Shown in pieces: positions 1-52,972 of a DNA stretch of 52,972 nucleotides. The notes under the pieces were generated by a model that saw only the letters and a list, made by a program, of their open reading frames with translations, ran no database searches and was not told the DNA's origin. The position numbers were made by a program, and so were the translations under genes. Numbering within the stretch: the stretch's first letter is position 1; the number at the start of each line of letters is the position of its first letter. The stretch is taken from NCBI GenBank assembly GCA_904063045.1, contig CAJFCJ010000007.1:4567867-4620838 (forward strand). Direction: 5' to 3'. This stretch comes from Dimorphilus gyrociliatus. Taxonomy: Eukaryota > Animalia > Annelida.

Positions 1-3000
1 AACAGACCTGCAAAAAAAAAAGGTTTTTTTTGTTTTTAGAAAATTTCATAAGAAAAGGTCAAGGTCACAAATACCTATAACTGCTAAAAGTAGCCAAATT
101 AAACAGTTTGATATGAAGAAAATATATACTGAGAGTTTCATTGATACATTCCTTTTTGAACGGACTTTTGATGATCTCAATACAATAATCATATGAATGT
201 ATAAAACCAGAACAACAACAGTAATCATTGGTAGGAGAAAAGTGAAAACAACCATTGGATATATCCATTCTTCATTATAATTATTCACTGGAAATATATT
301 AAAACAAAATGGCGAAACACTGTAAATTTCCTTATTTATCATTATTGGTATAATGGATAATACTGCAGCAAAACAACTTCCAACAACTATTTGACAAGCC
401 TTTCTAGAAATTTTCCACTTTTCAAAAGGTTTTGTTATTCCGTAATATCGCTCAATCGCTAAAAGTAAAAAACTAATTGATTGTAAAATTATCGAAAATA
501 TTATCATTGTTCCTAAAATTTTACATAAATTTGAATGTCTCCATTTAAAATCATTTTCTAAATATTTCTTTAAATAGATTTTATTAACAACAACTATTGA
601 TAAAATAAAACCGGAAATACCAAAATCACTTATTGACAATAACAAAATAGTAAATTTTGATTTATCTTTAGTTTTTAGGTATATAGAAAATGAAATTACA
701 TTGAGTAAAACACCAAAAATTCCAATTATCCATAAAACTATTTCTCTAAATTTTACATTCAAAAAACTTGAACACCTTAATAAAGATTCTTCAAAATGAT
801 CGCAATCAACATTAGAATGGATATAATTCCAAATAAAACAACAAAGTATAAAATGATGTTTACCAATGTATTGTAATGAATGCAGATGTTTGGCAATATG
901 CCTAAATGACTGTTGAGGAAGTTGAGTATTATTCAAATAGAAATATGTTAATTTATTCAAATTTCGAAAAGATTTTCTATGAATATTCATTAATTTACAA
1001 TTTGAAATATCCAACTTTGTTAGATTTACAATTGTTGATAAATCATTTTCCAATATATTCTTTATTTTCGTTGATGATAAATTCAAATATCTGACATCTC
1101 TACATTGCAAAATATTCAACATTTCCAACGATTCTATTGGATTTTTAGACAAAATTAACGTTTGCAGCATTTTCATTGGTTTTGAAAGAATCAACGAATC
1201 AGACGTCAAGTTGTTGTCGATCAACGAAAGATAAAATAGATTTGGAAAATAATTTTGGAAATTTTCCAAATATTTTCCACTTTCTCTTAAAATTAAAATG
1301 GAAAGATGAATGGAATTTTTCAAAATGTCTTCTTCTTCTTCTCTTCTTATCCCTCCAGTCATGTTCACAAATTTTAAATATTCGACATTCTCTACGCTCT
1401 TGTTAGTTTTATGAAACGCTTCGTCATCTTCTTCCACTTTTGTGTAGTCGCATTGTAGAGAAAAAACATCAATTTGACGACAGAATTGGTGTGATATTTT
1501 TGGAAAATTACACAACAATTCGTCACTTCCGTCAATGCAATCGATATATCCGTCGCAAACTTTAGATAATTTAATAAATATTCTTTCTTTGTCGCATCTG
1601 AAAAATCCTTTTGCATAAAAATTTCCTGCAAAAATTCTCTTTTCATTCTTTTTTCTTTCCATCCATCTATATCTTTGTACTCTTACCGCAATCTATTTCA
1701 TCATCTCCATGGTAACACTGAACTATACCGTCACATACCTGCTCGATTGAGATACAATACTTTTCGTATCGGCACAAATATTCACCATAGTGACATTTTT
1801 CATGATTACATCGATACAAATTAAACATCATGGTTATTGGATACCCGGATGTTGACATGCTGTAGTAACATCCTAATGTTCTAATCCCTTCTATGTAATT
1901 GTGATATGGTGACAAATCATGAATATTATATCCTTCATCATTCTCTTTATAGCAATCCCTTTTCCCATCATTAATATATGCGGCATGAACACAAGTTAAA
2001 TCACAGTTAATTTGTCTATTAGGATGACAAACTAAAGGAGAAAGAGTGAACATATTAATTATAAAAATGATTTTCGGCATAATACCTTTTCTATGTGAAT
2101 ATTGATAATTAGACAATAATTTATGATTAATGATTTCATCACTTCGATCAAAGCAGTCCAAACGATTATCTAAAATCTGATCTCTTAGAATACACTGTTT
2201 AGTATTTTCGCAATGAACATGTGATTCATTTGAACATAATGAAAATGCTTTTTTGTTTTTTTGAAGAATAAAAACAAAGTATTAATTTAATGAGATTAAT
2301 TAATAGCAAATGTTTTTTTACTGCAATTTTGTTCATCAGAACCATCTAAACAATCATTGACATGATTACAAAAATCATAATATACAATTTTCTCTCCATT
2401 TGAACAAATAAATGAAAATTTTTTTTCAATATTACATTTTTCAATATTTTCAGTATTCTGACAATTTGAAATATTCTTGCAAGATAGAATTGAATGAATG
2501 TAGAAATTATTCTCTTTGCAGAGAAAAAATTTATCTGTTTTTTCCTAAGGAAAGATTTTTTTATTGGGCAAGAGAAATATTTTAAAATGTAGACATAGCT
2601 ACTAATAGAATTTTTGTTTCTTTGGAATTTAAAGGAGGACGAATAGAAATGGAATTTCCTTTGTTATATTTAATTTTCTGACATATCATGAAATAAAAAA
2701 GTTTTTTTTCACACTTAATTTCTTTTACAGATATATAATCTTGATTTTGAAGAGTAAATTTAATACAAATTCTTTTCATATCTTGTCTTTTTCTTAGCTT
2801 TTTAGCAATATTTAAACTATTTGAGTTCTGAAGATATATTTAAAAAACAAAAAAAATAATTTTACATCGCCAAAACAATTTTACACCTAACATTCATACT
2901 TTGTATGGAATCATATATGGTAAATTCATAGTTAATCCATTTGATGTTATCAATTCAGGTAAGGACAGTTTGTTTATAGTCCATTTTAAAAATAAAAAAT

Positions 3001-6000
3001 GTGTCAATAATAAGAACATTCTATATTTGTTTTGTTTTTAAATACTCATAGATCCTGTTTTTAAATGATTATTTATCAGTTTAAGATATGAAAACAAAAC
3101 TATCTTGTTTGACATTGAAAAGTCTGTAATATTTAAATGATGATTTCTTTCACACATTTCTTTTGCTGTATTTGCAGAAATTAAATTATTCATTAATTTT
3201 ATATAATAACACTTTTCATATATTGAAACTATATAGTTAAATGGATTTTTTAAACTTTGATTTTTTAAATTATAACAATTTCCAAGAGATTGATTTGTAC
3301 ATCTTAAATAATATACAAGCCATAATCTTTGCTTTGGGAAAACATTTCTATTATTGTTATAATTTGAATAATTAGGTCAAATTGAAATAAATAACTTACT
3401 TTTCTATGTGACATTCATCTATATTTGTTGAATTTTCAAAACAATTAATTGTTTCAATTTCAAAAGCATATTTTTTTATATAAATAGAAATTAAATGAGG
3501 GAATTCTAATGTGCCAAATTGGTATCCAAAAAAATTACAAATTTTATCTCCAGTTAATGAATTTAAATATTTGAAAACAACTGAAATTTCATTTTTATAG
3601 ATATATGTCAATTCTCCATATATTGATTGAGAATTTGATTTGGTGTTTAATCCAATAATTTTATTACCAATGGTAAGTTTCACTGTATAAAATATATACA
3701 TCTTAAATGTTTTATATACTAAATATATAGAAATTTTTGTTTATGGATAGTTGAATTGAATAGTTTTTAATTTAAACATAAAAATAGAATATGGTCAACT
3801 GTCCATTATCATTATAAAAGAGAAAAAAAGGTGTTACATTTTGTCATTTTCTTTTCACAAGATGGTATAATGTATATATTCTCTCTTGACTTACTGTGTC
3901 TGAATAATTGACACTGAGTGCCACTATAATATTCGGGATTATAATCGCAATCAAATGTAAAGCTGTATTGTTTCTGTGTATTTTAGATTTAAAAATCCAA
4001 TTGAAACAAGAAAAAGAAACATATATACAGTCGCGATATTATGTAATTATAACAAGAGTAAAAATTGCTAAAAATCGAAATATTTTGATTTACATTGAAA
4101 GAAAATTGGCCTACAAATATTGATTCCCTGTTATAGAAAGAATTTAGAACATACAGTTTTTTTTTGGAAATGTTACATAATGTGTTGCCTTTAGAAATCC
4201 AGAAAAATATCATACACCACTTGAACATGCCAAAAATGATTATTTGAGGCATAGCAGCAAAAAATTTAATTGCAGCCCAGCCACAATTCAGAATATAAAG
4301 AACAAATTCATACAATTTAAAACAATAAATTACCTGCATACGTCTGGTAGACCATGTAAAATCACCAGGAGGATGGAGCTGCTACTCACAAAAACAAGCA
4401 GATCAAACCCAAAATTGACAGGTAGAGAAGTTTTTCGAAAACTCTGCAGTTCCTATTGAGATATCACGATCTAGTGTGAAAAAATCTTATTTAAGTATAA
4501 ATTAAATTGCTCTAAATAGAAAGCAAATTAAGAAAAAAATAAAACGGTATAGTTTGGTGGTGATTGCATCATGGTCTTTGGATTTAAAAAAGTATAATAG
4601 AGAGAGAGGACTCTGCAAAGTCCCAACTGGAATGAAAGCCAATAGGTATATAGATATACTCTCAGAAAATGTGCTACCTATCTATAATTGGGGAGAAATT
4701 TTCCAGTAAGATGAAGCGAGCTGCCACACAGCAAAAACAACTACTGCATTCATAAGGAAAGTGATGAAATTGCTAGAAAACTGGCCAACAAATAGCCCAG
4801 ATATTAACATTATGGAGGCCATTTGGGGTATTTAAAAACAAAAACAATACTTAGGCAGCCCTAAGAGCTGTGGGAAATTTTTGAGCAGGAATTTGAAAGA
4901 AGACTAAATGCAATAAAAATGGCAAATGGAATGCATACAAATTATTGAATCTTATAATTCTGTCCTATACAATAGTACGCCTATCTAAAAATGTATAAAT
5001 AAAATAAAATGAGTACTTTTGATGAACCTGATAGATTTGTTATAATTATTTAGTGGTCTAAATTCATAGTATTGTAAAAAAAAAGAGTGAAAAAGTGATT
5101 CTTAAAGTATAAATATTTATCTAAAATTTTGCCTAATGTTTCACAAGTCGTCTATTCTACAGAAAAAAATATTTTTAACCATAAATTTCATTTGTAAATC
5201 AAGGTACATAGATTTTTAGAAATTTTTACTCTTGTTATAATTACTTAATATCGCGACTGTATATCACATTATACATTTTTTGCAGTTCTTTCTTTACATC
5301 CTGTGGAAGCTGGAGCCGTTTTCAAAACTTTACATAGAAAGCTGCAATATGCCTCAAATGGTAATGTATCTACAGTAAACATAGGCTCAACCAGTCCATA
5401 AGTCTTTGACATAATAAAAAATTGTGAAGGAATACTTTCGTTACTTTTGTAATAATCTGCTGAAATGTCTGTTGATCAAAATGGCGTCTTAAGAAAATGA
5501 AAGTTTTAGATAGCCAATATTACTACTGCTACAGTTTTTAAGATAATACTTAACTTCAAGTTCAATATATGAACAATATATCCTTTTTGTTCCTATAAAT
5601 GTTCCAATTGGCTCTAAATTGCTTTTATTATCAAAAATAGAAAATTTTAAAGAGACTTTTTGTGATATTTCATCTTCAAATTTAAAAATTGATTGATTAT
5701 TTAAATTAAATTTTGAATTTTTGCATAAATTTTGTTTTTCACTATCAAAACTATAAACTTTTGAGATGTTTTGATTTCTTATAAAATATAGCCAATACTG
5801 AGAAGATTTTGGTCCTCTTTTTGAAAATATATCTAAATATAATGGTATTAAGAATCATAGTAGTTGAAAAATGATGATAGTGTCATAAATATTACAAGAT
5901 TGATCCTTTTTAAAACATTTTAACAGTAGAAATTCTGTAGATTTTTCACTTGTATAGGTAATTCTAATTGGTTGAGAAAAAGAAAATAATAGATAATTTG

Positions 6001-7517
6001 AATATTCAAATTTTTACATATTATATCTATTCTCCAGATTAAGTAATATAGATGCAACTGGAGATGATGACAATGTCAAATTTAAATATTGGCTATGTTT
6101 AAAAGATAACGAAAAGATGGAGCTGTAATTGAGATTTTTACAAAAATAGCTTAGTATTGATTCTGGATATTCTTCGAATTGAACAATGTAATGTTTTTTT
6201 TCTATTTTGTCATTTAACTTTATGATAAGAAGATCATAGTAAATATTTTCTTTCATAGTTTCATAGTATATTTCAATATGTTCAGATTCATTTTTAAAAG
6301 TAAACAAAGCATCTTTTTTATTTGAATTGCAAGTGCAATTGATTTTGTTAGCTTTGAATTCAGTCATTCTATTGGATAGAGTGCAATTTTTCACCTTAGC
6401 ATAATCATTATTATCAAGTTTACAACCAGAAAATATTCTAAAATAATCCAAATCGACAGGAGAATAGTTTCTTCCAAAATATAATTCTTCACTTGAACAT
6501 GACTCAACGTATTGCATTTTTAAAATATTCTGACATGTATACATACAAGCTGTTTGTTTTTGAACAGATTTTGAAAAAATTGCTAGAACTATTAATTCCA
6601 TTGATTTTGTAATAATAAACTGTTCTATTTCATTTCTGAAGCCTCTCATTGATTTTTCCAAAATTAAATCTAGTGAAAGAAGAATAATAAATAAATTTTT
6701 CTCTCTTAATATTTTTGTTAACCGTTCAAATCTTCTAAATTACAATGTTGCTGTTTAAATCCATTTTTTGAAAAATTGAATGTTAAAATATCAATTTTCC
6801 AAGTTGAAGTATTTAATTTTTCAATAAAATTAATATAATATTGTTTTTTTATTGTATTATTAATAAATTCTCTATTCATATCATGAAAATTAATGATAGA
6901 ATCTTTACAAAGATATTCTCCCCGCTCATTGACATTTAAAATTTCATTTCCAATCTTATAGTATAAAGTATAACTATTTATTTCATTCAAAAATGAAAGA
7001 GTAACTAATGAAATAAAAGGGAAGGTTAAAAAAATGAAACAATGGAATTCCTTTTGAAATTACAATTGGAATTCTTTACAAAACATTTAACAACTAGACA
7101 AATATTTGGTCTTTGAAAACGCTGTCTTTACAAAAGAACAAAATATTTAAAAAAATTAATCATGTCATCATGATCATTATCATCATCTTTTTCTAACCTG
7201 GTATAAGATAAACCTTTGTTTGTTAATTGATAAATTGCTCTACCATTAAAATATTTTCCACTAGAAGCTGAAATTGTAGAATCATATCCCAACTGTTTAC
7301 ATATATTGTTTGAATATTCAATTGTATAGGGGTTATAATTAAAATACATGAATTTTTTTGTCCATTTATCCATTACAGTTAGAAAGCCATAAGAGTATTG
7401 AAAAGTTTTTTCTATTATTTTTAAGTATAGCTGACTTTCTTCCAATTGAGTGCATAAACACACCAAACTAAAACATAATAGAATTTTTATTGAGTACTTT
7501 ACTTTAAATTTGAACAT
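1..7517 (-). CDS. Receptor gene A: multi-exon LDLa-LRR-7TM GPCR (RXFP/LGR type C, GRL101-like) with long SRCR-like/lectin-like ectodomain; runs off the left edge after TM6
   Basis: Signal-like MFKFKVKYSIKILLCFSLVCLC at 7517. SRCR-like ICKQLGY (7128-7517) and ICNFFGY...INCFENSTNIDEC (3396-3701). CTL-like AKEMCERNHHLNITDFS (~3100-3170). LDLa repeats (CNHVNDCLDGSDEQNC ~2320-2370; CDGIVQCYHGDDEIDC; CDGYIDCIDGSDELLC). LRRs (LQTLILSKNPI, LTKLDISNCKL), hinge LCCF, 7TM with AIERY. Introns 1626-1686 (phase 1) and 8-74 (phase 1) have GT..AG ends. Full exon map not resolved. Confidence 0.88.
806..1789 (-). repeat. Inverted repeat copy 1 (984 bp), partner of 12363-13346
   Basis: Line-by-line reverse-complement comparison shows no indels (paired coordinates sum to 14152) and 5 substitutions. 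It covers one LDLa exon, a 61-nt intron, a second LDLa, the LRRs and the hinge up to NVD/NVE. Confidence 0.97.
4028..5259 (+). mobile_element. Tc1/mariner DNA transposon (1232 bp, decayed transposase), apparently in an intron of gene A
   Basis: TIRs CAGTCGCGATATTA(T/A)GTAATTATAACAAGAGTAAAAATT(G/T)CTAAAAATC (47/49 identical), flanked by TA on both sides. Paired-like HTH with SGRPCKIT (4244-4459), then remnants FGGDCIMVFG, FQ*DEASCHTA and WPTNSPDINIMEAIWG, matching the Tc1 DDE motifs but with stops. Confidence 0.93.
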
Positions 7518-7749
7518 TTAAAATTTTTGTGCTATTTTTTCAGAGAAAAAATATTTAGGCGTGACTTTTTTTATATTAATTCAAATTGGGAATTTGATCT
7601 TTGTTAATCTTTTTTCCAAAAAAAATATAGTTGAAACTTTTTTCATGTTCATTTATTTTAGAATGCTGGTTTTTGTTGCTTTTTTCTAAATAGCACATAA
7701 TATGCACTTTTTTCATTTATTTTAAGAAATTGGTTATATTCCTTTTACT
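7518..7749. promoter_or_regulatory. Putative bidirectional promoter/5' UTR region between head-to-head genes A and B
   Basis: Only 232 bp separate the divergent candidate start codons (7517 minus, 7750 plus). No core promoter motif was identified, so this rests on geometry alone. Confidence 0.4.
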
Positions 7750-10700
7750 ATGGAATCATCAACTATTAGCTACACAATGAATTACTGTTTTAATCACACA
7801 ATTACAGTATTTCTTTTTATTGTTTTCAGTATTAGTTATCATTTACAAGCGAGAAAAATAATTGGAAAATTAGCAATTCATATAAGACAAGAAAATTCGG
7901 AATATGTTATTGCACAATTAGAATTAATAGCAAAAAACAACATTTCTTATAAAGTAGCATTTTCTAAATCAGATACCAATCAAACTGATAATGGTCATCT
8001 TTGCAAAGTTTTTAATTTTGATGGTACTATAATGACTTTTTTTGAAACCATGTTTTATTATGGAGAAGGTGAAATTGTGGAATTTGAAAAAAATTCCTGT
8101 TCAGAAAGAGTTTGTAGTCTGTAAGTTTTAACTTTTAAATCAGATAAAATATCCCTAGACATTTAGTTGGACGAATAGGCTTAAATGCAATTGGGGATGT
8201 TTTTTCTGTTTTTTGAACTTTTTCTTACATTTTAATACTTTTCTATAGTTTCTTAAGTGATTATGCATCAGTTGGTTCTCAATTTCATGTATTTAAATGT
8301 TACAAGAAAAAATGTAAGATACTATGTACAAAAATATATAAATAATATAATTACCATTTCTATAGTCATATTCACAATGTCTAAACAAAATGTTTACTTT
8401 CTCTATTATAAATTTGAAAATCAAATTTTTAAAATACATAATAACAATAAGAATGATAATAAAAGATTATATCTTTGTAAAACTTCAGCAATCAATATTT
8501 ATTCATTTATGAAGTTAAATAATTATTTTTTGAAAAAATTGAATAATGGCGGATTTATACAAATAACTGATGAAAGAAATAGAGAATTTAAAATTTTAAA
8601 TGCTAGTAATTCAAATAATTATAGACAAGAATTTTGCACTTTCCAACAGCTTGATGGTAAAATATACATAAATTAAAAGATTAGCTGAAACAAAGAATAA
8701 AAAATAGGACATTTTCTATCAGTAATGTCTGTTAAAAAAATATATTTTTTTTCAACACAGATTTAAAATTGAATGATCAAGTAAATATTCAAGAAGAATA
8801 CACATTCATTTCAAAATCAGGGCGTACTATCAAACCATATTTTTCAAACAATATTCACCTTTTAACTGCTTGTTTATACATTTGTAATAATTTACTTAAT
8901 AGCTTACAAGTTGCAAATTGTGAATATAAAGATTCTAGTATTGATGGTCTATCAATTATTTTCCATGGTTGTAAAATACAAAATGGTAGTGTTAAATTTT
9001 GTTTTATTGAAAAACTTGAAGTTTCTAAACAATACTATTTTGCTATTGCCACTTGTAAACAAAATGTTAACATTTGTAAGGACAAAATATAATTGTTATC
9101 ATATCAGTTTTTGTATTAAAATTACCTATTTTTATACAAAATAAATAAAAGTTCTAAGTATCATAAATTGGAAAGAATTAATTATAATTCCTGAAATTAT
9201 TGAAACTACTCAAGTCTATGATGTTTTTCAATTAAAAGTAAAAACTAAGAACAGTGATAATTCATTATTATTAGATATTAGGCATACAAATGTTGGAAAA
9301 GAATTTCTTTTAAAAATATGTTCTATATTTAAATATGACACTATTTTTGTAACTTCAATATTGTCAATACAAAGATTTACTGACAAAATAACAGCAACAC
9401 TGTTAGATGGAGTTGAAGATATTTATGTGTAATAACAATAATAATATATAAAGAAAACCACTTTTTCATTCTTTCTTCAGAGCTTTCATAAATAAATCAC
9501 TTTCTAAAATGTCTATAAAATGTTTCAAGAAAAATCAACAATGTAAAAATTTGAAATATTCTGAAAATTCTTCTTTTTAAAAAATTCATTTCTAGACTTT
9601 TTTTCACGATACAAAGGAAACTATAGTTATAATTTAATATATAGAATAAATTCAACACAGTATTTTGTTCATGGGTTAGAGAATGAGAGGAAAGATATGT
9701 GTAAAAACAGTTTTTTCAATTTAAAATACAATTATGATTTTACCTCATTAAAAATTTCAAAACAAAAAATTTATTTAAAATATTCAATTCTAAATGAAAA
9801 ATATGAAAATTTAATAAGATTGAATAATTCGAAAAGAATAACTTGTCTTTTCTCTGAATTAGATGGTTCGAGTATTCAATTCCTTTTTCTTTGAATTTAA
9901 AAGATGTAAATAGTAATAATAACAACAACAGAGATTTCATTTAATAGAATTGCAAGATCTTGTGATGAGCACACATATTTGAACTCAAAAACATACGGAA
10001 TACTTAAATCAGTCTTTTTACAAAATATATTTTTTTATTCTATTGTCAAATATGCATTATCAGACTTTAATTATGCTTGTTATTTTCTATGTAATTCTGT
10101 AAATATGGAAATGGTGGAAGGTTCCAAATGTTGTATATTAACAGATGAAGAAGTGCAAATAATGATTGTTTTTATCTAAATAATGAAGAAAGATAATATA
10201 TTATAGTTTTCTTGTTTTTTGTTGTTTTCAAGGTTGACGAAATAGAATATATTTTTGACTGTAGGGAGAGTTTGTTTGAAGGATCTGAAATACTTTGCGA
10301 TATAGGACATTTTAATCATACACATCGTTATTATACTGTCAGACCAAACTGTAGGCCAAAATCTATAAAAAATGATAAAAGTAGAATAAATATTAAAATC
10401 TTAAATATATAAAAAAGATTTTTTTCTAGTTAGACTAAACAAAAAAAAAATATCAACTGAATTTTCAAAAACAAGTAATACGTTATCTGGTTCAATGAGT
10501 GTCTTATATTTGAACAGATATTGGGCTTTTCTTAGATATATCAATTCATTTACATTGAATAAAATTTGTTCATTTTTTGGTTTTAATTATGGTTCAATAA
10601 AACTTCCAAAATTCTCTTCTAGAAGAAAATCCTATGGATATAATCTAGTTATTGATACAGTTGTTTGTTTTGAAGATTCTTCAAGCATTGATGATTGCAA

Positions 10701-13700
10701 ATTAATTTTATCTAGAGAAAAGTAGTTTGTTTTTCGATAATTCATTTTTTAATATTTAAATAATTGCTTTTTCAACTTCAACAACAATAAGGAAAAATCC
10801 AGAAGGAAACTCATTAAAGAAATACAACACAAAATGGTTTCATTATAATATTCAATGTTCAAAGACTAGATCAATTGATAAGCATTTAATTTACCAATAT
10901 AAGAATTTAATACCAATTTATGATAAATTCTATTATATTCAATCATTTGACAAACTCTATTCTGTAATGCAATTAAAAGATATGTGTAATAAACTTAACC
11001 TGTCACTTGTTGATTATCAATCTTCGAATAAGGTTTATCTGTTGAGCATTTTAAAACAGGCAATCAGTTTAGATCTTCATTATGTTACTGATTATCTTGG
11101 TGAATTCGGTATGAATATTGTTTATTATGAATTTTAAACAGAGAAACTACACTAAAATAATATTTACACAAATAAAGAATTCATTAAAATGAAAACTAGA
11201 AAATCATTTACTGAAGTAACCACAACAAATGGTGTAAGTTTAACTATACCATTTGCAAGATCAAATTTAGAATTGGTTTAGTATTTTATAAAATAATAAT
11301 AATTTAATCATTTTTTGGGACAGTAAAAGATTTGTAAAACACACTAAAAGTCTATATGATTTCACTATAGAGAGATTTAATTAACATGTTAAACAACTGC
11401 CCAAATTTTTAAAACTGAAAAGAATTGATTGTATATCTACTTTTTTTTTTCTCTTAGCCCAAAAATATTGAAGTAATATATGAAGACATTGAGAAGAGTT
11501 CATCAACTTGCTTCAGACTAGTTCATTCTGAGGTAGACATATTTTACAAGTATTATTTGAACTAAATTAAAACAGGAGATTCATTTCTATAGAAAGATGT
11601 GAATAAAATTGAATTTCATAAAATATCTTGTACACAAAAAGTAAGCAGATATTTAGCTTGTCAAACTCAACAATGTGAGATTTTTTTTAAAAAGAAGGCT
11701 TAAAAATTATCCTAAAAGCCTTTTATCAATCTTTTTCTGTTTGCCTCTGTCTCTGTTTCAGTTGAAAGAAATTCTATAAGACAAATCTCACCAGTTAATC
11801 AAAAGGAAATGAAACTTGGAAATATTATTCATTGTCAACAACATGATTTCTATATAAATATAGTCAATATATGCCACAATCCAGATTGTCAAATACATAA
11901 ATCATTTGTTCATTGTTCATACCACAAAACATTAACATTTCAATGTCAAACAACTAATCAAACAATCAGTTTCTTACTTGTATGCAATCACAATAAAGAA
12001 TGTCTAGATGGATCTGATGAAAAAGATTGTGGTAAAATTTATACAAAAAATCTTACAACTCTGACAATTTTTTGTACTATCCAAAAATAATTTTAGTTTA
12101 TCAAGCTTGCACCAAAACTACACATTTTCCTTATCCTAGTCAATGTTTACAGGAAGGAGCCAAAGGAGATTATCAAAGAGTGTGTTTTAATCAATTTCTT
12201 GACTTTCAGAAAATTCATCAGTCAAAACAGTTGTCTGAAAGAGCTAGAACAATAGGTCTACTGTTTGTGAGATCATATTCATGTTATTACAATATTTCAA
12301 CATGTGGACAACCTATGACAAACTTATTCAAACGCAACAAATGCAAACAAAGACAGTGTCCTTATGGTGAATATTTGTGCCGATACGAAAAGTATTGTAT
12401 CTCAATCGAGCAGGTATGTGACGGTATAGTTCAGTGTTACCATGGAGATGACGAAATAGATTGCGGTAAGAGTACAAAGATAAAGATGGATGGAAAGAAA
12501 AAAGAATGAAAAGAGAATTTTTGCAGGAAATTTTTATGCAAAAGGATTTTTCAGATGCGACAAAGAAAGAATATTTATTAAATTATCTAAAGTTTGCGAC
12601 GGATATATCGATTGCATTGACGGAAGTGACGAATTGTTGTGTAATTTTCCAAAAATATCACACCAATTCTGTCGTCAAATTGATGTTTTTTCTCTACAAT
12701 GCGACTACACAAAAGTGGAAGAAGATGACGAAGCGTTTCATAAAACTAACAAGAGCGTAGAGAATGTCGAATATTTAAAATTTGTGAACATGACTGGAGG
12801 GATAAGAAGAGAAGAAGAAGAAGACATTTTGAAAAATTCCATTCATCTTTCCATTTTAATTTTAAGAGAAAGTGGAAAATATTTGGAAAATTTCCAAAAT
12901 TATTTTCCAAATCTATTTTATCTTTCGTTGATCGACAACAACTTGACGTCTGATTCGTTGATTCTTTCAAAACCAATGAAAATGCTGCAAACGTTAATTT
13001 TGTCTAAAAATCCAATAGAATCGTTGGAAATGTTGAATATTTTGCAATGTAGAGATGTCAGATATTTGAATTTATCATCAACGAAAATAAAGAATATATT
13101 GGAAAATGATTTATCAACAATTGTAAATCTAACAAAGTTGGATATTTCAAATTGTAAATTAATGAATATTCATAGAAAATCTTTTCGAAATTTGAATAAA
13201 TTAACATATTTCTATTTGAATAATACTCAACTTCCTCAACAGTCATTTAGGCATATTGCCAAACATCTGCATGCATTACAATACATTGGTAAACATCATT
13301 TTATACTTTGTTGCTTCATTTGGAATTATATCCATTCTAATGTTGAATGCCATCCATCTTATTCAAAATTGATCAATTGTTTAACTATAATTAACAGTGA
13401 ATTTAAAAGAATTTTAATATGGATAATTACAATTGTTTATTTTCTTATTATTCTTGTAAACTTGACCTTATTTAAAGGTCAAAGATATTTTCTACTCTTA
13501 ATATTTCTTGATGAAATTGGATTTGTGTCTTATATTACTTGTATTCTGATTATTGATTTTAAATATTTGAAAAGTTACTTTTCAAATGATTCTCAATGGA
13601 GAAATAGTATTTTTTGTCAATCTCTTAGTTTTATTACAACATTTTCTATGTTGTTAAAACCAATGACCTTACTGTTTTGTGATTTTGAGTACTTCAATAA

Positions 13701-15006
13701 TTTACTTAAAAGGTTTTCTATTAAAAAAAGTCTTCAAATTTGTATAATTGTTCTGTTGATAAACTTTTTAATAAGTTTAGTTATATATTTTGATAGCAAA
13801 GTAAATTTTGAGATATTTTTATCTTTTAAATTTGAATTGTACTGTGATTTGATCTCTTTCTACAGAAAAATCATGCAATGACACCTTTCTGTTTTAATTT
13901 GCTTAGTAGAAATGAAGAGAAAGCTTCAATGTTTTTCTTTGTAATATTTTTTCTTCTTGTACCAATTTTCTATTTTTTGAAGTTAATTTTACTTTTAATT
14001 GATATTTTTTATTTTAAAAATTCAAAATATTCACCATTTCATCAAAAATGCTTTGAAATTGGATATGAAGAGAATAGAACTAATATTTCAATACTAACAT
14101 TTTTAAATTTTATAGCGTGGCTTTCACTTTCAATTTTAGGTTTATTTGTTTTTTTTTTGAATTTTTAAAATTTGATTAATGCTGATTCCCCTTTTTTTTA
14201 AATAGGTGTACTGACTTTGAGCAATGTAATATATCCAACAAGTAACATAACTCTTTGGATTGTTTTTATTTATTGGCCTTTAATTGCAATAATCAAACTT
14301 TCCATATGGTTAAAAATTGCAGTTACAAATAGAAGAATAAAGAGGAAACTAAGAAAAATTCAAGAAAGGTATGTACAGAGTAGTCATATACAAGTATGGT
14401 TAGCTAAATGAGGGGATGATTTTGAGGATAGATTAGTTAAGGATAAGGTGTATCCTAAGGTTTCCAAACACTAGTCAATTTAAATTTTATAGAACTGAAG
14501 TTACTGAAACTACTACCAGGGAAGAAACTGAAAAATGTTGAGTTTACATAAAATTTACTTTGATATGTTTCTTTTACTTTTTTTTATTAAAAAATAAATG
14601 TTTTCAGTTACAGAATTTGTGAATAATTTTGAAAAATTTCATTTAAAATTTCCTCCCTTTATTATAAAAAATCAAGATTTTACAAATTCAGAAATGTTTT
14701 ATAGAAATAATATATTTTTTATTTGTGCTAAAGCCATTTTTAAAGCATTGTCAGAAATTCATTGTCATAATTTTGCACTTCAAAAAGAAGTTACATTGGC
14801 GGATGTTTCTTTTGATGTATGAAAGTAAGAGAAAAAGCTAGAACAAGAGATAAGAATTTCTTTTTCTTTTTCAGGTGATTAAAAGGAAATTCTTTTTACA
14901 AATAAGTAATGTTGGTAAAGGGAGTAAAATAGCTAAAAGGAGAGATATTTTAAATGTGGGAATAGCATTAAGAAAAATACTCCAAAAGAGGACACAATTT
15001 TTATAA
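7750..15006 (+). CDS. Receptor gene B: SRCR-like/lectin-like/LDLa/LRR ectodomain, divergent 7TM and spliced C-terminal kinase-like domain
   Basis: Hydrophobic N-terminus ITVFLFIVFSISYHLQA. SRCR-like ICSFFGF...VVCFEDSSSIDDC (10495-10725). CTL-like MCNKLNLSLVDY (~10980). LDLa CNHNKECLDGSDEKDC and two more in 12363-12640. LRRs and 7TM. Introns read with GT..AG and consistent phase: 12466-12526, 13801-13865, 14140-14205, 14369-14492, 14537-14607, 14817-14874. First stop in this model at 15004-15006. N-terminal exons not fully resolved. Confidence 0.85.
12363..13346 (+). repeat. Inverted repeat copy 2 (984 bp), partner of 806-1789
   Basis: Differences from copy 1 at 12452, 12483, 13273, 13313 and 13316 only; 12484-13272 (789 bp) is identical. 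Confidence 0.97.
14493..15006 (+). CDS. Gene B terminal exons: 44-nt linker exon (14493-14536) plus kinase-like C-lobe exons (14608-14816, 14875-15006)
   Basis: Translation RTEVTETTTREETEK-F-TEFVNN...ICAKAIFKALSEIHCHNFALQKEVTLADVSFD-VIKR...KIAKRRDILNVGIALRKIL resembles kinase alphaE/catalytic-loop/alphaF regions. No GxGxxG, VAIK, HRD or DFG motif is recognisable. Confidence 0.7.
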
Positions 15007-16757
15007 ATCTATGTATATCTTTTTGTTTTGTTTAGTTATTTTTATTAGTTTTGAAATAGAAACAAATTTCTATTTTTTTACATAATATTTGAAAAAATGA
15101 TATTCATATTCAAATTTCAATATACAGTGTATGTTTAATTGCATGCATATATTCACAAGTTTATCTTTAGAAGTGATGACAATCTTGCATAGAAACAATA
15201 GTTTAGAGATTTTTGTATAGAATAAAAAGATCGATTCATTAAATATGAATGAGCACGTGGTGGTAAAACAAACACTTAGATTAGTCTTGCTGAAAGAACT
15301 CAGCCTAAATGAATGCTCACCAGATTATTTTTATCAATCTGTGATTGCTAGACTGTAACCCTAAGTGCAATAACTATTTCTATTCTTATATATATATACA
15401 ACTTATAACAATTCCACTACCTAATCTATGTAAGAAAACACAACAACATTCAGTCAAAATATATTTTAATTAGTCATGCTAAAGGCTCAACTTTTATTAC
15501 GGATAAGGTGTGGCCCAGTCATAATTCATAATAATTAGCCCACCTAAGTGTAGGACTGGCTTTTATACATTTCCTTATCAGTTGTTTATGCTTTAGGTGT
15601 CAACAGAAAGGGTCTAATCGCCAGATAAGGATTGTTCACCACAAACAAGATCAAGGATATCATGTTATGAAATAGTGATGTAAACAACAACAGGTTTTGT
15701 AGGTAAACCCTCAAGGGTCAATTGTTACATCATGTTTATGTAAAAATAAACCTTGGCTGTTGTTGTCAAAAAGTTTGGTTATATTAGGTTTATCCTTTCT
15801 TTTACCTATAAAAGGGTTGATTCTGGTAGTTCAGTACCATCTACCCTAGAGGCAACATCTACTCCAGCACTTTTACCACCTAGTAAGTATCATTCATATG
15901 TAAATCTATTAGCTATAGTTCACAAATGTACAAGTTTGACACAATGATATTTCTCACTTAGCCTTTGTGCATGTTGAATTTAATGTTCAGCTAAATTTCT
16001 TGATTTTTCAACAATTTGACCTTTGAGTCTCATTATCCCAAGAAGGCACTTTGCCCTTTCGCAATCTAAAAAAATTAATGGATAATTTCATAACACAAGA
16101 CTTCCTCTTCTGTCTGCCATATATTGTGAACAAATTGTTTCATCTTTAAAAAGGGGCTCAGACAGGCAATTAAAACAGTAAAAAAAGTTACTGATCAATT
16201 GACTTTACTGACTACCACTGAAGAGGACTTGGACTTAAATAGGTAAATTAGGTTAGGATAGGAACTGCTATTATAGATAGTAGTTTTCTAATAGCTGCAC
16301 TAATCTAGGCCTAACAAGCTTTTAGCGTGTGTGCAACAAGTGGTCTGTCAATCAGTCTGTGATTGCCAGACTATAACCCTGAGTGTAATAACACTTTTTT
16401 TGGCTATTTCTGAGTTCAAAAATAAATTGAAACAAAGAAATAAAAGTATAAAAATCTCTGTTGTTGATTTTTATGACAAAGAAATTATTTTAAATAGACT
16501 TGTTATTTGACAACAGACTAGTTTTATTTGAATAAATGAAGTTAAAAGAGGTTTTGTAGCAAAGTGTACTAACACTGTGCTGTTTTACTTATACATTTTG
16601 TGTTAAAAATAAAATCTAAACAGAGAATTAACAGTAAATATCTTTAAGATCCTGCTGAATACAATCTTTACAATTGAATGAAGGGAACCTGTTTTAAGAC
16701 TTTAGCAATAAATTGATTATACATCTAGATATTCATCAGATAAGCTTCTTGATTTCT

Positions 16758-17514
16758 TTACAACAAAGTTATTCTTAGAAAAATTTTCATCATTTCTTTG
16801 AAAAGAAATATAAAGTAAATCATTTTTAAATTGGCTTTAATATCTCTGTGCTTTGAATGAAATACAATGGATTGATTAATCCATTTAATCAGATTTTTAT
16901 CTTGAAATGGCACACCGTCTATTGTTGCCTTAAAAAGTTCATTGTCTATATGGAATTGTATTTCATGCATATAGTAATCATCTTTCAAAATTCCATAAAC
17001 AGTAATATTTTCTTTGTTGGTTTGGAAAATATTTATTTTATTGTGAGTTATAGAAGTCACATCAAAACATATATTCTGGAGTCTCTTACTCTTTTCATCT
17101 GGAGCAAGTAGTTTAAAGTGTGGATCACCATTTCCTACAGGTGCATCAAGAATAGCAATTTCTGTAGTCATTATACTATCAATTCCGTCATTATTGCAAT
17201 TCATTTGAATAGCTATAGATTCTTCACCCTCTGTTTCATTATCAGCTATCAGTGTTATAGTGGCTGTGCCCGGACTTATTGAAAAAGCTGTAGTTCCAAT
17301 AAAAGCATAATCAGCACTGTTTGATGATAGGCTTTAAAAAGATAAAATTGATGATATTGAATAGAAAGAAAATCTGCAAAAATAAATTCTTACTCGCAAA
17401 CTGTCCCAGATATACCAAATGATGTTTCAATTTCAAATTGTGTACCTTCTTTATATAAAGGCATTCCCAAAATAATAAAGCTTGATGGAAAGAGAGCAGC
17501 TGTATTGTCAATAT
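16758..17514 (-). CDS. Partial gene (possibly pseudogene): Calx-beta-like repeat followed by an ITIH C-terminal-like (GDPHF) domain
   Basis: Spliced translation ...ATITLIADNETEGEESIAIQM...EIAILD (Calx-beta pattern), then NGDPHFKLL...NICFDV, resembling DGDPHF...CF at the start of the inter-alpha-trypsin-inhibitor heavy-chain C-terminal domain. One GT..AG intron at about 17334-17394. 5' and 3' ends unresolved; the frame degrades near 16820. Confidence 0.5.
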
Positions 17515-17619
17515 CTAAATTGTTAATAATTAAGTTTATTTCAAAGAGTCAATTTCATTTTGGATAGAGAAACTTCAAACATTCATTAGAAAATGTTGTT
17601 TCTTTACATATGAATTACT

Positions 17620-17827
17620 GGGGTCGACGGAAAACGTCCACAAATGAGAAATTTCAAGACAAAAATTTGGATTGAGAAATGGTTAGGCAAAAGAAAACAG
17701 CAAACTGATTTGTATTAAAGAGGGTCTCCTCTGAGGGTTTGGGGTAATGGAAAAGGTTAGGTACAGCTAAGGGCTAGGTTAGGGTTAGGGTAAAAGCACT
17801 GATTTGTGGACGTTTTCTGTCGTATCC
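17620..17827. mobile_element. 208-bp MITE with 26-bp TIRs and 8-bp target-site duplication
   Basis: TSD GAATTACT at 17612-17619 and 17828-17835. TIRs GGGGTCGACGGAAAACGTCCACAAAT / GGATACGACAGAAAACGTCCACAAAT (22/26). Internal GGTTAGGGTTAGGGT. An 8-bp TSD fits hAT, P or Merlin; superfamily not determined. Confidence 0.85.
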
Positions 17828-19642
17828 GAATTACTTACTCAAACAAAAAAATGATACTGCTTATCTTAAAAATCTCCATTTTTGCCACTTTAAAGTTTGA
17901 AACAAATATAACAAAAATTTGGAACGTTTTTTAAAAAGATTTTCAATCTCTTTACAATCTTTTACATCTAAAAAACAATTGGGAAAACTGATATTTTTCA
18001 AAGTATTTGATGAATAGACAAGTTATTTTTAAATTTTTAATTGTCCTTTATTATCCATCTGATTATTCTCCATTGGTTCAATTGCTTCCAGACAGGAATA
18101 TTTGCTATTCTTCCAAATTATTGTTAGTTTAAAGAAGAAATCTTTAGTCTCTTCAACTGATTTTTAAACTGTCCTCAAAGGCTTCTAACTCGATATTTAT
18201 TGAGACGTACTTATAATCTGTAATTCAGGAACAATGACTTTTCTATTAATCAGTAATTCATTTATTTAAATGCAAAATGGACAAGGCTTTAAAAATACTG
18301 AAATCAAACAATGAAAAGAAGAGATCAAGCACTCCAAACACTTAACGATATTGTTTCATGTAAATAAGTCATTGAATGTCATAGAAAGGGAATTAGATTG
18401 TAAAAGAGAAAACGTATATTAGCTGATATTTCAACCAAGCGAAACATTTTGTTTTATCTCTAATAGATATATTGTAAAAGATTTCATAACAGGTACAATC
18501 AGAAAATTATAATTTCGAGTTAAGCAACCCAATGGGGAATGAAGAGGAAATTGACATTGAAAGTTTAAATCAAAATAAACCACCATTTCCAGAACAGTCA
18601 TTCATCTTTTATATTGTCAAACAATGTTCAAATGCTCTAATGATTTATGAAATTTTATTGTTGGCCACATGCTATGAGGATGTCTACATAATCAAAGGTT
18701 GTTTGGTAATGAAGCATATGAAATAAGGATAAGATAGGAGTACCTGGACTCTGGCCCTACTGTAAATCAACTTACAATAGATAAGTATAATGAAATAGTT
18801 AGTTTTAATGTTTAGCAATTCCCTAGGACAGTACTTTTCATTACAAATTTGATATTCATATAATATATTACATTAAATGCATTTTCTTCACACAGTTACA
18901 TTGTTCATAATAACATGGACAGATTGATGTAGGAAAAAAACTGTGCCTAATAGTACACAGTTATATGAGTGGATTTTAACACTAATCTACAAAACCAAGT
19001 TTTTACTGCTGCTATTTTTTTAAAGCACAGTTGAAATTCTATCTGAACATTGATCTTTTAAAATATGAGGAATTTTCTTTTGTTATTGTTAAACTCTGGT
19101 TTTTACCAATTATCTTTCCCTTCTGATGATGACAATCTACCACAATAATAGTTTCCATAGAGATAGAAATAGTTAGATATTACTGAATCAAGTAGTCTTT
19201 TATTATCGTAATCATTATCCGAATCATTGTTGTAATCCCAACAGAAATTCATCTCATTTTTTTGAAATATTTGACAAACAATATAAAGTATTAAATGGTG
19301 AGAAAAAATGAGAAATTTGTATTTACTAACCTCGTCTGTCTTTGAATAGTAAAGTGTAATTTTGAATTATTAACTGTTGATATCTTTTCAATAGTTTTAT
19401 TCTTTAAAATATGATTATCAATAAAAAGAATACTCTTTTCCTTCATAATTCCATCTTCTATGACAGCTCTAGTTGTACATAACTTGTTCAGATATCTATC
19501 ATATAGTTCTATGCAATTTTCTTTCGTATTTGCAATTGAGCAATCATTGCAAATTATGACAATATATATAATGTATGAACAATTGACAACTTCCTCTCCA
19601 TAACACTTGGACATTGGTATTGACTGAGTAGTGTAATAAATG

Positions 19643-19838
19643 TATATATATATATATATATATATACATTATATCAAAAAATGTCATTTATCATTATCAG
19701 TGTCATCATTATAATCATCATCACCACAAATTTGTTTCGACAATATGTGTTGTGTTTTGCAAGAAGAAGAATACTCTTCATCATTACACAATTACTCTTC
19801 CTATTAACAGAGAGAGAGAGAGAGAAAGAGAGAGAGAG
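19643..19838. repeat. Microsatellites (TA)12 at 19643-19666 and interrupted (AG)n at 19809-19838
   Basis: Read directly. Further (CT)n tracts lie near 21457-21483 and 37381-37408. Confidence 0.9.
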
Positions 19839-20157
19839 TATAAAATTTGGCTATTAACAGATTGGACATTTTTCTTCAAATTCATATCCATTGTTTTGTG
19901 TGTAATATTTCCCATGTTTTTATTGTCAAAAGGGAAAAAGATATTGAATGTTGAAAGAATATTGTGATAGGATTAAATACACTATAATATGTTTAAATGA
20001 ATATTTCAAATCGAATAAAAAAGTTAACTATTTTCTATCAATATCATCCCAAAATGTAATGGGAGGAGGGAGGGGGAACTGTTGAAAACAGTGACCGTTT
20101 GGTGACCGTTTTTAACAATATTCCCAAAATATCAGCATATTCGTAAAATACTTCAAG

Positions 20158-20976
20158 TTATAAACCTTTTATTGCCAGTAGAGCTTCCAATTGTGGTATA
20201 TTTGCTGAGTAATTGCTTTTTAAATGGCAAATTTCGTCTTTTAAAGAATAAACAATTGCCCTGCAGAGATAATGCATACAATAGTTAAAATATAGTTTTA
20301 ATGTGGCGCGTCTCTCCTCTTTCAACCTCTCTAGTCCATTCATGACATTTGAATAGAAAAAATATTGCGTACAAACCTGCACTGAGAATACAAATTACAA
20401 ACGTCTAAACATTCTTCAAATGGCACCAATTTATAGGCCCCGCCCCAAATGGAAGCGTTAAATGGCTGTTCCGGAACAGCAGCCTTGTTTTCGTAAATAA
20501 CTATTGGAGTTTTTGCAATAGCAGTTTGCGAATCTTTTACAATTAGAATATAATCATTAAGATGTCTGGTGTTTCCCGTTGAATTCTTTAAATAGCATAA
20601 CTGAAGTATTACTTTATAGTCAATCCGTCTGTAATCATTAAAAGAGTTGAAAGTGTATAAGAATAGTTTATAAAGCGTCTACTTGCTTGCAATCATTATA
20701 CAAGCTACATACACTTAAACATTTCTCAATAGATATTTTCTGTCTATGCTGTCCATTCCAAATTGGAGGATAGAACGGAATGTCGGGTACAGCAACTGTA
20801 TTTGCATAAATTCTATATGTTGCACCTAATAGGAAATGATAATGACAAATAGCTTGTTAATACGAAATAAAGAAATGAAAATGCAGCAATAGTTGACTAT
20901 AAAAACCTAAATTGTCCAACGAAATAGAAGAGGGAATAAGAAGAAGAGGAAAGAGAAAAGGTAGTTTAAATGCCAT
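20158..20976 (-). pseudogene. Secreted protein with two PAN/Apple-like repeats, frameshifted
   Basis: Signal exon MAFKLPFLFPLLLIPSSISLDNL (20907-20976), phase-1 intron 20826-20906, then repeats IYANTVAVPDIPFYPPIWNG...IEKCLSV(C)SLYNDCKQV and IYENKAAVPEQPFNASIWGG...FEECLDVCNLYSQCRFV. The first repeat needs a 2-nt correction in a GT run, and the 3' end also shifts frame. Confidence 0.5.
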
Positions 20977-21705
20977 AAATGATTCCAAGCATGAAAAATC
21001 ATAGGCAAAACTAGCAAATGTTATTTATATAGATAATCAAATTGACTATGTACAAAAAACCACAATAGACAATTGAACAGGCTGATTTGCCTTTTCATTA
21101 AAGACAAAAAATGGGCAAAAATTTCTCAAAGAACACTTTTTCATTGTGTTTTTCTTTCTTTTCAAATAGAATACATTACAATAGAAGTTAATTAAACAAT
21201 TTTTTAAACATCATTTTTTAATAATTGAATGGTATTAAAAACTTTTTACGGATATGCAACATTAATTATCTATACATGAATTAATAATGATTACATGATT
21301 ATCTTTGTTCAAATCTGTCTAACTATCTATCTATTTATCTAGGGATGGAAAAAGGAAAAAACAACTCAATCTTTTCATTCTAATGGAAGATTTTGCATGA
21401 AATTGAACAAAAAGGTTCCATACTGATTATAGGTACAAATAAATTGTTTAATTAAAACTCTCTCTCTCCCTCTCTCTCTCTCTGCGCCCCCTTTTGCCAA
21501 AATTAAGATTGAAAAGTGTGAAAAATAATCTTTTGCCAACCTGTCAATACTTTTAAATCTGTTGGTGTTTTTTTGCTGTTCAATACAGATTTATTAGTTT
21601 ATCTTATCGTTTGTTCAATATGTATTGAAGACTGTTAATTGACTGTTATTCTTTTATACGCTTTGCTTAAATTCTTTCTTGTGAACAATTGAATAACAAC
21701 ATCGC

Positions 21706-24261
21706 ATGGCGGCGACCAATAGCTATATAATTGATGAAGAAAATCTGATATGCGCCATTTGTTTGGATATATGGCTGGAAAAGGATCCGAGAATTTTACC
21801 CTGTCAGCATACATTCTGCAGAGAATGCCTGGAAAAGTTAGCCATTCACAATACGCAAATTACGTGCTGTTTGTGTAAAGTAAAGCATAAAATTCCTAAA
21901 GGCAAAATAGTAAAGATTAAAAAGAATAGTTTAAAGAGTTCTCTTCAAAATGTATCAACTGTTGAAAAGCTATGTATAAAACACAAAAAAGAGGCGTCGC
22001 TCTATTGTAAAACTCATAAAATTGTCGATTTATGCTCTAAATGTTGTGAAATCAACCATTTCGAATGTGATATTAATACAATGAAAAATCAAGAAAAACG
22101 TCTAAAACTAATGAATTCCTACGAAGAAAGTGAAAAGGAAATGATTAAAAATCAACTCAAAGAAATTGACGATATTGAAATTATTTGGATAAATAAGATT
22201 AAAGAACAATTTCAACTGATTAAAAAGCAATTAGATACCATTGGTAAGAAGAAGATTACAGAATTTAAGAATGTACTGCAAAATCTACACTGCAATGAAA
22301 ATTTAAAAGAATTAATAGACATATTTTTAAAAGGCAAAACAAATGTAAAATTATTAAACGAACCGGAAGTTTGTTATAAAATTGAGCAATTCAATAGGAA
22401 AACACTATATTCGTTTCGAGCGGAAAAAGATTCATCAAACTCTTTCATAGATTTTTCGCAAAACTGTAAAAATACTGACGATGTACAAAGATTAATGAAA
22501 CTTTTAGAGGGAAACACTAAAATAGAAACAATAGATATATCTAATAATATTAAAGTGGGCGATAATCTAAGAGAAATTTGTGAACAACTGCAAAATTCAT
22601 CGAATTCATTAAGGGAGATTATCTTTGAAAAATGTAATTTAAACGAACAACAATGTTTTTATATCGGAAAAATGCTTTTAAAATGCTCTAGAATTGAAAG
22701 TATAAGGCTTGGTGGTAATTCCAATATGGGAAATGGATTATTATATATTTGCGAAGGTGTTGAATCATTTGTAAACAGTTTGAAAAGAATTAATTTCAAC
22801 TATTGTCAATTCAATAATCATCAATGCTATTTTATTAAAAATCTCTTGTTAACTTGCTCAAACCTCGAAGTAATTGATCTGGGACAGAATAGAAATATGG
22901 GAGATGATGGCCTACAGGAAATTTGCCAGTCGTTAGAGAAATCTTCCAACTGTTTAAAGGAAATTAACTTTTATTGTTGTAATTTAAATGAGAAACAATG
23001 CAATTCTATTGGAAAATTGTTAATGAATTGCTCCAAAATTGAATTGATAAATTTAGCTTGGAATTTCAATATGGAAAATGGATTGAATAACATTTGTAAT
23101 GGACTTTCTCATTCTGTCAACAGTTTGACAGTTTTAAATTTTGCTTTGTGCAATTTGAAAGAAAAGTCTTGTAGCCTTATTGAAAATCTATTAAAGTCTT
23201 GTTGTAATATTGAAAAAATTAACTTATCAGAGAATAAAGAAATGGGAAAAGGACTAATCTTAATTTGCCAATCACTAGAAAAGTCGGCCAACAGCCTTAA
23301 GGATATTGATTTATCTTTGTGTGATTTATCTCAGGATCAGTGTATCTCTATTGGTTGTCTATTGAAGAATTGTAGACGAATTGAGACCATTAATTTAGAA
23401 TTTAATGAAAATATGGGATTTGGCTTACTGTTTATTTGCTTTGGTCTTCAAATCTCGTTAAATAGTTTGAAAGAAATCAATTTCGCTTCGTGTAATATTA
23501 ATGAGAGTTTGTGCTCAATTCTTGAGACTCTTTTCTCTTCTTGCTCCAAAATTGAGATTATCAATCTATCTAATAATAGAAATATTGTTAATGGATTGTA
23601 CATTTGGGAAGGGATTAGAAAATCATTTAGCACTTTAAAGAAAATGAATTTTGACGCATTTCATCTGCAATTACGCAATTTACTCCAGAATGTACTCAAC
23701 ACTAATGGACGTTACTTATTAATGAACAACAGCAATTGGTCATCTTTTGACGAAATATGGAATGAAAATATGACTGACGGAATAATAAATGTTTGCAAAG
23801 GATTAGAAAACTCGTCAAATAATCTAAGAGAAATCAATATCAGTTCGTCAAATTTGAATAGAAATGTATGCCATCACATTATGAATATGTTGAAAAAGTG
23901 CTCAAGAATTGACACTATAAATATTGGGTTTAATGAAAATATTGGAAAAGATGGACTTTTTGACATTTGCCAAGGTTTGGAAAACTCTGTCAACACTTTA
24001 AAGGAATTGGTTTTCACTTGTTGCAATTTAGATGAGAATAAATGCAAAATTATTGGAAATTTATTAATAAAATGCTATAAAATTCAAATAATAAACTTGG
24101 CATTGAATAGAAATATGGAAACTGGTTTGCTGTGTATTTGCGACAAACTACAAAATTCAGCAAACAATTTAAAAGAAATTAATGTTGAATGTTGTAATTT
24201 ATACGATTCTCTGGCGGAAAATATCAGTTACCAGTTTACAAACTGTACAGTAAGAATATAA
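21706..24261 (+). CDS. Intronless 851-aa RING / B-box / coiled-coil protein with C-terminal ribonuclease-inhibitor-type LRR array (TRIM-like E3 ligase)
   Basis: C3HC4 RING CAICLD...PCQHTFCRECL...CCLC. B-box-like CIKH...CKTH...CSKCCEINH. Helical KE-rich segment. About ten ~57-residue alternating LRR units (NSLKEINF..C.L / C..IE.I.L..N). Open, uninterrupted ORF. Confidence 0.93.
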   Translation: MAATNSYIIDEENLICAICLDIWLEKDPRILPCQHTFCRECLEKLAIHNTQITCCLCKVKHKIPKGKIVKIKKNSLKSSLQNVSTVEKLCIKHKKEASLYCKTHKIVDLCSKCCEINHFECDINTMKNQEKRLKLMNSYEESEKEMIKNQLKEIDDIEIIWINKIKEQFQLIKKQLDTIGKKKITEFKNVLQNLHCNENLKELIDIFLKGKTNVKLLNEPEVCYKIEQFNRKTLYSFRAEKDSSNSFIDFSQNCKNTDDVQRLMKLLEGNTKIETIDISNNIKVGDNLREICEQLQNSSNSLREIIFEKCNLNEQQCFYIGKMLLKCSRIESIRLGGNSNMGNGLLYICEGVESFVNSLKRINFNYCQFNNHQCYFIKNLLLTCSNLEVIDLGQNRNMGDDGLQEICQSLEKSSNCLKEINFYCCNLNEKQCNSIGKLLMNCSKIELINLAWNFNMENGLNNICNGLSHSVNSLTVLNFALCNLKEKSCSLIENLLKSCCNIEKINLSENKEMGKGLILICQSLEKSANSLKDIDLSLCDLSQDQCISIGCLLKNCRRIETINLEFNENMGFGLLFICFGLQISLNSLKEINFASCNINESLCSILETLFSSCSKIEIINLSNNRNIVNGLYIWEGIRKSFSTLKKMNFDAFHLQLRNLLQNVLNTNGRYLLMNNSNWSSFDEIWNENMTDGIINVCKGLENSSNNLREINISSSNLNRNVCHHIMNMLKKCSRIDTINIGFNENIGKDGLFDICQGLENSVNTLKELVFTCCNLDENKCKIIGNLLIKCYKIQIINLALNRNMETGLLCICDKLQNSANNLKEINVECCNLYDSLAENISYQFTNCTVRI

Positions 24262-26734
24262 CTAATATTTATCATTAACACGAAGAAAAAGCAGGATCAA
24301 AACAATTCCTTTTTTTAGAAATGAAGTTTTAGTTTAAAAATGGTTATAGTTAGAAGAAATAATATTCTAGAACTGTTGTTTTGTAATCAGGGTTGAAGGG
24401 TTTGGAACAATGGAAGAGGTTTGGCAATAGACAAAACAAAACCACAAAGACTTCTTTATTAATAAATATACTTTGAAAGAAACAGGCAAGAGATAAATCA
24501 TCTATTGAAACTGACTGATTCCTGGAATCATTAAATTAAATGATTGAATCAGGAACTCTCATTTTTTTCCTACCGATCTTTTTGACATTGTTTGAGAAGG
24601 ATTCAAATAGAGATATGCTGGTCTTGTTCAAGGCTGCCTGAGATCTGGCTATTGCCATTACTATACACAGTCATTACATTCTTGAACACATTCATCGTCT
24701 ATTCCTTGAATTTATTAAATTCCTCTCCCAGAGTGTTTTTGATTAATTTTTGGACATACCATACTCTCTGAGATTGAGAGAGTGTTGAAGGGTTATCCGA
24801 GAAAGAACCTTTAGTGATAGGAATACCCTTCCTCTCTTTTAGTATTCCTCTTTTTCTCTTGTCAAACTTCTCGACAGATATTTTTTGTGATTAATTTGCT
24901 TTAAGACTAGAATACAGAAAATACATTAGAGTGTACAGAATGAATAGTGAAAACATCACTTAATTTAAAGTCAAAGAAAATATTTGCAGCAACAAAATTA
25001 ATAGTTGTAATTAAAACGGCCAAAATGGCTATCAGTTGACACAAACAGGAAGAACCCTCTCTCTTTCTTAGTGAATTTAAATGAGATTTTTCTAATCATT
25101 CTTTATAAAGTTCTGTCTTTTTTAAGTTCCTTTATGTCTAATTTCCAAATATGAATATGTCACTACTTCTAAGTGTATATTCTGCTATATTAATAAAATT
25201 TTCCATATACTATTAACTATAGGTTGGAATATTCTTAAACCAGTTTTTGGGGATATTTTATGATTGTGAATCAATCTAAAATTAGGCTCATTTATTTTTT
25301 TTTACATCAGGCTGCTGTTGACTTAACTATGCCCAAAAATTCAATAACACAGTGAGAAAGCTGCATCAAATGTTTTAAAAACTATTCAACGTGTATTATA
25401 ATTTTTCTTATTTTCCAATTAATTTTGTTCAAAATTTGGCCTATTTTTTCCATTTTATTTAATTGTCGAAAAGGTATCTATAAATGAAAATGTTGAGTAG
25501 ATCTGAAAAAGAGTTTGTAGTTTGTTGCTGTCGTTTTTTTCAAATTGGTTCAGTGAAAACAGGTGATCTTAGATTTCATGATGTCAGTAATGATATTTAT
25601 CTATTTCCTGGGCAAAACATACGTCTAACCTATATTGAAGGTTATTTGTATTAGAATGATGGAACTTTAAAAAGAATCCTATTACATAAGGAATAGATTC
25701 TTTGACCATAATAGATGGAGCCACTGTGGAATTAGGAAAAGAACAAAGTACATTGAAATTATTTTTAGGAAAATTAAAATTTGTAAACTATGAACCCTTA
25801 AAAGATTAAATAAACCCTACAAAATTAACAGTTGATAGTACAGTTCTCTGACCTTCAGGTTGTTTAAACTTGCTTAATTAGAACTAGAAGCTTATTTTCT
25901 TATTACATATTGTTTGAACAAAATACTTGTATTTTGTTGATTGATTTCAACTGAAAATACAATTATTAAGAATATAGAACCAAATTTAAAGATAAAATTC
26001 ATTACAAAATTTTTTTTTCTTTCCACTTTTTTCAGTTAAAGGACAATCCTGCCCAAAATTTTTTATTGAAACTGTATAAGACAATTTTGTATTAAAGGCT
26101 ATGGTGTATCAACAACTTTGTCAGTGTTTTGTTTTCCTGTGATTCTTCCAATTTCAAAAAAATGTATAGAAAAAGTATCACTTTGCATTTGATATATTTC
26201 ACATATATTTTGTATGTTAAGGTCGATGAAAAACGTTCTTACAAGGGCAGCATTTCAAATATTTTTTCTTTCCATCACAATTTTGGCATTTGAAAGCCAT
26301 TTTATGATATCAGATCAAATGCAGATGATTATCAAAAAAAATTCTCAGTCATGAAAATGTTATATTTATTTCTGTTAAATCTTGAAAGAAGGACTTGATC
26401 CAGATTTATTCAAGAAATATATATTGCCTATCCAAGTATACACTGTTCGAAATGAATTTGTGTTTCAACCCTTTCTACTTTTAAAATGGCTGGTTTTTGT
26501 CAACATTTTCTTTTTTGAAATAGTAATTCATAATGAGGAATTTATTATAATATTTACTACCAGGGTTTGTATTCAAAGTCAATAATAAATTGTATATAAA
26601 CTCATTCTCAACTCAATGTCTGTACTCTATCTAGTCAATAATATAAACAAATATATAATGAAAGAAAAGAGGGTGTGAACCACCTGGGGCACGTTCACAC
26701 TCAATTACATTCACACCCAGGTACACTCACACTC

Positions 26735-26970
26735 TGTTGAAGATCGGTTCTTCTACGATTACGAACTATGTATATTTACTGTCGGTAACCGTATCAAACG
26801 GTTGCTGTATTCTAATGACCAAAGCTAATAATTATCACGTGTGGATACATGTGATTATGTAACTACGAGATTACATCTTGTCGTATGACACATGAGACTT
26901 GATACTTATGTATATATATATGTCTGACCACCACAACAACACCTACTGATCGTGATCAGGTTCTCAAACA
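26735..26970 (-). repeat. 3' LTR (236 bp)
   Basis: Aligns with 33746-33995 with 12 substitutions plus a (TA)5 versus (TA)12 length difference. Confidence 0.95.
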
Positions 26971-26984
26971 CTCACCCCCCCCCC
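26971..26984 (-). promoter_or_regulatory. Polypurine tract (GGGGGGGGGGTGAG) priming plus-strand synthesis
   Basis: Purine-rich run on the minus strand immediately upstream of the 3' LTR start TGTTTGAG. Confidence 0.75.
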
Positions 26985-27009
26985 TAAAGAACCTCGTGGT
27001 TTCGGGACC

Positions 27010-29528
27010 GGTTAAAAAAGGCTGCAAGTGAATTTTTATAAAGATTGGAAATGGAAAGTAGTTTAATGAATATTATATGGTTTATTGAAAAGAATAAAAA
27101 CATTTGATTATATATTTAATTCAACTATGAAAATAGACTTTAGAACAATTTTCTATAATTTGTAGTGCAGTAATTTGGCCATTCTTAAATTTATCCCAAG
27201 TCTCAAATATTTTTCTTTGTAGGTTTACATAAATTTTCTTCTGATATCTTTTTAATTTTCTTTCACACAGCATCTTTTGAAACAGAGGTACCAGATCTGA
27301 TTCCCTTTTTAATTCATTAACTAATTTGTAAAAAGATTTGGCATTTCCAATATTTAGGTTTAATCTATTATGGAATCCTTCTACATCATTATTAGTTCTG
27401 ATAGCTAAGTCAAATACTGACCAAGTAGCTGGTGTCCAAGTAGCATTGATTATTCAAGTGTTTTCCACATAATGTAATAAATCTGATAACTTTTCCAAGG
27501 TATTTAAATGAGCTTTTATTTTGTTAAATTCCTGGGGAATGATATCAGCAGGCAAAAATGGTAAACCCATGAGAAGCTTCATCTCAGTCCACTGTCCAGT
27601 ATGTTTTTTGTAGTCAGATGAATATCCCAATTCCTATAAAGATATATATTAAAATATGGCAAAAGACAATAAAACATTTTAATTATTACCTGAATTTTTC
27701 GAAAAATTGCTTGAGTCCAATGAAATAGACAACCTTTGATTTCAGTTTCTGGAAAATATTTTGCCACACTTTTCCAGATTGCCTTTTCATAATCTAAGCA
27801 TATTTTTTTGGTGAGTAACCACCAATTAAGTCCTTTACTGCCTGAATAAACAAGATGTTATTAATAAGTTTTAAGATGTAAATATATTTATTATTTACTT
27901 TGAATAAAGTTGAGTATGCTTTTCTTTTCTTAGAAGAAAGTAGAGCAAAGAGCAGAGGAACTTGTTTTAGTTCACCATTCTTCTTTAGGAAGCTATGAAT
28001 TGAAAATAATTGCTTAAATGGAGGATTGACAACCTTAAAGGTGCCATCCATATACCATATTTTAGATAATGCTAGTAATTCCATTTGTTTAGTAGTTGCA
28101 AATATTAAAATTCACTCATTGTTTACTGATAGATCATTTTTAAGAAAACCATCTGGTAAGAAAGTGTGATGTAAAGGAAAAAACAATGTTTTTGGTTCCT
28201 CTGGTTGATTTTTTCATCTGTGATAACTCACCACTTGTTTACAGCTACTCATACTGGGAAAATTAGAAATGTTTTGTTTTTGGATAAATTTATCTTCAAC
28301 AATTCTCTTGGCACTTGTTTGAGTGTCCATTTCTGATCTTTGTTTTATGGTAACTTTCATATCAATAATTTCTTTTAAATTTAATTTGGGAGAATGGTTG
28401 TGTGATTTTGAACCCAAAGTAAAATTACCATCATTCTCATTGACACTACCAGGACATTGATCTTGTTTGTTATTATTGCCACTACATCTCCAAATTCTTG
28501 ATTTATTTCTTTGGTTTTTGATAGTATATGAAAATCCATCATGAACAAGTAATGGCTTTCCTTTTTGACTCCCATTTTGGAAAATTTTAAATGATCCATC
28601 ACTCCTTAGAACAACATCATCTACATCTTCAAATGAGCTGTCTTCAGGTTGGTTTGTGTTGTGATCAAAAGGAAAATAATCCTCTTTTGTATTCAAATGC
28701 TCCATTGTAACATCTTCAGCAAAAACTTCTCTTTGTGGTATTTGTGTATTTTTAATGACTACATTATCTATTGGTCCTTCTATTTGCTTAATACTTTCAC
28801 CATCATTGGCAGATTTGTCTTTTTCATTATTTGCAATCAAATGATCATTAATGTCATCAGCAGTGGCTTCCACTTGATTATTTCTAAAAATTTCTTGATG
28901 ATCAATTCTCTTAGGAAGTTTTGCTGTTAAAGTATTTTCATCACATCTTCTTAAAACAATTTGTAATGAATAGTTGTTGATTTTCAGGCAAATTTCACAA
29001 AAGCCATCTATATATTAAGAAAAATGGTGTCAAATTGAAAAATATGAACATTTAACTTACCATTTAAACAAACCCAATGAGTTGTATGCTTACATAGAGA
29101 GCATACACCTCTTTTTTGTTTATTAATTTTCTTCTTACAAGCATAACAGAGAGATGCCATATTGAAATTATCTTCTGAAGAAAATGATTTGCTTCACAGG
29201 TTAGAGAGTATATCTGGCAAAAATGATGTACAATAAATACATTGCATTTATGTTGAAGTCTTTACTCTCTTCATATGATAAATAATATAACATATAATAA
29301 AAATAATTCAAACTTTTTACATATATGTGACCACACTTGTTGTTATAGTACAGTGTAAAACATTCTATTTAAATAGAAAAAACTGGTAGAAACATTATGA
29401 AATCTATTTGAAATTCAGCATATTTGGTAAGCCTGAAGCCTTTTTTAATCAGTTGCAGCCTTTTTTAATCAGCTTGGAGCCTTTTTCAATCAACCTGCAG
29501 CCTTTATCAATTGCAGCCTTTCTTAACC
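27010..29528 (-). mobile_element. Mutator-like (Phantom-type, FLYWCH) DNA transposon, 2519 bp
   Basis: TIRs GGTTAAAAAAGGCTGCAA (27010-27027) and TTGCAGCCTTTCTTAACC (29511-29528), 17/18. Five subterminal copies of an AGCCTTT(TT)..AAT-like motif at about 29437-29528. No clean TSD recognised. Confidence 0.85.
27121..29160 (-). pseudogene. PHD-FLYWCH-MULE transposase pseudogene with three retained introns
   Basis: ATG at 29160. PHD-like CYAC...CSLC...HWVC|..CEIC. FLYWCH KGKPLLVHDGFSY...WRCS...CPG...HNH. MULE WYMDGTF, GCLFHWTQAI, RTNNDVEGFHNRL. Introns 29008-29060, 27842-27898 and 27634-27689. In-frame TGA stops (YHR*KNQP, NNE*ILIFAT, ENT*II) and one frameshift in an A-run near 27805. Confidence 0.88.
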
Positions 29529-29544
29529 TAATCCTCGTGTTTCT

Positions 29545-32500
29545 TTAGAATGGGACTACCCTTCTCATATCTCGCCACACTAAGGACCTTTCTGTTAGAA
29601 TTTGCAAATTCCTGGGTTGCCCATCTGCTGACTTTTTTATCTTCTATATGCGCCCTATTTTCCAATCATGGCGTCTTAAGGAGTCACTGACTAGGACTAC
29701 CAGATTGTTGACCTTTGGGATTTGCCCACTGTGCTTGTGCATTTCGAGGTAGCCTGTAAAGTGGAGGTATATTCCTGGAACCATCTTTTCTCCAGCATAG
29801 ACCTGATAGATTTGATTTGCTCATAGGAGCTTCTTATTTCGTTCCTTTCCTTGGATTGAATCCATAAGAAGGATGCTGGAGTGAGGAGGGTTTCTGTGTG
29901 ATCCTCCAGGATAGTTGTCAATGGTCTTTGATTGACAATGCTTTCGGTCACAGTGATTGCTGTCCTTAGGCTTTCCTCTGTCAGTGTCTCCTTATTTAGC
30001 ACTTGTAATGTGCTCTTAACTGGTTTTACTAAAGATTCCCATAATCCTCCTCTATGAGGAGAATTAGATGGTATTAGTTTCCAGCAGATTCCTGCTCTTC
30101 CATTTCCTCAGACAATCTCCTAAATGCTCCAGCTCCATCTGAGTGTACATTCTCTGGGTGACCTCGTCTTGCCTAAACCTAGTCCATGCCTCCTTTGTGT
30201 GTCCAAAGGATGTTGATGTACAGATCTCCAAGTGTACTGCCCTCGTTTGGTAGCAGGCTATGAGTAGAACAAATCTTTGTTCACCTTCATCAGTGTAATA
30301 TGGTCCTGCGTGATCTACTCCTACATTTCTAAAGGATCGCAGTGGCTTCTCAGTGCGCACATCTGGTAGAGGAGCTTGCCAAATACTGCAAGTCCTGTTT
30401 GTCTTATATCGTATGCAGTAGGGGCATGTTTCGACTATGGTCTTTATCTGGGCTGTGCCTTTGTGAACCAGAATTGCTTTCTGATCCATGCCCTGGTCTT
30501 TTGTACACCCTGATGTGCTGCTTCTTTGTGAGCTGTGAAGACTATGGCTCTAAACAAGCCTGTCGTTCTTGTTATCAGGATGGGGTGTCGTGCATCATAT
30601 GGCATCCTGTGAGCATTTCTCAACCTTCCATTTATTCGGATAACTCTGTAGGAGTCCTTAAATGGTTCCAGCTCCGGGAACTTATTGCCCAAGTTACTTC
30701 TTTGCTCATCCCTCAACAGGTAGGCTATTGCTAGTCTTCTTTGTTGGTATACTGGCATGTCCCAGTGTACCCACTTCACTATAAGTTGTGCTATTCGCAC
30801 CATCTATTCCCAGTCATGGGAAAATGGTCTAAAGATGTTCCCCAGAGATACGCACTGAGTCATACCTGATATAACAGGCGTCAGCCATTGTTCATCTGAA
30901 TGCTTCCTCCTTCTGGTACCGAGATCAGCTGGATTTGACTTGCCTTCAATCCTTTTCCAAGAAGAAGGATTTTAGTTACTGGTAATGTATCTTATTCTGT
31001 TTCTCGTGAATGCATCCAGCTTAGCATCTGCATTTTGTATCTGTCTGAAGACTGCATTATTTTTGGTATGAAAACTAACTTCTACTCCCTTCAAGTTCAA
31101 TTTTTTGTACAGCCTCACTGCCAATACTGCTGCTTGTAGCTCTGCCTTTGGCATAGAATTGACATTCTTTTCATTGATTCTTGCCTTGGCATATACAGAG
31201 TCATCTTTTTACCTTCCCCTAGATAAGCAGTCACACAATGTGCTTTTAAGGAGGTGTCACAAACCATCTTCAGCTTGTTATCGCCAACATATCTACTGGC
31301 TCTTATTGATCCTTGGGTGGACTTCCTGAGTCTTTGTAGTATTGTCTGCTGTTTGCTGGATAGCTCTGTATCCCAATCACCATTGTCCCTTATTATCTCG
31401 GAGAACAGTAACCTGAAGGGTAACAGTCTTGCTACAGCCAGACCTAATGGGTCATAGACTTTGGCTATGACACTAGCAAGTTCTCTTGTAGTAGCTACAG
31501 CCTTTTGTAAGGGTAGCAGGTTTACAAGGACTTCATCAGTCTTTTCATTGTAAGAAATGCCAAGAATTTGTTTTGGAATTTTGAATTCCAGGTCTAGTTC
31601 TTTTAGTCTCTCACTTATCTGACCATTATTCGAATAGCTTTTAGCTAACTGGAATTTACCATTCAAGGTGCTCAGTGTACCTTGGTAAATTTCTAATAAT
31701 TTACACTAGTTATTGTCTGGCAGCAATAGATCATCCACATAGAAGTGGTTAGTAACTCTTTGTTTTGCTTCCTGCAAGAGCAAATCACTCTCCTGGAGCA
31801 ATGTACTTAGAGTCCGACATGCTACAAATGGGCTCGATGTTGCCCCAAACACATGTCTTGTCATGACAAATGTCTTGACATTTCTCATTGTCTTATTGGA
31901 CACTGTCTTATCCCAATATAGAAACTCGAAATAGGGTAGGTCCTTCTCCTTTAATTTGACCTGACAGAACATCTTCTTGATATCTGCCACTATAAAAAAG
32001 AGACCTCTCCTCCAGCTAACTAGAATGTCATACAGACCATTCAAATGATTTGGACATGTCATTATAACATCATTTAGTCCCAACCCTTTATACTGCGCCT
32101 TGCAGTCAAACACCACTCTTATGGTATCCTTTTTAGGGCTGGAGACCGCATGATGAGCTATATACCAGGCCACCTCTATGGAGCCTGCTTAAGTAGCAAA
32201 CCCTTGTTCTATGTATTCATAGACAGACTGGTCATATTCTCTCTCATATACAGGATCTCTCTTAAATCTCACTAAGAGACTCCTCCACCTACACTCTGCT
32301 AGCATACTGTTCAGCCTCAGATCTCTGACATTCCTTTTGAAAGGAATGGCAGCCTTTAGCTCTTGGATGTCAAATTCATTTTTGAATTGCTCCAGTGCTT
32401 TAACATCGTTTATGCTGAGCTTTTCTCCTTCATAGGTATCTCTAGCTTTGACTTCATCATCCTCCACTAGAGATTCCTGTTGCTCAACTGATTGCGTAGT

Positions 32501-33544
32501 GATGCAGACATTGGCTCCCAGCTCCACTTGAGTAAGTAGGCTTAATGGATCCTGCATTTTTCTACCAATACAGACCCAACCTAATGGATACTTTACTATT
32601 CTCCTGCTGGACATATTGCCTTTTCTCTGCAAGGAGTGTTCTTAGTTGCAAGCCTACTTCTCCAACTTTATCCAGCTTAAGTCTTGTGGCACACTCTCTT
32701 GACACCATTGAGATCTGTGAGCCTGCATCCATTAATGCCAATATCCTCTCATTCTTTACTTCAAACACTGTCAGAGGCAATTGTGAAATAGTTGGAGAGT
32801 TTGTAGCAGTTACTCCGCTCACTGTTTTGTATTTGGGCTTAACCCTAGGAGTATTGTGCTGATTGAAAGGACTCATTAACTTCCAAGCTGAACTTTTCAA
32901 GGAACCTGCTGCGTAGCCCTTTAGGCAGCAGAGATAAAATAGCTGAACAAAGGAAGGATACCTCTTCTGAAGTAGCTCTGTTCTCCAATTGTTCTATCAT
33001 TAGATATCTCTGTAAGATGGCCAATGATACCTTCTTCTAAAGTCTGACCAAAGCCTAATTTTATCTTTTCTATGGTGTCATTGATGGTTGGTCCATCCTT
33101 TCCGATTCCACTCTTCCACACCTTCCATATGTCCTGAAAGGGATTTTTTGCATACTCATAGGTCAGGTCAGGACGTACTTTTGCTGTAGTCCCTTTGTAA
33201 CCTTTAGAAGGTAATGGTACTTAACCCTATCAGTTGCATGCGGGTAGGCTTCTAGGACTGCCTGTGTTCTCAACACAAATTGCTGTAGTGGCATATTGTG
33301 TCCATCATAAATATATTCGGACAACTCTCCTGGAGGTGATATATCCACTATGCCCACTGTAGCTGTAGGACTTGCTCTGTCTGACATTTCGTCCATTCTT
33401 AAAGCCATTCTTTCTAGTCACCCTTCCTCTCTCCAAACTATTCCCAATATGTCCTAATGACATTCTAAGAGAATGGAGAAGTTCCTTCTCTGGTATTTCT
33501 CCACTCTTCCTTTTCATAGTTTGCCTTCTTTGAGGTTTCATCAT
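29545..33544 (-). pseudogene. Bel/Pao gag-pol pseudogene
   Basis: Protease LMDAGSQIS; RT FYVDDLL; Pao RNaseH region VYDPLGL, CDTSLKAH, PKAELQAA; integrase HKEAAH..CPYC and VGVDHAGP; C-terminus WKIGRI...DGQPR...RDMRRVVPF* (stop 29545-29547). Multiple stops and frameshifts. Confidence 0.92.
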
Positions 33545-33745
33545 GTTAATTTCTTACGCTCACTTAATATAACTTAGACTTATTCCAGGAGAGGAGGTTG
33601 AATTGTCCAATTGAGAAAAAAAGAATGTTCGATTCTTTTCTTTCGAACGTTCCAAAAAAAAGAAAAGAAAAAAAAGAACTGCAGAACAATTTCTTAATTG
33701 GATTCTCGTATATTCGCTTAGAATATCCTTGCTTACATTTGATAC

Positions 33746-33995
33746 TGTTGAAGATCGGTTCTTCTACAATTACGAACTATGTATATTTACTGTCGGTAAC
33801 CGTATCAAACAGTTGCTGTATTCTAATGACCAAAGCTAATAATTATCACGTGTGGATACACATGATTACATAACTACGAGATTACGTCTCGTCATATGAC
33901 ACATGAGACTTGATACTTTTGTATATATATATATATATATATATATGTCTGACCACCACAACAACACCTACTGATCGCAATCAGGTTCTCAAACA
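33746..33995 (-). repeat. 5' LTR (250 bp)
   Basis: TGTTGAAG...CTCAAACA, matching 26735-26970. Confidence 0.95.
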
Positions 33996-34469
33996 AGTTG
34001 TATTGATAGTTTCTTTTATACAATATTTTTTTAAAAAGAACCTCTATCTAACTCCCTATTGCTTAAACCTCTTCCTTTATAAAAATAAACATTCACACTT
34101 GAATCTGTCCACAGATGGTTACTAATAACCTCAAAATGTTCCCTTAATTTATAAACAATTTTGCTATGTATAAATTTACTTTAATAAAACGTTTGATTAA
34201 TATATAGATTTATTAATTGAAAGTGAAATTAGTTCAATTAAATGTCAATTATACTTTAATTCAATTTTAACAAATGAAGTTATGCTATGAATATTTTTTT
34301 CTGTAGGATAGATGACTTGTGAAACATCAGGCAAAATTTTAGATAAATATCCATATTTTAAGTATCAGTTCTTCTCTCTGTTTTTACAATACTATGAATT
34401 TAGACTGCGATTTAGTAATTATAACGCTGTGCCAGTGACCTCATAATTACGAGTATTGTCAGTGAAAAA

Positions 34470-34740
34470 AAGCTGGCCTACTTTACATTCCTGTTTTAGT
34501 TGTATATTTTGGATCGATTCTTGTATCAAATGGCCTCTAATGTATTCCCTAAATGAGGGTAGAGTTTAATTTTGCCTTCATCACTGAATATCAATTTTCT
34601 CCAGATAATTTAGCTCCATTTAAATTGTTGATTACAAAGTTTTATTCATTTTCAATTTGCTTCCTTTGCAGGTCTGGCTTCTTGCAGCAATTCTCCCATT
34701 TGATTTAAATTTTTAAAGAATTTTTTTTCACACTGGATTA
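34470..34740 (-). pseudogene. Tc1-like transposase remnant
   Basis: IWRKLIFSDEGKIKL matches the first-aspartate motif W..VIFSDE of Tc1 transposases; flanks are degenerate. Boundaries approximate. Confidence 0.6.
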
Positions 34741-34819
34741 TGATTAATCAACAAAACCTCAATATTTCGTCCAAAGAATAAGTATTGAGTAAAATGAGCT
34801 TTCTAGCAAGTGAATTTGC

Positions 34820-34945
34820 CCAAATAATGATGCTGAAGCATGGCATAGGAGACTTAAAGAAAAAACTTACCTAATTCTTGCTTCTACTTATTAGTTGATT
34901 GCTTGAAGCATGAATCTTCTTTAATTCCAGTTTTTCTCAAGTAGG
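34820..34945 (+). pseudogene. MULE transposase C-terminal remnant
   Basis: PNNDAEAWHRRLK...LKHESSLIPVFLK parallels RTNNDVEGFHNRL...KRESDLVPLFQK of the 27-29 kb element. Confidence 0.6.
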
Positions 34946-34959
34946 CTCAGGTCAGGGCC

Positions 34960-35420
34960 CCTTGCTGGCCAATCAATTGGCTTGGTGTTCTTTCTGTATG
35001 GCAACCAGCATTATTTTGCTGGAAGTTGAATTTCATGCTCCTGTTTTCCTAAATCTCTTCTACGACAGAAGAACAGCTTCCACAATGAAGGAGCTGCAGT
35101 ATTCATCATCAATCTTCTCCTATCATCCAAACTTCGAATACCCTATCAGAGATTATCAACCACCACACCGATACTCTGCCTCTCCCATTATTTTTTTTCT
35201 GAAGTCCTTTTTGCTATTGTTTGTCCATGACCTAAAATCATTATGTCCACTTAGCAAACATCTAGCCTCATCAGTAAAAATAACTCTAGACCAGTTTAGT
35301 TTTGTCCTTTCAACTCCCTCTGAATTGTTCTGAGATTTACATCTACTTCTAATTCCTTTAATATCTTTGCTGCTGTCACCCTTTCCATGCTATATTTCAG
35401 TTTCTTCACAATCCTTTTCA
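34960..35420 (-). pseudogene. Tc1-like transposase remnant
   Basis: VNLRTIQREL, NWSRVIFTDEARCLLSG and FNFQQNNAGCH motifs with stops and frameshifts. Boundaries approximate. Confidence 0.7.
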
Positions 35421-37377
35421 TATTGGCTATCTCTCTGTCCAAAAGCTTTTTTATAATATACCTAATTCAATTTATATTAGTTTAGCATATTGAAATGGTT
35501 AATTCCTTGAATGATTTTTTTGAGTAGGTCACTTTAACATTAACCAATCACAATTTACATATTATCTTCAATTGAGTAAATTGAATATATTTAGGTTCTG
35601 GTAAAGGGCGAATAAAATAATATATCCTGTTTATTCTTATAAACATATACAAAGTGGGGTGCCATGACAATGAGAACAATAATTCGCATCTTAATATATA
35701 AGTGATATAAACACCTGAGAAAGTTAGAGCGCTTACTACTAGAGGAAATACATTTTTTCTTTTTCAAAACAGGAAAAGGAAATTGTAAAACAAAGTAATA
35801 CATATCTGGAACTACTATTGGTAAATATATTATTGATTTTATATTCCTTGTTTTTTGATGGAAAATTTTCTTTAAGTGGGCTGAAATATCCTAAAGTGGA
35901 GCGAAATGTTCTGGGCGGAAATGTCACTGCACCCTTCAAATTCAATACTTGAACATTGCAAAGTGATCTCTATAAAGAATGAAGGAACATGGAAAAAAGT
36001 TGGATTTGTAAAAGTCTTAGAGTTGTACTGACAATTCTATTACTAACTGAAGATTTTTTATTACTGAATAACTTTTCTTACAGTTTGTCGCACACCATTT
36101 TAATTAGGCCATAGGAACTTCTAACCAATTAGCATTCAGTAAATGTAGCTGTATAGACAGAAGAAGTAAATATTTTTTAATTTAACATGTATCTGTTAAT
36201 ATATAACTAATTTCTATCAAAATAATGAAACATTACAATTGCAAATCCAAGTTTTCCTATGTAAGTTAATAAATGCTAAAAAATTTAAAATCATTTAAAT
36301 TTCACCCTCAATTGAAGCCAACATTGTTAATATTTGTCTCTCATAGAGCTAGTTCATTTATGCTATTTAAACAGTTTAAAATCAGTAGATTGAATAAATA
36401 TTGTGGAAACTCTAATAAAATTCAATTTTTTAATTTAACTTTTCTCAGCTATTGGTAGGCCAACTTCGTTGAAATTGAGAATATGGGAAAAAGATTTTTT
36501 ACTGTAGTTATTCTGTAATTATCTTAAATGTTAAGATAATCAACAGTTGTGCAATACATATGAGTCGTTTTAACCTATTTCCATATTTTGCGCCTCTAAT
36601 TCAATTCCAACTGTTTTAATGCAATGTCCATAATATTTGATTATGATAACTTGGAAATTTAACTGGATTTTCTTCACACGCGGCAGGTGTTTTGGTTGAT
36701 ACTGTCAATGCTACTCTAGCAAATAGAGGTTATGACGTAACCAAACAATTCAGATTCTTTATAGATTCTTTTAAGTAAAATATGGGATATTCCTGTGTGC
36801 AGCAATTAGAAAAGTGTGAGAAAAGCTCTCCTCCACTTTTTTTTGTTTGGAATCAGAGTGATATTGTCTACATATTCCTTTTCTGTTTTAGCCATATTTC
36901 TGAAAGATTTTTGTGGCTACTGCAATCATTGTATAATCTCTGAAAACTACTTATACACGTATACTGTATACTGGATTCCCTACCAGTATGGCGACAATTG
37001 CCTGGACAATATTATCTATTCCAGTATTCTTCTTAGATCAAAACCGCCCCAATACTTTGCCAAAAGAATTGAGATAACAAACGCGCATTGGCCGTAGTGG
37101 AGGAAATGAAGCCCAATTGATGAACCTCAGATATAAATAGCTATCATAATTAATAATTAATTTAATTAAGAGTAACTGTACTAGTTGCCATTACTTTTAT
37201 TACGCATTCTTTCAAATAAAATATTCAATGTCTACTGTTAGAATGAATATAAAACATTATTGGACAAGAATACTGTTTTACTTAAAGATTTTTTCGTTTA
37301 TATTGATACTAAATATTCTGAAAGTACAAATTAATGCTCCATAAGTTCATTACAGTTTGTCTCATCGATTCTTAAGG

Positions 37378-37410
<33 letters not shown>

Positions 37411-37448
37411 ATTTCATTTTTAAATAAAAGTTTCTTTCAACAAGACAA

Positions 37449-37962
37449 ATGTTTCGTAAAATTTCAACAACTATGGAAAAAAACTTGGTGGTGCTGAGTT
37501 TCATATTTTCTTGGCAATTTCAACATATAGATGGAGAAACTGGTAAATATTAAACAATTATAACATTTTTTCAGCACTTGTTCACTTGCAAATACTTATT
37601 TTTGATTTCATTTCAGTTTGTTGGTATACAGGTAATTACATACTTACTGAAAACCATTATGCGTACCTACAAGTGATTACTGTGCCTGAATGGGGTACTC
37701 ATATCACTGCATTGTCAGTCGACGAATGTAAAGCGTACTGCAACAGCAATGATCAGTGCCTGTTTGTAGCCTACAGATAAAGATTAACTATATCAAATTA
37801 AATTTTACATTTTTTTTAATTAACAGTTCATTTGACTATAAAAACGATGCGCTTTGTAGTCCAAATACTTGTACAAAATTGACAGCTTTACAATTTAAGA
37901 AGGATAACGCCTATGATTTTTATGAAAAAGAAAAGAAATGCAGTAAATATACTTCATTTTAA
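37449..37962 (+). CDS. Small secreted PAN/Apple-like domain protein (splicing partly unresolved)
   Basis: Signal-like MEKNLVVLSFIFSWQFQHIDG, donor at 37543, exon with SVDECKAYCNSNDQCLFVAY, then an exon with DYKNDALC...YDFYEK. The second donor would have to be non-canonical (AT at 37777), so this may be a pseudogene. Confidence 0.45.
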
Positions 37963-39486
37963 TATTCATAGTTCATTTTCATATATCATCATGATTTTAA
38001 ACTAAGAAGAGGTGACTTTCTATCATAAATTACATATTTGCTTCAACATATTTAATCTTAATTATACTCCAAAAAGTTAATCTTTTGGATTCTTTAGCCG
38101 CTTTCATAATAGCTTTTATAATATCTAATCATTATTATCAGCAATTTTTTCATTATTCATGCGCATAATCGAAAAAATATTGTCTATTCATCGACCTTTT
38201 GCGAGTTGAACAGTTGAATATTTCTAGACAACTTTCTACATAATGCTTAATAAACAATGGTATTTATAGATAATTTTAATAATTAAACAGCTTTTTATGT
38301 GAATTTTCTCCAATTATTTACTTATGTGATATTGTATTTTCAGCATTTTCGTTTCAGAACAATATCAATTATAACAGAAGACTTAAACAAAGCATTATCA
38401 AAGTGACCTTCATTTTCTCCATTATAACAGATATAACAAAATGCTGATAATATGTAAAACAAAGCTATCAAGGCACACTTCCTATTTCAAACAGTATTTT
38501 ATATACAGTCAGAGACGTGTGATACCTTTTTTTGACAATTTTTACTATTTTGAAAAGTGCAATTTGTCTTTACGCAATAATTTTTTAGTAATAACTCTAA
38601 TTCCATAGATGTCTTTGTTTTCTTCATATTTTGTCATCCTTATAAATAATATCAGCCAATTTCAAATTAACTTTAACTGACATACGACTTTTATATAAAT
38701 TTGAAATTAGAAAGATAATATCTTTGTATATATTTATATTTACACAAACTTTTCAATTATTTAATTATGTTCAAAATAGAGAAATAGGCAGATATTTATC
38801 AGTAAAGATAATCAAAAGCTAGTTTATTCAAAATATTAGCAAGGCAAGTTGACTGCAGTTCAACTGTCTCTATCAAATTTTCAGCCTGATTCAGGATGTG
38901 TTCTGGGTCTTCTGTGCCAGACTCACTCCACAACACCTGCCACACGCTCACAGAAGAATACAAGAAAACAATAAGACTATGGTTGTAGATATATATTTAG
39001 TATCAAATAACCTTTTTTTTCAGAAATCAGTTTTCTCATTCCTCACCGAAACCCCATCCTACAAACCCAACTAAAATATTAACAAAGTGGCAAAATGTTG
39101 TTATTTCATTTATTAAAAAAAAATAGTTTCTATTCATAGAAGACATATTTTCAATTTTTATTTTGTCTTTGATGAAATGAAAGCATTTCTCTTTTGTAGA
39201 ATTTTTCTTACTACCATTCCCAATGATGAAATATCTTTTTTTTCACTTTCCACTGTTTTGAAACTGACATTTTTCAAATCTATATTAAAAGTTTTTTCTT
39301 TCTCCTAGAAAAGTAATATAATATAATATATTATGTCAATCTCTCTCTAATATATTTATTAAACTTGTTGGAATCCAACAGAAAGGCTACCCATGTGTTC
39401 TGGATCCTTTAAAATGGATCCATAACTTACTAAACTGGTGTTATTGTTTTTATGGTAAAAAAAATGTTATAGCTGAGAATCATCCA

Positions 39487-39891
39487 CTAAAAAGTTCTGC
39501 CCTCATTTAACTGCCTACATCTAATTGCAATTTTTGGGAATTTATTCTGTCGCCTCCATACTAGTTGTTGTAAGCCACTAGCCTCATAAAAAACGTCATC
39601 TAGGTTAAACTCTCCATTCATAGAAAAATCTTGTGAATGAATGAACATAAATGCATTTGTAAGTTGCAAGCAGCAATAAATCCATTTGTTTGTGAAAAAG
39701 AATGACTTTTGAATGTCTAATTTATGAAAGGAACCTTGTAAATCATAAAGGAATAGATAATTACTTTTTCTTTTTCTCAGAAGAGAAGTAACTGAAAAAA
39801 AGATAGAATTTTAATTAGGTCAATTGTGAAAATGTGTTCTTTTCTACATTTCTTATAATTATCTATTGATACCATCTTAATCAAGTCATTT
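39487..39891 (-). CDS. Gene C terminal exons: 44-nt linker exon (39848-39891) plus kinase-like exon (39487-39791)
   Basis: RNDLIKMVSIDNYKK-F-TSLLRKRKSNYLFLYDLQGSFHKL...CCLQLTNAFMFIHSQDFSMNGEFNLDDVFY...KIAIRCRQLNEG follows the kinase subdomain V-VIb pattern (YLV.E...GSL; Q...AL.FLHS...HGDL..NV). Confidence 0.72.
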
Positions 39892-42800
39892 CTGGTATAT
39901 TTTGATGAAAAATTTTGGAGATTAACAACAAAATAAAAGAAACAAAAAGAAAAATATTAGAAGACCTTTTTTGGATGGAATGTGACTTTTTTTCAGATAA
40001 TGTGGAAAAAAACTCTTCAACAATTGAAATAATAGGATTTATTATTGAATTTAACGGCAGGAGTAGGGAGATCATTAAACTATAGACATCATTTTTTATT
40101 GTTATATCATTCATTAAGGATAGTATTCCTATATAGAAAATGGGAACATTATTGACATAGATAGATGGATAGAAAACTCACTGACCCATCACTGAAAATG
40201 GTAGCCAAACAGCCAAATTTGAAAATGTTAGTATTTTAATACTAACTTTAACATTCTTGGAAGGATTATCTAAATTTCTATTCTGTGAAAATTTCTTGCC
40301 AAGTTTTCTTACAACAAAAATTAAATGAATGTATAAAATTGAAATGAAAAAACTAAAAAGTGGTATAATTATTCCAAAGAGAATGAATGATAGAATCCAT
40401 CCATCCTGTTTCTTGCTCCTTATATGAACATTGAAACAGACTGGTGTATGACTGAACACATTCTAATATAAGATTTATACTTTTGTTATTAATTGACTGT
40501 AAACTTTTGACAAAAACATCTTTCTTACTCGATTTACAATCAAAGGAACTGCAGATACTAATATTGAAACTGTAGTTGTACAAGCTATTGCCCTTTTTGA
40601 ACAGACAATCAAAACGATATTGCCAAATGGATTGGTGATTGCCTGGTGTCTTTCAAATGTCATGATTACCATACTGATTGTTGAAATGAGCAAAGAAAAT
40701 GTCATCATTGTCCCTAAGGTTTTGCATAGCAAACTATTACGCCAATATTCATCATGTTCAAGGTAAGTGCCAAAGAAATATAGATCAGTAATATCTAAAG
40801 AAAGAATGTAGAGAGATGTTAACAAATTGCCAATAATTAAAAGTAGATGAAAATATTTTGAATTTGAATTTTTCTTTGATGCAAATATCAATTTTAAAGA
40901 AAGTAAATTTCCAATAATTCCCAATATTCCATAAAACCAATAGAGAGCTCTCTTAAAATTTGAGCTTATTAAACTGGAACATGTGTGGAATATAGCAGAA
41001 GATGGTTCGCATCTGATATTTTTCCCTAGAAATTTCCAACAGAAACAGCAAAGTATATAACTATTTCCATGGACAATTTTCACTTTGTTTAAGTATTTAA
41101 TAACATTACGAAGATATACTGTTGGTATTTTTGAATTGTTTAGGATGAGAACAATAATATTAGGGAATTTTGAAAATGTTTCACTTTCAATCATTTTTAT
41201 ACGACAATTCATCATTTTGAAAAGACGCAGATGTGGATTGAATTTTAAATGAATTGAACGTATTGATTGAATATTTGTATTAGAAATATCAAAATATAAT
41301 AAATTGGAGCTGTTTAAAACATTTAAAAATGATAATGAGCTAATCATCATATTCTGGCCTATATATAAATATTGTAAAATGTTTAATGGCTGATTTAGAA
41401 ATTCTGTTCCATCAGTTAAACTACTATTGAAAATATTCAAATAGACAAGATTTGGTGTTTTAACAACAATTTCATTCAAATATCCAGGATTGTTGTTTAT
41501 TTTCAAATATGTTAGTGATTTTGTATTTGGAATAATTGAAAGTTGAAAATTCCCATCAAAAATCAATGTTTTAATTTCATCTATTCCTTGGCTCTTTGTA
41601 GGAAATGATTTTAAATTTTTTAGCCAAGTTCTTCCTTTACAGATCAAGGTAAAAAAGTTACTTTGATAACAGCCATTTAATTGAATATTTGGTGGAGAGC
41701 ATAAAATTTCATCACTTCCCTTTAAACAATCAACAATATCATTACATATTTGCTGCTGCACAAGGTATTTCGTTTCGTTTTGACATTTGAAAAATCCTTT
41801 TATTTGAATATTTTCTATCAGAGAAAAGATTAATGATTTTTTTCATTAACTAGAATGGTTTTTTTCTACCGCAATTGTCTTCATCATCCCCTAAGAAACA
41901 GTGATTTATTCCATCGCAAATGAGCTCCACCTCAATACAATAGTTATCTGTGGAACAAAGATAATACCCAGGTGGACAAGTGCGAATATTGCACAATTCA
42001 GTACGAGAGAAGAGATCTGTAAATATCTGCCCTTTTGAATTAGTGTTCACCATACATCTATAGTTTGGTTTTCTAGAAATACGTTCATCTTCTTTGTTAA
42101 AACAATCGTATTTTCCATCACCAACCAATTCAATGGGAAGACACTTTTTATTGCATTCGATTTGGCTATCGTTATTACAATCTGCCAGAGATAAAAAATT
42201 GTATTCAATTTTTTGTCAAGTTCGTCAAGTTGATAGTTTCTTTATACTTGTCTTGTAAGTTTCCAAAATGGTATCCTTATGAAAGCAGTTTTCATCGCTT
42301 TTGTCAAAGCAATGCATTTCATTATCGCATACCTTCTCAGATTTGATACATTGACTCTTGTCATTGCATAAACTAAAAAACTAGAAAAATGATTCAACTG
42401 GTTAGAAATTAGAGAAAATACCTATATCCTTTAGGGCACTTCTTCAGATTCTATTGAAAGGAAAAACAGAAAGGAAAATAACAAGAGATAATGAATACAA
42501 ATTTAAATAAGAATGGCTAGATAACAGGAAATTTTTGAAGTTAATAGTAATATACTAGTATTTTCTTTCCTATTCTCATTCAATTAGTTATGAATTATTT
42601 CTACTGCAAACCGCAAAAAATTTCATCTAATCCATTGGCGCAATCTTTGACATAATTGCAAACAAACACTGTGCTGATAGTTTCATTACGCAACAGGCAA
42701 TTGAACCTGTTTTTAGCTAAAGAAAAAACCGCATTGTTATCTGAACATAACCAATGAATTAATGATACTCACCCAGATTAGGTAAAACTGAAAAAGAATT

Positions 42801-45800
42801 TTCCAATGTACTTAATTCATCAATGCAATTATCTTCATCATCCCCAAATAAACAATCCCTATTTCCATCGCATATGTAAGCAATATTTATATATATACCA
42901 GTTTTTTCACACAACACAGTATTCTCTGCATTTTGGAATAGAAAAAAATAAAACAGTGTAAACATCATAGTGCAACAAGTTGAATGAACAAGGCCTAATG
43001 AAATATCAAGGTACTTTTTGACAAACAGTCCAAGCAGTTATGATTTTAAAACAATTGAAATCTTTTAAATAAATGTGTGATAGTTGTCTTGAAATCTAAA
43101 TTTTAAAACAACATATCAAAGAGAGAGAGAGACAGAGAGACAGAGAGAAAAGGTGTATTCATACACTGTATTCGTATTTATAACACAGGCTTGAACATTC
43201 AAAAATGTTTGCGTTATCTGGATTACTGTACTCAACAAGTTGTTGGTTCATTAATTGTTTACTGCCTTTAGTCTTCGAATGCATGGCAAAGTTATTAAGT
43301 AATTAACAATTTAAAGAGGAGAGTTCTTCTTTGTTAACTCACCTTTTCATAAATTAATTTTGGGAGATTACCACTAAATCCACTTGCTGTTGTTAATTTT
43401 CCATATCCTCTTTTGTTCTTAGCATTTCTCATTACTTTATTTGCAAAATTTCAAATTAAAAAATAACAGTGATAAAGAATTAAAATAGAAATAAATTTTC
43501 ATACTTGAATATCCAATGAAGGTATTAATAAGCTCTTTTTGTCTATAAATGTCAGCTGGCAATTGGAGAAAATTTGAAAGGAAAATTATCACAAATGACT
43601 GATGATAAGTGGGAAAGTCTGCCATTGTTAAATTATATTTCTCTCTACAAACTGAAGCCATCTCAATAATTGACAGAGCTTTGTCATTTTTTAATAAGAT
43701 ATAGCAAACATCATATAGTATAAAAACATATTTGCCATGGCAACCTTTGTTTTGGATAAAACGACAGAAATGTATTGAAATAAAAAAATATTATGGGGAA
43801 ATTAACTCAGCTTCTCCTTCATTGAACATTCAATGTTGAATGGTAAAAAGATGTGTCTATTCCTATCCAAAATGTTAGTTAAATTATTTTTATAGTTTTT
43901 AAGATGATGAATTTTTTTTACAAAATTGTTCACCTATATTCAATGACTTTGCAATCTGTTAAGATTCTGGCTCTGTTTCCACAAGAAATTGTTTCGTAGC
44001 GAATGCCTCTGTACTCTAATTGTTTGACTGAATTTGAAAAATAGAAAAAATTGGTGACACGGCAAAGAATAAATCTTGAACCAACATTCTAGATAAATAT
44101 TTTCCAATTTGTCAATATAAGAATGAACAATTGTACCATAATTAAAACCAAATTTTGAACAAACAAATTGTACTTCTGAAAACTGAAGATATTGAAATGT
44201 ATGCCATTTCTTGCCATCAAATTTTTCAAGACTTCGGGTAAAACTTGTATAGTTGTGATGAGATTCCAGCAATAAAACTCCATATTGTTTATGGTTCAGT
44301 TTATAGGCTGTTTATATTTTTCATCGTAAACGCTTTGTTCTATTGTCAATTAATCAGAATAATTACTGTAGCTAGCAAACCTTTCACATTTTGGTATGAG
44401 AATTTGAACAGATGTTCTTCTAGATCTTCTTTTGAGAATACAATGAGAACTTTGGAAATTATTCAAAAAAGGACTCTACCGGCAGTATTTCATTATTTTA
44501 AAAAAGATTGATGACAGACAGATGATTGTTTACTTATCCTTACTGTATCAGAGAATTTCTTTGAATAGCAAGAACCAGTAATCAGTATCTTTGATAATTG
44601 ATTACATAGGTAAAAACATCCATCTAAAGATGACATTTTACTATAAAAGATAGGAGGAGTAATACCAAACGTTTTGCTTTCCAAAACAAAAATTTCTTTT
44701 AGACCAAGTTTGTATTTGAATTTGGTTGCATTAAATTTAGAAAAGTAGAAATTCTTGATTTTTGAAAGTGAAATTTTCATTTCTAAAAAATCAGTTGTAT
44801 ATTTGGAAGAAGAAGATAAAGAAGAAGGAACCTTGTATATCCAACTGTGTACAATTTATGAAATATTTTTGAACATTTCCTTGAAAATCTCCTTGAATTA
44901 ATTTAATTGAATCACTTTTGAATATAATAGCAAATTTATTGGAAATAGAAGTAATTTCTATTTTAATATTTTCGCCTTTCAATTTTATAAAATCACTTTT
45001 CTTACAGTGATATTTATTATTTTTTTCATTGGAATAAAGATGATAATTTTCACTATTGTCTCTCAAAAAAAGAGTAAAGGAATCAAGAGAATTCTCTTTG
45101 GAGAATATATCTGAAATATTGGGAAAAAAATTGATAATTGAAATATTTTATGTTTAAAAACCAACATGCAACATTCCTTCTATAGCATTTTAAAATTGAT
45201 CCAAAATTTGATTGATAATTTTGAAAATAGCTGTTTTTTGTTAATTTTAAAATTAATTTATTAAAATCAATAATTAAAAACCAACAATACGCATTTTTTG
45301 AATGAAAGGAATTTTCGAGTAGAAACAAAGTATGAACTTTTTTTTTGTAAAAGAAAATAATTGAATTAGGAATGAAATGAATCGTAACCCATTCTTTTGC
45401 AGATTTCATTACCAACTTTAAATGGCATATCATTGTATTGGTAATATCTAGTAAAATTTTCATTTTCCTGCTGAACTGTCAAAATACCAATTACATATTT
45501 TTCCCTATCTTCAACAACACTAAGAGGGACTTTGGCCATTTGACAACTCTGCCATCCAATTGCTGGGTACAATTGAAAAGAAACGCTGACAAAATGATAT
45601 CTAAGTCTTAAAATTTTAAAGTTTATACAATTTGATGCAACCACAATGATTTCCTCTTTTAATTTCCCCATTTTTAGGTTGCAATTCACTATTTTCTTAT
45701 TTTTTGATCGGCAACCTATTATGTAGGGATGAATTCTCTGTTCAAAAACCTAAAAAACAAACTCATATCTACAATGAAAAACAGCCTATAAAACTAGTCA

Positions 45801-46847
45801 CCAACATGTATTGAATGTTTATAGGAAGAGCAGGACAGCACTTCAGGATTTCTCGGACTGAGACTACAAATATATTGGCAGGCATCTTCACGACTGGTAT
45901 TGAAATGGAACAATGCTGGTATTCTTCCATGTAGCCTTGATTGGAAATTATATGATGATCTAAACGAAACAAAACTAGGTGGTACAGAGCTAAATAAGTT
46001 TGCTATAATATCTGAAAAGAATTTTTTATACATTGAAATAAAAGTTGAAAGAATAATAGACAATAAAAACCATTGAAATCTGCAAATGTGCAAGTTTTTA
46101 TCCTTGAAAAAGAAGAAAAAGTAAAGGATTCTGATGATGATGAATTTTGAATAATCTTTGACATACTTTGATCAGAATTGATATAAATAGAAGCCATTCC
46201 TTCAATATCTTTATCCGACATATAATTATCTTCTATTATGTAGAAGAGAGACTTTTTACATACAATACTTTTGGATGAATTATAATTGTGAATTGCATAA
46301 ATTCTATCTCTATTATCGCTCAAATATAAATTGTATACATCGTTTAAAATGTATGCAGCAAATATATCTGTAAAATACTGACATTGAATTTTGAAATCAA
46401 AAATTTACAATAAAGAAGAAGGCATATAACTCAATCAATTGATTACATGATATTGATCTTTTAACACAAGACAATTTAAGGGAAAAGCATGCTTTTCTTC
46501 CTCTTTCTACCGTGTATGATAAATTATTATTCCCCACTCTGTCTCCAATTGAAATAAAGATATTTTTTATCACATTTCTCTCTGGCCAATGTAGAGAGTA
46601 TAAGGAATTGTATCCCAAATCAGAGCAAATCAAATTAGTCACAGGGATTGGTAAACGTTTGTAGCAAAAATACACAGGACTCTTAATATCATTTAATTTT
46701 GCCTGTAAAACACCTGAGACAATCGGACCTTTTGTATTTGATATTTTCAGATATTACACTTTTAGGATCACTATTAACACTTTGATGTGCATAAAAAACA
46801 ATAGAAAAATAGCACAATCTTTTAATTACTGAAATAATTGAGAGCAT
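39487..46847 (-). CDS. Receptor gene C: third paralog (SRCR-like/lectin-like/LDLa/LRR/7TM/kinase-like), with a 1-nt frameshift after the signal peptide
   Basis: ATG at 46847 (MLSIISVIKRLCYFSIVFY). SRCR-like ICSDLGY, ICKRMGY, VCSKFGF. CTL-like VCREKYNLTMADF. At least four LDLa repeats (e.g. CDGNRDCLFGDDEDNC, CDGINHCFLGDDEDNC). LRRs; hinge LCCF..CEPSSAIFHTCSSLI; 7TM with TFERH and PLNSIINPII. Introns 41815-41869, 40463-40528, 40129-40185, 39892-39965 and 39792-39847 read with GT..AG and consistent phase. Confidence 0.85.
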
Positions 46848-47639
46848 TATGGCAATTAATTTCAATAGTTTGCCATCACAACATTTAAATTTGAAATTTT
46901 TAAGAAAGGAAATGCTAATTGTACATGGTGATATCTCTAAAGCTTTGTTATGCAGAGACAAGACTAGGTGAGGCTTCATGGACTGATGTGAGTAATGTCA
47001 CTGCTATATAATTCAAAACATCTACAAAAGAAAAATTAAATTGTATATTCTATTTTGTTACAGATGATGTATAGCTGAAAACTGGTATTAATGAGTAGGT
47101 GTCTGATTTTTAATAAAATATATATTTTTTATGGTGTAGTACTGACTTCCGATGGGTACTGTATTATTTCACAAAAAAGTAACCATAGTACTAGTTTATT
47201 CTGTTGTAAAAGAGAGAGAGAGACTCTGCGTTTGAAATTTAAGTTAAATTTTAATGGTCAATACTTTATGAACACTTCAAAAGTTTTTATTAGAGACACA
47301 GGAATACATTCTATTTGTTCAGATAAGTTATTTAATATATTGAGAATAGTAAATGTTAGAAAAATTACAGTCTCTCAGTTCCTAGGCAAAAAGCAGTGAA
47401 GAAAGAAACAGGCATGAAATTTCATATTCTAATTTCCTTTACCTTTTTTATTGGTCTATTCGCCAATATACAAGGTATTTAAGAGTAGTTACCGACATAT
47501 TTGAATTTAATGATTTTCTTTTTTGTCTAATTTTATGTAAAATATCTTGCTATAATTGATAAATGATGAATTAGCTGCAAGATTATTCAAAATAATCTTT
47601 GAATTCAGATAGTCTTTTGTTCTTCCTCCAGTCAATCAA

Positions 47640-47960
47640 GTTATAATAGTACACAATTTAGAGTTTTGACAAACTTTTAACCCTGATTTGTCCAAAAGCT
47701 CTAATGCTGTCATCTGTCCTAATTTATATTCATTCCAGATATTGAATATTTTGTTCTGAATTATTAACAAGCATTTCTTTTGATACTTTTTCATTTTCCT
47801 CTTAGACACCAACTTTTGTTAAACTGGAACTAGAGTTGCTTCATGTTTAAAAGAGCCCTTAGAAGCTCTCTTTTTATTCGTTTTTCTATGCCATCCCTCT
47901 ACATCGTTGTTGGTATGAATAGCCAAACCAAAAACAGACCAGTTTTCTGAACAGTGTTCA
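47640..47960 (-). pseudogene. MULE transposase 3' remnant related to the 27-29 kb element
   Basis: NWSVFGLAIHTNNDVEGWH...KHEATLVPV*QKL...KYQKK...KIFNIWNEYKLGQMTALELL aligns with TWSVFDLAIRTNNDVEGFH...KIFETWDKFKNGQITALQII. Confidence 0.8.
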
Positions 47961-48234
47961 CTGCTAATATTAAGAAATAAGTAGAATTTTTCCATAAAAT
48001 TAGTTTTAGAAATAAAAAGATCAAAGATTACTAATTAATAAAATTGGAGGCAAGTTTTTCTCAATAGCTTAACTACTGAAATGTTCACACAAATAAATGG
48101 AGAGCACACTACAGGCATAACACTAGTATTGTGGTTTTTAAAAATACTCTAATGGTTAAAGTTATTTTTTTTATTCTAGTTCCATAATCTTGATGATAAT
48201 ATCTAAAGTCTCTGAAGCAGTTTGTGTTTTTTAA

Positions 48235-48756
48235 ACTGTAAGCAAGCTATCTGAATTGTCTTTACAAGTTTTGTCATTTAACTTTCAAAGGATAATGACA
48301 TACTGTATGGAAAATGAGGTTAATCTACCATTTGGAATTTGTCATCAAATTTTTCCATTTGTGAATAATTATTTACTTGGTTTAAATGAAGAACAATTAC
48401 TGTATTAGAAACAAATGCAATCACATTTCAACAGATTTTCTTTATATGGAAATTATCTTAATAATGGTGACAGTTTATCACTCCTCAAAAATCAATCAAT
48501 AGATTATTTGGAATTGAGAAGTTTTAAAGAACAACTATTAAGCCAATTGTTTAATTTCATGAATATTCAAGAAATTAGAACTCTAATTCTAACAGATTGT
48601 GAAGGAATCACGAGTGTAATTGAATTTTTTCCATCAATGCAACATCTGAAAGTTTTAAATGTCAACGGAACAAAATTAGATTAATCTGCTTTTGAAATTT
48701 TCTGCAAAAATGTATTTGTTAGGAAAACAAAGTTTTTCAATCAAATAGATTTTTGA
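48235..48756 (+). pseudogene. ZYG11/ZER1-like (BC-box plus LRR) N-terminal fragment with in-frame stops
   Basis: TVSKLSELSLQVL (BC-box-like)...LPFGICHQIF...*...FNRFSLYGNYLNNGDSLSLLKNQSIDYLEL...IRTLILTDC..LKVLNVNGT, one frame broken by TAG and TAA. The pattern resembles the ZER1/ZYG11 N-terminus (L..L...L...LP..IC..L). Confidence 0.5.
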
Positions 48757-48809
48757 ATTTTACTGCAGGATTACAAATTATAATTGGATATTTGTTCTTT
48801 ATATACTAC

Positions 48810-49070
48810 TCACAATTTATGAAATTTTGTCAAAACGCATATCTCTCTGCTGACATTTTTTAAATGCTCATTTTCCTTTAAATTTTTCACTTCTGATAAT
48901 TTGTTGTTGATATCAATTGGTTGTAGCTGATTATTTGATAATTGATAAAATCCCAGTATCTGTTTGTAGTTCACGGAAGAGAGCTCTGCAATGGTGTACA
49001 GACATAGAGACACACTAAGAGCCAGTGAAAAAATGATCAGAATATTTGAAAAATTTGGCACAAATGACAT
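48810..49070 (-). CDS. Possible first exon of a small secreted or membrane protein, unknown family
   Basis: MSFVPNFSNILIIFSLALSVSLCLYTIA is hydrophobic, and a GTGAG donor-like site lies at the ORF end. No domain recognised. Confidence 0.3.
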   Translation of the reverse strand: MSFVPNFSNILIIFSLALSVSLCLYTIAELSSVNYKQILGFYQLSNNQLQPIDINNKLSEVKNLKENEHLKNVSREICVLTKFHKL

Positions 49071-49269
49071 AAAATTTTAATTAAATTAAAAAACAGGATA
49101 CATTCAACATTAGTCATTTATGAAAGAGCACTTGCATCGTATCTATTATATCTTTTCTTCTCTCCATAGGAAATGTTGCAAGATTTTTTGTATCATTTTC
49201 CTTGTATACAAACATTCCAAAATTATTCAAAGATAAACATACACCTGAAAATTTTACAGCAGTTCATGG

Positions 49270-49560
49270 CACAAGGGCAATAACTGTTTCTAAAGTCGAA
49301 CTGCTTTTGTGAATTTCTAGCAAACATTGTTGATTCTGAAAGCGCCATGTACTGGGCACAGAGATCCATGAGTGAATGTTGTCATTGTTTAATTTGGTGG
49401 AAACTATGCAAATTAGATAATCGATGAACTATTTTCAAGATTGTTTGAACACTTTAATATCGGAATTGATTTGGTCAGAATAAACATAAATGATATTTCA
49501 CACATAAATTGATGTTCGCGCCTCTGAGTATTTTCAACATCTGACCATTCTCTCTTAAAC
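49270..49560 (-). pseudogene. Degenerate C-type-lectin-like fragments
   Basis: FKREWSDVENTQRREHQFMCEI (W.D......F.CE terminus) and LCPVHGAFRINNVC*KF...C (CTL start) with stops. Boundaries approximate. Confidence 0.3.
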
Positions 49561-50901
49561 TCTATAGAGATAGATTCACCTGTTAACTGAACAGAACATT
49601 AACTATAAGAATAATTAATTGCAAAGATTATGATCGAGAAGAGAAATTGTAATGAATTATCTTTATTTTTATGTTAAAAAGAAAAATTGAATTGCTTTTG
49701 TCAATCTATCTCCATTAAAAAATATTATACATTTACTCACACTTGCAGAATCAATCTTGAGTGATTCATTTATGGTAAATAGCTAAATACTTTGTTTATG
49801 TATTCTTTTTATTTATTATCCAATATAATATCATTCCAAATGTACCAGTTGTCGTTGCAGGAAAAAGGAAATTAATAATAATAATAATAACAGCAATAAC
49901 AAAATAGAGACCGACCAGAATATTTAGTAAGAGAATGTTATAAAGTCCTACAGATAAGTTTGCTTCCTTTTAGAAACAATATAGTTTTAAAAGTAAAATA
50001 TAATGAAAGTGATAAAATATATATTTCTTCAAAACAAAAACAATTTTGGTTGCACATTGACAGAAATCATGCATAACAAGTCACAAAATAACAGTAGCAG
50101 CATATTGTTTGTTCCTCTATGTGATTTTTCTTTTAATACAGGCGCAAATGGACAAGTTAAAAACTCTATTAGTGGAGAAAATGAACTGGAAGGACAAATT
50201 GAACAATCACAAAAGATAGAACTTGTCCATAATGTCACTTTATTAGTCATATTTTAATATAGTGAATTGTAAATCTTTTTAGTGCATGGACTTGACCAAG
50301 ACAATGGTCTATGATGGCCCACAATATGAGTCAGAGAATGCACTGTGAAAAGATTAAGAAATTTATATAAAATTGGAAGTTGAGCCTATTATTAAACATT
50401 GAAAAAAAAAAAAAAATAATCTTTTTTCGTACTGAAAAAGATTTTTAATATTTGGCCTTTTAAAATTCGAGGCGTTCCAATATTCCTGTCATTACTTTAT
50501 TGCCTTCTTTTTCAAAGCACACTTTACACCTTGTATCTTCTATTACAAAATGAAAATCATCCATTATATTTATTTATTAAATGACTCAATCGCTGAATAA
50601 TAATTATATAACACTAAAAATATCTAAAAGTGTTGTATATTCAGTATTGCTTTACCAATTTCAGAGCAACAATTGTATGAATCTGTCATTTCACATAAAA
50701 TTTGTTTATCATTAATCCCAAGGCTAGTAAGTTTGTTCTGAATATTAAATGCAGTGTAGCGATAATAAGTCATTGTTGCAAATGTCACAATGAATGAAAT
50801 ATTAACTTTTTTCTCATTTTTAAATAGTGTTTGACAACTGATTGTATTCATTTGGTCACATGACACAATAATAGAAATATAATAGTTGCAATATACCTGT
50901 T

Positions 50902-52843
50902 TTAAAAAGGCGAAATATAAAATAGTGCTATTGAAGTTAATTTATATTCAGAGATTTTGACTTGTTTCTACTGAAACAGTATCACCTTGTTTTAAATTTA
51001 ATAATCCTGCTCTGCTCATGCTTTCAAAACTTGATTTTGGTGTTACTCTTCTCAAAGCTAATTTTTGTTCATCATTTACCATAATAGATATTATTGACTG
51101 AGAGAATGGCCAAGTTCCAACTGATACATCAATATGATATAAACCATCAATTGCAACAGTATATGTATTATTTTCAAAACTCCAACCAAAATTTGTATCC
51201 AGCACAACTTTATCATAATTTATCTTTTTGTTTACAGTTGTCATTAAATGATTAGTTTTATCGGCATAAAATGCTGGACTTCTTGTAGTTGCATTAAATT
51301 TAAATCCTGAAAGAGAGGTATCAGTTTTGTCGGAATCTGGATCAGAGTATCCAGTAACTAATTTTAATGAAATTTTGTCATCTTGATTTAAATAAACAAT
51401 TATTCCTCTTGACACCTGAGAGTTATCAGAACTGAGATGACCTTTTGCAGTGGATCTTTCAAAAGATGTTGAGTCACCATTTATTGTTAAGCTTATTATA
51501 CAGTGTTTTGAACTTTGGAAGCCAGTTCCAAAATTAAGAAAATACCATCCTGCTGCTAGCATTGTTATTTGTGTTCTATACGGAGTGAGAAATGCACCTT
51601 TTAAGGTAATAATCCTGGAAAGTCGTAGTAAATTTCCTACCATATTATTATTTGAATGTTTCCTAACAAAAAAAGCATTATTTGTTTTATACATAAACCA
51701 GACCAAGAGTTTCTGAGCCATTTTCACTGCTAAAAACATAAGCTTGTTGACGTCGTGATACATATGGTTGATTTTAGTCGATAACCAATATAATCCAGAT
51801 TGACTAGTAGTGTCCTTGGTTTGCTGAAAAAACTTTAAGCTCCAAAGAACACTTTCTATTATCATTGAAAGCGGATAACTTTCTGCTTTGTTACCAGTTA
51901 ATGTAAAAAAATAAAAGCCACTTTTTGTTATATTCAATGAGTTTGTAACTTGATTAAATATTAATTTATGATTATGATTCACTTTATGCCAGAAAACTGT
52001 GCTTGAATTTAAGTAAGTTGATCTTGTCATAGATACCATAAATGCAGGATTTCTGTTTGAACTGCAATAAAGCTGAGGAAATATTTCTGTTTCAACTGAA
52101 TTTCCAGAACATCTATCTCCTCCATTTAAAGGTGTAGGCTTTGTACAAGTTCTTTTACGAGATTTTAAGCCATCCTCACAGCACGGATAGCATCCATACC
52201 ATGCAGACCAATCTGACCATCCTCCTAATATTTTACATTTAGCTTTTTCGGATTAGCACATGTTGCTATGGTGTAATAATAATTATTAAATGATATACTA
52301 AAAAAATAGCCCGGTGGACACTGATCAGGCCCAGCAACTTTATCATAACAATGATAATATTGCCTACAATCACTTTCATTTCTAAATGTTCCGTATTGAT
52401 TATTTTCACAATTGGAAGATTTCACATGGCAAGGTTTATTAAATGTTCTTACACCATTGGCTTCTGAACATTCATGGGTATCTGATTCAGTGGCATATGT
52501 AGAATTTATTTCTAAGCAATTATCACCCTTATTCGGTTTCTGGCACATGGAAAACTTAGATTCTTTAAACAAAATGGAATAAACCAGTCCAGGCGGACAC
52601 TGTCGAAAATGGCCAGTACCATTTCTACAATGATAATAATATCCACAATAAACTGGAATACGGAAGGTTCCATCAAGAGGTTTCAGTTCGGAGTTAAGAG
52701 GACAAGAAAATGGAGGGCATTTGCATTCAACAAATGACAACACTGTTAAAATGTTAAAATAGCATAAATGGTGTTTTTTTGTTCAGAAAAAACTAAACAA
52801 ACAATAAATACTTACACAATAAACTAAAAGTGAAAAGTTTCAT
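50902..52843 (-). CDS. Secreted protein: two chitin-binding (CBM14/peritrophin-A) domains, TSP1 and three tandem C1q domains; two apparent frameshifts
   Basis: Exon 1 52816-52843 plus intron 52743-52815 gives MKLFTFSLLLLSFVEC. CBM14 C..YYHC...CPPG..(Y/F)S...C twice. TSP1 GGWSDWSAW...RKRTCTKPTPLNGGDRCSG. C1q repeats starting PAFMV, NAFFV and PAFYA, the last with INYDKVVLD...GLYHI...LNLKQGDTVSV. Frame breaks at A5 (52244-52248) and near 50950. Confidence 0.8.
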
Positions 52844-52972
52844 GTTTCACCTTTAATGTTAAAATGAAAGAAAATTTTCCAATTTTATACTAATCCATGA
52901 GTTTTATCTAATTAATAAGAAATAGTAATCCTATCATTATCCATCAATCGATTGTGGATGTTGCATATTTTT

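What the first reader, a model, noticed from the sequence alone, without database searches (positions are those of the whole stretch)
14361..15006. GPCR spliced to a cytoplasmic kinase-like domain through a conserved 44-nt mini-exon (gene B)
Seen: the TM7/C-tail exon reaches CAA GAA AG|GTATGT (donor at 14369), so the ORF-track stop at 14411 is intronic. A 44-nt exon (14493-14536, phase 2 in, phase 1 out, ending AAA T|GT) follows, then an acceptor TTTTCAG|TT AC at 14608. Paralog C, whose sequence is otherwise highly diverged, has the same structure: CAA AAA AG|GT, a 44-nt exon ending AAA T|GT, and TTTTCAG|TT AC. Identical size and phase in two old paralogs is very unlikely by chance. Inference: the downstream exons encode a kinase-fold C-lobe without recognisable catalytic motifs, so the product is an LDLa-LRR-7TM-pseudokinase. 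Established: 7TM-enzyme fusions are known as GPCR-PIP-kinase fusions in oomycetes and Dictyostelium (RpkA), and kinase-homology domains occur in receptor guanylyl cyclases. I am not aware of a characterised animal class-A GPCR carrying a protein-kinase-like tail.
Basis: partly seen in the sequence, partly recalled or inferred. Interest (0 to 1): 0.93.

Follow-up and report, generated by a model that had tools for sequence, protein, structure and literature searches.

The report
Receptor gene with half-kinase tail
A hormone-receptor-like membrane protein of a tiny marine worm is spliced, through a 44-base mini-exon, to a short tail that looks like the back half of a protein kinase with its chemistry removed, and related receptors in several other animal phyla carry the same tail without it having been described in any paper I could find.

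Summary
The window is the last 52,972 bases of a Dimorphilus gyrociliatus (annelid) contig. Gene B is not annotated there, yet spliced contigs exist: one joins 14816 to 14875 exactly, and another leaves the TM7 exon at 14366/14368. Its depth fits a landing on the mini-exon.

The exon plan of 163 nt (TM7), then 44 nt, then about 210-230 nt, then about 132-147 nt is the same in B, C and two further paralogs on another contig. A relative from unrelated read sets shows the 163- and 44-nt exons before its contig ends. A limpet and a nemertean have a 52- and a 65-nt mini-exon at the same place.

It is only half a kinase: no N-lobe, no HRD or DFG aspartate. Gene B is the most decayed copy and shows no kinase signal of its own.

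First-reader notes flag similar fusions on other pieces of this genome. I found no paper describing this tail.

The parts
14206..14368 (+). Gene B, TM7 exon (163 nt). It ends in phase 2 (..CAA GAA AG|gt).
   Evidence: X2 contig record 11 covers 14203-14366 without mismatch and continues elsewhere on both sides. The same 163-nt size is seen in C, D, E and L007.
14369..14492 (+). Gene B intron (124 nt) holding the in-frame stop at 14409-14411.
   Evidence: GT..AG borders. The X2 bin depth fits a contig that skips this stretch.
14493..14536 (+). Gene B 44-nt mini-exon, phase 2 in and phase 1 out. It encodes a 14-residue charged linker.
   Evidence: The depth arithmetic on X2 record 11 places 40 nt of the contig on 14491-14530. 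Exons of 44 nt with the same phases occur in C, D, E and L007.
14608..14816 (+). Gene B exon 3 (209 nt). It is the counterpart of kinase alphaD, alphaE, catalytic loop and beta7, and is strongly degenerate.
   Evidence: Aligned with C, D, E and the GRL101 tails around one invariant His. X3 record 17 covers 14750-14816 and jumps to 14875. No Pfam hit, PDB-sequence hit or Atlas signal of its own.
14875..15006 (+). Gene B last exon (129 nt plus TAA). It is the counterpart of beta8 and alphaF, with motif D-I-x-x-x-G-x-x-x-R-K-I-L.
   Evidence: X3 record 17 and X2 record 12. Alignment A6. hhalign register against the GRL101 tails.
39966..40128 (-). Gene C, TM7 exon (163 nt).
39848..39891 (-). Gene C 44-nt mini-exon.
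39562..39791 (-). Gene C exon 3 (230 nt), the kinase alphaD-to-beta7 counterpart.
   Evidence: In the ESM Atlas, 63 of the 100 nearest clusters fall in the Pkinase / PK_Tyr_Ser-Thr set, top score 0.94. The whole C tail, this exon included, scores 11.7 bits against the HMM of GRL101 tails, above all 1000 shuffles.
39158..39304 (-). Gene C last exon (alphaF counterpart plus stop).
12490..13799 (+). Gene B large exon: LDLa, LRRs, hinge and TM1 to TM4 (the 3' border is approximate).
   Evidence: Pfam Ldl_recept_a and LRR_8 hits, but no 7tm_1 hit. Alignment with A and C shows the E/DRY arginine is lost.

Best explanation
Gene B is an unannotated, transcribed member of an expanded GRL101-type family (LDLa-LRR class-A 7TM) in the annelid Dimorphilus gyrociliatus.

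**Gene plan.** Its last four exons follow an ancestral plan.
- The first is the TM7 exon.
- The second is a 44-nt linker mini-exon.
- The last two encode a cytoplasmic module of about 115 residues.

**What the module is.** It is the core of a protein-kinase C-lobe: alphaD, alphaE, the catalytic-loop hairpin, beta7 and beta8, a shortened activation segment, and alphaF.

**Why it cannot be an enzyme.** It has no N-lobe, so it lacks the glycine loop, the VAIK lysine and alphaC. The HRD aspartate and the DFG aspartate are replaced. It cannot bind ATP in the kinase manner or catalyse phosphotransfer. The residues that are kept build the hydrophobic core: the Leu-His at the end of alphaE, the beta7 strand, and the Asp-x-x-x-x-Gly of alphaF.

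**Most likely function (inferred, not shown).** It is a folded, non-catalytic docking or oligomerisation surface hanging from helix 8. Through it the receptor would recruit or position a partner, as pseudokinase scaffolds such as VRK3, KSR and the RNase L or IRE1 kinase-homology domains do.

**Role of the mini-exon (inferred).** Because 44 is not a multiple of three, skipping it would shift the frame and stop translation after 6 codons in B and 10 in C. The exon could therefore act as an on/off switch for the tail.

**Gene B itself.** It is the most eroded copy. The E/DRY arginine and the NPxxY motif are gone, and the tail keeps only the alphaE and alphaF signature.
For: **Splicing.** Spliced contigs cover the tail exons, and the four exons give one open frame.

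**Conserved plan.** The exon plan is identical in B, C, D and E, and L007 shares the 163- and 44-nt exons. In Patella and Lineus GRL101 genes a 52- or 65-nt mini-exon comes before an exon that also starts in phase 1 after ..cag.

**Identity of the genome.** The window belongs to D. gyrociliatus GCA_904063045.1, and no gene is called over B.

**Homology of the tails.**
- B against C: z about 13.
- Four Dimorphilus tails against eight GRL101 tails by hhalign: P = 1.8e-4, in the expected register.
- C tail against the GRL101-tail HMM: 11.7 bits, above all 1000 shuffles.
- The tail bearers are named GRL101 or GRL101-like in Dinothrombium, Leptotrombidium, Tetranychus and Patella. Lineus and Acanthaster proteins carry it too.

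**Kinase nature.**
- Profile A4 against PDB sequences gives 111 hits, nearly all kinases, aligned on alphaD, alphaE, the catalytic loop and beta7. VRK3 scores 0.0011 and BRAF 0.005.
- Profile A7, which includes the Dimorphilus pieces, scores 1.1e-5 on VRK3.
- The AlphaFold2 model has pLDDT 87.8 and pTM 0.79.
- The Foldseek top 50 are all kinases, with TM by query 0.48-0.64.
- AlphaFold DB matches are kinase-like proteins and the C-termini of GRL101-like or class-A GPCR entries, TM 0.77-0.80.
- ESM Atlas features of the C and E exon-3 pieces point to kinase fragments, scores 0.94 and 0.95.

**Dead chemistry.** In the printed alignments the HRD and DFG positions hold Gly or Leu/Pro.
Against: **No direct fold test on the window's own tail.**
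- The model of the C exon-3 piece alone was poor (pLDDT 66) and its Foldseek matches were meaningless.

**The Dimorphilus sequences alone show no kinase similarity by HMMER.**
- Profiles A1, A2 and A5 found no kinase.
- Pfam finds nothing in any single tail.
- B alone scores -0.7 bits against the GRL101-tail HMM and is not recognised by the Atlas.

**The link from Dimorphilus to the other phyla is modest.** It rests on hhalign P = 1.8e-4 (probability 48%) plus shared position and exon plan.

**The model rests on thin data.** The alignment has eight rows, four of them mites, and both sides of the AlphaFold DB comparison are predictions.

**Other gaps.** Runs X2 and X3 are not labelled as RNA; I infer it from exon-only coverage. 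Function is wholly inferred.
Confidence: 0.72

Rival explanations
1. In gene B specifically, the tail and much of the receptor are a decaying relic. B would be a relaxed or pseudogenising paralog whose tail exons are still spliced but no longer do anything.
For: - The B ORF gives no 7tm_1 hit, whereas A and C do.
- The E/DRY arginine is lost and there is no NPxxY in TM7.
- The B exon-3 piece is not recognised by the Atlas, with recognition 1126.
- B scores -0.7 bits against the GRL101-tail HMM, a value reached by 301 of 1000 shuffles.
- Transcript contigs are of very low depth, 2-6.
- One X2 contig carries a 1-nt deletion at 14900.
Against: - The frame is open across four exons and 182 codons, and all splice sites are intact.
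- The gene is transcribed and correctly spliced in two runs.
- The alphaF-like motif R-K-I-L-Q-K-R is identical in B and C, and E carries K-K-I-L-Q-K-R.
- The X3 contig over the same place has no deletion.
Confidence: 0.25
2. The tail is a small alpha/beta domain of independent origin that only resembles a kinase C-lobe. The sequence hits would then be chance, or AlphaFold2 was drawn to the commonest similar fold.
For: - The E-values are modest: 1e-3 for the GRL101 tails alone and 1.6e-3 in Foldseek.
- The alignment is shallow, with eight rows.
- No Pfam kinase hit appears for any single tail.
Against: - The profile hits are almost exclusively kinases and all fall in the same register, from alphaD to beta7.
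- Adding four independent Dimorphilus sequences improved the best E-value a hundredfold.
- Atlas features of two tails that are 22% identical both point to kinases.
- A 158-residue AlphaFold DB entry with TM 0.76 to the model is itself named 'Protein kinase domain-containing protein'.
Confidence: 0.1
3. The product is a full LDLa-LRR-7TM-pseudokinase: a bilobal but inactive kinase domain.
For: In the AlphaFold2 model of the C exon-3 piece, two short strands come before the helices and could be read as beta4 and beta5. In the model of the mite tail one strand comes before alphaD.
Against: - Only about 45-60 residues lie between TM7 and alphaD. In every species they are charged or low in complexity and are not conserved.
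- No match to the glycine loop, VAIK or alphaC appears in any search.
- All matches begin at kinase residues equivalent to alphaD.
Confidence: 0.04

Closest known systems
GRL101 / type C2 leucine-rich-repeat GPCRs (first cloned from Lymnaea stagnalis; arthropod 'LGR5')
   Same: - LDLa repeats, LRRs and a class-A 7TM.
- The nearest named relatives are GRL101 or GRL101-like proteins.
- The tail and the plan of TM7 exon, mini-exon and two tail exons are shared with Patella and Lineus genes.
   Different: - The Dimorphilus genes are an expanded, fast-evolving set.
- By other first-reader notes they carry extra SRCR-like and lectin-like modules, which I did not test.
- B, C and E have lost G-protein microswitch motifs.
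- The literature treats the LGR tail as 'poorly conserved' and leaves it aside (PMC4079206).
- I could not check the Lymnaea founder sequence itself.
Pseudokinase scaffolds: VRK3, KSR1/2, STK40, ULK4, and the kinase-homology domains of RNase L and IRE1
   Same: - They give the best sequence hit (VRK3) and some of the best structural hits (RNase L, IRE1, STK40, ULK4).
- They are kinase folds that are mostly non-catalytic, or that act chiefly through binding and pairing.
- The VRK3 catalytic-loop region aligns well with the tail profile in the printed match.
   Different: Those proteins keep both lobes, and many still bind nucleotide. The tail here has only alphaD to alphaF.
GPCR-kinase fusions: GPCR-TKL/K of acanthoecid choanoflagellates, oomycetes and amoebozoans; GPCR-TK of choanoflagellates and sponges; GPCR-PIPK (PMC12716839, PMC5784254, PMC6033456)
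   Same: A 7TM domain is followed on the cytoplasmic side by a kinase-type domain. None of these fusions has been characterised functionally.
   Different: - Those carry complete kinase domains that Pfam detects, on 7TM domains that are not LGR-like.
[quoted passage not shown]
- Here the kinase part is a cryptic half domain on a bilaterian class-A LGR.
- No evidence links the two by descent.
Kinase-homology domain of receptor guanylyl cyclases
   Same: A dead kinase-type module sits between a membrane receptor and its cytoplasmic output (from my own knowledge, not tested here).
   Different: That domain is bilobal, binds ATP and regulates a downstream cyclase domain. Here nothing follows the module.
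Minimal kinase-fold proteins (Kdo kinase KdkA, InaA, Bud32, RIO kinases)
   Same: They are top AlphaFold DB Swiss-Prot and VIA-align matches, and their short C-lobes are of similar size to the tail.
   Different: They are complete, active two-lobe enzymes.

Membership tests
Protein kinase-like fold (eukaryotic protein kinase superfamily) | C-lobe core: alphaE, catalytic-loop hairpin, beta7/beta8, alphaF | tested here: met
Protein kinase-like fold (eukaryotic protein kinase superfamily) | N-lobe (five-stranded sheet, glycine loop, VAIK lysine, alphaC glutamate) | tested here: not met
   Every sequence and structure match begins at the alphaD equivalent. The 45-60 residues between TM7 and alphaD are unconserved linker.
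Protein kinase-like fold (eukaryotic protein kinase superfamily) | Catalytic residues: HRD aspartate, DFG aspartate, APE | tested here: not met
   In the alignments to BRAF and VRK3 the HRD positions hold Leu-Gly-Gly in the mites and other residues in Dimorphilus. The DFG position holds Pro-Glu-Phe or is absent, and the activation segment is shortened.
Protein kinase-like fold (eukaryotic protein kinase superfamily) | Significant sequence-profile similarity to kinases | tested here: met
   The family profiles score E = 0.0011 (A4) and 1.1e-5 (A7) on VRK3, with kinases dominating the lists. It is not met by the Dimorphilus-only profiles or by single sequences in Pfam.
GRL101-type (type C2) LGR | LDLa repeats plus LRRs in the ectodomain | tested here: met
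   Pfam Ldl_recept_a and LRR_8 / LRR_4 hits in the B, A and C ORFs.
GRL101-type (type C2) LGR | Class-A (rhodopsin-family) 7TM | tested here: inconclusive
   7tm_1 is found in A (2e-14) and C (3e-8) but not in the B ORF. B still aligns helix for helix with A and C and has seven hydrophobic segments, but it lacks the DRY arginine and NPxxY.
GRL101-type (type C2) LGR | Nearest relatives by sequence are GRL101 proteins | tested here: met
   A profile of A, B and C retrieves proteins named GRL101 or GRL101-like from mites, Patella and Patiria, among 6951 hits. No tree was built.
GPCR-kinase fusions (GPCR-TK, GPCR-TKL/K) | Complete, Pfam-detectable kinase domain C-terminal to the 7TM | tested here: not met
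   No Pkinase or PK_Tyr_Ser-Thr hit appears in any tail at E up to 10. Only the C-lobe core is present.
Pseudokinase | Complete kinase fold lacking one or more catalytic motifs | tested here: not met
   The catalytic motifs are indeed lacking, but the fold is incomplete because there is no N-lobe. 'Kinase C-lobe remnant' is the accurate term.

The most novel reading that the evidence does not exclude
GRL101-type receptors descend from an early-metazoan 7TM-protein-kinase fusion. They would have kept the kinase C-lobe for hundreds of millions of years as a second, G-protein-independent output arm: a docking or pairing module that recruits a kinase, phosphatase or adaptor. The non-multiple-of-three mini-exon would switch this arm on or off by alternative splicing. 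If so, the orphan GRL101 family would signal in a hybrid GPCR / receptor-kinase-like manner.
Probability: 0.2. Interest if true: 0.88.

Novelty: new variant of a known kind. Interest (0 to 1): 0.68.

Why it matters
**An orphan family gets a handle.** GRL101-type LGRs were cloned three decades ago and are spread through invertebrate phyla, but they remain orphans. A recent preprint proposes they are a second IGF receptor (10.1101/2021.04.15.440029). Work on LGR evolution set the cytoplasmic tail aside as poorly conserved (PMC4079206).

**What this adds.** The tail turns out to be a folded, ancient module built on half a kinase. That gives the family a concrete and testable intracellular handle, through partner searches, tail deletions and nucleotide-binding tests.

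**Wider context.** It extends the recently drawn map of 7TM-kinase fusions, which was said to stop at sponges within animals (PMC12716839), to bilaterian class-A receptors in a cryptic form that domain searches miss.

**Practical lesson for annotation.** Gene B is not annotated at all. Its paralogs on L001 are cut short before TM5 or reduced to an LDLa fragment, so the family and its tail are invisible in the public proteome of this genome.

Tried and rejected
1. **Pfam on all tail pieces and on eight GRL101 tails**, at E up to 10: no kinase family.
2. **PDB sequence search with Dimorphilus-only profiles:** the B+C exon-3 and last-exon profiles found nothing. The four-paralog exon-3 profile found three non-kinase chance hits.
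3. **The search for homologous proteins with the 428-aa C ORF:** nothing, because the length filter applies and the gene is not annotated.
4. **Tail-region searches:** with P0138 only the query itself came back. With P0122 three further mite proteins came back.
5. **phmmer of the B and C tails against the 150 representatives:** no hit. Pairwise scores of B or C against foreign tails are not significant, z at most 3. Only profile comparison links them.
6. **AlphaFold2 on the C exon-3 piece alone:** pLDDT 66 and meaningless Foldseek matches. The complete spliced tail could not be given by reference, and I did not type it.
7. **RNA run search:** none was listed. The 'any' search gave two runs that behave like transcriptomes.
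9. **P0118 (ENA, 902 aa):** it has a different, repeat-rich tail. P0088 (Patiria) has a low-complexity tail. Neither belongs to the module.
10. **Lymnaea GRL101:** it did not appear among the 30 AlphaFold DB Swiss-Prot matches shown. I draw no conclusion from that.
Full report
**Where the window comes from.** The intronless 851-aa ORF at 21706-24258 is recorded with exactly this product in Dimorphilus gyrociliatus assembly GCA_904063045.1, contig CAJFCJ010000007.1. Its coordinates place the window as the last 52,972 bases of that contig. With 10 kb flanks, the public annotation calls no gene over window 11706-15006, so gene B is unannotated there. This explains why a search with the 428-aa C ORF found nothing.

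**The observation.**
- The TM7 exon is 14206-14368 and ends ..AG|GTATGT.
- The stop at 14409-14411 lies in a 124-nt intron.
- The 44-nt exon is 14493-14536, followed by a 71-nt intron.
- Exon 3 is 14608-14816 and follows ttttcag. A 58-nt intron comes next.
- The last exon is 14875-15006.
- Spliced, these give one open frame of 182 codons.

Gene C on the minus strand has 40128-39966 (163 nt), 39891-39848 (44 nt), 39791-39562 (230 nt) and 39304-39158. Its two donors, GTCTTC and GTAGAA, are weak by the usual consensus.

**Transcripts.** No run was listed as RNA. Two runs found with kind 'any' cover only exon-sized pieces of the stretch, as transcriptomes do.
- X3 record 17 (183 nt, no mismatch) joins 14816 directly to 14875.
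- X2 record 11 (319 nt, depth 3.9) lies on 14203-14366 with 68 nt before and 87 nt after.
- The three letters before 14206 are the same as the last three of the upstream exon (..TAG at 14137-14139), so the start of record 11 is a splice from 14139.
- The X2 depth is 2.59 in bin 14137-14333, which equals 131 x 3.9 / 197.
- The X2 depth is 1.45 in bin 14334-14530, which equals (33 + 40) x 3.9 / 197. The contig therefore also lies on 14491-14530, the mini-exon, with two ambiguous letters.
- The remaining 41 nt fit the start of exon 3, but that joint was not displayed.
- X2 record 12 carries 34 nt ahead of 14875.

Gene B is thus expressed at low level and spliced as predicted. Two joints are shown or tightly inferred, and one rests on arithmetic.

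**Is the shared plan more than chance?** Three lines of evidence bear on this.
- *Tail similarity.* The B and C tails score 108 in local alignment against 31.9 +/- 5.7 for shuffles.
- *Paralogs elsewhere in the genome.* A profile search with the A, B and C ORFs led to a Dimorphilus protein, and from it to locus L001 on another contig. L001 holds two convergent paralogs, which I call D and E. Their unannotated 3' exons measure 163/44/209/135 and 163/44/215/141 nt, with the same phases and ..cag|TT-type acceptors.
- *A relative in other read sets.* A relative from two Logan read sets has GC 0.23 and no nucleotide similarity to the window. It also has 163 and 44 nt.

The mini-exon sequence itself is not conserved. 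It encodes a charged linker.

**The tail outside this genome.** Among the long annotated hits, several have 150-170 residues after NPxxY with no Pfam domain. Five of them share a pattern:
- a Leu-rich helix;
- a helix ending in Leu-His, then x-x-Gly;
- a strand ending (Asp/Asn)-x-Val-Phe;
- a final helix beginning Asp-Ile-x-x-Phe-Gly.

They are related to one another at z = 6 to 12. They are named as follows:
- GRL101 or GRL101-like in Dinothrombium, Leptotrombidium and Tetranychus;
- GRL101 in Patella vulgata;
- uncharacterised proteins in Lineus longissimus and Acanthaster planci.

The evidence tying the Dimorphilus tails to this module is as follows.
- Pairwise scores of B or C against these tails are not significant.
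- The C tail scores 11.7 bits against their HMM, above all 1000 shuffles (maximum 8.2). B does not.
- A profile of the four Dimorphilus tails aligns to the eight foreign tails at P = 1.8e-4 in the register seen by eye.
- In Patella and Lineus the tail is also encoded as TM7 exon, mini-exon (52 or 65 nt), a 230- or 266-nt exon that starts in phase 1, and a last exon of about 150 nt.

Position, exon plan and profile agree. I take the Dimorphilus tails to be the same module.

**Is the module kinase-like?** The sequence searches say the following.
- Single sequences say nothing in Pfam.
- The profile of eight tails, searched against PDB sequences, returns 111 sequences at E up to 10. Nearly all are protein kinases matched over alphaD, alphaE, the catalytic loop and beta7. 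The VRK3 pseudokinase scores 0.0011 and BRAF 0.005. ULK1, DAPK3, KSR1 and CLK1 follow.
- Adding the four Dimorphilus exon-3 pieces sharpens VRK3 to 1.1e-5.

The structure model and its comparisons say the following.
- AlphaFold2 on the mite tail gives pLDDT 87.8 and pTM 0.79. It has a strand, two helices, short strands and a long final helix.
- The Foldseek top 50 PDB matches are all kinase domains.
- AlphaFold DB gives kinase-fold proteins: Kdo kinase, InaA, Bud32, VRK3 and Dictyostelium kinases.
- Among AlphaFold DB fold clusters, the C-termini of entries named GRL101-like or 'GPCR family 1' match at TM 0.77-0.80. So does a 158-residue entry named 'Protein kinase domain-containing protein'.
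- By their accession style some of these entries are placozoan, amphioxus and coral proteins. That is my reading and was not checked by a tool.

In the ESM Atlas, the exon-3 pieces of C and E (22% identical) both have kinase fragments as nearest clusters, at 0.94 and 0.95. B does not.

**What it is not.**
- Nothing matches an N-lobe. The 45-60 residues between TM7 and alphaD are unconserved.
- The HRD and DFG aspartates are replaced and the activation segment is cut short.
- 'Pseudokinase' therefore overstates it. It is a kinase C-lobe core.

**Gene B.** B aligns helix for helix with A and C. However, it has no Pfam 7tm_1 hit, it has Phe-Glu-Tyr where A has Glu-Arg-Tyr, and it has no NPxxY. 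Its tail keeps the His at the end of alphaE and the alphaF motif. I give 0.25 to the view that B is drifting toward loss.

**Mechanism.**
- *Shown:* the exon structure, transcription and family-wide conservation.
- *Well supported:* the kinase C-lobe fold of the module, shown on the mite tail and inferred for the Dimorphilus tails, and the absence of catalytic equipment.
- *Inferred:* a non-catalytic docking or pairing role, by analogy with pseudokinase scaffolds.
- *Also inferred:* a possible splice switch. Skipping the 44-nt exon reads AG+T TAC AGA ATT TGT GAA TAA in B, which stops after 6 codons. In C it stops after 10 codons (read).

**Literature.**
- No paper in the searched library pairs GRL101 with pseudokinase.
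- An LGR evolution paper left the tail aside as poorly conserved (PMC4079206).
- PMC12716839 reports GPCR-kinase fusions in choanoflagellates and sponges, and 'not in other metazoan lineages'.
- First-reader notes of this scan flag similar fusions on other pieces of this genome. I tested the idea only on the window and on L001.

Noticed in passing
window 11706-15006: Gene B has no gene model in the public annotation of GCA_904063045.1, although spliced transcript contigs exist for it.
   Followed up: yes
L001 6001-13871: Two convergent paralogs, D on the plus strand and E on the minus strand, end tail to tail about 105 bases apart (stops at 9563 and 9670). The annotation cuts D after the large exon (706 aa) and reduces E to a 207-aa LDLa fragment. 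The TM5-TM7 and tail exons of both are unannotated.
   Followed up: partly
window 14900: One low-depth X2 contig (depth 2.17) lacks one base in a run of T in the last exon of gene B. That would shift the frame before the alphaF-like motif. The X3 contig over the same place has no gap. It could be a sequencing error or a strain difference.
   Followed up: no
window 10000-15900: Run X4 (2024) differs from the window almost only by C>T (304 places) and G>A (328 places), as bisulfite-treated DNA would. Every cytosine listed between 10055 and 10345 reads as T, so that stretch looks unmethylated.
   Followed up: no
window 15516-15900: Contig depth in the genome run X1 jumps from about 100 to about 9,500, with many variant copies and loose ends. 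This looks like a high-copy repeat just downstream of gene B.
   Followed up: no
window 49-1662 (-) and 12490-13878 (+): Genes A and B are identical in protein over the LDLa-LRR part, up to about alignment column 260. They diverge sharply from the hinge and TM1 onward, as a gene-conversion tract would produce. A keeps Glu-Arg-Tyr where B has Phe-Glu-Tyr.
   Followed up: partly
L006, L007 (Logan SRR23372228, SRR23372231): An AT-rich organism (GC 0.23) that I could not name carries a close family member with the same 163-nt TM7 exon and 44-nt mini-exon. It has no nucleotide similarity to the window.
   Followed up: partly
window 1-52972: The window is the terminal 52,972 bases of contig CAJFCJ010000007.1 (4,567,867-4,620,838).
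   Followed up: yes
window 27454-29160 (-): The public annotation calls a 394-aa FLYWCH-domain gene here. This overlaps the region that another first-reader note (26735-33995) treats as an LTR element.
   Followed up: no
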